From Cellvibrionales bacterium UBA4451 (GTDB taxonomy: Bacteria; Pseudomonadota; Gammaproteobacteria; Pseudomonadales; Porticoccaceae): a DNA stretch of 64,000 nucleotides. Positions 1-64,000 of this stretch are shown here, one piece after another. Below the pieces are notes generated by a model. It saw only the letters and a program-made list of their open reading frames with translations. It ran no database searches and was not told where the DNA came from. Both the position numbers and the translations under genes were made by a program. Location of the stretch: positions 89,454 through 153,453 of the forward strand of contig DGPB01000009.1 of assembly GCA_002390285.1 (NCBI GenBank). Reading direction: 5' to 3'. Position 1 is the stretch's first letter, and every line of letters starts with the position of its first letter.

Positions 1-173
1 TTGCTATCGCGAATACCGCAGGCTTGTACAGTACAACCTGGCGTCATGGCTTTGGGGTAAAAGTACAGTACGACATTTTTACTGCCTTTAAAATCAGACA
101 ACTTAACCGTTTCGCCACGTTGATTTTGTAAGTTGAATTCAGGTGCCGATTGGCCTACTTCGGGAAAAGCCAT
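1..173 (-). CDS. bcp: Thioredoxin-dependent thiol peroxidase (peroxiredoxin BCP), 5' part; runs off the window edge
   Basis: Not in ORF track. Manual translation from ATG at 173: [57 protein letters not shown], with the YFYPKxxTPGCTxQAC motif. AAGGAG RBS at 181-186. Confidence 0.92.
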
Positions 174-218
174 TCAAGGCCTCCTTGTTTTTACATGATA
201 GGAAAAACAGCCACTGTA

Positions 219-731
219 TCAAAAATTGACGCGATGAAATGAATATAGATTGGTTACCCTTAAATTCAGATGATTTTTAAGTGTGTCAGCTAACTCTAGG
301 CGGTCAGCCTTATTGAGGAATACACCCAGATGGTAGCAGTGGCCCTCAGCCACAAGGTTTATATCTGGCGATGTCATTGGGTGATCTTGCTCCTCAATTA
401 AAATTTTCACTGAAGACGTGGAAAATACCCAGCTGGTGTCCACTTTGTTGCTTCCTCTTTGAAGAAAAAGCTGGCCATCTTGTAGTGTAATAACTTCTCT
501 GTAATTCAGTTTTTTAAGGGTGGCGTAAAGGCCAGAAGTCAGCGCTAGTATTTGAATTACAGCGAAAGGTATAACAACCCAGCCTCCGAGCAATGCTATA
601 GGTAAAGCAAATAAAATAGTGACCATCGAGAAGACGAAAATGACCCACATGTTCCCCTCCCAGCTAAGTGACTGGTTAGGTGTTAGTACCACCTGACTTG
701 CGTGGTCGGTTTGGGTAAGTACAGCAACCAT
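219..731 (-). CDS. DUF2244-like integral membrane protein
   Basis: 170 aa; 'VVLTPNQSLS' N-terminal motif followed by two hydrophobic helices; C-terminal 'LGVFLNKADRLELA' resembles the family pattern. Confidence 0.65.
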   Translation of the reverse strand: MVAVLTQTDHASQVVLTPNQSLSWEGNMWVIFVFSMVTILFALPIALLGGWVVIPFAVIQILALTSGLYATLKKLNYREVITLQDGQLFLQRGSNKVDTSWVFSTSSVKILIEEQDHPMTSPDINLVAEGHCYHLGVFLNKADRLELADTLKNHLNLRVTNLYSFHRVNF

Positions 732-854
732 CTATAGCGACTCCTTGCAGAGGAACTATTAGCGCTCTTCATATTAGAGTCTAGACCATTTTAGTGATGA
801 TGCATTTGTTAATGCGGTTCTAGGGTTTACTCTGTATCTAAAAATAAACGTCAT

Positions 855-883
855 AAAAAAAGGCGCTCTAAGGGCGCCTTTTT
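855..883. terminator. Rho-independent terminator (bidirectional form) after mdh
   Basis: AAAAAAAGGCGC-TCTAAGG-GCGCCTTTTT. Confidence 0.8.
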
Positions 884-898
884 CGAAACATCTGAAGC

Positions 899-1879
899 TT
901 ACGGCAGTAAGTGCTGTACTGCATCACGCTCTTCAGTCAACTCTTGCTCAGTAGCGGTCATTTTGCTACGAGAGAAGTCGTTGATTTCCAAGCCTTGAAC
1001 AATTTCCCAGTCGCCATTTTTACAAACACAAGGGAAAGAGTAGATTAAGCCTTCAGTGATGCCATAACTACCATCGCTGTATACGCCCATGCTAACCCAA
1101 TCGCCTTCTGGCGTACCCAGTGCCCAATCGTGCATATGATCGATGGCAGCATTTGCAGCAGAAGCCGCTGAAGATGCACCGCGAGCCTTGATAATAGCGG
1201 CTCCACGTTGTTGTACGGTAGGAATGAATTCGTCTTCGTACCACTGCTGGTCAACCAAGTTGATAGCTATTTCGCCAGAAACCTTAGGATGGTGCAGGTC
1301 GGGGAACTGAGTGGCTGAATGGTTTCCCCAAACCAGCATGTTGGTCACATCATTAACCGTTTTACCTGTTTTCTTAGCCAGCTGAGTCATGGAGCGATTA
1401 TGATCCAGACGCATCATGGCAGTGAACTGACGTGGGTTGATGTCAGGTGCATTGCGCTGGGCGATAAGAGCGTTGGTATTGGCCGGGTTGCCCACAACCA
1501 ATACTTTAATATCTTTAGAAGCGTTGTCATTGATCGCCTTACCTTGGGCGGAGAAGATCGCAGCATTCGCTTCCAGCAAGTCCTTACGCTCCATGCCTGG
1601 GCCACGAGGACGTGCGCCAACGAGCAATGCGTAATCGGTATCTTTAAATGCAACATTGGGGTCATCGGTACAAACCATGCCGGCCAACAGAGGGAAAGCA
1701 CAATCATCCAGCTCCATAGCAACCCCATTTAGGGCTTCCAGTGCGGGTGTGATTTCCAACATTTGCAGAATAACGGGTTGATCTTCACCCAGCATATGGC
1801 CTGAGGCTATGCGAAACAGCAGGGAATAGCTGATTTGGCCTGCGGCCCCGGTGACAGTTACGCGTACAGGTGATTTCAC
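899..1879 (-). CDS. mdh: Malate dehydrogenase
   Basis: [34 protein letters not shown] and WGNHS motifs. Start moved to GTG at 1879, behind a GGAG RBS. Confidence 0.96.
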
Positions 1880-2083
1880 GATATTTCTCCAAGACAAGTT
1901 GATAACTAGAATGGTCGGCCATTATAAGGAAATGGCACAGAATTTCACTTATTCGAAAGTATTATTCACATCCATGTGGTGAATACAGGATTCCATTGGC
2001 TAGCGCTTACACCAAATGAACTAAATTTTCATTGAGATCAAATCAAAATGAAGCTGACACTGGCTTTCTTTCGGTAATATGAC

Positions 2084-2560
2084 TTATCTGTGTACTGATA
2101 TCCTATGCCCAGTCAAGATCTGGTCTACTGGCGTTGAAACATACGCGTAGTTGAAATAATCTGAGCTCATAACTTGTCCATCCCAGATGACAATGTCTAG
2201 GTCAATCGTACGAGGGCCTGATTTTATTGGCCCTCGCTTCCTTCCCAATCGATCTTCGACGGTTTTCAAAAAAGCATTGAATTCATCATGTTCAAGTTCC
2301 GTCTCAACGAGGTAGGCGGTGTTTAGAAAATCTGGTTGATGGGTGTAACCAACCGGTGTTGTTTCAATAACATCCGCAATAGCCAGTAACTGTGTTTCGT
2401 GATTCAGCACGTCTTGTGATAAAAGAATATTTTTATGTGGCTCGATATTTGAGCCCACAGAAATAATAACCTGGTGTGGCCCCTCCCCTTTAACCGGCTG
2501 TTCAACCCTTGTCTCAGAACTCTTCGTCCTAGAAGTCATCTTCAAAGAACGTATAGTCAT
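2084..2560 (-). CDS. folK: 2-amino-4-hydroxy-6-hydroxymethyldihydropteridine diphosphokinase
   Basis: ISVGSNI, ETTPVG...QPDFLN and GPRTIDLDI motifs. Confidence 0.9.
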   Translation of the reverse strand: MTIRSLKMTSRTKSSETRVEQPVKGEGPHQVIISVGSNIEPHKNILLSQDVLNHETQLLAIADVIETTPVGYTHQPDFLNTAYLVETELEHDEFNAFLKTVEDRLGRKRGPIKSGPRTIDLDIVIWDGQVMSSDYFNYAYVSTPVDQILTGHRISVHR

Positions 2561-3327
2561 AGCGCATTCTTACTGTTGAATTGCTCAGCATTGAGACCTT
2601 GGTGGTTTATCCCTTCGCCCCCATCGACGGTTAATATTTGTCCTGTAACAAATTCATTATTTAAAAGATAGTACATCGCCTGAAGCACGTCATCTACCCT
2701 GCCCTGACGTTTCAGTGGAATGCCATCAACTCGCCATTTTATATAGTCGTCACTTCTCTCTATCCCAGGCATAACCACACCGGGTGCGATCCCGTTAATA
2801 CGTATGCGTGGAGCATATTCCATGGCTGCGAGCTGGGTAAATTCTGCAAGCGTCTTCTTGGAGAGAAGGTAGGCTGCATAATCATTTTGCTGAAAAGCAA
2901 TTTTGTTATCCAGAATGTTGATAACACAGCCCTTCAAACAGTGAGCAGCAAATACTGACGTTAAAAGGAATGGTGCAAAAAAATTGACGGTAAATTGTTG
3001 TTGCAGTAAGGCAAGATCCGTATGGGCGATTGTCGCTGCTTTATAGGATGATGCACTATTAATTAATAATTGAAGAGTAGGAAACTCAATGGCAACAAGC
3101 TCAATCAAAGATTCGGGGTCTTGTTCCGACAAATCGAACGGAAAGATTTTACAGCTGACACCTAGCGCTTGTATAGATTCAGCAGCTTGCTCGGCTTTGC
3201 CTTTCGACTGGTTGTAATGTAAGGCAATATCATATCCGTCTGCTGCCAAGGCATAAGCAAAAGAAAACCCCAATCTTGTCGCTCCACCGGTAACAAGTGC
3301 TGCGGGTCTTTTTAACAAACTCGTCAT
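2557..3327 (-). CDS. SDR-family pteridine reductase (FolM/PTR1-like)
   Basis: TGGATRLG, HYNQS, INILD, YLLSK (YxxxK), NGIAPG and TGQILTVDGG; overlaps folK start. Confidence 0.8.
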   Translation of the reverse strand: MTSLLKRPAALVTGGATRLGFSFAYALAADGYDIALHYNQSKGKAEQAAESIQALGVSCKIFPFDLSEQDPESLIELVAIEFPTLQLLINSASSYKAATIAHTDLALLQQQFTVNFFAPFLLTSVFAAHCLKGCVINILDNKIAFQQNDYAAYLLSKKTLAEFTQLAAMEYAPRIRINGIAPGVVMPGIERSDDYIKWRVDGIPLKRQGRVDDVLQAMYYLLNNEFVTGQILTVDGGEGINHQGLNAEQFNSKNAL

Positions 3328-3361
3328 GTCATCAAACTCATCATTTCATCAAACTCGTCAT
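3316..3361. repeat. Three-copy 17-bp tandem repeat overlapping the SDR start codon
   Basis: caaactcgtcatgtcat / caaactcatcatttcat / caaactcgtcat. Confidence 0.85.
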
Positions 3362-3555
3362 CTTATGATCGTCTTGGGGTTAGTAAGGCACCCATAATTC
3401 CATTCTTCGCTAAAAGGATCAATGGTGAGTTACCAGTAACAAGTTGTACATGGTTTACTAGTGGTGTTTTGTATTTTTCACACAATAGTTTGAGTTTGAT
3501 GTCGAAAAATTGTATTTAAAGGCATGATTGTAGGTTATTTGACCGTAATTTCTGC

Positions 3556-3582
3556 GAACATCTGTGGCTTGGAGCGGTCATA
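3556..3582 (+). promoter_or_regulatory. Putative sigmaE/AlgU-type promoter of prc
   Basis: GAACAT-N16-TCATA versus consensus GAACTT-N16-TCnnA. Confidence 0.4.
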
Positions 3583-3641
3583 TAACGTATGAAGTTTGTT
3601 ACACTTCGTGCCTCATACACTAACCTGATATTGAAAAACTG

Positions 3642-5732
3642 ATGCCTTTCCTGCTGCGAACTTCTCTCTCTCTAGTACTGTTATGTATTGCCTCATTGGT
3701 TATGGCAACCGCTGAGCTTGACTACACCCCTAGTCAAGCAAAAACCGCAATAGAAGTAATAAAAGATCTCTCCACCAAGCACTATAGAAAACAACCTCTG
3801 GACGATATGTTGTCACGTAAGCTGTTATACCAGCTGATCGATAACCTGGACCCCACGAAAAGCTACTTTCTGCAAGCCGATATCGATGAATTTGAGCAAT
3901 GGGAAGTTCGCCTTGATGATATGTTTAAGGAAGGTGATTTAAGTGCTGGATTTCATATCTATAACCGCTATAACCAACGTGCGATGGCACGGCTTCAGGC
4001 TAATATCAGCTTATTAGAAGGCGGTTTTCAGTTTGATCTGGCTAAGGACGAATATCTTCCACTTGATGTGGATAGTAACCAATGGTCTGCTACCAATTCT
4101 GACTCGGATGATGATTGGCGGAAACGTATAAAAGAAGCTTATCTCCGTCTGATTCTCAATGACAAGGAGCCTGAAGCGGCTAGAGAACTACTCATAAAGC
4201 GTTATACCAATCTGATTAAACAACTAACACAACGCGATAGTGAGGATGTATTCCAGGTTGTTATGAACTCTCTTACTAGCTTGTATGATCCGCACACGAG
4301 CTATATGTCGCCTCGTTCCATGGAAAACTTTCGTATTGCGATGTCCCTGTCTCTCACTGGTATTGGGGCTGTACTGCAGCTGGAAGATGAACACACGAAA
4401 ATAGTTCGTGTCGTTCCTGGCGGCCCTGCGGATAAACAGGGTGTACTCCAAGCTGGCGATAAGATTATTGCGGTTGGCCAGGGCGATGAAGAAAAAGTCG
4501 ATGTCATCGGTTGGCGCCTGGATGATGTCGTTGATCTCATTCGTGGCCCCAAAGACAGTATCGTAAGACTTGAGCTTATCCCCGCCAAAGGTGAATCTGC
4601 TGGAAGTAGTCGTGATATTTCGCTTGTTCGTGACAAAATTCAGCTCGAGGAGCAATCCGCAAAAGCTGAAATTATAGATGTTAAAACCAAAGAAGGTCGT
4701 TACCGTATAGGCGTAATTGAGATCCCGACTTTCTATCTTGATGTGGATGCCTACTACAATCGCGATCCAAATTTTAAGAGCACAACTAAGGATGTGTTAC
4801 GGCTGTTAGGTGAGCTAGAACAAGAGAACGTGAATGGCATCATTCTTGATCTACGAAATAATGGTGGAGGCTTTTTACAAGAGGCGACCACTCTGACTGA
4901 TTTATTCATTGATCCTGGTCCCATTGTGCAGGTGCGAGATTCTGGTCAAGTTATATCTCGGAACTACCGGTCTCGTGCAGAGGCATACTATCGAGGCCCT
5001 CTGGTGGTGTTAATTAATCGTCTTAGCGCCTCTGCCTCAGAAATTTTTGCTGGTGCAATACAAGATTACGGACGTGGTTTAGTGGTAGGTAGTCAAAGTT
5101 TTGGTAAAGGCACTGTACAGGTTCAGTTACCCGTTCGTGAAGGGCAGTTAAAGCTCACTGAATCTAAATTTTACAGGGTTTCCGGTAACAGTACCCAGCA
5201 CTTAGGCGTTGTTCCCGATGTCACCTTACCCTCCTACTACAACATCGATAAGGTAGGTGAAAGTAGTGAAGATAACGCCTTACCTTGGGACCGGATTCCT
5301 GCAGCGCCCCACCGCCGCTATAACCTAACGCTTGTTTCTATGCAGACTCTACAAGAGCGACACGAATACCGACTGCAACAGGATCCTGACCTAGTTCACC
5401 TAAATGATGAGTTAGTGCTAATGAAGGAGCGTCAAAAACTGAAGCAGTTATCTCTTAATGAGGAGAAACGTCGTGTAGAAGTTAAGGAATATGACGGCAT
5501 ACTGCTAACGCTTGAAAATAAACGGCGGGTAGCGAAAGCTCAGCCTCCTTACGCCACCATTGAAGAATTACGCGCCGTTGATGAAACTGAGGACGGGAGT
5601 AAAGAAAAGAGTGAAGAAGAAAAGAGTAAGCCTCTTTCTGAGCGCGACCCTCTTCTTTATGAAACCGGGAATATCATTTCAGACTATATGACTTTAGCAA
5701 AACCCCCTATGCAGCAGGCCAAACAACCCTAA
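3642..5732 (+). CDS. prc: Carboxy-terminal processing protease (Prc/Tsp, S41)
   Basis: Signal peptide, DPHTSY, PDZ region [35 protein letters not shown]. Confidence 0.95.
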
Positions 5733-5733
5733 G

Positions 5734-6546
5734 ATGAAGATCGTCTCCTTCAATGCCAATGGTCTTCGCGCTCGTCTGCACCAGCTTAAAGCTATTGTAG
5801 AAAAACATTCCCCTGAGATTATTGGTCTACAGGAAACTAAGGTAGTTGATGAGGCGTTTCCTCTCGATGCTATTAAGCAGCTTGGATACGATGTCATCTA
5901 TCACGGACAAAAGGGTCACTATGGTGTTGCCCTGCTCTACCGCTTACCTCTTATTATGAGCCAAAAGGGATTCCATTCAGATGGAGAGGAAAGCCAAAAG
6001 AGGCTTATTTATGGGCAGTTCGAGGCTAATGGCGAAAAATTAAATATCTACAATGGCTATTTTCCTCAAGGCGAAAGTCGAGACCACCCTCAGAAATTTC
6101 CCTGTAAAAAACAGTTTTATGCAGATTTACTATCGAGCTTAGAGCAACAACACGAACCTGACGAGAAGCTGTTGATCATGGGTGATGTGAATGTGGCTCG
6201 ACTGGATATAGATATTGGTATTGGAGATGACAATCGTAAGCGTTGGCTTCGCACGGGTAAGTGCTGCTTCCTACCAGAAGAACGCGATTGGCTTGAAAAG
6301 CTTCAGCAATGGGGGTTAGTCGACAGTTATCAACATTTTCACCCTACTGAGCCCGATCGATACAGTTGGTTCGACTACCGTAGCCGTGGGTTCGAACGAG
6401 AACCTAAACGTGGGCTTCGTATTGACCTTATGCTCGCCTCTGCGTCACTCATGGCGACTTCGTCGGATGCGGGGATAGATTATGAGATTCGAGCCATGGA
6501 AAAACCCTCTGATCATTGCCCTATCTGGCTCAAAATATATTCATAG
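5734..6546 (+). CDS. xthA: Exodeoxyribonuclease III
   Basis: [41 protein letters not shown] and SDHCP motifs; starts 1 nt after the prc stop. Confidence 0.95.
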
Positions 6547-6634
6547 TTAGCGCCATAAAGATAACCTCATCCGTCAACCGATGCCTCGCTAGAACGTTTA
6601 AAGTCTATGAGAGCCATAAATTGAGGGACTTCTT

Positions 6635-7000
6635 ATGAAAAATCTCGCTATTGTTGGATTACTGACGGCATCACTGGTCATAGCAGCAGCACCAGCTTTG
6701 GCCAAAGATCGTGATTACGGTCAAGATAAGCACCGTGATAAATACAGTGCTCGCCAACAGCACGACTATGGCAAGCATGACAACCAAAGCCATGATCGTA
6801 GGTATTACTCTAGTCATAAATATGGACATAAGAGTCGCGAGCACTATAGCAATCATCACCGCTACTATGGTAACCAGCGCTATTATAGCCGTCAGCGCTA
6901 TTATTATCGGAACAATGACTATGTGGAGGACTATTTTGCAGTTTTGGGCGGCACCATTCTGATTAATGAATTGTTGCACCATTCGCATGATTATCATTAA
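6635..7000 (+). CDS. Secreted His/Tyr/Arg-rich low-complexity protein
   Basis: GAGGG RBS, Sec signal peptide (ALA/K), 13 His and 17 Tyr in the mature part; first gene upstream of the ECF sigma factor. Confidence 0.75.
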   Translation: MKNLAIVGLLTASLVIAAAPALAKDRDYGQDKHRDKYSARQQHDYGKHDNQSHDRRYYSSHKYGHKSREHYSNHHRYYGNQRYYSRQRYYYRNNDYVEDYFAVLGGTILINELLHHSHDYH

Positions 7001-7017
7001 CTCTTGATGAGTGAACC

Positions 7018-7626
7018 ATGTTGTTAGATATGCATAGTGATATGACCGGCACTGATGAAAGGAGCGAGACTCTGGAACGGCAATCTCTTGAACATTTCTT
7101 GATATCGGTCGAACGAAGGGCCTATAGAATCGCTTTGACATCACTGGGCCACCGCGAAGATGCGCTGGATATCGTGCAAGAATCAATGACGCAACTTGTT
7201 GCACGTTATAGCCATAAGGATTCGGAAGAATGGCGTCCCCTGTTTTACCGAATTCTACAGAGTAGAATTAACGATCTGCATCGGCGTAGAAAAGTTCAGA
7301 ATCGAGTGAAAGGCTGGCTCACCAAATTTCGGAGCAATGAGGGTGGTGCTGAGTCAGATGAAGATCCGCTACAAAATGTACCGGGACCAGACAGTATCTC
7401 CCCACATCAGCAGCACGAAATGGGACGGCAACTGGATGTGTTACAACGGTCGCTGACTGCGCTGCCAGGCCGTCAGAAACAGGCGTTTATACTACGGTGC
7501 TGGGAGGGCCTCAGCACGGCAGAGACAGCAGCGGCAATGACCTGTAGCGAAGGTAGTGTGAAGACCCATTACTCGAGGGCTATACACAGCCTCAGAGCAA
7601 CACTAGGAGAGCATTGGTATGAGTGA
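7018..7626 (+). CDS. ECF RNA polymerase sigma factor
   Basis: Region 2 'DALDIVQE...LFYRIL'; region 4 'LPGRQKQAFILRCWEGLSTAETA...GSVKTHYSRA'. Confidence 0.92.
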   Translation: MLLDMHSDMTGTDERSETLERQSLEHFLISVERRAYRIALTSLGHREDALDIVQESMTQLVARYSHKDSEEWRPLFYRILQSRINDLHRRRKVQNRVKGWLTKFRSNEGGAESDEDPLQNVPGPDSISPHQQHEMGRQLDVLQRSLTALPGRQKQAFILRCWEGLSTAETAAAMTCSEGSVKTHYSRAIHSLRATLGEHWYE

Positions 7627-7939
7627 CTTTGAAAAGACAATGCAGGACGTTCTGCGTAGTTCAGAGCGCGAACTCGATGCCGACACGACTCAACGCTTGG
7701 CTCAGGCGAGAATGCAAGCCCTTGATGGCGCTAGTCAACGTCGTATGCCTCGATTCTTTGTTCCACTGACAGGTATGGCTCTGGCCTCAGTATTGGCATT
7801 GGTCTTGGTTTTATCGCCCAGTCTGCAAAATCCTCAAATGAACCAAGATGACGTTCTATTGAGTGAAGGGTTAGATCTCTATGAGGATATGGACTTTTAT
7901 TATTGGTTGGCGAGCGAAGAGAACAATTTACAAAGTTAG
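7619..7939 (+). CDS. Putative single-pass anti-sigma factor (DUF3619-like)
   Basis: Overlaps sigma stop; 'RLAQARMQAL', one TM helix, C-terminal 'DMDFYYWL'. Confidence 0.7.
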   Translation: MSDFEKTMQDVLRSSERELDADTTQRLAQARMQALDGASQRRMPRFFVPLTGMALASVLALVLVLSPSLQNPQMNQDDVLLSEGLDLYEDMDFYYWLASEENNLQS

Positions 7940-7948
7940 GATGTAATC

Positions 7949-8431
7949 ATGATTCGCATAAGCACTCAACGCATCACGTGGCTCAGTCTGTTATTGATAT
8001 CAATAATAGTCTTTGCATCAACTGCGATGGCAGATAAGGGGCAGCAGACATGGTTCGACTCCTCTAGAGGGGATCGAGAGAGATTGTCTCCCTGGGAATA
8101 CTCACAGAGTGATATTCACGCCAATAGGCGTGACAACGCCATAAAACTTGCCGATAAGAGTGGTGAATCTGGAGGCAACTATTCCAATAGTAATCGCCAT
8201 AAACGCTATGAAGAGTTAACACCGGAGCAACGTGAGAAATTACAAAAACGTCGTGAGCATTTTAAGTCGTTACCACCAGAAGAGCGTGAACGTATTCAAA
8301 AGGCGCGAGATAAATTCCATAGTATGCCGGCAGAAGAACGTCAGAAACTGAAGGATAAATGGCGCTTAATGACGCCAGAAGAAAGGAAAAGAGCTAAAAA
8401 ACACAGGAAAAATAAGGATCACAATGATTGA
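7949..8431 (+). CDS. DUF3106-like periplasmic protein
   Basis: Signal peptide; about four helical repeats of (Y/F/W)xx(L/M)(T/P)(P/A)E(Q/E)R. Confidence 0.7.
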   Translation: MIRISTQRITWLSLLLISIIVFASTAMADKGQQTWFDSSRGDRERLSPWEYSQSDIHANRRDNAIKLADKSGESGGNYSNSNRHKRYEELTPEQREKLQKRREHFKSLPPEERERIQKARDKFHSMPAEERQKLKDKWRLMTPEERKRAKKHRKNKDHND

Positions 8432-8444
8432 CCTGAAAAAAATG

Positions 8445-8481
8445 AATAAAAAAACCGGCCTAAATGGCCGGTTTTTTTATT
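8445..8481. terminator. Bidirectional Rho-independent terminator
   Basis: AATAAAAAAACCGGCC-TAAAT-GGCCGGTTTTTTTATT. Confidence 0.9.
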
Positions 8482-8488
8482 GGCTAAA

Positions 8489-9418
8489 TCAGAGTTTAGT
8501 ATTTAATTCAGGTATCACATCGAATAAATCGGCAACTAAACCGTAGTCTGCCACCTGAAAGATGGGTGCTTCTTCATCCTTGTTAATTGCCACTATCACT
8601 TTACTGTCTTTCATCCCTGCCAAATGTTGAATTGCACCCGAAATACCTACTGCAATATATAAGTCAGGAGCCACAATTTTACCCGTTTGACCCACTTGCA
8701 TATCGTTGGGAACAAAACCAGCGTCCACTGCAGCCCGCGATGCTCCTACAGCGCCTCCTAGTTTATCAGCGAGATTTTCAAGTAGTTTGAAGTTTTCCCT
8801 GCTGACCATACCGCGACCACCAGCAACCACAACACGTGCGGCGGTAAGCTCAGGTCGCTCAGAGACGGCAAGCTCTTCACTAATAAAGGTAGACGTACCT
8901 GAGTCATGAATACTTGTCAGTGTTTCAATACTGGCCGTACCCCCTTCAGCTGAAACTGCTTCAAAGGCCGTCGTTCTTACGGTCAAAACCTTAATCGAAT
9001 CACTACTTTGAACTGTGGCAATGATGTTGCCTGCATAAATAGGTCGTTTAAACGTATCGGGACTTTCGACGCTACTGATATCGGAGATTGCTTGAACATC
9101 CAGCAGTGCAGCAACGCGTGGTGTGATGTTTTTTCCTGTGGTTGTTGCTGGAGCTAGTATATGGGAGTAATTAGTAGCAACTTCAGCGACTAAAGGCGCA
9201 ATATTTTCAGCTAATCTATGCTCATAAGCTGGGTTGTCGGCCACAAGCACTTTTCCTATCCCGGGGATTTTAGCGGCTTTATTAGCTGCGCCACTACAGC
9301 CTGAGCCCGCAATTAATAGATCAATATCGCCACCTATGGCCTGAGCAGCAGCAACGGTACAAAGTGTTGCTGGTTTCAGACTGCTATTATCATGCTCAGC
9401 AAGTACCAGAATGCTCAT
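8489..9418 (-). CDS. etfA: Electron transfer flavoprotein alpha subunit
   Basis: [17 protein letters not shown] and [17 protein letters not shown] motifs. Confidence 0.97.
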
Positions 9419-10167
9419 CAGATCACCTTCGCTTCGTTTTTCAGTTTATCCAGTAGGTCATCGACACTTATCACTTTAATACCAGCAGCTCGTTCAGCGG
9501 GTGATTCGACCTTCAGTGTGGTGACTCGAGGTGTTGTATCGACACCAAGTTCTTCAGGCGTCGTCGTTTCCATTGGTTTTTTCTTGGCCTTCATAATGTT
9601 CGGCAAAGAGGCATAGCGTGGCTCGTTGAGGCGTAAGTCTGTCGTCACGATAGCGGGAAGACGGAGACCAACTGTTTGCAGACCGCCATCAATTTCACGC
9701 GTTACATTAGCATTAGCGCCATCGATGATTAACTCTGATGCGAATGTGCCCTGCGGATAACCGGTCAATGCACCGAGCATCTGTCCAGTCTGATTGTTAT
9801 CGCCATCAATGGATTGTTTGCCCATGAGGATAAGGTCAGGATTTTCCTGATCACAAATAGCTTTTAGACACTTGGCGATCGCGAGTGGCTCAAGATCAGT
9901 ATCGGACGCGATAAAAATACCTCGATCAGCCCCCAATGCTAGAGATGTACGGATCTGTTCTTGTGCCTTCTGAGGGCCAATGGAAACGACGACGACTTCC
10001 GTAGTTGAATCTTTTTCTTTAAGGCGTACTGCCTCTTCAACAGCAATTTCACAAAATGGGTTAATCGACATTTTTACATTGTTCAGGTCAACACCCGAGC
10101 CATCGGCTTTTGGTCTTACCTTGACGTTGTAGTCGACAACGCGTTTGACCGCTACAAGTACTTTCAT
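9418..10167 (-). CDS. etfB: Electron transfer flavoprotein beta subunit
   Basis: [25 protein letters not shown] and [13 protein letters not shown] motifs. Confidence 0.97.
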
Positions 10168-10428
10168 GGAATACCCTTTGATCTTGGTCAGTTATTTGGA
10201 GAGGCTGAATTGGGATAAGTAGAACACCCTTATGACCCCGGGAAGGGCGTAATCATGCCGCCCTGACGCTGCCAAATCAAGGTAACTGCACGTTTTATCT
10301 ACATCTAATTTTGACCCATGAGTACCGCCTAGTGAGTTGAGAAAACCACATAGCACCCTAAGGTTAGAAAGGCTAAAATCAGCGCTTTCAGACATCTTCA
10401 TAAAAACAAGAGCCCGAAGGAGAATTCC

Positions 10429-12066
10429 GTGGAACGTGAATATATGGATTACGATGTTGTCATCGTCGGTGCGGGCCCCGCAGGTTTGTCAGCCGCCTGC
10501 CGTCTGAAACAGATCAATGCAGAACTTTCCATTGTTTTAGTGGAAAAAGGTTCTGAAGTGGGTGCTCATATTCTATCAGGTGCCGTATTTGAGCCCACGG
10601 CACTTAATGAGCTATTCCCTGATTGGAAAGAAGTGGGTGCACCTCTGAACACTGAGGTGAAAGACGATAATATTTATGTTTTAACAGAAAACCAGGGGCT
10701 TAAAATCCCATCATTCTTTGCTCCCAAAACGATGCACAATCAGGGTAACTACATCATCAGCCTGGGCAACCTTTGTCGTTGGTTAGCAGAGCAGGCTGAA
10801 AATTTAGGTATCGAAATATTCCCAGGTTTTGCCGTTGCTGATGTTCTTTATGATGAGAATGCTGCCGTCACAGGGGTTGTTACAGGTGACATGGGTGTTG
10901 GTCCGAATGGAGAACATAAAGATGCCTACATGCAAGGTATGGAGTTACGTGGCAAATACACGTTATTTGCCGAAGGTTGCCGCGGCCATCTAGGTAAGCA
11001 GCTTATTGAAAAATTCTCACTCGACACCGGCTCAGAAGCACAGCACTATGGATTGGGAATCAAGGAGTTATGGTCAATACCTACAAAACAACATAAAGAA
11101 GGCCTAGTGATTCATACGGCAGGCTGGCCTCTTGATGAGAGCAGCTCTTCTGGCGGTGGATTTTTGTATCATTTGGAAAATAACCAAGTGGCAGTGGGCT
11201 TAATCACCGACCTCTCCTACTCCAACCCACATGTGAGTCCATTCGACGAATTTCAACGCTACAAACACCACCCGGTTATTAGTCAGCATCTGAATGGTGG
11301 TGAACGTATTTCCTATGGTGCCCGCGCTCTGGTCAAGGGTGGCTTACAATCCCAACCTAAAATGACATTTCCTGGCGGATTATTAATTGGTGACAATGCG
11401 GGAACGCTGAACTTTGCCAAGATCAAGGGTATTCACTGCGCTATGAAATCCGGCATGCTTGCTGCGGAATCGGTAGCAGTGGCTATCAGCACTGAGCGGA
11501 AACATGATGAGCTTACCGAATATACCGTTGCTTATAAAGCTAGCTGGGCCTACAAAGAGCTTCACCTACAGCGTAATTTTGGTCCTGCTCAGCACAAGTG
11601 GGGAAATATTCTTGGCTCAGCTTATGCCTTCATTGATATCAACCTATTCAACGGTAAGCTGCCCTGGACACTGAAAGACCCAAAACCCGATCACTCCAAG
11701 CTAAAATTAGCAGCCGAATGTAAAAAAATTGATTACCCAAAGCCTGATAACAAGCTCAGCTTTGACAAACTGACGTCAGTATTCCTATCGAACACCAATC
11801 ATGAAGAAGCACAACCCTGTCACCTGATCTTAAAAAATGCAGATGTGCCTATTAGTCACAACCTGCCGTTATTTGATGAACCTGCTCAGCGTTATTGCCC
11901 AGCTGGTGTCTATGAGGTTATTGATAAAGAGGATGGCTCCAAGCAGTTTCAGATAAACGCGCAGAACTGTGTCCACTGTAAAACCTGTGATATTAAGGAC
12001 CCAACCCAGAATATTGTGTGGGTAGCGCCTGAAGGCTCTGGTGGACCTAATTATCCCAATATGTAA
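10429..12066 (+). CDS. ETF-ubiquinone oxidoreductase
   Basis: IVGAGPAGL FAD site; C-terminal 4Fe-4S 'RYCPAGVYE...NCVHCKTCDIKDP'; divergent from etfB. Confidence 0.96.
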   Translation: MEREYMDYDVVIVGAGPAGLSAACRLKQINAELSIVLVEKGSEVGAHILSGAVFEPTALNELFPDWKEVGAPLNTEVKDDNIYVLTENQGLKIPSFFAPKTMHNQGNYIISLGNLCRWLAEQAENLGIEIFPGFAVADVLYDENAAVTGVVTGDMGVGPNGEHKDAYMQGMELRGKYTLFAEGCRGHLGKQLIEKFSLDTGSEAQHYGLGIKELWSIPTKQHKEGLVIHTAGWPLDESSSSGGGFLYHLENNQVAVGLITDLSYSNPHVSPFDEFQRYKHHPVISQHLNGGERISYGARALVKGGLQSQPKMTFPGGLLIGDNAGTLNFAKIKGIHCAMKSGMLAAESVAVAISTERKHDELTEYTVAYKASWAYKELHLQRNFGPAQHKWGNILGSAYAFIDINLFNGKLPWTLKDPKPDHSKLKLAAECKKIDYPKPDNKLSFDKLTSVFLSNTNHEEAQPCHLILKNADVPISHNLPLFDEPAQRYCPAGVYEVIDKEDGSKQFQINAQNCVHCKTCDIKDPTQNIVWVAPEGSGGPNYPNM

Positions 12067-12072
12067 TCTCAA

Positions 12073-12108
12073 CCGTTAAAAAACCGGCCTCTAGGCCCCT
12101 TTTAACGG
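12073..12108. terminator. Stem-loop/terminator after ETF-QO
   Basis: CCGTTAAAA...GGCCT-CT-AGGCC...TTTTAACGG. Confidence 0.6.
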
Positions 12109-12247
12109 AAGCCGATACTCATTCACTATCTCGCATCTATCGAAAGTAAGAAGCCTAAAAAATCAGCTTTTTTTACTGTTCTAGTATGGAGGTGATTAGG
12201 GATTAATAAGATTGTTTAAAATCATCGTGGTGGTACTACAGCTGAGC

Positions 12248-12913
12248 CTAGAAGAGCTTATTGTCACGTAGCTGACCACGGTTTCCCATGGTAATACCAA
12301 TATTGGCTACAAACTGAAGGAACTCGTCCTTGTCTTCAACATCTGCACCGTAGCTGACATTGAAGTAGGCCTCCACCGCTCCTTGAGCCAGAGCCCAACA
12401 AGCTAGATAGTGATAATGTGGTGGGACATCTTCAAGTATTCCCTTGTTGATGAGCTTGGCTATCATACTGTTTAGAGCATCAATGTTGGATCGGCGCATT
12501 GCGTGCAATTCTGACAGTTTACTCTCTACCTCTTCACTTCCTTGTAATTTGACCTCCAGTTGTTGAACCAGCCTATCCAGTCCAGGATCTGACAACCTAG
12601 CTTGAAAATAGGCGCGAGCTGCTGCACCCGGGTCTCCAGCTTCAGTCGCCTCAATACCAATCCGAAGGTTTTCTGTGATACTTCTCTCGTAGTCGAGAAC
12701 GATGCGCATCAGAATTTCGGTTTTGGTGAGGAAGTGCTTGTAGATAGTCCCTTTACCGACACCTGCTTCTCGAGAAATTGCTGAGACTGTTACCTTATCT
12801 ATACCATCTCGAATTAACAGGTATAAGGCTCTTTCTATAATTCGCTCTTCGCGCGCGAGGAAGTGCTTCTTCTTTTCGCGGATTCTGTCTGTACTGTCGG
12901 ACGGTCTAGACAT
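12248..12913 (-). CDS. TetR/AcrR-family transcriptional regulator
   Basis: HTH 'VTVSAISREAGVGKGTIYKHF'. Confidence 0.9.
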   Translation of the reverse strand: MSRPSDSTDRIREKKKHFLAREERIIERALYLLIRDGIDKVTVSAISREAGVGKGTIYKHFLTKTEILMRIVLDYERSITENLRIGIEATEAGDPGAAARAYFQARLSDPGLDRLVQQLEVKLQGSEEVESKLSELHAMRRSNIDALNSMIAKLINKGILEDVPPHYHYLACWALAQGAVEAYFNVSYGADVEDKDEFLQFVANIGITMGNRGQLRDNKLF

Positions 12914-13171
12914 TGATGGCTATTTTTATTTCGTCAGCGGGCGCTGATTGTCTGATGAAAACCAAAAGGCTGTCAATGGTCACGTTCGCTATTAGCCAAA
13001 TATAGGGTGATATGGGTGAGTCATCAATACGGATCGTAGGCAGCTAAACATAATATTCAATGCTATAACTCAGTTAACTCGTGTCTAGGCGTACCAAACT
13101 ATGGTGACCCTATTCTTTCCCTCAGGTATATTATATTCAGAATAAGTAAGACAACGCTCCCTGGATCAGAC

Positions 13172-14104
13172 ATGACGAGCAGTAAAAAAATAAATTTTAC
13201 TCCTATCCTTATTATATTTTTTAGCGTGATTATCTTGTCGAAATCGGTAAAAGCACTAGATGTAGAACCAGGGCTCTGGGCCCATATTCCCGTTGAAAGA
13301 CACTTCATAGGTATGGGTTATGTAAAGACTGAAGCAGACATCTTGTTTGACCCCACCTTGAAATTAGAAGATGTTGAGATGGATATGGATACCTGAGTCG
13401 CTAAATATATCTATAGTTTCGAAAGCTTTGGAAAAAGCTCACGGATTGACATCACCCAAGGCTATCAAGAAGGACATTGGAAAGGGTTATTAGACGGGGC
13501 TTATGCTGAAACTACACGCAACGGACCATCAGATAGTTTTATACGTTATGCCATCAGTCTCTACGGTGCTCCTCCATTAAAATCAGGTGATTATGTGGCG
13601 TACAGGAGAAAGCAGGATGGTGAAACCATTGTAGGTGCAGGATTAGCCGTTAGGTTACCAACCGGTGATTACGACAAAGACCTTTTAATCAATCTCGGAC
13701 AAAATCGTTTTGCATTTCGTCCACAGCTTGGTATTGAGCATAACCGTGGTCCGTGGACGTTTGAGGCCACATCAGAGGTGGCCTTCTATACCAGTAACAA
13801 TGAGTTTTATAACGGCAATCGTCTAGAGCAAGACCCAACACTTACGCTTGGCGCAAGTGCTGAGTACACCTATCGTCCAGGATTGCGTGGAACAATTGGC
13901 TTTGCATACGATTATGGTGGAGAAACATCGGTTAATGACGCAAGAAATGACGACCGCAAACAGAATGTAGGCTGGTCAGCGAGTATCTCCTATCCATTAG
14001 GCCCTACATCTGGCGTTAAGTTTGCTTGGGTCAAAACTGAAACCCAAGAATCTACGGGACTAGATTCGGAGTCTTTTGTTTTTGCTATTGTGACAAGCTT
14101 TTAG
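13172..14104 (+). pseudogene. Outer-membrane 'transporter' (MetA-pathway/phenol degradation-like beta-barrel) interrupted by one in-frame TGA at 13394-13396
   Basis: ORFs 13172..13396 and 13595..14104 are in the same frame. The intervening sequence is open (VAKYIYSFESFGKSSRIDITQGYQEGHW...). LPTGDYDKDLLINLGQNR motif; terminal Phe. Confidence 0.8.
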
Positions 14105-14354
14105 TGTTATACCGAACTTCTGGATCATAGCCGGAGGATTTTGAAAAAAATGACTGCCATATGGTTTTACTATCACAGCGGTAATAATTTACTTTTGCTT
14201 CGAAGGCAGCTTGATGGCAGCGTTTGTGCGTCATAAATCCTGTTTCTTGTACAAAAAAGTCTTCAGTAAATAAATCGGCCTTAACCACCAAATCATACGT
14301 CGGGTAAAATAGTGTTACGCCGACTAATGCTAGAATAATCAGTATAGCTTTCAT
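14085..14354 (-). CDS. Small hypothetical exported/membrane-anchored protein
   Basis: GGAG RBS before ATG at 14354; N-terminal hydrophobic stretch; two Cys; no recognised family. Confidence 0.55.
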   Translation of the reverse strand: MKAILIILALVGVTLFYPTYDLVVKADLFTEDFFVQETGFMTHKRCHQAAFEAKVNYYRCDSKTIWQSFFSKSSGYDPEVRYNTKSLSQ

Positions 14355-14443
14355 AGGTAGCTCCATCTCCGCGAAATTTACAGTGTCGCATTATATAGTT
14401 AGTATTCAGGACCGTGGTTCTAAAAAGTGCATTTTTTAACGAA

Positions 14444-15616
14444 TTACTCCCCTAGCTTTAATCTTTTATCTCTTAACCAAAACCAGACGATGATCATAGC
14501 GATAAAACTGGCTAGTGCTCCGATATTGAAAGCCCACAATGGCTGTATATCCCAGATAACCCCAGCTAAATATGATCCCAGTGCCCCGCCCGCCCCAAAG
14601 CAAAAAGCACTGTATAGAGCTTGAGCTTTTCCTTGGTTAGCCGGTTCAAACAAACGACGAATACAATCTATGGCAGCGGCATGAAACGCACCAAAGGTGA
14701 ACGCATGAAAGATTTGAGCTAACACTAACAGTAACAATTGCTCTGTGCCGTAGCCAATAAGTAGCCAGCGTAGCGTGGCTATAAACAGGCAGCCAAGCAT
14801 AATCTCCCTAACGCCGAACCGAAGTAGCAATCGATGCATCAAGATAAAAAGAAAGACTTCCGCTACGACGCCAACTGACCATAGCATGCCAATACCACTT
14901 CGACTGTAGCCAAAAGATTCCATATAGAGGCTGAAAAAACTGTAGTAAATACCATGAGAAAACTGCATCAGTAGCCCTGCTAGGAGGAAGGCAAGAACAG
15001 CAGGTTGCTTTAGAGTCGCCCTGAATTTATGAGCCGCCTTCTCATGACGTTGATGATGAGGATTAGGTACGAATAAACTGCTGAGAAAGATACCCGCCAG
15101 AAGTATTAGGCCAATGATGGGCAATGTTTGAATATCGTGGGTATCAAACCAAAAGCCACTGCCCAGAACGAAAATGATAAAGCCGATTGATCCCCATAAG
15201 CGAATTCGACTATAGGTTTCCGGTCGTTGGCGAAGAAAACTGATAGTGATAACTTCATGTTGGGGCAGTATGGCATTCCAAAAAAAACTGTAGCCCGCTA
15301 ATACTAATGCTATTGACCAAAATTTCTGGTCGATAAATAGTCCGATAAAACAGAGGAATGAGAGCAAGGCACCCAGACGAATGATCAGTAGCCTTTTGCC
15401 TGTGTAGTCGGCGAGCCAGCCCCAAAGGTTTGGAGCAACAATTTTGGTCGCCATGGGAATGGCCAGTAAAAGGCCTATGTCAGCAGAGGAAAACCCTTGA
15501 GACTTTAGGTAGAGGGACCAGTAGGGGTAAAGAGCGCCGAGAAGGCCAAAAAAGCAAAAATAAAAGGCCGATAATCGCCAGTAAGGGACCGCTGGTTGCG
15601 CCTTTTCTCCTACCAT
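14444..15616 (-). CDS. MFS transporter (HcaT/nucleoside:H+ symporter-like)
   Basis: About 12 TM helices; 'YWRLSAFYF', 'YSRIRLWGSIGF'; downstream of aroC. Confidence 0.85.
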   Translation of the reverse strand: MVGEKAQPAVPYWRLSAFYFCFFGLLGALYPYWSLYLKSQGFSSADIGLLLAIPMATKIVAPNLWGWLADYTGKRLLIIRLGALLSFLCFIGLFIDQKFWSIALVLAGYSFFWNAILPQHEVITISFLRQRPETYSRIRLWGSIGFIIFVLGSGFWFDTHDIQTLPIIGLILLAGIFLSSLFVPNPHHQRHEKAAHKFRATLKQPAVLAFLLAGLLMQFSHGIYYSFFSLYMESFGYSRSGIGMLWSVGVVAEVFLFILMHRLLLRFGVREIMLGCLFIATLRWLLIGYGTEQLLLLVLAQIFHAFTFGAFHAAAIDCIRRLFEPANQGKAQALYSAFCFGAGGALGSYLAGVIWDIQPLWAFNIGALASFIAMIIVWFWLRDKRLKLGE

Positions 15617-15619
15617 TGG

Positions 15620-16723
15620 TTAACTAGTTTTTGGGCGTGTATGCAGTTCTAGGCCCGTATTAACATCAGCGTTTTGAGCACGATTTCGTAGAAAATGATC
15701 CATCAGAGTGATCGCTAGCATAGCTTCTGCTATAGGCGTAGCACGAATACCAACACAGGGGTCATGACGACCTTTGGTGATAACCTCAATGGGGTTACCG
15801 TGCACGTCCACCGAGCGTCCGGGAATACGGAGGCTACTTGTAGGTTTCAATGCGATGTGAGCAATAATGGTTTGCCCCGAAGAGATACCACCGAGGATTC
15901 CACCGGCATTATTAGAAAGAAAACCTTCAGGGGTGATTTCATCACGGTGTTCGGTGCCTGTTTGGGCAACAGAATCAAACCCAGCACCAATTTCAACACC
16001 TTTTACCGCATTGATACTCATCAGGGAGTGAGCAATCTCAGCATCGAGACGGTCAAAAACGGGCTCTCCCAAACCTTCTGGAACATTAGTGGCAGTTACT
16101 GTTATTCGAGCACCAATAGAATTCCCATCCTTTAGCAATTTCTGCATAAAGGCTTCCATCTCCGGCACTTTGTCCGGATCTGGACAGAAAAAAGGGTTAT
16201 TTGACACTTCTTCCAACAAGACTTTTTCAGCTTTAATTGGGCCTAACTGGGACAGATAACCCTGTACCTCAATACCCATTTTTTGTTTTAGGTATTTCTT
16301 GGCAATGGCCCCGGCCGCTACCCGCATGGCAGTTTCACGAGCTGATGCTCGACCACCACCTCGGTAATCACGAAAACCGTATTTCTGATGATAGGTATAG
16401 TCAGCGTGGGCCGGACGGAACTGGTCTTTAATGTTCGAGTAATCCTTGGAGCGTTGGTCGGTGTTTTCAATGACCAGTCCAATGGAAGTACCCGTGGTTT
16501 TCCCCTCAAAGACACCGGAAAGAATTTTGACCACATCCCCTTCCTGGCGTTGTGTGGTATAACGCGACTGGCCGGGCTTGCGACGATCTAGATCGTGCTG
16601 CATATCCTCGACAGATAGCTCAAGCCCTGGAGGACAACCATCGACAATACAGCCAAGCGATGGCCCGTGGCTTTCGCCAAACGTGGTCACAGTAAATAGC
16701 TTGCCAATAGTATTGCCTGACAT
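15620..16723 (-). CDS. aroC: Chorismate synthase
   Basis: [24 protein letters not shown] and GRHDPCV motifs. Confidence 0.97.
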
Positions 16724-16831
16724 AACAACTTCCAAATTTAGAATATTAACGTCTTTTATAGTGCTCAGCTGTCCGAGCTAAAACTATTAGAGAACAATAG
16801 TGGATATTATACGATGATTATTCTTATGTCG

Positions 16832-17752
16832 TTACGATGAAATAAATTCTTCTCGGTGTTCAAAAAGCTGTTCTGCGGTTAAGAGGAAGATACCGTGCCC
16901 TCCCCGCTCAAATTCCAACCACATAAAAGGTACATGTGGGAATGCCTCCTCCAGTGCAGTCGAGGAATTACCAACTTCTACCACCAGTATTCCTTGCTCG
17001 TTCAGGTGTTCCCCAGCTTCTAGCAACAACTGACGGGTAAAGTCGAGTCCGTCAGTACCTGATGCCAGGCCAATTTCAGGTTCATGGTGATATTCACGGG
17101 GCATTTCTGCTAGGTCTTCTGCATCAACGTAGGGTGGATTCGTGACAATTAAGTCGAACCGACGTGATTCAAGTCCTGAAAACATATCCGAATGTACAGT
17201 ACTGACTCGATTAACCAACTGGTGAAGGAAGATGTTTTCCTCAGCAACAGCCAGTGCATCGGTTGAGATGTCACTCAACGTGACATTGGCATCTGGAAAA
17301 TAGTGTGCGCAGGCTATACCGATACAACCACTACCCGTGCAGAGATCTAGAATGCTCTTTGGGAGCTTAACGAGCCAGGGTTGAAACTGTGCTTCAATTA
17401 ATTCGGCAATAGGTGAGCGTGGGATCAGTACGCGCGGATCGACGTTAAATTTAAAGCCTGCGAACCAAGCTTCACCGGTAAGGTACGGCGCTGGCACTAA
17501 TTCTTTAATACGTCGGTTAAATAAGCGCGTAATATCTGCTTTTTCTTCAGTTGAGAGGGGCTGCTCCAAAATAGTACTATCAGAATCCCAAGGTAGTGAT
17601 AGTGAAAATAGTACTAAGGCAAGGGATTCATCCCAGGCATTGTCAGTCCCATGGCCAAAAAAGAGGCCCTCTTCATCAAACGTCTCTGCCCCACATCGAA
17701 TAAAATCACCGATGGTTATCAGGTTTTCTGGCATCTTTTGCATGGCGTCCAT
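16832..17752 (-). CDS. prmB: Ribosomal protein L3 N5-glutamine methyltransferase
   Basis: [35 protein letters not shown] motifs. Confidence 0.95.
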
Positions 17753-17831
17753 TGTAGCGGGACAACAGATAAATGGCTTTACGTTTCTGGCAGGCTCACG
17801 TACGGTTACGTACCCAAAACCACTACCTTTT

Positions 17832-18392
17832 ATGAGAATTATGTTGAATACTTCTGATAGTTACACCCAGATTATTGAATCTACCGGCGAAGACATCTCT
17901 CGCCCTGGATTGGTGGATACACCAAAGCGTGCAGCCAAGGCATTTGAGTTCCTTACTCGTGGCTATCATGAAACCTTAGCTGAGGTGATCAATGACGCGC
18001 TGTTTCCTTCAGAATTCAGTGAAATGGTCATCGTTAAGGATATTGAGCTCTATTCACTTTGTGAACATCACTTATTGCCCTTTATCGGTAAATGCCATGT
18101 CGCTTACATTCCCAACGGTAAAGTGCTTGGGCTATCTAAAGTGGCTCGCATAGTTGACATGTTCGCTCGCCGCCTTCAAATCCAGGAAACACTGGTTTCT
18201 CAGATTGCCAATACCATTGAGGAAGTTACCGATGCTCAGGGTGTTGCGGTGATTATTGAGGCCAAGCATATGTGTATGATGATGCGTGGAGTAGAAAAAC
18301 AGAACTCAGTAATGAAAACATCCTCAATGCTAGGCTCGTTCCGTGACAACCAGGCCACCCGTAGCGAGTTTCTTTCACTGATCAATTGTTAG
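17832..18392 (+). CDS. folE: GTP cyclohydrolase I
   Basis: [31 protein letters not shown] and HMCMMMRGV motifs. Start reassigned to ATG 17832 (or 17841). Confidence 0.95.
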
Positions 18393-18472
18393 TCACTGAT
18401 ATCTATCCATTCAGCCTAGCCATTATGTGGCTGGGCCGAGCTTAGCCTTTAATGCCTCAGCCGTTATAACTA

Positions 18473-18928
18473 TCAGGGGTGAGTTAACCACTGCATCTCA
18501 GCACAGCCGCGACCAAAAGTGATGGTGTTCAGACAGGCAAGCGAGCTGGTGTCGATTGACCATCCTATCCCCGGCTTATCTGTCAGGTATTCTAGTATCT
18601 GGCCAATAAGTGGCTGATGACTGAGGAGTAATACTCGTTCGACATCAAGGGTCTCAACACAATATTCCACCGCATTAATATGACCTTCGGAGCGCAGAGC
18701 ATCCTCAAAAAGCAATGCTTCCTGATAGTTTAGCGTATCCGTAAGTACTTTAAGTGTCTGCCTAGCTCGAAGAGTTGGACTACAGAGCACAAGCTGTAGT
18801 TGAGACAACACATCAATATGTTGTTGCACCACTTGACGGGTGTCTGTTTCACCCTGGGCTGACAATGAACGCTCACCACAGGACGAATCATAAGGCGCGT
18901 CACCGTGACGAAATAAGTAAATAAGCAT
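18473..18928 (-). CDS. sixA: Phosphohistidine phosphatase SixA-like
   Basis: RHGDA, CSPTLRARQT, LLLSHQP motifs. Confidence 0.85.
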   Translation of the reverse strand: MLIYLFRHGDAPYDSSCGERSLSAQGETDTRQVVQQHIDVLSQLQLVLCSPTLRARQTLKVLTDTLNYQEALLFEDALRSEGHINAVEYCVETLDVERVLLLSHQPLIGQILEYLTDKPGIGWSIDTSSLACLNTITFGRGCAEMQWLTHP

Positions 18929-18939
18929 GAGAACCGCTG

Positions 18940-19359
18940 TTACGCAGTTTTATTGTTGTCTTCGTTTTTTGGCTCTTCCTCGGTATCGACAAATGTTGGA
19001 ACGTCATCTAAATCTGAAGGTTCTTCAGTCGTTTCAGTTTCCACAAATTCAGCTTCAATTATATCTCCAGCTGGTGGAGGATCAATTTCTGGCCAATCTG
19101 AAAATGGAAATGGCTTATCATCACTATTGAAGGTAAGAAATAGAAAGACCTGATAGGACCACTTCGACGCACCCTGCCCCAGATCACGTAAATTATTATT
19201 ACCATCGCCCATCACGAGCAGCAGAATAAATTGCAAGATGGCAACAACCCAGATAACCATCCGAGCCACGACAGACAAGACCCCAAATAACACCATATAA
19301 AGCAGGCGAATCCAGGTATGAACATTCAGTAAATTGGTTTTTGTTTGTTGTTCCATCAT
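18940..19359 (-). CDS. DUF4389-like membrane protein
   Basis: 'WIRLLYMVLF', 'FLTFNSDDKPFPFSDWP'; between gpsA and sixA. Confidence 0.75.
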   Translation of the reverse strand: MMEQQTKTNLLNVHTWIRLLYMVLFGVLSVVARMVIWVVAILQFILLLVMGDGNNNLRDLGQGASKWSYQVFLFLTFNSDDKPFPFSDWPEIDPPPAGDIIEAEFVETETTEEPSDLDDVPTFVDTEEEPKNEDNNKTA

Positions 19360-20378
19360 TTTCCCACCGTAAATTCGACGTCAGTACTTTGTTCGGCCAG
19401 CATGAGGCCACTTAGTGCTTCTTGTACCGGCCGGTTATTAAACATGGTTTCATAGAGCGCGTTAACCAGTGGCATGTAGATGCCGAGCTGCTCTGCTTCT
19501 TCTTTGATGATACGGGTGGTATTGATACCTTCTGCGACCTGCCCTACCTTTTGAGTCGCCTCATCAATTGAAAGCCCTTCTCCCAAAGCGTAGCCCACCT
19601 GGAAATTTCTGCTAAGTGGAGAGGTACAGGTTACATATAGGTCACCCACTCCGCTTAAACCTAAAAATGTCATGGGGTTGGCGCCAAGGCTAGCAGCAAA
19701 GCGGCTCATTTCAGCAAGGCTACGAGTAATGAGTACGCTGACCGTATTTTGTCCCATCTTCATTGATGCAGTCATGCCTGCAGCAATGCCATAAATATTT
19801 TTGAGGGCACCGGCGAGCTCTACCCCAAAGCGATCATGATTAGCATACACTCTAAAGTATTTAGAGCTCAGTAGTGTTTGGACCTCTTTACAAAGGGAAT
19901 CGTCGGCACTCGCCACAACCGTCGCTGTAATGGCTTTCTGGGCTATTTCTTTCGCTAAATTTGGACCACTGATGACACCCACTCGAGCCTGGGGCAATTC
20001 ATCTTCCAAGATTTCACTCATTAATTTAAAGGTGTACGCCTCAATACCTTTAGCGGTACTAATAACCTTGGTTCCTGGAGCTATATGAGCGCTGGCCTGT
20101 TGAGCCAACTTGCGGAAGGCTTTACTGGGTACAGAAAAAAATACGGCCTCACGATCTTCAAGGCACTCTTCTAGATTGGAGGAAAATTGAAGGGAAGGCT
20201 CAAGCTGGTAACCAGGAAGGTACTGTGAGTTTTCACGGGTTCGATAACACTGCTTAGCATTTTCTTCATCACGCATCCATAGAACAACATCGTGGCCATT
20301 GGCGGCAATCATATTTGCGATGGCAGTACCAAAACTGCCACCACCGAGTACTGCTATGCGCTTTGTTACTGCCATCAC
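19356..20378 (-). CDS. gpsA: NAD(P)H-dependent glycerol-3-phosphate dehydrogenase
   Basis: GGGSFGTA, SGPNLAKE, ALKNIYGIA, GDLYVTC motifs. Confidence 0.95.
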   Translation of the reverse strand: MMAVTKRIAVLGGGSFGTAIANMIAANGHDVVLWMRDEENAKQCYRTRENSQYLPGYQLEPSLQFSSNLEECLEDREAVFFSVPSKAFRKLAQQASAHIAPGTKVISTAKGIEAYTFKLMSEILEDELPQARVGVISGPNLAKEIAQKAITATVVASADDSLCKEVQTLLSSKYFRVYANHDRFGVELAGALKNIYGIAAGMTASMKMGQNTVSVLITRSLAEMSRFAASLGANPMTFLGLSGVGDLYVTCTSPLSRNFQVGYALGEGLSIDEATQKVGQVAEGINTTRIIKEEAEQLGIYMPLVNALYETMFNNRPVQEALSGLMLAEQSTDVEFTVGK

Positions 20379-20431
20379 TGGGTTTCGATGTTGTCTATGT
20401 GGTGATTATAGGGCTATTGATAGGAATGTGG

Positions 20432-22330
20432 CTATGACATGCCCTCAAATAGTAGTTGGTTTAAACGCTTAACGAACAGGGCGGGATTGTCCAGTTGTTC
20501 TCCAGCCGAGAGTACCGCCTGATCGTATAATAGCTCAGCCAATTCAGCCGATTTTTCATCACCGGTCTCTTCACCGAGTTTTGCTACTAGCGGGTGAGTG
20601 AGATTCACTTCCAGCACAGGCTTATCTTCAGGAACGGGCTGACCTGCGGCCTCCATCATCTTGCGCATTTGGGGACTTAACGCATGTTCGGCATAGACGA
20701 GACAAGCTGGTGAATCAGTTAGTCTTCGGGTTTCGCGAACGCTGTCAACGCGACCATTCAGGCAGGTCGTAATTTTTTCCATGACATTAGAGGCTGATTC
20801 AGAATCAGTTTCATCATCCTTCTCAGTCTTGCCCAAAACGGACTCATCGAGCTCACCCTTGGTGATATCTTGTAACTGTTTACCATCAAATTCATAAAGG
20901 TGGGAGAGCGTCCACTCATCCAGGCGTTCAGTGAGTAACAGAACTTCGATGCCCTGTTTTTGGAATATTTCAAGGTAAGCACTGTTGCGGGCTGCCGTCA
21001 GACTATCAGCTACTAGATAGTAAATTTTATCCTGATCCTCTTTCATTCGAGAGATATAGTCAGCGAAAGAAGCTGACGGCACATCGCCCTCAGTTTTTGT
21101 GCTCGAATAGCGGAACAAGCCGCCAATACGCTCACGATTTGCAAAATCCTCAGCTGGGCCTTCTTTTAGAACAGCACCAAATTCCGTCCAGAAAATGGTG
21201 TAATCATCCGGCGATTCCTTCGCCATTTTCTCCAACATATCCAGCACTCGTTTCACCAATGCGCTACGGATACTATCAACCGCAGGGCTACCTTGAAGAA
21301 TTTCTCGGGAGACGTTCAGTGGCAGGTCGCTGGAATCAAGAACACCTTTAATAAAACGTAGATATAGAGGCAAGAACTGCGATGCACTATCCATGATAAA
21401 GGTACGCTGGATATACAACTTCAACCCTCGAGACACCTCTCGATTTTGAAGGTCGAAAGGTGCATGGCTAGGTATATAGAGGAGACTGGTATAATCAAGC
21501 TTGCCTTCTACACGGTTATGACTCCACGTCAGAGGATCTTCGAAATCATGGGATACATGCTTGTAGAACTCCCTATATTCCTCCTCATTGATATCTTTGC
21601 GTGGGCGGGTCCACAATGCCGTGGCGGTATTGAGAGCCTGATACTCGTCAACGCCCTTCTCTTGATCTTCACCTTCCTCGTCATGCTCTGTAGACAGTTT
21701 TTTAATCTCAATCGGGACGGCAATGTGATCTGAGTATTTCTTAATCGTGCTTCGAACCCGCAAATCGTTAGCGAACTCTTCCGCTTCTTCTTTTAAATAA
21801 AGAATAATAGTGGTGCCACGGTCGGCTTTTTCAATATCCTCAATCGTGTATTCCGCTTCTCCTTCACAGGTCCAGCGAACAGCTTGATCTGCAGGTAATC
21901 CAGCTCTACGGGTTTCCACAACCACCTTATCTGCAACGATAAAGGCAGAATAGAAACCTACGCCAAATTGCCCAATAAGCTGAGAATCTTTCTTCTGGTC
22001 ACCACTTAGCCCCTCAAGAAATTGAGATGTGCCTGATTTGGCAATGGTACCCAAATGTTCAATGGCTTCCTCGCGGGACATACCAATGCCATTGTCATGA
22101 ATGGTAATGGTACGAGCGGCAATATCCGCATCAATGCGTACACGAAGGTCTGGGGCATCTTCGTACAGAGCTGAATCAGCCAGCGCCTCAAAGCGGAGTT
22201 TATCTACCGCATCGGATGCGTTAGAGATCAGTTCTCTCAGAAAGATCTCTTTATTACTGTACAGCGAATGAATCATTAGATGCAGAAGCTGCTTTGCTTC
22301 TGTTTGAAAACCAAGGGTTTCGGTAGTCAT
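20432..22330 (-). CDS. htpG: Chaperone HtpG (Hsp90)
   Basis: YSNKEIFLRELISNASDA, DNGIGM, IGQFGVGFYSAF motifs. Confidence 0.98.
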   Translation of the reverse strand: MTTETLGFQTEAKQLLHLMIHSLYSNKEIFLRELISNASDAVDKLRFEALADSALYEDAPDLRVRIDADIAARTITIHDNGIGMSREEAIEHLGTIAKSGTSQFLEGLSGDQKKDSQLIGQFGVGFYSAFIVADKVVVETRRAGLPADQAVRWTCEGEAEYTIEDIEKADRGTTIILYLKEEAEEFANDLRVRSTIKKYSDHIAVPIEIKKLSTEHDEEGEDQEKGVDEYQALNTATALWTRPRKDINEEEYREFYKHVSHDFEDPLTWSHNRVEGKLDYTSLLYIPSHAPFDLQNREVSRGLKLYIQRTFIMDSASQFLPLYLRFIKGVLDSSDLPLNVSREILQGSPAVDSIRSALVKRVLDMLEKMAKESPDDYTIFWTEFGAVLKEGPAEDFANRERIGGLFRYSSTKTEGDVPSASFADYISRMKEDQDKIYYLVADSLTAARNSAYLEIFQKQGIEVLLLTERLDEWTLSHLYEFDGKQLQDITKGELDESVLGKTEKDDETDSESASNVMEKITTCLNGRVDSVRETRRLTDSPACLVYAEHALSPQMRKMMEAAGQPVPEDKPVLEVNLTHPLVAKLGEETGDEKSAELAELLYDQAVLSAGEQLDNPALFVKRLNQLLFEGMS

Positions 22331-22373
22331 CGGTATTGTCTCTCCAATCTCTTATTAAAACACTGGTAGGAAG

Positions 22374-22399
22374 GTGGGGCTGAATGACTGTATTTCAAG
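22374..22399 (-). promoter_or_regulatory. Sigma32 heat-shock promoter of htpG
   Basis: CTTGAAA-N13-CCCCAC on minus strand. Confidence 0.75.
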
Positions 22400-22475
22400 C
22401 GTTAGTATAAAAAAACTGGGTGATTAAATTTGTCGGGGCTTATTTCTGTCATAAAACGGGCCTGATTTCTGCCAT

Positions 22476-22506
22476 AAAAAAAGGGCGACCAAATGGTCGC
22501 CCTTTT
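22476..22506. terminator. Rho-independent terminator after sucD
   Basis: AAAAAAAGGGCGACC-AAAT-GGTCGCCCTTTT. Confidence 0.88.
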
Positions 22507-22523
22507 GATTGAGGATTCCAGCT

Positions 22524-23396
22524 TTACCAGCCAGTGATCTCCTTCAACCCATTACCGATATCAGCCAGGCTGCGAACAGTTTTAACACCGGCATCTTCCA
22601 ATGCGGCAAACTTCTCTTCAGCTGTGCCTTTACCGCCAGAAATAATGGCACCAGCATGGCCCATACGTTTACCCGCAGGTGCGGTAACGCCGGCTATATA
22701 GGAAACTACCGGTTTGGAGACATTGTCCTTAATAAAGGCTGCGGCCTCTTCTTCAGCAGTACCACCAATCTCACCAATCATGACGATAGCCTCTGTAGCT
22801 GGGTCATTCTCAAACATGGTAAGAATATCAATGAAGTTGGAGCCTGGTATGGGATCGCCACCGATACCAACACAGGTGGACTGACCAAAACCATAATCAG
22901 TGGTTTGTTTAACGGCTTCATAGGTCAGAGTGCCAGAACGAGAAACAATGCCAACCTTGCCTGGCAAATGAATATGACCAGGCATAATACCGATTTTACA
23001 TTCCCCTGGTGTTATGACGCCTGGACAGTTTGGTCCGATTAGGCGCACACTCAATTCATCACATTTGACCTTACACGTAAGCATGTCTAGGGTAGGAACA
23101 CCTTCGGTAATACAAACAATCAGTTTGATACCGGCATTAGCAGCTTCAAGTATGGAATCCATACAGAAAGGGGCAGGGACATAGATCACTGATGCTTCTG
23201 CACCGGTTGCCGCTACAGCATCAGCTACGGTATTAAATACGGGCAATCCAAGGTGAGTACTTCCACCTTTACCTGGTGTCACGCCGCCAACCATTTTCGT
23301 ACCGTATTCGATAGCCTGTTCAGAGTGAAAGGTGCCCTGCCCGCCAGTAAAGCCCTGGCAGATAACTTTAGTATCTTTATTTATCAGGATAGCCAT
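22524..23396 (-). CDS. sucD: Succinyl-CoA synthetase alpha subunit
   Basis: [27 protein letters not shown]. Confidence 0.98.
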
Positions 23397-24565
23397 TACT
23401 TGTTGCCCTCCGCTGCTTTAACCACTTGCTGAGCGCCGTCTGTCAGGCTAGTTGCTGCAATAATATTCAATCCACTGTCTGCTAGGAGTTTGGTGCCGAG
23501 TTCTGCATTGTTACCTTCGAGTCTAACAACTACAGGCACGTCAACACCTACTTCTTGCACAGCGCCAATCACACCTTCAGCAATCAGGTCACAACGGACA
23601 ATGCCACCAAAAATATTAATAAACACAGCTTTAACTTTGTCATCTGAAAGGATGATCTTGAACGCTTCAACAACGCGTTCTTTGGTGGCGCCACCGCCCA
23701 CATCAAGGAAGTTCGCTGGATCACCACCGTGGAGCTTAACGATATCCATCGTACCCATAGCTAAGCCAGCACCATTGACCATACAGCCAATATTGCCATC
23801 TAGTGCCACATAATTAAGGTCCCACTGAGCCGCATGTGCTTCTCTAGCATCATCCTGTGATGGGTCATGCATCTCACGCAGCTTAGGCTGACGATAGAGC
23901 GCATTTCCATCAATATTGATCTTGCCATCAAGACAGTGGAGATCGCCGTCAGTGGTGATAACCAATGGATTAATTTCTAGCAGAGCCAAATCAAAATCAT
24001 GGAATAGTTTTGCCAAGCCAAGGAATAGTTTGGTGAACTGCTTGATTTGCTTAGGATTCAAACCCAACTTGAAGGCCAGCTCCCGCGCCTGGTATGGCTG
24101 AGCGCCTGTCAGGGGATCAATGGTAGACTTAAGAATTTTTTCAGGTGTTTCTTCTGCCACTTTCTCAATTTCTACGCCGCCTTCGGTCGAGGCCATAAAA
24201 ACGACTCGACGAGTGGATCGATCAATAACAGCACCCAGGTAAAGCTCTTGGTCAATATCACTACAGGGTTCTACGAGGATTCGGCTGACGGGTTGACCGC
24301 CAGCATCTGTTTGATATGTTACTAGGCGAGTTCCAAGCCACTGACGAGAAAATGCTTCAATCTCAGCCTTTGACGTTACCAGTTTGACGCCACCTGCTTT
24401 ACCGCGGCCACCTGCGTGAACCTGAGCCTTAACAACCCAGCGATCACCTCCGATAACATCAGCAGCAGCAATTGCTTCTTGAACAGTTTCTGCAGCCACA
24501 CCTTCCGATACGGGAAGTCCGTATTCAGCAAAAAGCTGCTTTGCCTGATATTCATGTAGGTTCAT
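23396..24565 (-). CDS. sucC: Succinyl-CoA synthetase beta subunit
   Basis: [30 protein letters not shown]. Confidence 0.98.
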
Positions 24566-24650
24566 AGTGATTCCTGTTTGCTGAACTTATTGAATCGATA
24601 TAGGAAAAATCTTCCGGTCCAGCGGTACTTGGGAGCTTCCTGAAGCGCAA

Positions 24651-27328
<2,678 letters not shown>

Positions 27329-27370
27329 TTTTTTCGTTTCCTTGGTCAAGGATGGCTGCTTTGCCGCCAC

Positions 27371-30202
27371 TTAAAAACTCAATGCTTCATTAATAAATTT
27401 TTCTTGTTCTTCCAAATGGAGCGACATATAACCCGAGGCAGGTGCCGCTGAAGCTTCACGTCCCACATAACGCAATTCAAGATCATCTTTGAATTCGGCT
27501 AGAACTCGGCGCATGTGGTGTTGACTGCTATACCATGCCCCCTGATTAATCGGTTCTTCTTGACACCAGATAACCTCTTCGAGACTGCTATAAGAATTAA
27601 ATATCTCAAGTAGTACATCATCAGGGAATGGGTATAGCTGCTCGATCCGCACTAGGGCAATATCATCAATACCCCTTTCCTGACGGGCTTCATAGAGGTG
27701 ATAGTAAACTTTACCAGAACAGAGGACTAATCGGCGGGCCTTGGAGCTATCGACGTCATTATCTTGTATGACATTCAAAAATTCGCCATTAGCGAGATCT
27801 TCCAGCGATGAAGTAGCCAGCTTGTGACGTAAAATCCATTTGGGACTCATCACCACCAATGGACGACGCATGGGTCGAATAGCCTGACGACGCAGCATAT
27901 GGTAAACCTGTGCCGGCGTTGTGGGGATGCAAACCTGAATATTATGCTCAGCACAAAGTTGCAGAAAGCGCTCAAGTCGTGCTGAGGAGTGCTCCGGACC
28001 CTGGCCTTCATAACCATGTGGCAACAACATAGTGAGGCCACACATGCGCCCCCACTTATGCTCACCACTGGTAATAAACTGGTCGATAACTACCTGTGCA
28101 CCATTGGCAAAATCACCGAATTGCGCTTCCCAAATAACGAGGCCAGCCGGCGCTGTCGATGCGTAACCATACTCAAAACCTAAAACAGCCTCTTCTGAGA
28201 GGAAAGAATCGTATAGTTCAAATGCGGGTTGATTCTCTGACATAGCGCCGAGAGGAGTATAGCTCTGACCATCACGTTGATTGTAAACCACAGCATGGCG
28301 GTGAGAGAACGTGCCACGGCCAATGTCCTGGCCCGTCATACGAATAGGATAACCCTGTTCAATCAATGTGCCATACGCCAACAATTCTGCCATCCCCCAG
28401 TTCAGGGGAAGCGCACCACCCGCCATTTTACGGCGGTCTTCATAAATTTTTTCTACCTGACGCTGAACGACAATCCCCTCAGGAATATGATTGATTTTTT
28501 CAGCAACCTCCTGAAGTTTGATCATCGGGTATGACGTATCTCCAGAGGTTGTCCAATCATGCTCAAGGTAAGGTGTCCAATCAACAAATGGAGCCTGATC
28601 TGGCTCAGACACCAGTTTGTTAACTACGTTTTCACCACGATCAAGTGTATTTCTATACTCAGACAACAAGCTATCAGCTTCGACTTGACTGATAATCCCT
28701 TCAGTAATGAGTTTGTCGGCGTAGAGAGCCCGAGTAGTCTTAAGCTTTTTGATCACTTGATACATGAGTGGCTGAGTCGATGATGGCTCATCTGTTTCGT
28801 TATGACCACGGCGCCGATAGCAGACCAAATCAACCACAATATCTTTTTTGAACTGATAGCGATAATCCATGGCTAGGAAAGTCGCGAACATGACGGCATC
28901 TGGATCATCAGCATTCACATGGATGATAGGTGCCTGTACCATCTTAGCTATATCAGTGCAGTATTCTGAAGAGCGGCTATCCTCTCTTAGATTAGTCGTA
29001 AATCCGACCTGATTGTTTATGACCAGATGCACGGAGCCACCCGTTTTATAGCCACGTATTTGTGACATCTGGAAGGTTTCCATAACCACGCCTTGACCAG
29101 CAAAAGCAGCATCACCGTGTACAACAATCGGTACGACCTTATCACCGTGAGGATCATTTCGACGATCCTGACGTGCTCTGGCTGAACCTTCTGCTACGGG
29201 TGCAGCAATCTCAAGGTGAGAGGGGTTAAACATCAGTGCCAAATGCACTTCCCCGCCTGGGGTCATTACATTAGAGGAGAAACCTTGGTGGTACTTCACA
29301 TCACCAGAGGTGTCGACGTGTCGTCTTCCCTCGAATTCCGCAAAGAGTTCTGCAGGGTTTTTGCCCATGACATTAACCAGCAGGTTTAACCTACCGCGGT
29401 GAGCCATGGTCAATACAATTTCTTTTGCCCCATATTCTCCGGCACGCTCGATCATGCCATCGATCATGGGTATCATCGATTCACTACCTTCAAGCCCAAA
29501 ACGCTTGGTTCCGGGATATTTAGAATCTAAGTGCCGCTCTAGACCCTCTGCAGCAGAGAGACGTTGCAAAATAGACTTGCGTAGTTCGTCGTCATAGACT
29601 GGCTGGGCACGTACACTTTCAAAACGTTGTTGCAACCACTGCTTTTCATTAAAGTCTGTGATGTGCAAAACTTCTACGCCAACATGACGGGAGTATGTTT
29701 CTTCCAGTGCAGAAACAATCTCTTTGAGAGTCGCTTCTTGTTTGCCGATGTATAACATACCACACTGAAATGTGGTATCCAGATCTGCATCAGTGAGTCC
29801 GTGATACGATAGTTCAAGATCAGGGATTGGCTCTCGGATCATAATACCCAATGGATCCAGATCGGCTTTCTGGTGCCCGCGGTCTCGGTGGGCGCTAATC
29901 AGCTGGAGGACTTTGACTTGCTTCCGCTCATGCTCAATATTGACCCCGCCTGAGCCGGGGGCTGAAACAGGCCTAGCTCTACGACGGCCAAGAAGCTCAA
30001 AATGAGACTGTACGGTCGCATGCGATACATCTGTACCACTGTGGCCATTGGCTCTGGGGAGCGAATCAAAAAATGAGCGCCACTCATCGGACACACCATT
30101 TGGATCATGAAGGTACGTTTCGTACAGATCTTCAATATAAGCGGCATTCCCGCTCGATAAATGAGAGGTCCGCAAAAATTGCTGCATGATGCTTTCAGGC
30201 AT
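27371..30202 (-). CDS. sucA: 2-oxoglutarate dehydrogenase E1
   Basis: HGDAAFAGQGV, WEAQFGDF, LLPHGYEGQGPEHSS. Confidence 0.98.
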   Translation of the reverse strand: MPESIMQQFLRTSHLSSGNAAYIEDLYETYLHDPNGVSDEWRSFFDSLPRANGHSGTDVSHATVQSHFELLGRRRARPVSAPGSGGVNIEHERKQVKVLQLISAHRDRGHQKADLDPLGIMIREPIPDLELSYHGLTDADLDTTFQCGMLYIGKQEATLKEIVSALEETYSRHVGVEVLHITDFNEKQWLQQRFESVRAQPVYDDELRKSILQRLSAAEGLERHLDSKYPGTKRFGLEGSESMIPMIDGMIERAGEYGAKEIVLTMAHRGRLNLLVNVMGKNPAELFAEFEGRRHVDTSGDVKYHQGFSSNVMTPGGEVHLALMFNPSHLEIAAPVAEGSARARQDRRNDPHGDKVVPIVVHGDAAFAGQGVVMETFQMSQIRGYKTGGSVHLVINNQVGFTTNLREDSRSSEYCTDIAKMVQAPIIHVNADDPDAVMFATFLAMDYRYQFKKDIVVDLVCYRRRGHNETDEPSSTQPLMYQVIKKLKTTRALYADKLITEGIISQVEADSLLSEYRNTLDRGENVVNKLVSEPDQAPFVDWTPYLEHDWTTSGDTSYPMIKLQEVAEKINHIPEGIVVQRQVEKIYEDRRKMAGGALPLNWGMAELLAYGTLIEQGYPIRMTGQDIGRGTFSHRHAVVYNQRDGQSYTPLGAMSENQPAFELYDSFLSEEAVLGFEYGYASTAPAGLVIWEAQFGDFANGAQVVIDQFITSGEHKWGRMCGLTMLLPHGYEGQGPEHSSARLERFLQLCAEHNIQVCIPTTPAQVYHMLRRQAIRPMRRPLVVMSPKWILRHKLATSSLEDLANGEFLNVIQDNDVDSSKARRLVLCSGKVYYHLYEARQERGIDDIALVRIEQLYPFPDDVLLEIFNSYSSLEEVIWCQEEPINQGAWYSSQHHMRRVLAEFKDDLELRYVGREASAAPASGYMSLHLEEQEKFINEALSF

Positions 30203-30289
30203 CGAGGTTTTCCCTATAATTTAGATACAGAATCATCAAAGCCCCCTATTAAAAATAGAGGGCCCGATAGCTTGTACTTGAGCACTTTA

Positions 30290-30994
30290 TTAAGTAGCAC
30301 TTCTCAACAACATATTACGAATATGACCAATGGCTTTTGTTGGGTTCAAACCTTTCGGACAAACTGCAACACAGTTCTGAATACCGTGACAACGGAACAC
30401 GCTGAATGGATCATCGAGTTTTGCCAAACGGTTTTCAGTATCGGTATCACGACTATCCACCAAGAAGCGGTATGCCTGAAGCAAACCGGCTGGACCAATA
30501 AACTTGTCAGGATTCCACCAGAATGATGGGCAGGCTGTTGAACAGCATGCGCAAAGAATACATTCGTAGAGACCATCCAACTTTTCCCGCTCTTCTGGAG
30601 ACTGCAGTCGCTCTATGGCAGGTGCGGGCTCGTTATTAACCAAATAGGGTTGGATTTTTTCATACTGGGCGTAGAACTGGCTCATATCAATCACCAGGTC
30701 TCGAATAACCGGCAAACCTGGCAGTGGGCGTAGTATCAATTTTCCACCTTTCACACATTCAGACAGAGGCTTAATACAAGCTAGCCCATTCTTGCCATTA
30801 ATATTCATTCCATCGGAACCACACACGCCTTCACGGCAAGATCGTCGATAGGACAGAGAGGCATCCTGAGCCTTTAGGAGCTCCAAAACATCAAGCACCA
30901 TCAGATCTTTGCCAGCGGTGTCGATTTCATAATCCTGCATATACGGCGCTTCGTCCGTTTCAGGGTTGTAACGATAAACACTTACTTTCAACAT
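30290..30994 (-). CDS. sdhB: Succinate dehydrogenase Fe-S subunit
   Basis: SCREGVCGSDG, CILCACCSTACP, CHGIQNC. Confidence 0.98.
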   Translation of the reverse strand: MLKVSVYRYNPETDEAPYMQDYEIDTAGKDLMVLDVLELLKAQDASLSYRRSCREGVCGSDGMNINGKNGLACIKPLSECVKGGKLILRPLPGLPVIRDLVIDMSQFYAQYEKIQPYLVNNEPAPAIERLQSPEEREKLDGLYECILCACCSTACPSFWWNPDKFIGPAGLLQAYRFLVDSRDTDTENRLAKLDDPFSVFRCHGIQNCVAVCPKGLNPTKAIGHIRNMLLRSAT

Positions 30995-31011
30995 GGCTCA
31001 ACAGACCCTTA

Positions 31012-32790
31012 TTAGTAGACACGAGCTTTCGGTGCGAAGGCTTCCATAGTCTTGGGTGAAAAGTTTACATCACGCTTGCCAACACTCTTATCTGTTGGGA
31101 AATACATGGAGTGACACAACCAATTCACGTCATCGCGATCAGCGTAGTCATCTCGTGCGTGAGCACCGCGGCTTTCTTTACGCTCTTCTGCAGTAATGGC
31201 TGTCGCTTCTGCTACTTCTAGAAGATTTTGTAATTCCAGCGCTTCAATACGAGCTGTATTGTAGGCATTACTCTTATCGTCTAAGCGTACATTTTCGATA
31301 CGTGGGCGAAGTGCTGCAAGCTTCTTGATACCTTCCTGCATCAAATCACCACGACGGAATACACCAAAATATTTCTGCATAATGTCTTGTAGTTCGGCAC
31401 GGAGTTCTGCCGAACCTTCACCATCATTAGTACTGTTATTAATGCGGTTAAGGCCTGACATGGCAATATTGATATGCTCTTCAGTAGGCTCCTGGAGGTC
31501 AATCCCTTCACGAAGAGATTTCTCGATAAATAAACCAGAAGCACGGCCAAATACCACAAGATCCAGTAGTGAGTTACCACCCAGGCGGTTAGCGCCGTGA
31601 ACGGAAACACAGGCTGCTTCACCACAGGCGAATAGGCCCTCAATTACGTCATGGTTGCCCTCGGCATCAAGGGTTAGCGCTTGGCCATCCACGTTGGTGG
31701 GAATACCACCCATCATATAGTGGCAAGTCGGCACTACAGGAATGGGATCCGTTACTGGGTCAACATGAGCAAAGGTCCGCGACAGTTCACAGATACCAGG
31801 TAAGCGACTTTCCAGCACTTCCTCACCCAGATGGTCCAGCTTCAGATAGACATAGTCACCATTGGGGCCACAACCGCGACCATCAAGAATTTCGAGCACC
31901 ATGGAACGGGCCACCACGTCGCGGCCCGCCAAATCCTTGGCGTTGGGAGCGTAACGCTCCATGAAGCGCTCGCCATCCTTGTTGACGAGATAGCCACCTT
32001 CACCTCGACAGCCTTCCGTCACCAAGGTACCAGCACCGGCAATACCGGTGGGGTGGAATTGCCACATTTCGATATCCTGCACCGGGAAGCCGGCACGTAG
32101 CGCCATGCCAATACCGTCGCCAGTGTTAATGTGGGCGTTAGTGGTTGAGGCATAAATTCGACCGGCACCACCAGTGGCAATTACAGTGGCCTTCGATTTA
32201 ACATAAACCGTTTCACCGGTTTCAATGTTGATCGCGATAACGCCAACGACGGCATTGTCGGCATTTTTTACCAGATCAACGGCAAACCACTCATTGAAAA
32301 ATACGGTATTGTTCTTAATGTTGTTTTGGTAGAGCGTATGCAGCAGTGCATGGCCTGTTCGGTCAGCCGCTGCACAAGTGCGTGACGCTTGGCCACCTTC
32401 ACCGAAATTCTTGGACTGACCACCAAAAGGACGCTGATAAATACGTCCTTCTTCAGTGCGAGAGAAAGGCAACCCCATGTGCTCGAGCTCAAAGACCGCT
32501 TCAGGGCCTACAGAACACATGTACTCAATAGCGTCTTGGTCACCGATATAATCAGAACCTTTGACGGTGTCGTACATATGCCAACGCCAATCATCATTGG
32601 GGTCATCACTGGCTATCGCGCAGGTAATACCCCCTTGAGCGGACACTGTGTGTGAGCGGGTTGGAAACACCTTGGTGATGACGGCCGTCTTGTAACCGGA
32701 CTGAGCCAGTTGCAGGGCTGCTCGCATACCGGCACCACCGCCACCGACAATTAGCCCATCGAAGGAAATGGTTCTTATACTATTACTCAT
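31012..32790 (-). CDS. sdhA: Succinate dehydrogenase flavoprotein
   Basis: [10 protein letters not shown] (covalent FAD His), [17 protein letters not shown]. Confidence 0.98.
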
Positions 32791-32794
32791 GGAT

Positions 32795-33163
32795 TCAAAT
32801 CCCCCAAACAATATCAAGTGCCCAGATGAGATATACCAAGTTGATGGTAATCATGCCCAGCTGGAAAAAAATTCGCAGTGGAGTCGCTTTCGGCCCCAAT
32901 AGACGAACAGTCACATAATCAGTGAGTACTGCCCACAGTCCAATCCATGCGTGTATCGCAATAGACACGACCGTCAACACATTTAAGACTTTCATAGAGA
33001 TATGGCTATTTAGTGCAAGCCATTGGCCGTAATCCATATCAGGGTTAGTCAGCAGATAGACCGTAATAAAAACCGTGTATACCGTCATAACAACGGCAGT
33101 TGCGCGCTGTAGAATCCAGTCAGACAGGCCGCTACGACCAAAACTGGTAACGTTAGTTATCAT
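32795..33163 (-). CDS. sdhD: Succinate dehydrogenase hydrophobic anchor
   Basis: [33 protein letters not shown] overlap with sdhC stop. Confidence 0.95.
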
Positions 33164-33537
33164 GCCCATACCCAGACTCCAGCCAGAACGATAAGTACAG
33201 CAGCAGCAATCAGAGCGATCATCGCGCCAAGGCGGCCTCCTTCAAGTGTTTCGCCAACACCAAAGTCCATCACCAAGTGACGAACACCCGCCACCAAATG
33301 GTAAGCTAGGGCAGCAAGCGAAGCCCAAATAATCAACTGGAAAAAGGTGCTTCCTATGCATTCTTTTATCGCATTGAAGCTTTCTTCAGAAGACAGGCTT
33401 GCATCCAATACCCAGAGAAACACGGCAATCGCAGCAAATAACACGACACCAGAGACTCGGTGAAGAATGGATACATATGACGTTATTGGAAGCTGGATTG
33501 TTCCAATATCAAGATTTACAGGTCTTTTCTTGTTCAC
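33160..33537 (-). CDS. sdhC: Succinate dehydrogenase cytochrome b556
   Basis: RPVNLD, SILHRVSG, YHLVAGVRHL. Confidence 0.96.
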   Translation of the reverse strand: MNKKRPVNLDIGTIQLPITSYVSILHRVSGVVLFAAIAVFLWVLDASLSSEESFNAIKECIGSTFFQLIIWASLAALAYHLVAGVRHLVMDFGVGETLEGGRLGAMIALIAAAVLIVLAGVWVWA

Positions 33538-33628
33538 GGATACACCCTATATCTGCACAGCAAGCAGAGATAAAAACTGGTGGGGATCAACAGCCATCGC
33601 AGGCATGTCGGGCTTAAATAGGCCGCAA

Positions 33629-33657
33629 ATTATAGAAACATTGCGCAATGATTACAA
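33629..33657 (-). promoter_or_regulatory. Sigma70 promoter of the sdh-suc operon
   Basis: TTGTAA-N17-TATAAT on minus strand. Confidence 0.6.
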
Positions 33658-33735
33658 TGGACGAATTGACGGAGGTATAAGGTTTACGGATAGCCGTCAT
33701 TCATTTGATCTATGCGAAGTAATCTCGCAGTAAAA

Positions 33736-33763
33736 TTGACAAATACGCAAAGCAAGTTATAGT
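33736..33763 (+). promoter_or_regulatory. Sigma70 promoter of gltA
   Basis: TTGACA-N16-TATAGT. Confidence 0.65.
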
Positions 33764-33836
33764 TTCCGGCCTGAATTTTTTTAGTTCGTAAGTCAATTGC
33801 TTGTAAAGGCAGATCTAGGACTCGTAGGAGAATCCA

Positions 33837-35114
33837 ATGAGCAACAAGAAATTCCACCTCTCTGAAGAAGGCACAGACACTTCGATAGAGCTACCGGTTC
33901 TAAGCAGCACTCTTGGTCAAGATGTCATCGACATCGCCAGGGTCCCTGAAACAGGGTGCTTCACGTTTGATCCCGGTTTTGGTGCTACAGCCTCTTGTGA
34001 ATCAGCAATCACCTTCATTGATGGGGATAAAGGTGTTCTTTTACACCGTGGCTATCCCATTGAGCAGTTAGCAGCAAATTCTGATTTCCTGGAAACCTGC
34101 TACCTTCTTATTAATGGTGAACTGCCTTCAGATTCAGAGAAGGAAGCATTCGAACAGACCATAAAATCCCACAACAACGTAGAGAGTGCCGTAGAACAAT
34201 TTATGAGTGGCTTCAGTCAGGGCTCCCATCCTATGGCCATGCTTTGTGCTGTTGTTGCTGCTATGTCAGCGACTTACAACGACACTACAGACGTTTCTAA
34301 TGCGGATGACAGAATGCTCACTGTTAACCGACTGATTGCCAAGATGCCTATTTTGGCCGCCATGTGTCACAGACATTTCTCAGGCCTGCCCTATGTGTCG
34401 ACAAACAACGACCTTAGTTATGCTGAAAACTTCCTCAACATGATGTTTGGAACACCGGGTGCTAAGAGCACGGTCAGCCCTGTATTAACTAAAGCAATGG
34501 ATCTGATTTTCCTTCTCCATGCCGATCACGAACAAAATGCGTCCACGTCAACAGTTCGTCTATCAGGTTCTTCTGGCGCAAATCCATACGCCTGTATAGC
34601 GAGTGGAATCGCTGCACTTTGGGGGCCGGCACACGGCGGCGCGAACCAAGCTGTGCTCGAAATGCTAGAAGAAATAGGTGATGAGAAACACATTGATGAG
34701 TTTATTCTTCGCGCCAAGGATAAAGAAGACGGTTTCCGCCTCATGGGCTTTGGACACAGAGTTTACAAAAACTTTGACCCACGCGCTAAAGTGATGAAGG
34801 AAAGCTGTGATGAAGTCCTCGCTGAACTTGGCCTAGAACACGATCCACTGCTGAAAATTGCCAAGCGTCTAGAACAAATTGCACTGGAAGATGAGTACTT
34901 TGTTGAGAAAAAACTCTACCCAAATGTTGATTTCTATTCCGGCATTATCATGAAGGCAATCGGTATTTCTCCCGAAATGTTCACTGTTATCTTTGCCACA
35001 GGCCGCACCGTTGGCTGGATATCTCACTGGAATGAAATGCTGAGCAATCCATACCGAATTGGCCGCCCACGTCAGCGCTATACTGGTTATGCCCAGCGGG
35101 ACTATCCTGCCTAA
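33837..35114 (+). CDS. gltA: Type II citrate synthase
   Basis: [34 protein letters not shown]. Confidence 0.98.
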
Positions 35115-35135
35115 CATTCTGCATTATAAAGAATT

Positions 35136-35170
35136 AAAAAGGCCGCCCTGGTAACAGTGGCGGCGTTTTT
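35136..35170 (+). terminator. Rho-independent terminator after gltA
   Basis: GCCGCC-CTG-GTAA-CAG-T-GGCGGC followed by a T run. Confidence 0.8.
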
Positions 35171-35178
35171 ATTATGGA

Positions 35179-35263
35179 CTTTAACAATCTTATATCGACC
35201 AATGTTCAAATATCTATTGATCCGATGAATATTCCTTTTTCATTAGTGTTGCTCTGTTACGTG
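35179..35263 (-). mobile_element. Degenerate attC-like site after the distal Rap1a gene
   Basis: Minus strand: TAG-CACGTAAC...GTTAAAG. CACGTAAC is the exact complement of GTTACGTG preceding the same gene. Internal L-box pairing is poor. Confidence 0.4.
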
Positions 35264-35632
35264 CTACCTGCATGGATGCGGGAATGCGTCTAAGAATGCC
35301 TTCATTGTCAAAAAGACTTCTCGTTCATGCAATTCAGTAGGATTTTTCCTTAAATACTCCAGCACAATACTCATTGACTGTCCGTTTGTAATACCTCCTT
35401 TTGGGAAGCAAACTTTTAGTGAGCCATCATTTTCCATAACCTTCATAATACTGCTAACACCATGGACAAAGCCTACGCAAAAGCCAAAAGACATCGAATC
35501 ACCATCTTCGTCGGCATTTAAAAAACTTTCTGCTTCCGCACACTTTTTTAGTAGTTCATTGCCGTCGGCAAAACTTAAAGGTGAAAAGAACAGAACTATG
35601 GTTAGCATTATTATCTTAATTGTTGGCTGCAT
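35264..35632 (-). CDS. Rap1a/Tai-family immunity-like protein
   Basis: Signal peptide then DGNELLKKC...CVGFVHGV...VCFPKGGITNGQ...YLRKNPTELH...AFPHPC; four-Cys pattern; AAGGA RBS. Confidence 0.85.
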   Translation of the reverse strand: MQPTIKIIMLTIVLFFSPLSFADGNELLKKCAEAESFLNADEDGDSMSFGFCVGFVHGVSSIMKVMENDGSLKVCFPKGGITNGQSMSIVLEYLRKNPTELHEREVFLTMKAFLDAFPHPCR

Positions 35633-35646
35633 TAACTCATCCTTTT

Positions 35647-35741
35647 CACGTAACTGAGTGAATCACTTTAGCAGATGTTGATTACAGGCTGAATAAGCAA
35701 CTTGAAAATATCCAATCGGCTCAGTGAAAGGTTTATTAGGT
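35647..35741 (-). mobile_element. attC-like imperfect hairpin between the 54-aa ORF and the distal Rap1a gene
   Basis: Minus strand ACCTAAT-AAACC-TTTCACTG...AGTGATT-CACTCA-GTTACGT. Spacer and box lengths 5/8...7/6 as in attC. TCACT/AGTGA, AGC/GCT and GAT/ATC pairings; ~94 bp. Confidence 0.5.
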
Positions 35742-35742
35742 G

Positions 35743-35907
35743 CTACTCGCATGGGTAAGCATCTAGCTTTTGCTTCAAATAATTCAAGTCTCTGTCTGTA
35801 GCATTAACCTCATCCCAGATAGGGTCATCTTCGGCGAGTAATACCTCTTTGAGACACTCTAGCTTGCGTATTTCGGCCTCAATAGAGTCTCTTGTGGCTA
35901 CTTGCAT
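35743..35907 (-). CDS. Unannotated 54-aa acidic helical peptide
   Basis: Below ORF-track cut-off: MQVATRDSIEAEIRKLECLKEVLLAEDDPIWDEVNATDRDLNYLKQKLDAYPCE. GGAGG RBS 7 nt before ATG; start overlaps the end of the upstream Rap1a gene. Confidence 0.6.
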   Translation of the reverse strand: MQVATRDSIEAEIRKLECLKEVLLAEDDPIWDEVNATDRDLNYLKQKLDAYPCE

Positions 35908-36263
35908 GGGTACGCCTCCAGGAAAGCATCCATTATCAAATAGCCTTTGTATTCATGTAGTCGAAGAGGATTTTTCCTTAAATACGCTAGAACAATTCGT
36001 ACACTCTGCTCATTTGAAAGCCCGCCTTTTGGTGTGCAGATTTTAAATGGGCCATCCATTCTTGTCTGACTCATTCACACCCCGTCGACTATGCCAAGGC
36101 AAAAGGTACGTTTATGGACATCATCAGTTTTTTCGTTATTTTGCAATTTTTCTGATACTGCGCATTCTTCTAATAAGCTATTCCCATCGACGCCGGCATA
36201 ACTCGAAGGTGAGAAGAGTAGGAAGCCAGAAAGTAATACTATGACATGAATTATGGGGCGCAT
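35898..36263 (-). pseudogene. Second Rap1a/Tai-family gene interrupted by an in-frame TGA at 36075-36077
   Basis: N-part ...DGNSLLEEC...FCLGIVDGV* continues in frame as MSQTRMDGPFKICTPKGGLSNEQSVRIVLAYLRKNPLRLHEYKGYLIMDAFLEAYPCK*, collinear with 35264..35632. Confidence 0.85.
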
Positions 36264-36380
36264 TTGAATGTTCCTTTTCACCTATTAAATGCAACTTTAC
36301 CAGAAGGGAATTGATGCTATCAAGCGGAGTGATAATCAGGAAAATACCCTAGAAAGTGTCCCCAAAAATAATAATCCAAT

Positions 36381-36413
36381 AAAAAAGGCCAACTATTTAA
36401 GTTGACCTTTTTT
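36381..36413. terminator. Terminator downstream of tRNA-Ala
   Basis: AAAAAAGGCCAAC-TATTTAA-GTTGACCTTTTTT. Confidence 0.85.
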
Positions 36414-36445
36414 GCTGTATCCCTTGCGATGCAAGGGCTTGCGTT

Positions 36446-36521
36446 TGGTGGAGCCTAGCGGGATCGAACCGCTGACCTCAACACTGCCAGTGTTGCGCTC
36501 TCCCAGCTGAGCTAAGGCCCC
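36446..36521 (-). tRNA. tRNA-Ala (GGC)
   Basis: GGGGCCTTAGCTCAGCTGGGAGAGCGCAACACTGGCAGTGTTGAGGTCAGCGGTTCGATCCCGCTAGGCTCCACCA; 76 nt, anticodon GGC, encoded CCA. Confidence 0.98.
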
Positions 36522-36604
36522 AAATCTGTTGCTGATAACCTTATACAGGCTTTACTTACTCTCTATAAGCCCAGCTGTAACCCGCTGCACCCAAAGGGCA
36601 TAAA

Positions 36605-36616
36605 AGCTAAGGCCCC
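36605..36616 (-). repeat. Isolated copy of the first 12 nt of tRNA-Ala
   Basis: GGGGCCTTAGCT, identical to 36510-36521. Confidence 0.85.
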
Positions 36617-36630
36617 GAAAGAGGCTGCGC

Positions 36631-36659
36631 ATTTTAGGTATTGGCCCAATAAGAGTCAA
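36631..36659 (-). promoter_or_regulatory. Sigma70 stable-RNA promoter for tRNA-Ala
   Basis: TTGACT-N17-TAAAAT then GC-rich discriminator GCGCAGCC; -35 overlaps the gltX stop. Confidence 0.75.
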
Positions 36660-38170
36660 GCCTGTTCTTCGGGATGTTCAGCTCGGTTAGCGCAGATTAG
36701 CTGGTATTCTTTTTCCCATTTTTTCAGTTGTTTTTTAGACACCCCTCCAGCCGTCTCTAATGCATGTCTGACGCGCGCTCGGACTAAGTCTGGACCCAGA
36801 ATTTCCATCGCATCAAACAGCGGCGGCCCCGATGGAGAGCCTGTAACGGCCACAAACAATGGGAATAGAAAATCTTTAAGCTTTAAGTCTACCGACAAGG
36901 CTATTTGATTTAATTCTTGATACAACCCATCACGGGACCAATGACGCAGCCCATCGAGGCGCCAGACACTGTATTGAAGCACCCTACGCACCAGTTCATT
37001 ATCCAGCTTTTTATGTTCAAAACTGGCTTCACTCAGAGTTGGCATACCCGACAGCATGAAACCCAGCAAGGGTGCTATATCGGTAAATTTTTCGACACGC
37101 TCTTTAATAAGAGGAATCATTCGAGACAAGTTGTCACGATTAATGGCCCAGTCGGCAACACGGCTGGCAAATTCACTATCATCCAAATTTTCACGAATCC
37201 AACAACCATTGAGCCAATCCAGTTTTTCCGTATCAAAAACAGGTCCACCCAGGTGCACATTGTGGATATCAAAGTTTTCCAGCATTTCTTGAAGGGTGAA
37301 TTTCTCAGCCTCATTGGGCATTGACCACCCCATTCGTCCCAAATAGTTAATCACTGCTTCGGGGAGATAACCCATTTCACGGTAATAATTAATACTGGTC
37401 GGGTTCTTACGCTTGCTGAGCTTGCTCTTATCCGTATTTCTTAACAGCGGCATATGGCATAGCTGGGGCATTTCCCAGCCAAAATACTCATAAAGTAATT
37501 GATGCTTTGGTGCAGAATTGATCCACTCCTCACCCCGAATCACATGGGTGATTTCCATCAAATGGTCATCAACCACATTGGCCAAGTGGTAAGTAGGCAT
37601 ACCATCCCCTTTAAGCAAGACCTGCATATCAATTTGGGCCCAGGGTATCTCGATTTCACCCCTCAGCATGTCATTGAAGGTACAACTGCCCTCCTCCGGT
37701 ACTTTCATCCGGATAACATGGGGTACGCCATCCGCGAGTCGCTCCTGCACATCAGCTTGAGAAAGGTTCAGGCTACGGCCATCGTATTTGGGCGTTTCAC
37801 CTCGAGCCATCTGCTCCTTGCGCATGGTATCCAATTCACTTGGCGTGGCAAAACAATAGAATGCGTGGCCTTTTTCCACCAGCTTCATCACATGCTGATG
37901 ATAAATAGCCATGCGCTCACTTTGTCGATAAGGGCCGAATTTTCCGCCCACATCGGGTCCTTCGGACCAATTAAGACCGAGCCAGCGCAGTGAATCCAAA
38001 ATCATTTGTTCAGATTCACCGGTGCTTCGGGTTTGGTCCGTGTCTTCAATACGAAGAATGAACTCGCCACCCAAACTGCGAGCAAAACAAAGATTAAACA
38101 GTGCTACGTAGGCAGTACCTACGTGGGGATCACCAGTGGGTGATGGTGCAATACGGGTACGAACTGACAT
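36656..38170 (-). CDS. gltX: Glutamate--tRNA ligase
   Basis: [11 protein letters not shown] (HIGH), RIEDTD, KLSKR (KMSKS). Confidence 0.97.
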
Positions 38171-38250
38171 GGATAGTTATTTCCGTCAAGCTGAGAAAGT
38201 GAGAGGGTTAAATACATCAAATAATGGCCGATATTATACGCCGATCAATA

Positions 38251-40215
38251 CTATTCAACAGGCTTAGACTGGGGCTCACCTAGGAAATAACCTTGAGCTG
38301 CATCAACACCAAGTTCGGCAAGCTGGTTCCATTCTATCTCGCTTTCAACACCTTCCAACCAGAGTTGAACGTTGCGATTATGAGCAAGCTGAACCAGCGA
38401 TTTGATATAGAATTGATTATCAGGATTCTGATCCAGCTCACGAAGGAAACTACGATGCACTTTTAGGTGGTTCAGTGGCAAGCTGCTCAAATAACCGAAG
38501 GCTGAGGACCCTAGTCCAAAGCCATCAATCGCCATAGAAGCGCCACATTTATGTAATAGCTTATCGAGCCGTCGTATGGGCTTATCATCTAAGACTATAG
38601 CCTTTTCAGACACCTCAAACACGATATTACTAGCCAATTCACGTTGAGAGGTTAGGTAAGAATCTAGCCATTTAACAAAACCGTTTTCTTGTATTGAAAG
38701 CATCGACAAGTTAACGCATAACTTGCCAGAAAAGGTTTTTTCCCGGTTAGTAGTGGCCAGAGATTCAAGAATCAATCGATCGAGCTGAGGCATTAGGCCC
38801 AGCCGCTCCGCGATAGGAATCACTATCCCCGCCGTTAACAAATCATCACCATTAATAAAGCGTACAAACACTTCATGGGCAACGACAGTCTTATCAGGAA
38901 GGCTTAATACCGGCTGAAAATATAGGACTATAGAGTGATCCGAGATAGTCTGCTCTAAAAATGCCTGCCATTCCTGCAACGTGCGACCCAGAACGGGTGC
39001 TTCACCATCCCGGACGTCAGAGAGCTTCGCCCAACGGTTAGTACCCTGCAATTTGGCCTGGCGTAGGGCTAGATCGGCTTCACTCAGCATGTCAGCACCG
39101 CTAGTGACCTCAGAATGATAGGTATAGCCCATATTGAAGTGCAGTGGACATTGGTCATTGTTAAGCCAGCTAAGGCCCTGTACCGTCTCAAAAACGGCTC
39201 CAGCCAACTCCTCGCCCTCCTGAGGCGTAATATCGGGGATAAATACGGAGAACTCCTGCCCCTTCCTTCTGGCAACCAATGCTCGTGGATGTCGTAAAAC
39301 AGTACTATTCAGGCACTCACCAATGGTTTTAAGTAAGCGGTTACCTTCCGCCCGACCTGCATAATCATTGACGGAGGCAATATCGTGCATGGCGATAATG
39401 ATCAGCGCACCGGTATGTGTTCCGACTTCTTTGTCATCGACAAAACTATTCATACGATTATCGAAATCACTGCGGTTAGAAATCCCCGTGACCGCATCGC
39501 GAAATGATTGCTTCTGCAACTGTCCTATTGTCGCCAACTGTTCGTCAAAGATTTCTTTGAGATGCTGAGCCATTCGATTCATCGCCAAGACCACACGTCT
39601 CAGTTCACGGGTTTTAGGAATGTTCTCTTGTATAACAAAGCGTTTTTCATAGATATCGTTAGCTTGTCTTTCAACGCGAGTTAACGGCTCAAGTAACCAT
39701 TTCAGTGCGAGATAAGCCAGCAGACAAACCAATAAAGTAATAGCGGTAAACCAGCCTAGCTGCGTCGTTGTTACTTGCCAGAGCTTTACATAAGCCTGAC
39801 CGGGATGGCTGACAACGTTAAGAACACCCAGCTGAGACCAACCCGACGACACTTCCGCTTTTCCCTCTGGTGAGGGTAAAGGCATTAACGACACAAACCA
39901 ATCGGGAACTGTTTCTATGGATACAGGGAACTCTCGGTCAATCACAATATTTTGTTCAAGATCAGTAAAGAAAATACGTTGGTAATAACCGCTATCGGAA
40001 ACGGCATTGAACATAGTGTCCAATGTGGCAATATCTTTTTCTTGAGCAGCCTGCGTCATGGATAGGCCAAGAGATGTGGCTGTATCCTGCGCATGTACCT
40101 GCATTTGATCTTCGACCAACAGGCGATTGTTGTGGAGACTAACCAGCGTATTACCTGCATAGAGGCAGATAAACAAGATTACTACGGCGATAATCAACTG
40201 ACGAAACAGTGTCAC
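38251..40215 (-). CDS. lapD: LapD-like c-di-GMP receptor (periplasmic output, HAMP, degenerate GGDEF and EAL)
   Basis: MTLFRQL start, GWSQLG LapG-binding loop, KGQEF in place of GGDEF, EVF in place of EAL, DGFG. Confidence 0.88.
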   Translation of the reverse strand: MTLFRQLIIAVVILFICLYAGNTLVSLHNNRLLVEDQMQVHAQDTATSLGLSMTQAAQEKDIATLDTMFNAVSDSGYYQRIFFTDLEQNIVIDREFPVSIETVPDWFVSLMPLPSPEGKAEVSSGWSQLGVLNVVSHPGQAYVKLWQVTTTQLGWFTAITLLVCLLAYLALKWLLEPLTRVERQANDIYEKRFVIQENIPKTRELRRVVLAMNRMAQHLKEIFDEQLATIGQLQKQSFRDAVTGISNRSDFDNRMNSFVDDKEVGTHTGALIIIAMHDIASVNDYAGRAEGNRLLKTIGECLNSTVLRHPRALVARRKGQEFSVFIPDITPQEGEELAGAVFETVQGLSWLNNDQCPLHFNMGYTYHSEVTSGADMLSEADLALRQAKLQGTNRWAKLSDVRDGEAPVLGRTLQEWQAFLEQTISDHSIVLYFQPVLSLPDKTVVAHEVFVRFINGDDLLTAGIVIPIAERLGLMPQLDRLILESLATTNREKTFSGKLCVNLSMLSIQENGFVKWLDSYLTSQRELASNIVFEVSEKAIVLDDKPIRRLDKLLHKCGASMAIDGFGLGSSAFGYLSSLPLNHLKVHRSFLRELDQNPDNQFYIKSLVQLAHNRNVQLWLEGVESEIEWNQLAELGVDAAQGYFLGEPQSKPVE

Positions 40216-40393
40216 GCGGCCTTCCCTTTTTTATTTATTATCAACGAGTCTAATGCAATCCAGTTCACTTGCCAATTGAGTGCTACATCACACCTATAGC
40301 CATTACCGGATAGCTATCCGCTATGGGGTCTATGGTAAGATAAAATAATAAAAAAACGCATGAAAACTGTCGCAAAAATAGGATTATTTTCAA

Positions 40394-41065
40394 ATGAATT
40401 CAATGGGGAGGTCAGCACTTAAAACCAGCTTTGCCTGGCTTCCCATTGCAATCATTGGTCTATTCTCGGCAGCCATTGCTCAACATCAGGGCGTCAGTGA
40501 AAAACTACTCTCAAAGATTAGTGATAAATATGGCCCTACTGCCGAAACCCGGATTCGCCACTGGGAAGGGTTAATTCACCAATATCACAGCAGCGACGAT
40601 CGAAAAAAACTCACTATCGTCAACGATTTTTTTAATGGTGCTCGTTTTGTCAGTGATGCCATCCTATGGAATAAGAACGATTACTGGGCAACACCGTTAG
40701 AGTTTCTTGCCAATGATGCGGGTGACTGCGAGGACTTCTCCATTGCAAAATACTTCACCCTCAAAGAAATGGGGCTGGATACCGCTAAGTTGCGGATTAC
40801 CTATGTAAAAGCAACCACGCTCAATCAGGCCCACATGGTATTAGCCTATTACGCTAGCCCCAATGCAGAGCCGCTTATTCTGGACAACCTTAACAAGCTG
40901 ATAAAACCAGCCAGTCAGCGACAAGACCTACGGCCTGTGTATAGCTTTAACGCAGATAACCTTCGGTTAAACCGAACGAGAAATGAACAACTGAAGGCAG
41001 GCAAGCCTAGTCAGTTAAATTTATGGCGGGATTTAAACTCGAGAATGCGGCGGGAGTTGCTCTAA
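40394..41065 (+). CDS. lapG: LapG-like periplasmic transglutaminase-like cysteine protease
   Basis: Signal peptide; DYWATPLEFL, GDCEDFSIAKY (Cys), AHMVL (His), LDN (Asp). Confidence 0.92.
   Translation: MNSMGRSALKTSFAWLPIAIIGLFSAAIAQHQGVSEKLLSKISDKYGPTAETRIRHWEGLIHQYHSSDDRKKLTIVNDFFNGARFVSDAILWNKNDYWATPLEFLANDAGDCEDFSIAKYFTLKEMGLDTAKLRITYVKATTLNQAHMVLAYYASPNAEPLILDNLNKLIKPASQRQDLRPVYSFNADNLRLNRTRNEQLKAGKPSQLNLWRDLNSRMRRELL
40621..40740 (+). repeat. 120-bp direct repeat, copy 1 (partner at 42070-42189)
   Basis: 116/120 identical by manual comparison; offset 1449 bp. Confidence 0.95.
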
Positions 41066-41080
41066 GGCTTTTGTTCTTAT

Positions 41081-41114
41081 AAAAAAAGCCCCGACACCAC
41101 TGTCGGGGCTTTTT
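41081..41114. terminator. Bidirectional terminator
   Basis: AAAAAAAGCCCCGACA-CCAC-TGTCGGGGCTTTTT. Confidence 0.9.
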
Positions 41115-41133
41115 AGTTTTAACGGTCTAAAGG

Positions 41134-42069
41134 TTAATCAACCACCAATGTGTTGGTAGACAAGAGGCTTTCAATAATATCAACAGACTGGAGGGTACCA
41201 CCTTCAGTCAGATCCACGCCCTCTATCACGATAGATTGCAAGGCTGAACCAGCACTTGGTTCAGCGAATATTATCGTGTCAGCTCCGGCATTGATAGATT
41301 GGACTAACAAGAAGGTGCCATCCAATGCTTGAGCTAACGACAAGTCAGATGAATGATCAAGAGCTTCTTCACCCACTAACAAGTCGGACAAATCGAGCAC
41401 ATCACCTTCGCTTACATTGTAACTACCACCAGACTGATTGAAGTCAGTAATAGTATCTACAGCACCGACACCTTCATCGCCAAAGTTCCACTGGAAAACA
41501 TCTGCACCAGTACCACCTGTTAGAGTGTCTGAGCCAGTACCACCTGAGATAACATCATCTTCAGCTGTTCCAACTATAGACAATCTCAAAAGTATCCGTC
41601 GCAATATCACCATCCGTATCAGCTACACCCGCTGTTACTTCAAGGCTTTGATCCACACCAGTTAATTCTTCTGTGGTAGTAATCGATGTCACCTTATAGT
41701 CACTTCCAGCATCAGCAGTTAGCTCAACAGTATCAAAGTTCCATGAAGTGTTGCCTTCGAATAATGCTTGAAGGCTAGGGTCACCTACAAAGTCAACGTC
41801 TATTCCGTCAACAGCTATCACTCCATCCTGAGTAATGTTAATAATCACGGATGAATTAATGTAATCAACGCCACTATTGTTTGTGATTGTTAATGTACCT
41901 AACTTAACAAGTGTCTCGTCAATACCATCAGCACCAACTAAGTCTTGCCAGTCATACAAAGTAATCAAGGCTACTTCACCAACACCAACACCAACACCAA
42001 TTGCAAAGGCCCTAGTATTAACCGTTAGAGCTGAGTCATCACTGTTCAAGAAACCAGATGCTTTAATAA
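41134..42069 (-). pseudogene. 5'-truncated, frameshifted C-terminus of an RTX/T1SS adhesin
   Basis: vWA-tail-like 'RAFAIGVG', RTX nonapeptides 'GGTGSDTLTGGTGADVF', T1SS target 'DTITDFN...GDVLDLSDLL'; frameshift near 41575-41580; no start, cut at the lapG repeat. Confidence 0.85.
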
Positions 42070-42514
42070 CAACGATTTTTTTAATGGTGCTCGTTTCGTC
42101 AGTGATGCCAACCTATGGAATAAGAACGATTACTGGGGAACACCGTTAGAGTTTCTTGCCAATGATGCGGGCGACTGCGAGGACTTCTCTATTGCCAAAT
42201 ATTTCACCCTGAAAAAAATGGGACTAGATACCGCTAAATTGCGTATTCACTATGTCAAAGCGACAACGCTCAACCAAGCACATATGGTGCTTGCCTATTA
42301 CTCCACGCCTAATGCCGAACCACCGATTCTCGATAATCTTAACAAGCTGATAAAACCGGCCAGTCAACGACCTGATCTACGCCCCGTGTACAGTTTTAAT
42401 GCCGACAATTTATGGTTGGCGAAAACACGAACTAAACATGTCAAAGCGGGCAAGCCAGGTCAGTTAAATTTATGGCGAGATTTGACGAACAGGATGCAGC
42501 AAGAATTATTGTAA
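42070..42514 (+). pseudogene. lapG: 5'-truncated second lapG copy
   Basis: In frame from 42071 (NDFFNGARF...GDCEDF...AHMVL...LDN...QELL*); lacks start codon and signal peptide; collinear with 40621-41065. Confidence 0.9.
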
Positions 42515-42515
42515 T

Positions 42516-42551
42516 AAAAAAAGCCAGCCCAATTAATGGGCTGGCTTTTTT
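42516..42551. terminator. Bidirectional terminator
   Basis: AAAAAAAGCCAGCCC-AATTAAT-GGGCTGGCTTTTTT. Confidence 0.9.
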
Positions 42552-42566
42552 ATTAGCTACCTTCAA

Positions 42567-44858
42567 TTAAGTAATATTTACAACCACATTTCCATCTGCA
42601 AGTACTGTTGCTAGAACAAAATCACCGTTACCGGTATCTACGAAGTCATATTGGTCCGTTGAACCAACTTTCTGCCACACTGTATCAGCATAAGCATCGC
42701 CATCAACAAGGTTCACCACATCATCAGCATCATCACCAATAATATTAATCTCAATGTCCCCACCAGTACCCAGATCAATTACATCCTGAGCAGAAAGGAA
42801 GATTGTATTATCTTCACCAGTCCCCTTTCCTGAGATATCAATGGTATCTACGTAACCAAATAAATCCTGCCCACCATTGATCGACAGTTCAGAGAAATCT
42901 AACGTAAAGTCATCAGTACTAGATGCAGTATCAAGTGTCAGTATTCCACCAAGAACTTCAAAACCAATGGGCTCGCTAACAGTAAAGTCGGTAGCGTCAC
43001 TACCAAAATCAGGACCGATAACCACGTTGAAAATATAGCCATCAGGGTTTGTGTTACCACGAGTATCCCCTGTTTCTAACTTTGCATTACCTTCGTAAAT
43101 TAAAAGTTCGTTCGCATTGGAATCAGTAATGGACAAATCCGTTAAAATAACGGGATCACCAGTAACATGCTCAATGGTGACGGTGTAATTTCCTGGTTTA
43201 AAGAACACATCATCATCAAACTTTAATCTACTACCTTCCTGGCCTTGCACTTCAGTAGGATCTACCACACCCGTTGAATTAGAACCTTCGTTAGAAGCGA
43301 CCGTGATACGAACTTCTTGTATACCGACATTAGTATTTGTAATCATTGCAGAACTGGCCGGAATGCCGCTGACAACAGTTGATGCGCCGTCAGTGATGTC
43401 AAGAGCTTCGTAGGTTCCACCGGTAGCAGAGAGAATAGTAACGTCATAACTGACATCAGCTTCACCTGGAGCCGCAACCTCTAATGTGCCCTCAAATTCA
43501 CCGGGGTTAATCGTGATGTTACCCAACGTGACGTTATTTTCATCCTGAATAGTAATAACCAATGGCGTAGACACCGGTGTATTGACGACGGTTGCCGTGT
43601 AGGTAATTAAACCACCTACATCTACAGATGCTGTTGCTGTTAATGTCACGGTAGAAGCATCATTGTCATCAACAATGGTCGCATCCGCGGTGGATGTATG
43701 GGTCAGATCTTCGTAGTTACCACCACTCCAGGTGAGTACATCGGCCGTGGTTTCATCTGGACCTTGGTCGTACCGGTCATCAGCACGGTTCGGTACCGCC
43801 ACATCGGTATAGCCCGGTCCAGCGGCAGTGATAATGACGTTACCCAGATCGGTCGTTGTCAGTGTTAGATCAGTCTCGGGCGGATTGTCCACGCTGTAGC
43901 GGAAGAACGCGGTGGTACCTTCCACGATAGTGCTCGGGTCAGCAATCACGTCACCAGCTGCATCTACTACGGTAATGGTCACAACAGAGGCATCAATGGT
44001 GTCGACAATCGTTACACTTGTGGTGTCAGAAATATTCAAGGTGTCATAGCCACCACCAGAAGAACTCTGGATACCTACATTAAATGTTTCACCATCTTTG
44101 TAGACATCATCACCTTGTGCAGGTTGTGGTGAGGAGGTACCGCTATTTTGGCCTTCCAGAATAGTAATTTGAACACCGTTAGTCAGGGTAAGGATTAAAT
44201 CACTTCCCACAGGGGCCTCATCTACCTGAACGGTATAAACGATTTCTTCATTCTCAGGGATTGCATCTGCATTTACAGTAACGAGACCTGAGGCTCCAAG
44301 GTCAACCCTACGCGAAACTTCCTGATTTACATCAGTATCTGCCGTAGGGTCGAGCAAGGGTGGCGGTATGTAGTCAGGATCAATACCCGCAGTAGGCGTT
44401 ACTTCCGATCCAATTAACGAAAATAATAATCCACCGCCAAGTTCACCACCACCAGCACCACTTTCACCCGCTGCAGTAGCTTCTTGATCTTCAGAAATAT
44501 CTTCACCCGCACTCAGGGCTGCCAATAGATCCTGAAATTCAGGGTTTTCTGTCTCGTCAAAGCCTTCTAGCAACGTCAGTTGGTCAAAATTCCCCTGGCT
44601 AAGCTGAAAGGCTTCACCACTAGATAACTGGCGAACAGAGCCGTCAGCAAATGCTAGCGCAATACTAGAGCCGTCGGTTACTTGAAGAATATCTCCCTCA
44701 AAAATAGGGTCGCCAGGATTAAGTTCACGAATGGAGCCATCGGCAGAAATGACGACAACTGTCGCACCTTCGGTCGATCGTACAAAGCCTATGGCCTTGG
44801 CACCATCAGTTAACTCAACAGCATTTTCATCTTTCACCTTGACGTCCATTTGTACCAC
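42567..44858 (-). CDS. Retention-module-containing T1SS adhesin (short LapA-like)
   Basis: N-terminal retention module ('IRELNPGDPIFEGD', 'LLAALSAGED...EATAAG'), about three acidic Ig-like repeats, acidic C-terminal secretion region; start may be ATG 44849. Confidence 0.88.
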   Translation of the reverse strand: MVQMDVKVKDENAVELTDGAKAIGFVRSTEGATVVVISADGSIRELNPGDPIFEGDILQVTDGSSIALAFADGSVRQLSSGEAFQLSQGNFDQLTLLEGFDETENPEFQDLLAALSAGEDISEDQEATAAGESGAGGGELGGGLLFSLIGSEVTPTAGIDPDYIPPPLLDPTADTDVNQEVSRRVDLGASGLVTVNADAIPENEEIVYTVQVDEAPVGSDLILTLTNGVQITILEGQNSGTSSPQPAQGDDVYKDGETFNVGIQSSSGGGYDTLNISDTTSVTIVDTIDASVVTITVVDAAGDVIADPSTIVEGTTAFFRYSVDNPPETDLTLTTTDLGNVIITAAGPGYTDVAVPNRADDRYDQGPDETTADVLTWSGGNYEDLTHTSTADATIVDDNDASTVTLTATASVDVGGLITYTATVVNTPVSTPLVITIQDENNVTLGNITINPGEFEGTLEVAAPGEADVSYDVTILSATGGTYEALDITDGASTVVSGIPASSAMITNTNVGIQEVRITVASNEGSNSTGVVDPTEVQGQEGSRLKFDDDVFFKPGNYTVTIEHVTGDPVILTDLSITDSNANELLIYEGNAKLETGDTRGNTNPDGYIFNVVIGPDFGSDATDFTVSEPIGFEVLGGILTLDTASSTDDFTLDFSELSINGGQDLFGYVDTIDISGKGTGEDNTIFLSAQDVIDLGTGGDIEINIIGDDADDVVNLVDGDAYADTVWQKVGSTDQYDFVDTGNGDFVLATVLADGNVVVNIT

Positions 44859-45040
44859 CCTATGAGGTTCGTTTTGTTCGTATAACGGCCTTATTTTCAG
44901 TATACAAAAGCTTTTTATGGGCTATCTCAACTGAAAACAGTATTTGTAATGTGTTTTATATCACAATAATAAAAGAACTAGCTTGCCGTTTAGGGGCTAC
45001 TAATTACCGTTCAGGCTTTTTTTACGCATCATGGCCGCTT

Positions 45041-46348
45041 TTAGAGTTCAACACCTACCGTAAAGAGCAGTTCGCCCATTGCATGGAACAAACGGTACTC
45101 GTTAAGTAACGTGTCATGGTTGGCTCTTACAAGAGACTCTCTTGCGGCAATCATTTCATTTTCGGTGTTAAGAAGATCTAGCAACGTTCTTCGGCCAAGA
45201 TCAAACTGCTGCACGTAAGCATCTCGTGTTAACTCAGCATCTCTTGCGTAATCCTCAAGTGCCGGCAGTTGATCGCGAATTGCCTCGTAGGCAACCCAAG
45301 ACAGGCGTGTTTCTTGTTCAACCTGACGATGCGTGTTATTACGAATTTCTTTAGATTTTTCTAGCAAGTGGGCGAACTGTTGCGTGCGCGCTTCATCAGA
45401 GCGGCCGCGGAACAGATTGTAGCGCATGCGCAGCATAACCTTAAGATCATCTACCTGCCCTTCAACACCATCGATATTGTCATTGAGGTCACGTTCAACT
45501 TCAAAATGAAAGTGTGGATAGAAGGCACTTTTAGTTTGCTCATAACGGTAGTTCACAGCATCTATATCAGCACCTGATGATTTCAGCAGAGGATGGCTTT
45601 CTACCGCTTTTGCTACCGCATCATCAACTGAAGCTGGCAAATATTTTCGGTAAGACCCAGGGTTAACCAACTCGCCTTGCGCAGGAAAACGGCCAACGAC
45701 ACGCTGGAAGTTTGTTTTAGCATCAATCACATTTGCATTCTGGTTAATTGCATTGGTTTTAGCTAAAGCATAACGGCTAGAAATCTGGTCCAGATCGGCA
45801 CGGCTACCTACACCTGAATCAAAACGTTTTTTCATTTTTTCATAGATATCTTTGTGCGTTGCCAGGGTTTGATTCGTTAGTACATGAATATCTTCCTGTT
45901 TCATCACATCAAAGTAGCTTCGCGCTACTTTCAGAGCAACGTCCTCTCCCACGGATGAGGCCCGAAAAGTGGAACTTTCAAGCCGTGATTGCTGGTTTCT
46001 GTACTCATTCGTAGTACTGAACCCATCAAACACGAGCTGGCGAAGGTTTATCTGAGCCTCACTGCGATCCAGTTCGTTACGCTCCCCATTTACTTTTTGT
46101 TCCGACGTAGGGTCGCGCTCCTGAAAACCAAAACCGGCTAACAAATCGACCGTAGGGTAGTAAGCACCCAATGCTTCACGAACTTGGCGTTCACGTGCAT
46201 CCATCTCCCGCAACTCGGTAAGAACTTCTGGGTTTGATTGAATCGTTTGGGCAATAGCGTCTCGCAAATCGAGAGTTTCGGCCTGAAGCTGAAATGAAAT
46301 TCCTGCAATACTAGCCAGCGCCGTGATTAATAAGTTACGTTGCAACAC
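45041..46348 (-). CDS. TolC-family outer membrane protein of T1SS (LapE-like)
   Basis: Signal peptide, 'YYPTVDL', 'QLVFDGF', 'QQFDLGRRTLLDLLNTENE'. Confidence 0.92.
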   Translation of the reverse strand: MLQRNLLITALASIAGISFQLQAETLDLRDAIAQTIQSNPEVLTELREMDARERQVREALGAYYPTVDLLAGFGFQERDPTSEQKVNGERNELDRSEAQINLRQLVFDGFSTTNEYRNQQSRLESSTFRASSVGEDVALKVARSYFDVMKQEDIHVLTNQTLATHKDIYEKMKKRFDSGVGSRADLDQISSRYALAKTNAINQNANVIDAKTNFQRVVGRFPAQGELVNPGSYRKYLPASVDDAVAKAVESHPLLKSSGADIDAVNYRYEQTKSAFYPHFHFEVERDLNDNIDGVEGQVDDLKVMLRMRYNLFRGRSDEARTQQFAHLLEKSKEIRNNTHRQVEQETRLSWVAYEAIRDQLPALEDYARDAELTRDAYVQQFDLGRRTLLDLLNTENEMIAARESLVRANHDTLLNEYRLFHAMGELLFTVGVEL

Positions 46349-46596
46349 AATTACTCTCCCTTTTATTACACATCAATTTGTAAATTCTATACACCACAGT
46401 AGTAAAAAATCTTAATAAAGTATGCATCAAAGACTTTAAATTTATAGGCTCTCATAAATCATAATCCTTAGTCCCACAAAAGAATCTAAGCACTCTATGG
46501 AAAAGGCTAGTGTTGAGACGCTATTAATTACAAGTTAGCTCGACTTCTCAAAGAGATTATAACGTGCTCACTATGACAGGGTAAATACAGTACTAA

Positions 46597-47961
46597 TCAA
46601 CGCTCTCGGAAGGCCAACTCTTTGGTTTTAAGAATAGGTTTGAGTATGTAATCAAGTATTGTCTTCTGCCCTGTTAATATATCCACTTGAACAATCATAC
46701 CCGGAATAATGGGTAATGGCTCGTCTTCTCGACCAAGGTGGTTATCTTCTGTTTTGAGTCTGACCTGATAATAGCTAACGCCTTCTTCATCGACGATGGT
46801 ATCAGGGCTAATATGGGTCACTTTGGCCGACAAGCTCCCATGTATTGAGAAATCATAAGCGGTGAATTTTACGGTGGCATGCTGTTCAGGGTGAATAAAG
46901 GCAATATCAGCCGGTCGCACACGAGCATCTACCAACAAGGAATCGTCGAATGGCACAATTTCCACTAAGTCCATACCCGGCTGAATAATACCGCCGATGG
47001 TATTCACTTTGAGTTGCTTCACGGTCCCCTTCATCGGTGAGCGAACAATGGTTCGGTCTACTCTATCCTCCAATGCCTCATTACTTTGAAGAATACGCCC
47101 TAATTCAGACATAATTTCATTCAATTCTCCCCTCGACTCACTGGCAAAGCTCTGGGTGTGAGTTTCTACATTTTTTATCACTTCTTTATATGCCGACTCA
47201 AGTTGAGGGATGGCCAGTTTCGCTTGACCCAGCTCTCCTTTTAAATCATTTAGCTGTCGTTCTAACCTAAGCAACTCAACATGTGACACAGCCCCTTCTG
47301 CAACAAGAGGTCGCGTGATATTCAGTTCCCTTTTTAGCAGGTCATAACTATCAGAAAGACTCTGCTTATTAACCTTAACCGAAGATAACTCTTGATATTT
47401 TTGAGATGCTTTCTGATTTAATATTTCTAACTCGGAGAGATGCTCTTCTTTGCGTGACGCATATAAAGCCCTCTCACTAAGAACCAACGAGTGGTTTCTC
47501 ACGCCATTAAGCTTGGACAACTCTATATCAAAGTCACTACTGTTGGCCTCTGCACGCAGTCTCGCCGCTTTAACAATGAGTTGCTCAGCCTGAAGAGACC
47601 GCTCTCTATAGGTAGAGGCAAATATGGTATCGTCAATTTGTAGTAGTGGTTGCCCGCGGTCAACAATATCTCCGACTGACACCATCAGCTCTGCCAGTAT
47701 TCCGCCTTCGAGATTTTGAACCACTTGTAAATTGCTAGACGGTACAATTTTTCCCTCTCCTCGAGTAAATTCATCCACTACAGCAAGACTGGCCCATGTC
47801 ATCATAACCACTATAAAGGCCACAATGACCCACAGCAGTGATTGAGCTATCAAAGGTGATTGCTTTAATACCGCCTCGGAGGAATAAGACATGTACTTCA
47901 GATCGGTAGAAGGAGTCTCATTAAAATGCTTACGCACTTTGTCCAACTGTTTATCCAGCAT
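46597..47961 (-). CDS. HlyD-family T1SS membrane fusion protein (LapC-like)
   Basis: VVQNLEGGIL, VRSPMKGTVK, PIIPGM, TILDYILKP. Confidence 0.93.
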   Translation of the reverse strand: MLDKQLDKVRKHFNETPSTDLKYMSYSSEAVLKQSPLIAQSLLWVIVAFIVVMMTWASLAVVDEFTRGEGKIVPSSNLQVVQNLEGGILAELMVSVGDIVDRGQPLLQIDDTIFASTYRERSLQAEQLIVKAARLRAEANSSDFDIELSKLNGVRNHSLVLSERALYASRKEEHLSELEILNQKASQKYQELSSVKVNKQSLSDSYDLLKRELNITRPLVAEGAVSHVELLRLERQLNDLKGELGQAKLAIPQLESAYKEVIKNVETHTQSFASESRGELNEIMSELGRILQSNEALEDRVDRTIVRSPMKGTVKQLKVNTIGGIIQPGMDLVEIVPFDDSLLVDARVRPADIAFIHPEQHATVKFTAYDFSIHGSLSAKVTHISPDTIVDEEGVSYYQVRLKTEDNHLGREDEPLPIIPGMIVQVDILTGQKTILDYILKPILKTKELAFRER

Positions 47962-50123
47962 TAGGATCTACCCCTCACGGTGCCAGTCTTCAAAGCTTCC
48001 AATACCTCTGCTTTAGGCCCATCAGCGACAATTGTCCCTTTATCCATCACAATTAGCCGATCAACTAAATCCAGCATGTTCATCTTATGAGTGATCAATA
48101 ATAGAGTGCAGTCAGTAAATTCAGTCCTGATTTGTTGACGCATTCTTTCTTCTGTACCCTGATCCATTGCGGCAGTCGGCTCATCCATTAACAATACCCG
48201 AGGGCTTCTGAGGAAAACACGAGATAATGAAATTGCACTACGCTGCCCACCCGATAAAGTCTCACCCCGTTCACCTACAGGCATTTCAAAACCAAGTGGA
48301 TGGCTATTCACTAACTCAAGGATTCCTGCCTTTGTTGCTGCCGCAACTACCTCTTCATCGGAAACTGCATTGAGACCAAAGGTAATATTTTCGCGCACCG
48401 TGCCATAAAATAATTTTGCATCCTGGGCTACATACCCCAGGTTTTTGCGGAGGTCGGCAGGATCTAACTGCTGGGCATCAAAACCATCAAGTAAAACTGA
48501 ACCACTTGACGGATCGTAAAGACGGATTAACATTTTGGCCAAGGTTGATTTTCCCGAACCTATTCGACCAATGATACCGACCTTTTCACCAGGATTGATG
48601 GTTGTATTGATATTATCCAGTGCTGGCATAGGTTGTTCAGGGTAGCTAAAGCACACCTGTTTAAGTTGGATTTTCCCCTCATATACCGGGCGATGTAGGT
48701 ATCGCTTTTCTGGGTCTCGCTCGACAGGAAGTTCCATCACTTCGTTTAGGGATTTCAGTGTGGCTTCAGCATGGTCATAACTGACGAGTAGACTGGCCAC
48801 CTGGCTCATTGGCGCTAATGCTCGACCGTTGAGTATGACGCAGGCAATAAGACCACCTAATGTCAGGCTCTGATCAGAAATTAGGTATACGCCCGTTACA
48901 ACAATGGCCACCATGGCGATTTGCTGAAGAAACTGCACTGTCTGCAGCGCGCCATTAGAGGTAATCCGGGACTGTAGACTCCACTGTGAGACGTAGCCAA
49001 CTGATTGCTCCCAGGCTCTTTGTACTTGACTTTCAGCGCCCATCGTTTTAATGGTTTCAATACCAACCAAACTTTCAATCAAGGTGGCATTTTTTTTGGC
49101 ACTGCCACGCATCACATTTTCAATCGTTGGTCGAAGCTTTTGCTGTGCTCTAAAAGCGATATAGAGTCCCAAAGGAAAAATAACAATTGGCACCACTACG
49201 AGCCAACTTCCAAGGTAAAAGATAAACACTAAAAATAGGACGACGAAAGGCAGGTCAATTAATGTGAGCATCGTGGACGAAGTGACGAAATTTCGAAGCA
49301 TATCGAAATCATGGAGTCGTGAAGCAAACGCACCTGTGGAGTTTGGTCGGGCCACCATTTTTAGGTTCAGAACTTTCTCAAACAACTGGGCTGATAACAC
49401 AACATCCGTTCGTTTAGCTGCAAGCTCTACCAGATAAGCTCGTAATAATTTCAGTGCCAAATCGAATAAATAAACAATGACCACACCAATGGCTAGGGCC
49501 CAAAGTGTCTCAATGGCATTATTGGGCACTACTCTGTCGTACACATTCATGACAAACAAGGGTTGCGCCAAAACAAACAAATTAATCAGGAAAGAAGCGA
49601 TCAACACATCGCGATAAATTTTCCATGAGCTCTTCAATACACCCCAGAACCAATGGTCATGACCATTGTGATATATCTTTGGTGTGCGTGAATCAAACTG
49701 CTGCATTGGCCTCATATAAAAAACATGGCCACTGTAAATTTCTAGCAATTGTTGATAGTCAACTTGCACCGGCTGGTGTGTTTCAGGGTCAATGAGTACA
49801 GCAAGCCCTAGGTCAGTATGGATGTCTGACAGCACCACCCCCTCACCATTTTTAAGTATGAGAAGAACCGGCAATACTTCCGAAGGAATTTTATCGAGAT
49901 CCCTGGAAAGTAAAATGGATGCAAGGCCCGCTCTGTTTGCGGCACGATTAAACAAAGAGGGGGTTAGCTTTCCATCCTCTAGTGGAAGGCCAGAGGAAAT
50001 GGATGCTATTGAGGTAGGCCTCCCTTCCAGGCTAGCCGCCAGCAATAGACACTCCATCAATCCATGGGATGCAATCGAACTGACGCCCCCCTGAGCTTCG
50101 ACTTCTTTTTCAGGCTTATTCAT
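47961..50123 (-). CDS. T1SS permease/ATPase (LapB-like)
   Basis: C39-like N-terminus, HWFW, YDRVVPN, GRIGSGKST Walker A, LSGGQ, DEPT. Confidence 0.95.
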   Translation of the reverse strand: MNKPEKEVEAQGGVSSIASHGLMECLLLAASLEGRPTSIASISSGLPLEDGKLTPSLFNRAANRAGLASILLSRDLDKIPSEVLPVLLILKNGEGVVLSDIHTDLGLAVLIDPETHQPVQVDYQQLLEIYSGHVFYMRPMQQFDSRTPKIYHNGHDHWFWGVLKSSWKIYRDVLIASFLINLFVLAQPLFVMNVYDRVVPNNAIETLWALAIGVVIVYLFDLALKLLRAYLVELAAKRTDVVLSAQLFEKVLNLKMVARPNSTGAFASRLHDFDMLRNFVTSSTMLTLIDLPFVVLFLVFIFYLGSWLVVVPIVIFPLGLYIAFRAQQKLRPTIENVMRGSAKKNATLIESLVGIETIKTMGAESQVQRAWEQSVGYVSQWSLQSRITSNGALQTVQFLQQIAMVAIVVTGVYLISDQSLTLGGLIACVILNGRALAPMSQVASLLVSYDHAEATLKSLNEVMELPVERDPEKRYLHRPVYEGKIQLKQVCFSYPEQPMPALDNINTTINPGEKVGIIGRIGSGKSTLAKMLIRLYDPSSGSVLLDGFDAQQLDPADLRKNLGYVAQDAKLFYGTVRENITFGLNAVSDEEVVAAATKAGILELVNSHPLGFEMPVGERGETLSGGQRSAISLSRVFLRSPRVLLMDEPTAAMDQGTEERMRQQIRTEFTDCTLLLITHKMNMLDLVDRLIVMDKGTIVADGPKAEVLEALKTGTVRGRS

Positions 50124-50260
50124 GGATGCTTCTTAATTAAAATTATTGTGACGTCCAATTCTTCATGCTAACACGCCAACTTTACTTCCCCAATGCAGTA
50201 ATTTTATATAATTTACCGATATAATGACGCGATTTACGGACAAGCAACCCTGTACTCAAT

Positions 50261-51271
50261 ATGGCCACAAATAGCGGTTCAATTAGCTTCCCAACACCGA
50301 GTCCTATCGATCGTCGCTTTTCGGTTGCACCAATGATGGATTATACCGATCGTTTTTGTCGGTATTTTCATCGTTTATTGAGCAAGGACACATTGCTGTA
50401 CACCGAGATGGTTACTACTGGCGCATTGATACACGGTGATCGCCATCGACACCTTCACTATCACGAGACTGAACACCCTATTGCGCTTCAACTTGGCGGC
50501 AGCGACCCTGAAGAACTTGCCATAAGCGCACGCCTTGCCAGCGATTATAATTATGACGAAATAAACTTAAATTGCGGCTGCCCAAGTGACCGGGTCCAAT
50601 CTGGTAAATTTGGCGCAATTTTGATGAAGCATCCCCAGCTTGTAGCAGATTGTTTTTTAGCCATGCAAGACGCTACTAATATCCCTATCACCATCAAACA
50701 TCGAATCGGTATAGACGAACAAGATAGCTACCAATTTCTTTGTGATTTCACCGGCACCCTGGCCGCTGCCGGGTGTAAAACCTTTGTCGTACACGCTCGT
50801 AAAGCCTGGCTGAAGGGTTTGAGTCCTAAGCAAAATCGTGAAGTGCCACCACTCGACTACGATCGAATTTACCAACTCAAGCGGGATTTTCCTCAACTGG
50901 AAATTATTATTAACGGCGGGATTAAAACCATTGACGAAGCTATAGGACACTTGAATTACGTCGACGGGGTGATGATGGGTAGAGAGGCGTACCACAACCC
51001 TTACCTGCTGGCTGAAGCAGATTTAAAGCTATACCATAGCAGTGAGCCAGCGCCCTGCCGAACAACCGTACTGGAACAGTATTCTGAATTCATCGCCAGC
51101 GAACTAGCCAATGGGGTCAAATTAAGCCATATGACCCGCCATATTCTGGGCCTATATCAAGGCCTTCCCGGCGCACGAAAATTTCGTCGCCATATTAGTG
51201 AGAACGCCCACCTTCCAGATGCAGGTACCGAAGTTCTCTATCAGGCACTCAGTCAAATGTCTGCCGCGTAA
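50261..51271 (+). CDS. dusA: tRNA dihydrouridine synthase A
   Basis: [30 protein letters not shown]. Confidence 0.95.
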
Positions 51272-51275
51272 AAAG

Positions 51276-52244
51276 ATGCCACTAATGATGAAGCCAAGCA
51301 AATTAGATCAACTCAGAGAAATGACCGTTGTCGTTGCCGATACAGGAGACATAGAGGCCATCCGTCAGTATCAGCCAATTGATGCGACAACCAACCCATC
51401 ACTGTTACTCAAGGCCGCCCAACTTCCCCAGTACGAACCTTTACTGCATGCAAGTATTGCGTCGGCAAAGAAGACGTCTAGTGCCAATCAACTTTCCGAT
51501 AGTATGGATGAACTGGCCGTCAGAATTGGTCGCGAAATCTTAACCGTTGTTCCAGGGAGAGTATCTACCGAAATAGATGCTCGCCTTTCTTTCGACACAA
51601 TAGCAACAGTGGAGCGAGGAAAACGTCTTGTTGAGCGCTACCAAGAAGCCGGCGTGGATACTGATCGAATATTGCTAAAAATTGCCTCTACCTGGGAAGG
51701 TATACGTGCTGCAGAACTACTGGAGAAACAGGGAATACAGTGTAATCTCACCTTGTTATTTGGCTTCGAACAAGCCGCTGCTGCTGCCGATGCAGGCGCA
51801 TTTTTAATATCGCCCTTCGTCGGTAGAATTCTTGACTGGCATAAAGCGAATGGCGGTCAACCCGACTACTTACCCCATGAAGACCCAGGTGTTGTTTCGG
51901 TAAAAACTATTTATAACTTCTATCGGCAGAACAATTACAACACCATCGTGATGGGAGCTAGCTTTCGTAATACAGGTGAAATTGAAGCCCTCGCGGGTTG
52001 TGACAGGCTCACCATCAGCCCCCAGCTTTTAGAAGAACTCAACAATGACTATAGCGAGCTTCCTCGTAGTTTGGACCCCGGTGACACGGGCGACAGCATC
52101 TTGTTCAACACCATGAATGAATCCCCTTTCCGCTATCAAATGAATTCAAATTCAATGGCCACTGAAAAACTGGCTGAAGGCATACGTAATTTTGTGGCAG
52201 ATCAGATTAAGCTTGAAAATATGCTGCAGGAGCTGGCTAATTGA
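51276..52244 (+). CDS. tal: Transaldolase
   Basis: [31 protein letters not shown]; start reassigned downstream of the dusA stop. Confidence 0.96.
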
Positions 52245-52705
52245 TTGACAGTATCAGACAGTTTTTTACTGCAGAAATCACAAATCCAGATGGCGACAAA
52301 GAACACCAGTTGCAATTAGCTGCCGCCTCTCTAATGGTTGAAATAATGGTGATTGACCGCCAGCTTAAAACGAATGAGCGGGACGCTATACGAGAATTGC
52401 TAAAACAACAATTTGGATTAAGCGAAAAACAAATCGAGTATTTGATAAAACTTGCTCAGCAAGAGGTTGCTGAAGCGACTTCCCTGTTTCAATTTACTCG
52501 GCTAATCAATGATCACTTTGATGCAGAAAGAAAGTTTGGTCTCGTTGAAAATCTATGGCAAATAGCCTACGCCGATGACCACCTGGATAAACATGAAGAG
52601 GCTATGATTCGACGAATTGCTGAGCTGCTTTATGTTTCTCACTCTGACTTTATTCAGGCCAAACATCGAGCCAACAAACACAACGGTCTAAATCATCAGA
52701 GCTAA
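52241..52705 (+). CDS. TerB-family protein
   Basis: '[10 protein letters not shown]', '[26 protein letters not shown]'. Confidence 0.8.
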
Positions 52706-52718
52706 CCACTAAAGTAGG

Positions 52719-53204
52719 TTACTCGCCCTGCTCCAATGTGTGAATTAAATCGACAAACTCCTGTTTGTTTTTTTCATTCAACTGTGACAACAGTCTATGA
52801 GCTTCAAGTACTCTCTCCCCTGCTTCGCGCTCATCAATAGACGTTGTTGGTAGCTCTTCAAAGTTTTCAATGGTTTCAAGCGAGTCTTGGACGATATCAA
52901 AAACATCATCTAACCCCATAATGTCCAGCGTGTGATAAAGGCTCTCGTCCGGACAAAATACCGTTGGCTTGATGTTAAAGCTGCCGTTGCAGTGGATTGC
53001 CAGTTTGGCAAGCAAACCTAGTGTGGTGCTATCGACGCCATCGGTATCGAGCATATCCACCACCACCTCAGAAACATTGCCACCTTTAAAGATGGTTTCT
53101 ATATAGTTATTCAGTGTGGTACATAGAGTAACTCGCACGTCACCCACCAACTTGATAACATAAGTGCCATCATGCTGGGATACCAGAATCTTCCCGGCCT
53201 CCAC
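52719..53204 (-). CDS. STAS-domain anti-sigma factor antagonist (RssC-like)
   Basis: 'KLVGDVR', 'DSTTLGLLAK', 'VLEAHRLL'. Confidence 0.85.
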   Translation of the reverse strand: MEAGKILVSQHDGTYVIKLVGDVRVTLCTTLNNYIETIFKGGNVSEVVVDMLDTDGVDSTTLGLLAKLAIHCNGSFNIKPTVFCPDESLYHTLDIMGLDDVFDIVQDSLETIENFEELPTTSIDEREAGERVLEAHRLLSQLNEKNKQEFVDLIHTLEQGE

Positions 53205-54380
53205 TCAATACCCCCTACGCAGGGTTAATACAGTTATGTCATCAGGTACATCCTGACCCTGATGAATACCTAACCCCTCACAGATCGCTTCTATAGACGT
53301 ATCAGATTTAGCGATAGTGTCTGAAATAAATTGTTCTTTTTGCTTGAGGGTCTTGCCTGGCAAAATTTCAAGAACGCCATCAGACACAATAACCATAGCA
53401 AACTTATCAGGTAGCGCAATTTCTTGAACTTCCCATGTACAGTTACTAAAAATTCCTACGGGCTTGCCCTTACCCGGAAGAATTCGAACATCCCCATTGG
53501 TGACAAAAACCGGCATAGGCATATGAGCGGCTACGGAGTAACGAAGAAAATTTCGCTCCATATCAATACAGGCAGAGAATAATGTTAAGTGCTTATCCAA
53601 CCCCAACGCCATGATTTGCTTATTGATGTGCTCAATGAAGCCTTCGGGGGCTCTGGCGAACGCCTTATAATCATTTTGAGTAACATGGCGACGCAAAATA
53701 CGATTCAGAATGAATTTCAGCAATACCGTCAGAAATGCAGACGAGGCTCCATGACCAGAAACATCCGCCACATAAAGCACCATATAGCGATCGAAAATGA
53801 CGTTATAACCAACGAAGTCACCACTAAGATAAAGTGACGGTTCTATATGATGCGCAATCTCATAATCACCATGAATCATAGGTGTAACGGGTAATAGGCT
53901 GTTCTGTACTTGGCGCCCGGCTATTTGATCCTGTTCAAGAATACGAAAGCTTTCCCGGAGGTTACGATTGGCCATTTCCAGTTGCTCGCGATACTGACGA
54001 TTCTGGACGATTAAGCTTTTATAGTTGGACGCCCTCTCAATCGCCTGACGAAATCGTTCATCAGCAAAAGGCTTAATCAGTACATCTGATGCGTTATTAT
54101 GAAAAAACTTTGCGACTTCGCGAGGGTCAACCTCGGGGAGAATGGCCACATAGGCCGTATCGGTGTCCTGACTGGGGAGAAGACCAAACTTTTCTTGCAT
54201 GAAGTCTAGAGGCAGATCGACCACAACCACACGCGGGTGTTCTGCCTCAATTTTCTCTAGCGCTTCATCTGGGTTGTCAAACTTTGAAACATCCCAATTC
54301 GTCTCGGCTAGATAATTTTCCAGTATCTGACAATGCTCTATACTGTCAGCAACAATGAAAAGTTTGCTGTTCTTATCCAT
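53205..54380 (-). CDS. Response regulator with PP2C/SpoIIE phosphatase domain (RssB-like)
   Basis: Receiver 'VVVDL...DVLIKP', 'DQIAGRQVQ', 'LSGDF', 'ADVSGHG', 'SDGVLE', 'DDIT'. Confidence 0.88.
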   Translation of the reverse strand: MDKNSKLFIVADSIEHCQILENYLAETNWDVSKFDNPDEALEKIEAEHPRVVVVDLPLDFMQEKFGLLPSQDTDTAYVAILPEVDPREVAKFFHNNASDVLIKPFADERFRQAIERASNYKSLIVQNRQYREQLEMANRNLRESFRILEQDQIAGRQVQNSLLPVTPMIHGDYEIAHHIEPSLYLSGDFVGYNVIFDRYMVLYVADVSGHGASSAFLTVLLKFILNRILRRHVTQNDYKAFARAPEGFIEHINKQIMALGLDKHLTLFSACIDMERNFLRYSVAAHMPMPVFVTNGDVRILPGKGKPVGIFSNCTWEVQEIALPDKFAMVIVSDGVLEILPGKTLKQKEQFISDTIAKSDTSIEAICEGLGIHQGQDVPDDITVLTLRRGY

Positions 54381-54497
54381 AGGTAATCCAGGATCGAGAT
54401 CCAATAGGCTAGAGACTCACTCCCTGCCCCGTTTAAATTTTTTCTCAATTCCTGGTAGTGCTAGCTGATAGTAGTGTTAGTTAAAAATAGTCTCTTA

Positions 54498-55199
54498 CTA
54501 TTCTTCGCCATATTCACCAAAATCGTCTTCTACATTACCATCCTTGAGTAAAAATTCGCGGTGTTGTAGATAAGCGTCTCGAATGAAACTGTACTTGTCG
54601 CCAGTAATCAGCTCTTCGGCCTTCAACAATTGAGCACGCAAAGAAATGATTTCAAGCCCGTAAACTGCGTTCCGAGTTGGAACGTGGTCAATTTCATTGA
54701 TCGGATTAACCAGCTGGTCAACGATTTTGGCAGGGCCATCACGTAATGTACTTGGTCCAAACAGTGGAATCACAATATAGGGGCCACTACCTACACCCCA
54801 GGCACCTAGTGTTTGACCAAAGTCTTCACCAGCACTCTTTGGCATACCAGCATGCTGAGCAACATCAAAAAAACCAACCAAACCGACGGTGGTGTTTACT
54901 AGGAAGCGCCCCGTATCATTACCGGCCTGACGGAACTTGCCCTGAAGAATGTCATTCATGACATTAACGATCTCACCCACATTAGAAAACATTCTCCCAA
55001 TACCGTCTTCAACCGGATCAGGTGTCACTGCACGGTATCCCTTGGCCACGGGCTTCAGTGCATAGGTATCCAGTGTGTCATTGAATACATACACCTTCCG
55101 GTTAAAACCTTCCCATGGATCTTCAGGAATACCAGTTGTTTCAGCCAAAACTTGATTCGACAGCAATATTCCCGTCAGCAGCAACATGGTCCACTTCAT
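54498..55199 (-). CDS. mlaA: VacJ/MlaA-family outer membrane lipid asymmetry protein
   Basis: DPWEGFNR, RFLVNTTVG, EDFGQTLG, LFGPSTLRD; no clear lipobox Cys seen. Confidence 0.9.
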   Translation of the reverse strand: MKWTMLLLTGILLSNQVLAETTGIPEDPWEGFNRKVYVFNDTLDTYALKPVAKGYRAVTPDPVEDGIGRMFSNVGEIVNVMNDILQGKFRQAGNDTGRFLVNTTVGLVGFFDVAQHAGMPKSAGEDFGQTLGAWGVGSGPYIVIPLFGPSTLRDGPAKIVDQLVNPINEIDHVPTRNAVYGLEIISLRAQLLKAEELITGDKYSFIRDAYLQHREFLLKDGNVEDDFGEYGEE

Positions 55200-55399
55200 T
55201 GGGCGACTCCCCTTGTTTTCTATTGTTAAAGCTCTAATGGCTTTTATGGTTACAGCGAATCCGGCCAATTCTACACGCTCCGCTTTTTCAGGTATAGCGC
55301 AAGATGAGCATGAAAATCATAGTAAACCTTGGTTTTGGATAGAAAGTAGGCAAATGCTGGCATCAATCCGCTTTAAATTAGGCCTATAGCGTAATACCT

Positions 55400-55433
55400 C
55401 CGTCATAAAACTGACATATTCGTAACAGACAAT
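55400..55433 (+). promoter_or_regulatory. Pho box (PhoB site) plus -10 element upstream of the porin
   Basis: CCGTCAT-AAAA-CTGACAT (16/18 to CTGTCATAAAACTGTCAT), then a 10-nt spacer and GACAAT. Confidence 0.75.
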
Positions 55434-55538
55434 GCGTGCATGGTTCTGATGGGACGGCCCATATTGACCCTGTACTAGCCACTACTACGGCTAATGATTT
55501 TACTCACAACCCCATAAATAAGGATTGGAGTCAAAAAA

Positions 55539-56750
55539 ATGAAAAGTACCGCACTTTACTTAGCTGTTGCTGCACTATCCACAAGCCCCGCTGTGTTTGC
55601 TGACACAGACCAGGCGACCCTAAATGAATTAAAAACCCAGATCGCTGCATTAACCGAGCGCCTGAACCAAATGGAAGTAAAAACCGAGAGCACAGCCACT
55701 GCTGTTGCTGCCAGGCCAGATTCCTGGGCTGACAAAATTGTTTGGAACGGTGACTTTCGCTACCGTTACGAAACCATTGATGACGATCGAAAAGACGATG
55801 ATAGAAGGCGTAATCGTATTCGTGCCCGCATGGGCCTGACAGCTCAAGTCAGCGATGACGTAAAAGCGGGTGTTGGATTGGCTACGGGTGAGGATGACCC
55901 TGTCTCGACTAACCAAACGCTCGGCTCAGCTGGTACATCAAAAGGCATCCAACTGGATACGGCATGGATTGACTGGGGTTTTGCCGAAAACCTTCATCTT
56001 GTCGGCGGTAAAACCAAAAACCCTTACTATCAAGTCGCCAAAAATGGTTTGTTATGGGATGGTGATTACCGTCCTGAAGGCGCACATGTTTCTTTCGATA
56101 ACGGCACCGTATGGGCTGTTGCCGGCTACCACTTCCTAAACAGTGACAATGGCAGTAATGGCGACAAAGACACTGAAGAGATGATGGGTGTCCAATTAGG
56201 CTATAACGGTAAAATTTCTGACAACGCGACGTTCAAGGTCGGCGGAAGCTACTTTTACATCCCAGTGGCAGGATCAACAAATGCTGGACAAATCCTGATT
56301 GATGAAGATAACGGATTTGGTAACACGCTGGATGGAAATGGTAACTACGCATTCGATTATGAACTTTTGGAAATTTTTGCCGAGTTCAACACGAAGCTTG
56401 CTGGTATTCCCACTACCTTCTTTACTGACTATGTTAAAAACAATGATGCAGACGAAGATACCGGTTATGCCGCTGGCGTGACCTTAGGAAAAGTGAAGAA
56501 CAAAGGGGACTGGGAGGTCGGTTATACCTATCAGGATTTGGAAGCTGATGCCGTGTTTGCGGTATTTACCGATTCTGATTTTGGCGGGGGCGGCACCGAT
56601 GTCAAAGGTCATATGCTTAAAGCCGCTTACGGTATAAGTAAAAACACTGCTCTCGCGATTACTTACTTATCGAATGAGTACGGTGATTTCACCCGCGGTG
56701 AAGAATTTGACTTTGATCGTCTTCAAATTGACCTCAAGACCAAGTTCTAA
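55539..56750 (+). CDS. Putative porin (Porin_5-like)
   Basis: Signal peptide, coiled-coil N-terminus, 'GDFRYRYE', 'RRNRIRARMG', 'SDFGGGGTD', terminal Phe. Confidence 0.88.
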   Translation: MKSTALYLAVAALSTSPAVFADTDQATLNELKTQIAALTERLNQMEVKTESTATAVAARPDSWADKIVWNGDFRYRYETIDDDRKDDDRRRNRIRARMGLTAQVSDDVKAGVGLATGEDDPVSTNQTLGSAGTSKGIQLDTAWIDWGFAENLHLVGGKTKNPYYQVAKNGLLWDGDYRPEGAHVSFDNGTVWAVAGYHFLNSDNGSNGDKDTEEMMGVQLGYNGKISDNATFKVGGSYFYIPVAGSTNAGQILIDEDNGFGNTLDGNGNYAFDYELLEIFAEFNTKLAGIPTTFFTDYVKNNDADEDTGYAAGVTLGKVKNKGDWEVGYTYQDLEADAVFAVFTDSDFGGGGTDVKGHMLKAAYGISKNTALAITYLSNEYGDFTRGEEFDFDRLQIDLKTKF

Positions 56751-56802
56751 TCAACATAAAAGAAAGTCAGGTGTAGTTTAACGACTACAAAATGATGTTA
56801 AG

Positions 56803-56830
56803 AAAACGGCCCAACCGGGCCGTTTTTTTT
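56803..56830. terminator. Bidirectional terminator
   Basis: AAAACGGCCC-AACC-GGGCCGTTTTTTTT. Confidence 0.88.
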
Positions 56831-56853
56831 CGGACCGCTTTTTGTGTAGAACG

Positions 56854-57603
56854 TTAGACTGAAATCACTATATCGAGTGAATGTAACTTTGTCAGAATAC
56901 CTTCGCCGAAGCTAATCACTGAAGCAGGCTCGTCGGCCTGTAACTCATCCGCAAGCAACAATAGTGCTGCCCTACCCGTAATCTGTTGCTCTTCAATCAA
57001 CTGCAATAGTCGCGTGGTCACGGCATTGACTTCGAGAAATTTCACTTCATGGCCACGATTGCGATAAACCACAAGATAGGTCGGCTCCTCAGGAGGCTTC
57101 TCTGGTAGATATGCAGGGCCTATTCTGTGTACGGGGTACTGGTAGGATAGTCGCCAAGCCAGTGGTGACACCTCAAACGTAGAAGACAGGATATCACCAA
57201 CGTGTCCTGTCACTTCAGGAAACTCTGCTGTGGAGACATCGAGTGCCAACTCAACCCATTCGTAGTGAGTGAGCTCAAGCATAAACAGTGGATCCTCAAC
57301 ATGCTGACCACGCTCTTCTTGTAAATACCGCAAAAACTCCTGACTTATTTCTAAAAAATAAGGCGTATGACTCTGGTGTCGACTAACAAAGTCTCTGACC
57401 ATTGTGTGCCAATGATCCTCCTCAAACAGGCTGCGCAGGATAGGAAAACCGGTGCTTAAAAAGGATTCGATATTGTTGTATATAAGATCACGGTAAATAT
57501 TCATCCGACGATCTTCGATATCAGCGGGAGCTGGATTCACTAACGGATCACGAAGGTAGGCGGCAAAATCATATTGAGTCTGCTGAAAACTATTAACTGA
57601 CAT
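56854..57603 (-). CDS. DUF2063-domain RiPP maturation partner (HvfC-like)
   Basis: 'FAAYLRDP', 'RRMNIYRDLIYNNIE', 'HQSHTPYFLEISQEF', 'ELTHYEWVEL'. Confidence 0.88.
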   Translation of the reverse strand: MSVNSFQQTQYDFAAYLRDPLVNPAPADIEDRRMNIYRDLIYNNIESFLSTGFPILRSLFEEDHWHTMVRDFVSRHQSHTPYFLEISQEFLRYLQEERGQHVEDPLFMLELTHYEWVELALDVSTAEFPEVTGHVGDILSSTFEVSPLAWRLSYQYPVHRIGPAYLPEKPPEEPTYLVVYRNRGHEVKFLEVNAVTTRLLQLIEEQQITGRAALLLLADELQADEPASVISFGEGILTKLHSLDIVISV

Positions 57604-58477
57604 GTTGCGCCCTAGCCACTTCAGCTGGCTCGCCTAATGTAGGACTTATCACTGCATAGTCCGCTTGCAATACTTTAATCTGCGCAACCTCAGCCATTAA
57701 TTCATGGACAGGAGGAAAGTTAAAGTCACGCTCAAGCAAAGTCGGCATAACACCAAATAGCGCGTAGGCTTTGCCAAGTAATTGCCATACCGGATCAATA
57801 ACATCCGCACCGTGGGTGTCTACCAGCAAATCCTCTGCTTCCTGATAGTGACCCGCCATATGGACATAAGCTATTCGATCACCCGGCAAACCGCCAAGGA
57901 ACTGCTCCGCGTCATAACGATGATTGATACTATTCACGTAGATATTGTTCACATCTAATAGAAAATCACAGTCAGCCTGCTCTATTACGGCATTAATGAA
58001 ATCAATTTCAGTCATTTCCTGCTGAGGAGCACCGTAATAAGACACATTTTCCATCGCAATTCGCTGACCAAGAAAATCCTGAACCTGTCGAATACGATCC
58101 GCTGTGTAGCGAACGGCCTCTTCAGTAAAAGGAATAGGCATTAAGTCATAGAGATGAGCTGTGTCGCTGCAATAACTTAAATGTTCTGAATAACAACGAA
58201 TCTGATGCTCATTAATAAACTGTTTAATTTGACCCAATAAATCAAAATCTAAAGGAGCAGGAGACCCAATGGATAGAGATAAACCATGACAATTAAAAGG
58301 GAAACGCTCAGTGTACGCACGAAATTGTTTTCCGAAGCGCCCACCAACATTAATCCAGTTTTCTGGGGCCACCTCCATAAAATCCACCTGTTCGGTGGAG
58401 ACAGAAGACAACGGGCCCATCAGGGCCCGCCTCAATCCTACTCCCGCGCCTAGCACTGGGAATTGGCTGTTACTCAT
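57593..58477 (-). CDS. DUF692 multinuclear non-heme iron oxidative enzyme (HvfB-like MNIO)
   Basis: GVGLRR, EVAPENW, HGLSLSIG, SEHLSY, MENVSYY, LLDVNN, HMAGH, DTHG, LLERD. Confidence 0.93.
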   Translation of the reverse strand: MSNSQFPVLGAGVGLRRALMGPLSSVSTEQVDFMEVAPENWINVGGRFGKQFRAYTERFPFNCHGLSLSIGSPAPLDFDLLGQIKQFINEHQIRCYSEHLSYCSDTAHLYDLMPIPFTEEAVRYTADRIRQVQDFLGQRIAMENVSYYGAPQQEMTEIDFINAVIEQADCDFLLDVNNIYVNSINHRYDAEQFLGGLPGDRIAYVHMAGHYQEAEDLLVDTHGADVIDPVWQLLGKAYALFGVMPTLLERDFNFPPVHELMAEVAQIKVLQADYAVISPTLGEPAEVARAQHVS

Positions 58478-58498
58478 ATCAAACCTCAACAGTGGCTA

Positions 58499-58903
58499 TT
58501 ACTCTTTACCGCCACACTTACCTTCCATAGCAGACTTACCTTCCTCTGCGGCTTTATCCATTCCTTCACCACACTTACCTTCTTTCATGGCCTTGCCTTT
58601 ATTTGCTCCGCACTTGCCTTCACCGCATTTACCTTCTTTTGCAGCTTTGCCCATACCTTCGCCGCACTTACCTTCTTTAGCGGCTTTACCCATACCTTCA
58701 CCACATTTACCTTCTTTAGCGGCTTTGTCCATATTCCCGCCGCATTTTCCTTCGCCATGAGAATCTGCCAAGTTGTAACCTGAACTTAACTCATTAGCCT
58801 GAAAAGGGTTTTCAGCAGCAGAAGCCATAGGCGAAATTGCAACAGATACCATAAACGCTGCACCAACAGCAGCAGCCAATGGTTTTAGATTGTACTTTGA
58901 CAT
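58499..58903 (-). CDS. EGKCG-repeat RiPP precursor (HvfA/oxazolin-like)
   Basis: Signal peptide, 'ENPFQANELSSGY' leader-like segment, 7x EGKCG plus 1x EGKSA; GGAG RBS before ATG 58903. Confidence 0.92.
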   Translation of the reverse strand: MSKYNLKPLAAAVGAAFMVSVAISPMASAAENPFQANELSSGYNLADSHGEGKCGGNMDKAAKEGKCGEGMGKAAKEGKCGEGMGKAAKEGKCGEGKCGANKGKAMKEGKCGEGMDKAAEEGKSAMEGKCGGKE

Positions 58904-58966
58904 AGTGATCTCCATAAAAGTTTGTATTTAATGTTATTGAATGGTCTGTCCAGGCGGCAGTGTGTC

Positions 58967-58996
58967 TATGACCGAGTATTCCAAATTAAGTTTCAG
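58967..58996 (-). promoter_or_regulatory. Putative ECF/sigmaE-type promoter of the RiPP operon
   Basis: TGAAACTT-N16-TCATA on minus strand. Confidence 0.4.
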
Positions 58997-59050
58997 CGTA
59001 AAGATTAATACTAAGGTGTCACCTCAATCATAAAAATAAATACTCGCTTG

Positions 59051-62000
59051 TTAGGCAGACAATATGGGCTTCAGTTCCTTCCAGTGGGCCTCAATACGCT
59101 TTCCCGAAATAGGAAACACTGTCTTTAGCTGCTGGGCGAAAAGTGAAACCCGATATTCCTGTAGCATAAATCGATGCTGCCAAACTTCATGCTTCACCTC
59201 AAAGGAGAAATCATTCCAGCGAGCATCGTACTCTATTAATCGCTGCTCCAGTTTGTCTAAAGCCAGTACCAATTCTCTATCTTTTTGGGGCTGTACTGGG
59301 AGTTTTTCCAATCGTACCAATAACGCTTTTAGGTAACGCTGATACTGCTGCAACCACAAGATCGGTACTCGAACTAAAAATTCTTTAGCAAACAGTGTGG
59401 CCAGCTGATGGTTGATATCTCCTACGGCATGGACAGCGGTTAACCCCTGTTTTTTTATCGCCTTACGAATTTCTGATAATAATGGCAACCAAGAAATTAA
59501 TAACGCTTCCAGCTCATTGGCAAAACCCACTACGCCACTCTTACCCTCTGTAAGATGTAACTCGAATGCTTGCTGGGTTCGGGGGATGGGTTTGTTTTCG
59601 ATCAGCGCCAGAAAATAGGCCGCATCAATTATAGATAGAGCCAATGCCTCCTTACCCGGTAACCCTGCTGCCTTAAGCTGTAAGTCAGCGCCTTTTAATA
59701 ATTGCTTGCGAAGATATTTGTCAGGCTCAGGACAAACCAATTTATATAATGTCACCAAGCCATCGAGTGTATTGTTGGCTGCTGTTGTTGGACTATCCAA
59801 TAGTTTCAGATTAACCTGATTCTGCTCAACAACTAGTGCCGGATAAGTCCGAATAGTTAAACCCTGCTGCTTAATGGAAAAGACTTCCGGTAACTCGCCA
59901 AAGTCCCACTGATCTAGATTGGTTCGCTCGATCGTATTGGCTATAGGCTGACCTAATGTCTTAGTAACCTGACCACGGTATTGCGCTTTCAACGCGGCTA
60001 GGTCCCGGCTCATGGTGAGAACCTGATTATTCTCATCGACCAGTTTAATATTCAATCCATAGACATCGTCCACGGCGACCTGCTGCCAGCTTTCTGGAGA
60101 AACGTCCACACTGACTTGTCGCTTGAGCTGTAAACCCAGAGCCTCTGTCAATGGTGTGTCACTGGGCGTTAATGAGACCAGTGCTTTGTCCACGTGAGTT
60201 GGTACCGGAACAAAATGACGACGAAGTGCTTTTGGCAGCCCTTTAACTAAGGCAATACACTTGTCTCTCAGCATCCCGGGGACCAGCCAATCAAAATGGT
60301 ACAATGGCACCTGATGCAGAATGCTGACGGGAACGGTAACACTGACCCCATCTTCTGGATGCCCCGGCTCGAAGTGATAACTGAGAGGGTAATGTGTGCC
60401 CTGCCATTCGATATGATCAGGAAACTGTGATTCTGTATTATCCGTAAGTTGCCGCTGTGCCAGCAGTTCAATATCCATGTTGAGTAGTTCCGGCTGACTT
60501 TTTTCTGCCGCCTTACGCCAATGCTCAAATCCTGCAAGATTAATGACGTCCGCAGGAACTAGCTCATTATAAAAATCATATAAAGTCTCGTCATCAACCA
60601 GAATATCCCTACGCCGGGTCCTGGACTCAATATCCTGTAAGCTATCTTGAAGCTGTTGATTATGTCGAAAAAAACGACCCTTTCCTCGATATTCACCCTC
60701 TACCAGTGCGGCCCGAATAAACAGTTCCCGACACAATGATGGGTTTATCTTGCCATAGTTACAGGGTTGTTTTTCCACAATAGGCAGACCATACAGAGTC
60801 TGTTTTTCATAGGCCATAACCTGACCATTCCGAGCACTATAGTGAGGCTCGCTGTAACTCTTTTTTATAAGGTGAGCAGCCAAACTAGAGAGCCACTCCG
60901 GGTCAATAGAGGCATTGTGGTGACTGTATAAACGAGAGGTTTCGAGCATCTCTGCTGCCATCAACCATTTAGGTGGCTTGTTCTGTAGCCCTGAAGCGGG
61001 GAACACATGAAATTTACGGTTCCGGGTACCCAAATATTCTTTATTTTCATGGCGGAAACCAATTTGTCCTAGAAGGCCACTCAGAAGAGCCCGATGAATC
61101 GACGGATAGTCAGCGGGTTGATGATTATCTTCTAGCTTCAGTTCCCGGCAGGCACTGTGTAGTTGATGATGTAAATCACGCCATTCCCGCATACGAAGAG
61201 GAGAAATAAATTGTCGACGACAGTATTTATCAAACTGGCTGCGATTTAATGCTTGGCGCTGTTCTTCAAAGTGCTGCCACAAATTTAACAGCACCACAAA
61301 ATCAGATTCTTTATCCTGCCATTGACGATGCTTTTCATCCGCAGCTTGTTGTTTATCCGCGGGGCGCTCACGAGGATCCTGAACGCTCAAGGCAGAGACG
61401 ATCACTAACACTTCTCTGAGCGCGCCTTCCTTCGCTGCAGCCATCAGCATTCGGCCCATTCTTGGATCAACCGGAATACGGCACAGTTGTCGTCCAATCG
61501 GTGTTAATTCACCGCGACTGTTGACTGCCTGTAATTCCGTCAACAGGCTAAACCCATCATTGATTAGCCGGTGATCCGGTGCCTCCACGAAGGGAAAGTC
61601 ACGGATATCCCCAATACGCATGTGAAGCATTTTCAAAATGACTGAGGCTAAGTTGGTACGGATAATTTCCGGATCGGTAAATTCGGGACGGTTACAAAAA
61701 TCTTCCTCGCTATAAAGACGAAAACAAACCCCTTCACTGATCCGGCCACAGCGACCCATACGCTGGTTCGCACTGGCTTGCGATATCGCTTCAATGGGTA
61801 ATCGTTGAACTTTGGTTCTATAACTATAGCGACTCACCCTCGCTGTACCGGGGTCAATCACATAGCGAATACCCGGCACCGTCAGCGAGGTTTCAGCCAC
61901 GTTCGTCGCCAGTACAACTCTAATACCCTTGTGCGGCTTAAATACTTTGGTCTGTTCCGACAGACTAAGTCGAGCATAGAGTGGCACGACCTCCACATGT

Positions 62001-62926
62001 GGCAATTGGGCATGACGAAGCGCATTCGCTGTTTCACGAATTTCTCGTTCACCACTGTGGAATACCAAAATATCACCGCGTTTCGGTAACGCTAAAATAC
62101 TCTCAACGGTATGCAGTACCGTCTGTGCGAGGTCACGATCCTCATCCATAGGGTGATAGCTGAGTTCTACTGGATGGGTCCGACCAGACACTTCGATAAC
62201 GGGAGCATTATCAAAATGAACCGAAAAACGTTCCACATCGATGGTTGCTGAGGTAATAATTAATTTTAGATCGGGCCGTTGCGGCAAAATATTCTTTAAA
62301 TAGCCCAGTAGAAAATCGATATTCAGGCTACGCTCATGGGCCTCATCGATAATGATCGTATCGTAACGATTAAGGTAACGATCATGCTGAATTTCGGCCA
62401 GTAGAATACCGTCTGTCATCAGCTTGATCAGTGTGTTGTCACTGCGTACATCATTAAAGCGAACCTGATAGCCAACAGATTCCCCTAACGGTTGGTTCAA
62501 TTCCTCTGCAATACGGTTGGCCACTGTTCGCGCAGCAATCCGCCTGGGCTGAGTATGCCCAATCATTCCAGACACACCTCGTCCCAGTTCAAGACAAATT
62601 TTGGGTATCTGTGTGGTTTTTCCTGAACCGGTTTCACCCGCGATAACTACTACCTGATGATGAGCAATGGCTTCACGAATCTCATCGCGCCGAGCGGCAA
62701 TGGGCAGTTCTTCGGGGTACTCTATGGCAGGCACGCTGTTCTTTCGAGCACAATACTTTTTCCGGGAGCGCTCCAACGCATCGGCAAATAGTTTCAGCTC
62801 TCGATCAAAGGGTTTCCCCTGTTTGACGCAGTGCTCGATTTGCCTCAGCTGCTGATTGAGACGAAAACGATCGATACTGAGGCACTCAGCAATACTGGCC
62901 TGCCAGGTCTTTAATTCATTTTGCAT
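59051..62926 (-). CDS. hrpA: ATP-dependent RNA helicase HrpA
   Basis: GETGSGKTTQ, DEAH, SAT, QRMGRCGR; long C-terminal extension. Confidence 0.97.
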   Translation of the reverse strand: MQNELKTWQASIAECLSIDRFRLNQQLRQIEHCVKQGKPFDRELKLFADALERSRKKYCARKNSVPAIEYPEELPIAARRDEIREAIAHHQVVVIAGETGSGKTTQIPKICLELGRGVSGMIGHTQPRRIAARTVANRIAEELNQPLGESVGYQVRFNDVRSDNTLIKLMTDGILLAEIQHDRYLNRYDTIIIDEAHERSLNIDFLLGYLKNILPQRPDLKLIITSATIDVERFSVHFDNAPVIEVSGRTHPVELSYHPMDEDRDLAQTVLHTVESILALPKRGDILVFHSGEREIRETANALRHAQLPHVEVVPLYARLSLSEQTKVFKPHKGIRVVLATNVAETSLTVPGIRYVIDPGTARVSRYSYRTKVQRLPIEAISQASANQRMGRCGRISEGVCFRLYSEEDFCNRPEFTDPEIIRTNLASVILKMLHMRIGDIRDFPFVEAPDHRLINDGFSLLTELQAVNSRGELTPIGRQLCRIPVDPRMGRMLMAAAKEGALREVLVIVSALSVQDPRERPADKQQAADEKHRQWQDKESDFVVLLNLWQHFEEQRQALNRSQFDKYCRRQFISPLRMREWRDLHHQLHSACRELKLEDNHQPADYPSIHRALLSGLLGQIGFRHENKEYLGTRNRKFHVFPASGLQNKPPKWLMAAEMLETSRLYSHHNASIDPEWLSSLAAHLIKKSYSEPHYSARNGQVMAYEKQTLYGLPIVEKQPCNYGKINPSLCRELFIRAALVEGEYRGKGRFFRHNQQLQDSLQDIESRTRRRDILVDDETLYDFYNELVPADVINLAGFEHWRKAAEKSQPELLNMDIELLAQRQLTDNTESQFPDHIEWQGTHYPLSYHFEPGHPEDGVSVTVPVSILHQVPLYHFDWLVPGMLRDKCIALVKGLPKALRRHFVPVPTHVDKALVSLTPSDTPLTEALGLQLKRQVSVDVSPESWQQVAVDDVYGLNIKLVDENNQVLTMSRDLAALKAQYRGQVTKTLGQPIANTIERTNLDQWDFGELPEVFSIKQQGLTIRTYPALVVEQNQVNLKLLDSPTTAANNTLDGLVTLYKLVCPEPDKYLRKQLLKGADLQLKAAGLPGKEALALSIIDAAYFLALIENKPIPRTQQAFELHLTEGKSGVVGFANELEALLISWLPLLSEIRKAIKKQGLTAVHAVGDINHQLATLFAKEFLVRVPILWLQQYQRYLKALLVRLEKLPVQPQKDRELVLALDKLEQRLIEYDARWNDFSFEVKHEVWQHRFMLQEYRVSLFAQQLKTVFPISGKRIEAHWKELKPILSA

Positions 62927-62929
62927 GGA

Positions 62930-64000
62930 TTAACTATCGCGCAATTCCCGGCGTAATACTTTACCCACATTGGACAGGGGTAACTCATCACGGAACTCAA
63001 TGTGTTTAGGCCATTTATAACGAGCAAGTTTACTGCTGCAAAAAGCCCGAATATCGTCATCCGTCAAGGCAGCATTAGTACTAACCACAAATAATTTGAC
63101 CGCTTCCCCTGTGTGATCATCCGGAACCCCCACCACTGCACAGTAGGTAATATCGGGGTGTTTTGATATTACGCCTTCAATTTCATTGGGGTAGACGTTA
63201 AATCCGGAGACAATAATCATGTCTTTAAGTCGATCGTGAATATAGAGGAAACCATCGGCATCCACCGAGCCAATATCGCCCGTTTTCAACCAGCCATCTT
63301 CAGTGATAGTCTTGGCTGTTTCTTCTGGAAAGTGGAGGTATCCTTTCATGACCTGTGGCCCACGCACCCATATTTCACCGTGTTCATCGACCCCTTGCGC
63401 AATACCCTGTTCATCTGCGATGCGTAATTCAGTATCGGGCATGGCGATACCAACAGAACCCTTTTTTCCCGAATTAGGGGGACTAAAAGACACAATTGGT
63501 GATGCCTCAGTAAGACCATAGGCATCACTGATGGTACTGCCTGTTCTACTCGCCCAGTCCTCTGCAGGACCTGTTGCCAACGCAGCGCCACCGGACATCG
63601 TAATTTTTAATGTGGAAAAATCAATACTGTCGAAGTCCTTATGGTTTAAGAGCGCTACAAACAGCGTATTCAATCCGGAGAAAATAGTCGCCGGCCAGCG
63701 TCGCAGCAGTTTTACAAACCCATTAATGTTACGAGGATCAGCAATGAGCAGCGTGTGCGCCCCCATATAAATACCAATCGTGGCGACCAGAGCAAATGCA
63801 TAAATATGGTAGAGGGGCAATGGAGAAACCATACGCTCAGCGCCTCTCTCGGTTGAGGCTAATCGAAATAATTCCCAACCTTGTCGGGTGACACTCACTA
63901 GATTGCCATGACTAATAATAGCCGGTTTAGACACACCGGTTGTCCCTCCGGTGTACTGCAGTAGCGCCATATCATCGAGGCCCAATACAACCGGCTGATA
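62930..64000 (-). CDS. fadD: Long-chain fatty acid--CoA ligase (AMP-binding), 5' end outside window
   Basis: YTGGTTGVSK, AYGLTE, WLKTGDIG, DRLKDMIIVSGFNVYP; frame open to the window edge. Confidence 0.88.
   Translation of the reverse strand, partial: YQPVVLGLDDMALLQYTGGTTGVSKPAIISHGNLVSVTRQGWELFRLASTERGAERMVSPLPLYHIYAFALVATIGIYMGAHTLLIADPRNINGFVKLLRRWPATIFSGLNTLFVALLNHKDFDSIDFSTLKITMSGGAALATGPAEDWASRTGSTISDAYGLTEASPIVSFSPPNSGKKGSVGIAMPDTELRIADEQGIAQGVDEHGEIWVRGPQVMKGYLHFPEETAKTITEDGWLKTGDIGSVDADGFLYIHDRLKDMIIVSGFNVYPNEIEGVISKHPDITYCAVVGVPDDHTGEAVKLFVVSTNAALTDDDIRAFCSSKLARYKWPKHIEFRDELPLSNVGKVLRRELRDS

What the first reader, a model, noticed from the sequence alone, without database searches (positions are those of the whole stretch)
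35179..36290. Integron-like gene-cassette array (no integrase in the window) behind tRNA-Ala, carrying orphan immunity genes
Seen (minus strand): module 1 starts AATAGGTG-AAAAGGA..ATG and ends TAG-CACCTAAT. Module 2 starts GTTACGTG-AAAAGGA..ATG and ends TAG-CACGTAAC. Each module's start octamer is complementary to its own end octamer (8/8 for module 2, 7/8 for module 1), and the G/C difference co-varies between modules. Between them lies a ~94-bp imperfect hairpin with attC-like box spacing ending at G/TTACGT. Similarity continues past the stop codons (CCATGCGAGTAGCACCTAATA vs CCATGCAGGTAGCACGTAACA, 17/21), which protein selection does not explain. Established: such self-complementary ends are the hallmark of integron cassettes, and integrase-less clusters (CALINs) exist. 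Caveats: cores deviate from RYYYAAC/GTTRRRY and the second hairpin is degenerate. Inference: a decayed or non-canonical cassette system stockpiling toxin-immunity genes.
Basis: partly seen in the sequence, partly recalled or inferred. Interest (0 to 1): 0.8.

Follow-up and report, generated by a model that had tools for sequence, protein, structure and literature searches.

The report
Orphan Rap1a immunity-gene islet, not integron
Behind tRNA-Ala lies a small, decaying, horizontally acquired block of two "orphan" anti-toxin (Rap1a/Tai4-type) genes in a bacterium without a type VI secretion system; its matching end-octamers are real, but nothing else supports an integron-like cassette mechanism.

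Summary
The octamers are present as described: 7/8 and 8/8 complementary, with the G/C co-variation. The integron reading fails the tests I could run.

- **attC boxes:** no R''/R' pair, even with one mismatch per box.
- **Hairpin:** the 94-nt stretch folds no better than shuffled sequence (z -0.4 and -0.8).
- **Spacer constraint:** against a 92%-identical sister array it diverges at about the synonymous rate, without compensatory changes.
- **Octamers in the sister array:** complementarity drops to 4/8 and 4/8.
- **Integrase and copies:** no IntI, no further motif copies, and only these two Rap1a genes in the genome.
- **Population:** six contigs compared base by base differ at 3 of 1461 positions, one an uncompensated change in an octamer.

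What is there is a 1.2-kb low-GC block. It holds rap1 (killed by an in-frame TGA), a coupled 54-codon ORF, intact rap2, and the cut-off leader of a third unit.

The block replaces the genes that most relatives carry between tRNA-Ala and gltA. In another species the same block sits in an integrase-bearing island at tRNA-Leu, at 92% identity against 77-79% for core genes. The genus shows no T6SS sheath gene and no Tae4.

Verdict: a remnant orphan-immunity islet, which is a known kind of thing. Interest is low.

The parts
36446..36521 (-). tRNA-Ala(GGC). The foreign block begins directly after its 3' end.
   Evidence: ARAGORN. Sequence diverges from the nearest relative G026 right after CCA+AA.
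36294..36323 (-). Promoter-like site TTGATA-18 nt-TAAAGT with TG before the -10 box. It is the likely promoter of the rap array.
   Evidence: Consensus scan. A related element stands upstream of the sister array and of P0002/P0003. It is single-copy in this genome.
36264..36286 (-). Leader of unit 1: octamer S1 AATAGGTG (36286-36279) followed by AAAAGGA (ribosome-binding site) and ACATTCAA.
   Evidence: High-identity homology with the sister array starts at 36280. Position 36281 is G/T polymorphic in the population.
35898..36263 (-). rap1, a Rap1a-family gene with an in-frame TGA at 36077-36075, so a pseudogene.
   Evidence: Pfam PF18602, 52.1 bits when TGA is read through. '1 TGA' inside the match. 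A 62-aa N-terminal fragment is called on all seven contigs shown, and the codon is invariant in the six contigs aligned. The sister array has an independent deletion of about 320 bp here.
35743..35907 (-). ORF54. Its GGAGG and ATG lie inside rap1's last codons. It is an acidic, helical-looking peptide ending LDAYPCE, and its last 25 nt repeat rap1's tail.
   Evidence: D3, 84%. Conserved as an ORF in the sister array, with omega about 0.43 on few changes. No family hit.
35633..35742 (-). E2 trailer CACCTAAT is at 35742-35735 and S2 leader GTTACGTG-AAAAGGATGAGTTA at 35654-35633.
   Evidence: Folding is not better than shuffles. It is 97/112 identical to the sister spacer, about the synonymous rate, with changes that break pairs. 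No attC box pair.
35264..35632 (-). rap2, an intact Rap1a/Tai4-family immunity gene with an apparent Sec signal peptide (..LSFA|DGN).
   Evidence: Pfam 52.4 bits. AF2 pLDDT 85.8, and the Foldseek top hits are Tai4, Ssp1-Rap1a and Rap1a. omega 0.33 against the sister copy.
35252..35263 (-). E3 trailer CACGTAAC(AGAG). It forms the inverted repeat with S2.
   Evidence: I6, 11/12. High-identity homology with the sister array ends at 35258, inside this repeat.
35226..35242 (-). S3: TGAAAAAGGAATATTCA, the cut-off leader of a third rap unit. It is followed directly by backbone sequence.
   Evidence: Matches unit 1's leader (D7) and the P0003 leader TGAAAAGGAATATTCA. Homology with G026 resumes at about 35226.
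35136..35170 (.). Hairpin terminator shared by gltA and the array. It is backbone sequence, conserved in G026.

Best explanation
The locus is the trimmed remnant of a horizontally acquired islet of tandem, diverged Rap1a/Tai4-family genes. These encode periplasmic immunity proteins against T6SS-delivered peptidoglycan amidases of the Tae4/Ssp1 type.

The islet lies just 3' of tRNA-Ala in an organism that has no T6SS of its own. It replaces the genes that most relatives carry between tRNA-Ala and gltA.

A sigma-70-type promoter probably drives one transcript: rap1 (dead, in-frame TGA), the coupled ORF54, then rap2. rap2 is exported and would protect the cell wall from a neighbour's effector (inferred function).

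The 'cassette ends' are the short conserved leader and trailer that all members of this narrow Rap1a clade inherited from a duplicated gene unit. The leader is GYTAYRTG-AAAAGGA, which includes the ribosome-binding site. The trailer is TAG-CACNTAA.

The two consensus motifs happen to be roughly complementary across the whole clade. The perfect own-to-own match in this genome is not maintained elsewhere. The array moves as a whole block inside larger integrase- and IS-bearing islands, and it is then eroded by deletion. It does not move gene by gene through attC-type recombination.
For: - **Identity of the genes:** Pfam Rap1a at 52 bits for both genes. The AF2 model has pLDDT 85.8, and the best PDB matches are Tai4 (6ije, 6ijf), Ssp1-Rap1a (4bi8) and Rap1a (3zfi), with probability 0.99-1.0 and a clear gap to the rest.
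- **Orphan status:** VipB found in 0 of 35 genus genomes and Tae4 in 0 of 35.
- **Foreign origin:** GC 38-40% against 47.6%. None of the 18 relatives whose tRNA-Ala/gltA interval was recovered carries a Rap1a gene there, and the array's DNA is absent from all 34 other genus genomes. Most relatives hold other genes in that interval, on the gltA strand.
- **Block mobility:** the same block, rap1-ORF54-rap2, occurs at 92.4% identity in another species. There it sits in an island after tRNA-Cys/tRNA-Leu, with a P4-like integrase and an IS240-family transposase. Core genes of that species are only 77-79% identical.
- **Decay:** TGA in rap1 here, and an independent deletion of about 320 bp in the sister copy. 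A third unit is truncated at different points in the two arrays.
- **Leader and trailer are clade features:** four paralogs about 50% identical in protein share them. Identity rises about 22 nt before the ATG and falls about 10 nt after the stop. More distant Rap1a genes lack them.
- **No selection on the putative attC or the octamers:** spacer identity is 97/112, against dS 0.14 for rap2. The sister octamers are 4/8 and 4/8 complementary. A population polymorphism sits in S1 without compensation.
- **Fixed structure:** all seven long contigs shown (of 21 read, from several samples) have the same gene order. The six that could be aligned show 3 variable sites in 1461 bp.
Against: - The own-unit complementarity (8/8 and 7/8, with two co-varying positions) is nominally unlikely. 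I estimate about 1% for the co-variation alone.
- High-identity homology with the sister array starts and stops within a few bases of the octamers (36280 and 35258).
- P0002 and P0003 share a 21-nt identical trailer although they are only 53% identical in protein.
- Both arrays are cut inside the leader of a third unit.
- Together these points hint that the unit borders are recombination-prone, which plain inheritance does not predict.
- Neither expression nor immunity function was tested.
- How the block reached the tRNA-Ala site is unknown. There is no integrase next to it and no repeat of the tRNA 3' end.
Confidence: 0.8

Rival explanations
1. Integron-type cassette array (a CALIN). Each unit would be a cassette whose 5' TTRRRY-like end pairs with its own R'' box, and the E2-S2 spacer would be a degenerate attC recombined by an IntI elsewhere.
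For: Own-unit octamer complementarity of 7/8 and 8/8, with co-variation. The S consensus GTTAYGT and the E consensus ACRTAAC each match GTTRRRY and RYYYAAC at 6 of 7 positions. The E2-S2 distance of about 100 nt is within the attC size range.
Against: - No R''/R' box pair in the region even with one mismatch per box, where the genome background predicts 1.85.
- The hairpin is not more stable than shuffles.
- The spacer evolves at the neutral rate, with pair-breaking changes.
- The sister octamers are 4/8 and 4/8 complementary.
- No IntI: the best TIGR02249 hit is 87 bits against a 265 cut-off, in a genome 91% complete.
- No other copies.
- Fixed order in the population and in the sister species.
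- The second 'attC' would be only about 13 nt long.
Confidence: 0.04
2. Homology-driven unit exchange. The conserved leader (with the signal-peptide coding region) and the conserved C-terminal coding region with its trailer would act as short recombination arms. Rap1a units would then be swapped, inserted (Campbell-type) or deleted between arrays without any dedicated site-specific recombinase.
For: - Identity profile with conserved ends and a variable middle.
- A sharp change of identity at TGAAAAGGA between this array and the sister array. The leader upstream is P0003-like here and P0002-like there.
- A 25-nt tail duplication flanking the ORF54 body (D3).
- An identical 21-nt trailer on P0002 and P0003.
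- Truncations of the third unit inside its leader in both arrays.
Against: Only two arrays and two singletons are known, so break-point coincidence rests on very few events. The conserved ends are also explained by protein constraint (signal peptide, YPC motif) and by the ribosome-binding site. No unit-level polymorphism is seen in the population.
Confidence: 0.1
3. In-place tandem duplication of one resident Rap1a gene, with no horizontal transfer.
For: Two adjacent paralogs on the same strand with a similar leader and trailer.
Against: The paralogs are only 47% identical. No relative has a Rap1a gene at this site. The whole block is found at 92% identity in a different island of a species whose core genes are 77-79% identical. 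GC is low.
Confidence: 0.03
4. RNA-level function. The leader and trailer octamers of one cistron would pair in the mRNA, for processing or stability.
For: Complementarity sits exactly at the cistron borders in this genome.
Against: The stem is only 8 bp across about 380 nt. It is not conserved in the sister array or in P0002. An uncompensated polymorphism occurs in S1.
Confidence: 0.03

Closest known systems
Rap1a / Tai4 immunity proteins of the Ssp1/Tae4 T6SS amidase effectors (Serratia marcescens, Agrobacterium, Salmonella; PMC3533786, PMC3852654, PMC6277958)
   Same: Pfam PF18602 above the cut-off. Small all-helical fold with best structural matches to Tai4 and Rap1a. N-terminal export signal. 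Conserved cysteines, including the C-terminal YPC. Paralogs in tandem, as in the Serratia rap genes.
   Different: No adjacent effector and no T6SS in the whole genus. Sequence identity to the solved proteins is only 16-19%. One copy is a pseudogene.
Acquired interbacterial defence (AID) clusters and orphan immunity islets (Ross et al., bioRxiv 10.1101/471110; Salmonella Typhi immunity islet PMC7400221; Vibrio cholerae orphan immunity genes PMC8189183)
   Same: Orphan T6SS immunity genes carried on horizontally moving DNA in a cell that lacks the matching toxin. The genes sit in a tandem arrangement.
   Different: This one is tiny (two genes plus remnants). It occurs in a small-genome gammaproteobacterial genus rather than in Bacteroidales. 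In this genome it is stranded without any mobility gene, and it is partly decayed.
rAID-1 (recombinase-associated AID) and integron cassette arrays / CALINs
   Same: An array of promoter-less small genes on one strand, with short repeated sequences at the gene borders.
   Different: No XerD-like or IntI recombinase at the array. No attC-type sites. No repeated intergenic element beyond a leader of about 22 nt and a trailer of about 10 nt. No unit-wise variation between genomes.
tRNA-linked genomic islands with P4-type integrases
   Same: The block lies directly 3' of a tRNA gene. The sister copy lies in an island next to tRNA-Leu with a P4-like integrase (Arm-DNA-bind_3, Phage_int_M, Phage_integrase).
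   Different: In this genome there is no integrase and no direct repeat of the tRNA 3' end, and only 1.2 kb is left.

Membership tests
Integron cassette array / CALIN | attC sites with R'' (RYYYAAC) and R' (GTTRRRY) boxes, mutually complementary, about 50-150 nt apart | tested here: not met
   Script scan found 0 pairs in 35150-36460 on either strand, with 0 or 1 mismatch per box and at least 6/7 complementarity. The genome background predicts 1.85 per 1311 bp.
Integron cassette array / CALIN | attC folds as a stable imperfect hairpin (R and L boxes), and the structure is conserved | tested here: not met
   z -0.37 and -0.84 against shuffles. The sister spacer is 97/112 identical, about the synonymous rate, and its changes break the putative pairs.
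Integron cassette array / CALIN | Hit to the attC covariance model (IntegronFinder attc_4.cm) | not testable with these tools
   As far as I know, Rfam holds no attC model. IntegronFinder was not available.
Integron cassette array / CALIN | Integron integrase IntI in the genome (needed for a complete integron, not for a CALIN) | tested here: not met
   TIGR02249 best hit is 87 bits against a cut-off of 265. The best two hits are 301- and 303-aa frames of the size of XerC/XerD. The genome is 91% complete.
Integron cassette array / CALIN | Cassette-wise gain, loss or reordering among relatives | tested here: not met
   The sister array has the same order. The seven long contigs shown (of 21 read) have an identical arrangement, and the six aligned show 3 variable sites in 1461 bp.
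Rap1a/Tai4 immunity family (PF18602) | Profile match above the curated cut-off | tested here: met
   52.4 and 52.1 bits against 27.7.
Rap1a/Tai4 immunity family (PF18602) | Rap1a/Tai4 helical fold | tested here: met
   AF2 pLDDT 85.8. The Foldseek top seven hits are Tai4, Ssp1-Rap1a and Rap1a, with probability 0.99-1.0 and TM about 0.65 normalised to the target. E-values are only 0.015-0.08.
Rap1a/Tai4 immunity family (PF18602) | Neutralises a Tae4/Ssp1-type amidase in the periplasm | not testable with these tools
   This needs an experiment. The export signal was judged by reading only (MQPTIKIIMLTIVLFFSPLSFA|DGN).
Rap1a/Tai4 immunity family (PF18602) | Cognate effector gene next to it (cognate rather than orphan immunity) | tested here: not met
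   No Tae4 match in 35 genus genomes (with no positive control) and no T6SS sheath gene. The neighbours are tRNA-Ala and gltA. The genes are therefore orphans.
rAID-1 (Ross et al.) | XerD-like tyrosine recombinase gene at the 5' end of the array | tested here: not met
   tRNA-Ala and gltX lie upstream. The genome's tyrosine recombinases are on other contigs.
rAID-1 (Ross et al.) | Repetitive intergenic sequences between many co-oriented immunity genes | tested here: not met
   There are only two units plus remnants. The one true spacer has no repeat elsewhere in the genome.
tRNA-integrated genomic island | Integrase gene and a direct repeat of the tRNA 3' end at the far border | tested here: not met
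   No repeat better than shuffles and no integrase in the interval. The sister copy does lie in an integrase-bearing island at tRNA-Leu.

The most novel reading that the evidence does not exclude
The gene units of this Rap1a clade are bracketed by an ancestral 8-bp inverted repeat (GYTAYRTG ... CACNTAAY). The repeat coincides with the limits of paralog homology, with the break points between this array and the sister array, and with both truncations of the third unit. It could be the minimal site of an unrecognised, non-integron system that shuffles single immunity genes between islands, catalysed by an island-borne recombinase or by short-homology recombination.
Probability: 0.07. Interest if true: 0.65.

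Novelty: new member of a known kind. Interest (0 to 1): 0.2.

Why it matters
This is one more case of orphan T6SS immunity genes kept by a bacterium that cannot fire a T6SS itself. Here the host belongs to a small-genome gammaproteobacterial genus, and the locus appears fixed in a population found in many metagenomes.

It supports the idea that defence against neighbours' toxins is traded horizontally: the block is 92% identical between species whose core genes are 77-79% identical. It also shows such defence being lost piece by piece when it is no longer needed.

It does not add a new mobility mechanism. It is also a useful caution: short complementary motifs at gene borders within a single genome can imitate cassette ends.

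Tried and rejected
- **Integron/attC reading:** rejected on box scan, folding, conservation, integrase search, copy number and population structure.
- **Repeated element in this genome:** the promoter-like element TTGATA..AATTCC.. is duplicated around the sister array. I tested whether it is a repeated element or att site here. nhmmer finds only the one copy, so I dropped it.
- **More arrays of the clade:** I searched with a profile in the 5.8-billion protein set, in genome contigs (one distant Acidobacteriaceae hit) and in metagenome contigs. That gave 18 loci, each with a single Rap1a gene, and no ORF54 homolog. The more distant homologs lack the leader and trailer.
- **Sequence search of solved structures:** no hit. 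Only the fold comparison linked the protein to Rap1a/Tai4.
- **PADLOC:** no hits for ORF54, rap2 or the neighbours of P0002 and P0003.
- **tRNA 3'-end repeat as an att site:** none found.
- **Leader or trailer motifs in relatives' tRNA-Ala/gltA intervals:** none found.
- **Reads:** Circular junctions, read-level variants and transcription could therefore not be checked.
- **Sister metagenome record:** it could not be searched as a whole.
Full report
**Layout of the locus**

The minus strand of the window reads as follows:
- gltX at 38170-36656.
- tRNA-Ala(GGC) at 36521-36446.
- About 160 nt holding two hairpins and a promoter-like site, TTGATA-18-TAAAGT, at 36323-36294.
- Leader S1, AATAGGTG-AAAAGGAACATTCAA.
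- rap1 at 36263-35898.
- A 54-codon ORF at 35907-35743, which starts inside rap1's last codons.
- Trailer E2, TAG-CACCTAAT.
- A 110-nt spacer ending in leader S2, GTTACGTG-AAAAGGATGAGTTA.
- rap2 at 35632-35264.
- Trailer E3, TAG-CACGTAAC.
- Then AGAGCAACACTAA-TGAAAAAGGAATATTCA.
- The terminator shared with the convergent gltA (33837-35114, plus strand).

**Check of the observation**

The octamers, their 7/8 and 8/8 complementarity, the co-varying positions and the 17/21 similarity across the stops are all present. The S2/E3 repeat extends to 11/12 (I6).

Three things differ from the description.
- rap1 is interrupted by an in-frame TGA at 36077-36075.
- 'Module 1' is composite. rap1's own stop is followed by CCACAAGA. 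The CACCTAAT trailer belongs to ORF54, whose last 25 nt repeat rap1's last 25 nt at 84% (D3).
- The inter-module 'hairpin' is not more stable than dinucleotide shuffles, with z -0.37 and -0.84.

**What the genes are**

- Both rap genes match Pfam Rap1a (PF18602) at 52 bits against a cut-off of 27.7.
- An AlphaFold model of rap2, built on 14 homologs, has mean pLDDT 85.8.
- Its seven best PDB matches are Tai4 of Agrobacterium, the Ssp1-Rap1a complex and Rap1a of Serratia. Probability is 0.99-1.0 and target-normalised TM about 0.65. Every other match has probability 0.08 or less.
- These are periplasmic immunity proteins against T6SS amidase effectors (PMC3533786, PMC3852654, PMC6277958).
- By eye, both proteins start with an export signal.
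- The genome has only these two Rap1a genes.
- None of the 35 genus genomes, this one included, has a TssC/VipB match or a Tae4 match. The Tae4 search had no positive control. The genes are therefore orphans.

**Tests of the integron reading**

1. No integron integrase. TIGR02249 scores at most 87 bits against a cut-off of 265. The best two hits are 301- and 303-aa frames of the size of XerC/XerD. The genome is 91% complete.
2. The motif WTASGTGAAAAGGA has only these two exact copies. One-mismatch hits are at the level of the reversed-pattern control.
3. A script scan for R'' RYYYAAC and R' GTTRRRY, 45-140 nt apart and at least 6/7 complementary, finds none in 35150-36460, even with one mismatch per box. 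The genome-wide density predicts 1.85.
4. A sister array exists. rap2 has one close relative, P0001 at 91% identity, carried on seven metagenome contigs.
   - Their DNA matches window 36280-36231 and 35910-35258 at 92%.
   - The block is therefore the same, rap1-ORF54-rap2 in the same order.
   - rap1 there has lost about 320 bp internally.
   - The octamers there read S1' GCTGTATG / E2' CATCTAAT and S2' GTTACCTG / E3' CACCTAGA. That is 4/8 and 4/8 complementary.
   - The two central changes in unit 2 each create a C-C mismatch, so they are not compensatory.
5. The spacer proposed as attC is 97/112 identical between the two arrays. That divergence is similar to the synonymous rate of rap2 (dS 0.142, omega 0.33). 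The substitutions in the putative stems break pairs.
6. Over six units (two here, two in the sister array, and P0002 and P0003 from single contigs), own-start/own-end complementarity sums to 31. In 56 of 720 permutations the sum is as high.
   - The consensus leader GYTAYRTG and the consensus trailer CACNTAAY are roughly complementary for any pairing.
   - Unit-specific pairing is seen only in this genome.
7. Population. The exact rap2 and ORF54 proteins are indexed in 124 and 151 blocks of the assembly collection.
   - The seven long contigs shown (of 21 read, from several samples) all carry LapD-gltX-rap1 fragment-ORF54-rap2-gltA.
   - In the six that could be aligned, the 1461 bp from 35100 to 36560 differ at three sites only.
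   - One of those is a G-to-T change in S1 (36281) without a partner change.
   - The TGA is present in all six.
   - The array is therefore fixed, not fluid.

**Origin**

The tRNA-Ala/gltA interval was recovered in 18 of the 34 other genus genomes.
- Depending on the subclade it holds a 144-aa secreted protein plus a small membrane protein, or a PsiE-family gene, or two other small ORFs, mostly on the gltA strand. In a few relatives it holds almost nothing.
- None of these intervals has a Rap1a gene.
- The array's DNA is absent from all 34 other genus genomes.
- The 12 genus genomes that have a Rap1a match carry it elsewhere, and none of those loci contains tRNA-Ala, gltX or gltA.
- The nearest relative, G026 (gltA 96% identical), keeps only a remnant of the membrane-protein gene. 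Its similarity to the window stops at about 35226 on the gltA side and at the tRNA on the other side.
- The 1.2 kb from about 35227 to 36445 is therefore a replacement.
- Its GC content is 38-40% against 47.6% for the genome.

The sister block lies in an island that follows pgsA, tRNA-Cys and tRNA-Leu(TAA).
- The island starts with a P4-like integrase and an IS240-family transposase.
- Core genes on that scaffold are 77-79% identical to this genome.
- The island pieces are 92-99% identical and lie scattered in this genome.
- The block has therefore moved between species recently, as a whole.
- There is no repeat of the tRNA-Ala 3' end in the interval, so how it was inserted here is unknown.

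**What the 'cassette ends' are**

Four paralogs (rap1, rap2, P0002 and P0003) are 47-56% identical in protein.
- They share the leader (TG/CG)AAAAGGA..ATG and the trailer TAG-CAC.T...
- Mean pairwise DNA identity rises from 0.33 to 0.79 about 22 nt before the ATG.
- It stays near 0.7 over the signal peptide, drops to about 0.45-0.55 in the middle, returns to about 0.8 over the C-terminal part, and falls about 10 nt after the stop.
- More distant Rap1a genes have neither motif.
- The C-terminal YPC motif is a family-wide protein feature, which explains the similarity before the stop.
- AAAAGGA is the ribosome-binding site.
- The piece after E3, TGAAAAAGGAATATTCA, is the leader of a third unit. 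It is nearly identical to P0003's leader and is cut at the start codon, where the backbone resumes.
- By my reading, the sister array also has a leader-like octamer (GCTATCAG) shortly after its E3, followed by unrelated sequence.
- Both arrays were therefore once longer and were trimmed independently.

**Residual oddities that keep a small door open**

- The high-identity homology between the two arrays begins and ends within a few bases of the octamers.
- The leader upstream of TGAAAAGGA is P0003-like here and P0002-like in the sister array.
- P0002 and P0003 share an identical 21-nt trailer although their proteins are only 53% identical.
- The ORF54 body is flanked by a 25-nt duplication of the rap tail.

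These points fit recombination between the conserved ends of units, meaning short-homology exchange. They rest on very few events, and protein or translation constraints also account for part of them.

**Comparison with known systems**

- The proteins are members of the Rap1a/Tai4 family.
- The arrangement works like the orphan-immunity clusters known from Bacteroidales (AID, bioRxiv 10.1101/471110), Vibrio (PMC8189183) and Salmonella (PMC7400221).
- It is not a member of rAID-1, because it has no 5' XerD-like recombinase and no repetitive intergenic sequences.
- It is not an integron or CALIN either, for the reasons above.

**Limits**

- The IntegronFinder attC model could not be run.
- The immunity function is inferred from family membership.

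**Verdict**

This is an ordinary, decaying islet of orphan immunity genes. The octamer observation is real but not functional by the tests available. Interest is low.

Noticed in passing
window 36075-36077 (minus strand): The in-frame TGA in rap1 is followed at once by ATG (GTG TGA ATG). It is invariant in the six contigs aligned, and the 62-aa fragment is called on all seven contigs shown. It is therefore a fixed nonsense mutation, not a sequencing error. The sister species inactivated the same gene independently with an internal deletion of about 320 bp.
   Followed up: partly
window 35743-35907: ORF54 has a GGAGG ribosome-binding site inside rap1's last codons, and its end repeats rap1's last 25 nt. 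It is conserved as an ORF in the sister array (omega about 0.43 on 11 changes). It has no homolog in any library or in the metagenome loci searched.
   Followed up: partly
L107 (metagenome scaffold), 8249-19293: Island after tRNA-Cys/tRNA-Leu(TAA) with a P4-like integrase, an IS240-family transposase, EutBC, an SNase-domain gene and an HsdM fragment. Its pieces are 92-99% identical to segments scattered over contigs C2, C10, C11, C13 and C20 of this genome, while core genes are 77-79% identical. This indicates recent inter-species exchange of island modules.
   Followed up: partly
L075 535-555 and L076 2187-2207: P0002 and P0003 are 53% identical in protein. They still share an identical 21-nt sequence right after the stop codon (CACATCTGAAATTGCAGCAAG) and a near-identical leader, in otherwise unrelated contexts.
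   Followed up: no
L068 5596-5630 and 6569-6603: A promoter-like element, CTTGATACCCC..AATTCCGT..GC.TAAAT, is directly repeated on both sides of the sister rap array, before rap1 and before a methyltransferase gene. This genome's copy of the methyltransferase lacks the -35 half of it.
   Followed up: partly
genus genomes G002, G010, G018, G023 (loci L021, L026, L030, L032): Single Rap1a-family genes are kept even in strongly reduced genomes of the genus (about 1.2-1.7 Mb). In G023 the gene lies about 100 nt from tRNA-Leu(TAA), next to tRNA-Cys, the same tRNA pair that flanks the sister island.
   Followed up: no
relatives' gltA/tRNA-Ala intervals (L039-L066): The interval differs between subclades. 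It holds a secreted 144-aa protein plus a small membrane protein, or a PsiE-family gene, or two other small ORFs, or almost nothing (238-452 bp). The site is old and variable, but there are no shared border motifs.
   Followed up: partly
window 36446-36521 vs L039 2395-2470: The tRNA-Ala(GGC) T-stem differs from the nearest relative by two compensated pairs (GCGGG..CCGCT here, GGAGG..CTCCT there).
   Followed up: no
L076 ends (1-20 and 2238-2256): This Logan contig carries Illumina adapter sequence at both ends, so its termini are not biological.
   Followed up: no

Follow-up and report, generated by a model that had tools for sequence, protein, structure and literature searches.

How did a headless second copy of lapG and the tail of a dead adhesin come to lie between a full-length lapG and the adhesin gene of a Lap locus, and do the resulting repeats give this locus two alternative states? 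The locus was found in a stretch of 64,000 nucleotides (hereafter the window) of contig DGPB01000009.1 of Cellvibrionales bacterium UBA4451. The host is a marine Porticoccus bacterium. The Porticoccus Lap locus in the window is made up of gltX, lapD, lapG, the adhesin gene and tolC-hlyD-ABC, and the order gltX-lapD-lapG-one adhesin-tolC-hlyD-ABC is conserved in the seven same-genus genomes compared, whose adhesins resemble the window's dead fragment at the C-terminus and the window's current adhesin at the N-terminus. The 1449-bp unit inside this locus is probably a fixed, non-functional scar, left in a Porticoccus lineage when the outer part of the adhesin was replaced.

The Lap biofilm-release system of Pseudomonas fluorescens Pf0-1 is composed of the receptor LapD, the protease LapG, the adhesin LapA and the LapEBC type I secretion apparatus. 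The window's Lap proteins match PDB entries 4u65 and 4fgo and resemble the Pf0-1 components in several respects. The 654-aa c-di-GMP receptor encoded by lapD (38251..40215, minus strand), which adjoins lapG, combines LapD_MoxY_N, GGDEF and EAL domains (PF16448, PF00990 and PF00563); LapG is a Peptidase_C93 protein with a C-H-D triad; the adhesin starts with an N-terminal retention module carrying a TAAG di-alanine site; and the exporter is of the TolC/HlyD/LssB-type ABC kind. The native type I secretion system (T1SS) genes, all on the minus strand, provide the dedicated ABC, MFP and OMP components, i.e., tolC (45041-46348; TIGR01844, 303 bits vs. a cut-off of 225), hlyD (46597-47961; TIGR01843, 393 bits vs. 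209) and an LssB-type ABC gene (47961-50123; TIGR03375, 936.8 bits vs. 693), and are mostly 94-100% identical to those of the sister lineage L037, with dips in or near the intergenic stretches 44700-45000 and 45800-46600. Unlike their Pf0-1 counterparts, the window's LapD and LapG score under the NCBIfam equivalog cut-offs: the best match of LapD, which is 97% identical to that of L037 at the amino-acid level, is the LapD model NF045673 (454 bits, cut-off 1020), and the best-scoring family for LapG is the LapG equivalog NF045674 (221.8 bits, cut-off 320). The window also differs from Pf0-1 in the headless extra lapG and the dead adhesin tail that separate lapG from the adhesin, and in the adhesin itself, which in the window type is short (760-982 aa) and lacks recognisable RTX repeats or a T1SS C-terminal domain.

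The full-length copy, lapG_A (40394..41065, plus strand, 223 aa), was divided into the segments N (40394-40620), X (40621-40740) and C' (40741-41065). Its product matched PDB 4u65_E, deposited as 'Putative cystine protease' and taken by us to be LapG, with an E-value of 6.8e-50. Alignment to this chain placed the triad at C112 in GDCEDF (40727-40729), H147 in QAHMV and D164 in LILDN, and the N-terminus is hydrophobic, as expected of an export signal. By its context rather than by the NF045674 model, lapG_A is a LapG-like orthologue. One residue is unusual, R191 (40964-40966), which is W in 112 of 113 homologues. The gene matches the single lapG of L037, which has no duplicate (N, 96%; X, 97%; C1, 99%; C2, 90% identity), and is thus native in its sequence type, C' included. 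An alternative in which C' and the dead adhesin are a foreign insert, suggested by the full-length C-type gene of L036, was rejected because L037, L042 and L043 show lapG_A to be native. A hairpin terminator (A-tract, stem and U-tract; 41083..41114, plus strand; -23.2 kcal/mol, z = -8.1) lies 3' of lapG_A and is shared with the dead adhesin remnant; its sequence is also present in L043 and not in L037.

A repeat search returned a direct repeat at 40621 and 42070 with a spacing of 1449 bp. The sequence-only reading had described two collinear lapG stretches that are near-identical at first and then diverge abruptly, in the order N-X-C'-dead adhesin-X-C-intact adhesin, and this description held on formal alignment, with the last element as an open adhesin ORF. 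Positions 40621-41065 and 42070-42514 aligned over 445 bp without gaps; the homology starts exactly at 40621/42070, and the sequences upstream of the two copies are unrelated. The first 120 bp (X) were identical at 116 of 120 positions, with mismatches at offsets 27, 41, 68 and 102, and the next 120 bp contained 25 mismatches, close to the 26 or so counted before. The switch lies just 3' of the Cys codon of GDCEDF, between 40735 and 40747 (equivalent to 42184-42196). The divergence is not uniform, as identity drops along the repeat from 97% in X to 80% over 40741-40920 and 68% over 40921-41065. Third codon positions differ at 2 of 40 sites in X and at 57 of 109 in C (Fisher p = 3e-8), and a max-chi-square permutation test for heterogeneity along the repeat gave p = 1e-4.

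The near-identity of X is not the result of purifying selection. Stronger constraint on X than on the rest of lapG was rejected as the explanation because, in orthologue pairs, third positions have diverged as much in X as in C (X/C divergence of lapG_A, 0.47/0.51 vs. L036, 0.47/0.47 vs. L040 and 0.60/0.46 vs. G015), with total X identities of 72-79%. In trees made separately for the two segments, the X of lapG_B grouped with the window's clade and its C with L040/L036 (bootstrap 100). A simple tandem duplication with uniform divergence was also rejected, given that identity is uneven along the repeat and that the X and C trees disagree. The X segments of lapG_B, lapG_A and L037 differ from one another at 4 of 120 positions in each pair, and that of lapG_B has 40648C and 40662A in common with L037 and L043, against lapG_A. 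The near-identity of X is therefore better read as shared native ancestry, and recent conversion from lapG_A, one of the footprints proposed by the sequence-only reading, is disfavoured by the two shared states. Its broader proposal, that the 1449-bp unit is the footprint of a recombination event, is supported by both the segment identities and the trees.

The second copy, lapG_B (42070..42514, plus strand), consists of codons 77-223, with alignment and trees placing X at 42070-~42185 and C at ~42196-42514. Its X part is native in type and its C part foreign: C1 is identical to L040 at 176 of 180 positions and to L036 at 175 of 180. It scores 43.2 bits against PF06035, compared with 51.5 bits for lapG_A (cut-off 27), and keeps the triad codons and the conserved W where lapG_A has R191. 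The first 76 codons and the signal peptide are, however, missing, and the first start codon (ATG at 42218) lies downstream of the Cys codon (42176-42178). Thus, lapG_B cannot make a protease and does not qualify as a gene when both triad and export signal are considered. It also carries two private changes, A99G (42137-42139) and L161P (42323-42325), at positions where, among 113 homologues, A99 is invariant and Pro never occurs at 161. A second, different hairpin terminator (42517..42551, plus strand; -24.7 kcal/mol, z = -5.7) lies 3' of lapG_B and of the current adhesin.

Between the two copies lie 936 bp (41134..42069, minus strand; ~312 codons) which, from their translations and matches to PF00353 and TIGR03661, are the 3' remnant of an RTX-type, LapA-like adhesin. 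The remnant carries RTX repeats (PF00353) and a T1SS C-terminal target domain (TIGR03661, 45.1 bits vs. a cut-off of 17.6), shows 41-67% amino-acid identity to the C-terminal end of the one adhesin that each same-genus genome has, and keeps its reading frame as far as the 42069 junction except for a single frameshift near 41575-41590 that is identical in L033, L034 and L042. The dead ORF pair is thus what remains, frameshifted, of the 3' end of an RTX-type adhesin such as relatives have beside lapG, and no second copy of it was found elsewhere in the genome. A simple tandem duplication of the lapG 3' part and the adhesin tail was rejected, since the dead C-terminus is unrelated to that of the current adhesin. 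Against a wholly non-functional unit, expression of the 98-aa ORF and the 159-aa RTX ORF could in principle occur.

The current adhesin (42567..44858, minus strand) is a chimeric ORF of 763 aa that matches NF033682 and PF20579; in databases it is annotated from ATG 44849, giving 760 aa, and repeat-number variants of 871 and 982 aa occur in other assemblies. Its retention module (NF033682, 74.8 bits vs. a cut-off of 50) spans residues 23-158, with the TAAG di-alanine LapG site at aa 125-128 (44466-44477), and the native part of the protein reaches to about aa 174 (~44330). The rest (42567-~44330) is imported and comprises a body of LapA-domain repeats and a non-RTX C-terminus, in whose last 235 aa there was no TIGR03661 or RTX match even at a Pfam E-value of up to 10. 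At 44320-44360, identity to L037 leaps from ~0.4 to 0.97; the neighbouring 44160-44320 matches L036 at 85-95%. This places the right breakpoint at ~44325-44340, bordered on its inner side by the L036-like sequence. The imported tract is contiguous over about 2.1 kb (~42185-44330) and ends just past the retention module and the TAAG site. In the genome, lapD, the T1SS and the retention-module adhesin each occur once, and the system at work consists of lapD, lapG_A, the chimeric adhesin and the T1SS.

By its sequence affinities, the donor of this tract is a Porticoccus lineage of the L036/L040 type, with ~80% identity across the flanking DNA that was compared. The imported adhesin body reaches no more than ~76% identity to L036, as against 97-98% for C1 of lapG, which makes the tract itself patchy. 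No closer donor of the body was found, the best matches being L036 (69% aa) and P0016 (46%), in both of which the current adhesin's C-terminus is conserved at these identities. The proposal that a foreign lapG-plus-adhesin module had been integrated is right in that C and the adhesin body with its C-terminus arrived as one tract, and wrong in so far as it would make C' and the dead adhesin foreign. Likewise, the suggestion that protease and adhesin tails are exchanged as a linked module stands for their joint arrival, but the linkage is one of physical position, the 3' ends being convergent. LapG and the TAAG-bearing retention module, which are the functional interaction partners, sit at opposite ends and both remained native. 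Beside the C-type lapG, L040 carries an adhesin of the RTX type and L036 one of the 763 type.

The same structure was found in L033 and L034, two independent ENA metagenome assemblies, which were 100% identical over both lapG copies and both dead-ORF translations. In a collection of 15 billion proteins, searched by exact match, the remnant lapG_B ORF was recorded on 60 contigs of up to 396 kb, and lapG_A on 52 and 17 contigs. L037, which has one lapG and a different adhesin, is 98.2% identical to the window over 34001-41056 and mostly 94-100% identical from ~44350 onwards. L037 and L043 in turn have 99% identical flanks and different adhesin cargo, so that all three lineages share flanks at 98-99% identity and differ in their adhesins. 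Two other partial lapG copies were seen beside adhesins in the family, in L036 and G158. Short LapG-like database proteins (164-186 aa) were rejected as further cases, as they begin at internal Met residues and were read by eye as alternative start calls; the G059 'partials' proved to be two contig ends with an exact overlap of 141 bp. A literature search combining LapG, retention module and recombination returned no report of partial lapG copies.

The crossovers fall within two conserved anchors on either side of the variable adhesin body, i.e., the lapG catalytic-core region and the end of the retention module. In the route that we favour, to which we give slightly under an even chance, a neutral tandem duplication of 1449 bp (lapG from nt 228 to the stop codon plus the 936 bp of the adhesin 3' end) would have come first, and the adhesin-proximal copy would then have been replaced by a foreign module through homologous recombination. 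Since the replacement would have taken away all homology except X, it would also have stabilised the duplicate. The intermediate, which would be either a perfect 1449-bp duplication or an RTX adhesin still intact and ending in exactly the same 3' sequence, was not found in any lineage, and native and donor sequences at the left crossover share identical runs of only about 11-17 bp, which makes it a poor substrate for RecA-type exchange. Homology-facilitated illegitimate recombination is known from naturally transformable Acinetobacter and Streptococcus pneumoniae, and the window resembles it in combining a homologous crossover in the retention module with a homology-free junction (42069|42070). 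In such a one-step event, a donor fragment starting inside lapG would have been anchored by the retention module and joined illegitimately inside the resident RTX adhesin, and lapG_A would later have converted its first ~115 bp. This would account for an arbitrary junction without shared sequence, for the homologous right crossover and for a high-identity tract that begins flush with the end of homology. We regard it as unlikely, however, since it requires gene conversion between ~79% identical partners over only 445 bp, and since lapG_B holds two L037/L043 states in X that lapG_A lacks, which would push any conversion back to the time at which those lineages split off. It needs as many events as duplication followed by replacement, its second step being the less likely one; moreover, unlike in the known cases, the resident X is duplicated rather than deleted and lapG_B has a native-type X, to which a prior duplication is better suited.

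More doubtful still is a three-step route, in which a larger tandem duplication of the lapG 3' part and the whole adhesin would have been followed by replacement of the distal copy and by a deletion from the first adhesin copy into the partial lapG. The L036 scaffold appears to show such a duplication (full lapG-adhesin-lapG from aa 58-adhesin, copies 99.85% identical), but the route costs one extra event, the L036 junction lies at a different lapG position, and the scaffold structure is not secure because a repeat-rich gene is assembled there across a 100-N gap and with k-mer overlaps of 55 bp. That the window is an assembly artefact merging two co-occurring strains, of which one had lapG(C') and an RTX adhesin and the other lapG(C) and a 763-type adhesin, might be suspected from a 20-contig draft genome and from adhesin repeats that collapse in some assemblies. 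It is exceedingly improbable, given that two other assemblies, whose contigs are named differently, have the identical structure and that 60 contigs carry the remnant ORF. The 42069|42070 junction joins adhesin-internal to lapG-internal sequence without a shared k-mer and must therefore exist in the reads.

The sequence-only reading had further proposed that recombination between the X copies would leave one full-length lapG with the other C-half. On paper it would, yielding an in-frame N-X-C gene of 223 aa. As a two-state system, with lapG_B as a silent cassette, the locus would lose 1449 bp and exchange the LapG C-half LRLNRTRNEQ for LWLAKTRTKH; the deletion (or conversion of lapG_A) would restore W191 beside the imported adhesin, a rare heritable change in the tightness of adhesin retention. 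Direct X repeats that match without interruption over 27, 26 and 33 bp and the odd R191 of the expressed copy, where lapG_B keeps the conserved W, speak for such a switch. We nevertheless consider it very unlikely. None of the three possible N-X-C proteins was recorded in the 15-billion-protein collection, which covers proteins called on assembled contigs, whereas lapG_B was on 60 contigs and lapG_A on about 70; no A-type sequence had any B-type residue in C, X offers just 120 bp at 97% identity, and lapG_B is altered at the conserved positions 99 and 161. A DNA scan of metagenome contigs gave no match to the deletion-allele pattern, but the control, the real junction between the dead adhesin and X, gave none either, evidently because near-identical records cannot be retrieved in this way, and the scan carries no weight here. 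We found no inverted repeats in 38000-46000, no recombinase among the genes called within ~7-10 kb on either side (sdh, gltA, Rap1a, gltX, lapD, T1SS, dus and tal) and no lapG homologues between 96 and 87% identity. In the silent-cassette antigenic variation of Neisseria pilE/pilS, silent copies are likewise promoterless, 5'-truncated and placed near the expressed gene in the same orientation. Unlike pilS, the window's cassette is a single copy with conserved positions altered and with no conversion products among about 70 assemblies, and LapG is periplasmic rather than surface-exposed, which leaves a silent cassette without an obvious selective reason.

Taken alone, the 1449-bp unit amounts to a pseudogene scar within a system of known type, and its value is that of a dated record of Lap adhesin diversification. 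Large RTX proteins evolve as mosaics in which internal modules are exchanged between conserved flanks, as in the effector-domain repertoires of Vibrio MARTX toxins. The window similarly shows a variable middle swapped between lineages with crossovers in conserved flanks, but one anchor lies in the neighbouring gene lapG rather than in the same ORF, and the exchange was untidy, leaving a duplicate and a remnant behind. The further partial lapG copies in L036 and G158 suggest that such untidy cassette replacement may be common in the family. Even Porticoccus lineages that are just ~80% identical exchange the adhesin's variable part, namely its repeats and secretion end, with the lapG catalytic core and the retention module as the conserved crossover points, while the mutually recognising partners, LapG and the TAAG-bearing retention module, remain native. 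The native LssB-type exporter is now paired with an adhesin whose C-terminus has lost every recognisable RTX/T1SS signature.

A complete Lap-type locus occupies this region and comprises gltX (36656-38170, minus strand), lapD (38251-40215, minus), a full-length lapG of 223 aa (lapG_A, 40394-41065, plus), two overlapping ORFs (41134-42049, minus), a partial lapG (lapG_B, 42070-42514, plus), an adhesin ORF of 763 aa (42567-44858, minus) and the genes for tolC, hlyD and an LssB-type ABC exporter (45041-50123, minus). A strong hairpin terminator follows each lapG copy, and the two terminators are unlike each other. In seven genomes of the same genus, the order is gltX-lapD-lapG-one adhesin-tolC-hlyD-ABC. 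The window's genome (2.07 Mb, 20 contigs) has a single lapD, a single such T1SS and a single retention-module adhesin, and no second copy of the adhesin remnant between the lapG copies (dead fragment, 41134-42069) was found elsewhere in its 20 contigs.

A repeat search identified the two lapG copies as direct repeats that begin at 40621 and 42070, an offset of 1449 bp. The sequence-only reading had described a collinear repeat that is near-identical and then divergent, which was confirmed by the gap-free 445-bp alignment: the first 120 bp (X, 40621-40740) contained 4 mismatches and the following 120 bp contained 25, while identity was 80% across 40741-40920 (C1) and 68% across 40921-41065 (C2). 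The onset of homology at 40621/42070 is abrupt. The identity switch was also correctly placed by that reading just past the catalytic Cys, as it falls between 40735 and 40747 and the Cys codon of lapG_A is 40727-40729. Divergence across the duplicate, whose uniformity would have spoken against that reading, was uneven, with third-codon-position differences at 2/40 sites in X and 57/109 in C (Fisher p = 3e-8; max-chi-square permutation test, p = 1e-4). Selection on the catalytic motif was rejected as the cause of the high X identity, because X and C are equally diverged in lapG_A orthologue pairs (third-position divergence X/C of 0.47/0.51 for L036 and 0.47/0.47 for L040, two more distant Porticoccus lineages, and 0.60/0.46 for the same-genus genome G015). 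X shares merely 72-79% overall identity with same-genus orthologues.

The first in-frame start of lapG_B is ATG 42218, which is 3' of its Cys codon, with no earlier ATG, GTG or TTG, and the signal-peptide region is lacking; lapG_B is therefore predicted to be unable to make a protease. Its X differs at 4/120 positions from that of lapG_A and likewise at 4/120 from that of the sister lineage L037. Given that the states 40648C and 40662A are shared with L037 and the close lineage L043 against lapG_A, the X of lapG_B is probably an old native-type copy, and recent gene conversion was disfavoured. From ~42190, lapG_B matches the Porticoccus MAG L040 at 176/180 positions and L036 at 175/180; elsewhere, these two lineages are only ~80% identical to the window. 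The match of lapG_B to them drops to 88-90% in C2 and is lower further on. Separate maximum-likelihood trees, a check that the sequence-only reading had proposed, disagreed: X of lapG_B fell within the window's clade and C grouped with L040/L036 at bootstrap 100. In the adhesin gene, 44160-44320 is 85-95% identical to L036, and identity shifts to ~97% with L037 at 44325-44340 (aa ~174), shortly beyond the retention module and the TAAG site. A single foreign tract of ~2.1 kb thus covers the lapG_B C half together with the current adhesin's C-terminus and body, and the current adhesin is itself chimeric.

Across 34001-41056, the window and L037 (a 946-kb Tara scaffold) are 98.2% identical; beyond ~44350, identity is mostly 94-100%, with dips in and near intergenic stretches. 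L037 contains one lapG, of A type (96, 97 and 99% identical to N [40394-40620], X and C1 of lapG_A, respectively), and carries a different adhesin between the matching flanks. Thus, lapG_A including its C half (C', 40741-41065), the T1SS genes and the adhesin's retention-module end are all native, and the variable segment extends from 41057 to ~44330. The earlier suggestion of a recombination footprint with a foreign lapG and adhesin module therefore stands, but not its choice of the foreign half, as L037 points to C' as native and the C of lapG_B as foreign. The flanks of L043/L044 are 99% identical to those of L037, but the adhesin tail is of a third type; the post-lapG terminator is common to L043/L044 and the window. 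Between L037 and L043/L044, 8.6 kb of left flank is 99.1% identical, while adhesin C-termini and post-lapG terminators differ. Such different adhesin ends between near-identical flanks indicate adhesin turnover within a species-level cluster. L042, a 99% lineage, has the dead fragment with the same frameshift, and its contig ends 69 bp short of the junction. Across 36543-42000, lapD and lapG of the window and L042 show 1.5% divergence, much of it non-synonymous (non-synonymous to synonymous, 15:14 in lapD and 6:4 in lapG). Only 2 differences were counted in the ~1000 bp of 40995-42000, which comprises the last 71 bp of lapG, the spacer and the larger part of the dead fragment. A recent recombination tract shared by the two, starting near the lapG 3' end, may account for this.

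The ORFs of the dead fragment are one frame with a single frameshift near 41580, open as far as 42069. Encoded RTX nonapeptides and a type I secretion C-terminal domain (TIGR03661) identify them as the 3'-terminal ~312 codons of an RTX-type adhesin gene. In the seven same-genus genomes, adhesin N-termini resemble that of the current adhesin and C-termini resemble the dead fragment (41-67% aa), so that the latter is the usual adhesin tail of the genus. The C-termini of the current and dead adhesins are unrelated. In the current adhesin, a retention module was recognised by NF033682 (above cut-off), TAAG lies at aa 125-128 and LapA-domain repeats are present; RTX repeats and a T1SS C-terminal domain were both absent in profile searches. 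Its C-terminus (42567-43000) is without a recognisable RTX/T1SS signature, though the sole Lap-type exporter is native. The copy number of a 111-aa LapA-domain unit (43641-44012) differs between near-identical assemblies, giving adhesins of 760, 871 and 982 aa, and in some assemblies only a 471-aa C-terminal piece is called. Because repeats may have been collapsed in the short version of the window, the size of this "miniature adhesin" is uncertain.

Among species representatives of 202 family genomes, full and partial lapG lie side by side only in the window's genome and in G158, of another genus (G158:C22, 7792-9880; L048). There, the first lapG-like gene looks frameshifted and is followed after 760 bp by a 3' lapG fragment (aa ~154-222), of which a 128-bp patch matches the first copy at 90.6% identity, and then by an RTX adhesin tail. 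In the metagenomic scaffold L036 (ERZ23488419 scaffold_1903, 6062 bp), lapD is apparently followed by a full lapG, an adhesin, a second lapG starting at aa 58 and another adhesin; over 1975 bp, the two copies match at 99.85%. This may reflect a tandem duplication that arose independently at this locus; the structure is taken with caution because the scaffold includes a 100-N gap and 55-bp k-mer overlaps. In G059, which belongs to another genus, lapG is interrupted by an assembly break, and the contig ends (C54 and C43; L046/L047) share a 141-bp exact overlap spanning the same conserved X region; strain-level branching or a plain assembler break would fit. The LapG-like genes also include a third, full-length one (G000:C18:36871-37479; locus L030, 9833-10564, minus; 53-57% aa), which stands alone next to glmS/glmU, uvrD and a gene for an rpiR-family regulator, with neither lapD nor adhesin nor T1SS genes in its vicinity. 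In sister genera, lapG is directly followed by a second full-length lapG-like gene of similar divergence (50-59% aa), the two forming a tandem pair; we infer that this second gene is the same paralogue. Codon 191 of lapG_A (40964-40966) encodes Arg, versus Trp in 112/113 homologues and Tyr in P. fluorescens LapG; Trp191 is kept by the minority variant P0059 in the same population (2 contigs).

Mis-assembly, the alternative named by the sequence-only reading, is unlikely, because the sequences joined at the junction share no k-mer and the entire structure is identical in two independent ENA metagenome assemblies (L033 and L034). That reading had also proposed a locus with two states. On paper, recombination between the X copies yields an in-frame N-X-C LapG, but none of the three possible products was found in a collection of ~15 billion proteins, while the 98-aa remnant ORF occurs on 60 contigs and the two lapG_A variants on 52 and 17. 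No lapG_A homologue falls between 96 and 87% identity, and B-type residues are found in no A-type sequence. No inverted repeats were found across 38000-46000, nor was a recombinase among the called genes within ~7-10 kb on each side. In addition, two changes in lapG_B affect conserved positions: A99G, where 112/113 homologues have A, and L161P, where none of 113 has P. These assembled contigs and called proteins thus speak against a working two-state switch.

The same scar could arise via one-step homology-facilitated illegitimate integration followed by X conversion, or via a larger duplication followed by deletion. We favour duplication first and then replacement, because two ordinary events suffice and the X-only similarity is explained. 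First, an illegitimate junction at 42069/42070 would have created a neutral tandem duplication of 1449 bp, whose adhesin-proximal copy would then have been replaced through homologous recombination. Replacing C and the tail would remove the homology that would otherwise collapse the duplication, leaving only X similar. Whichever the route, the outer part of the adhesin was probably exchanged, untidily, for DNA from another Porticoccus lineage, with crossovers at the retention-module end and in lapG's catalytic-core region. The structure is a recombination scar in a Lap locus, a fresh example of a known phenomenon, and its main use is as a record of adhesin cassette exchange.
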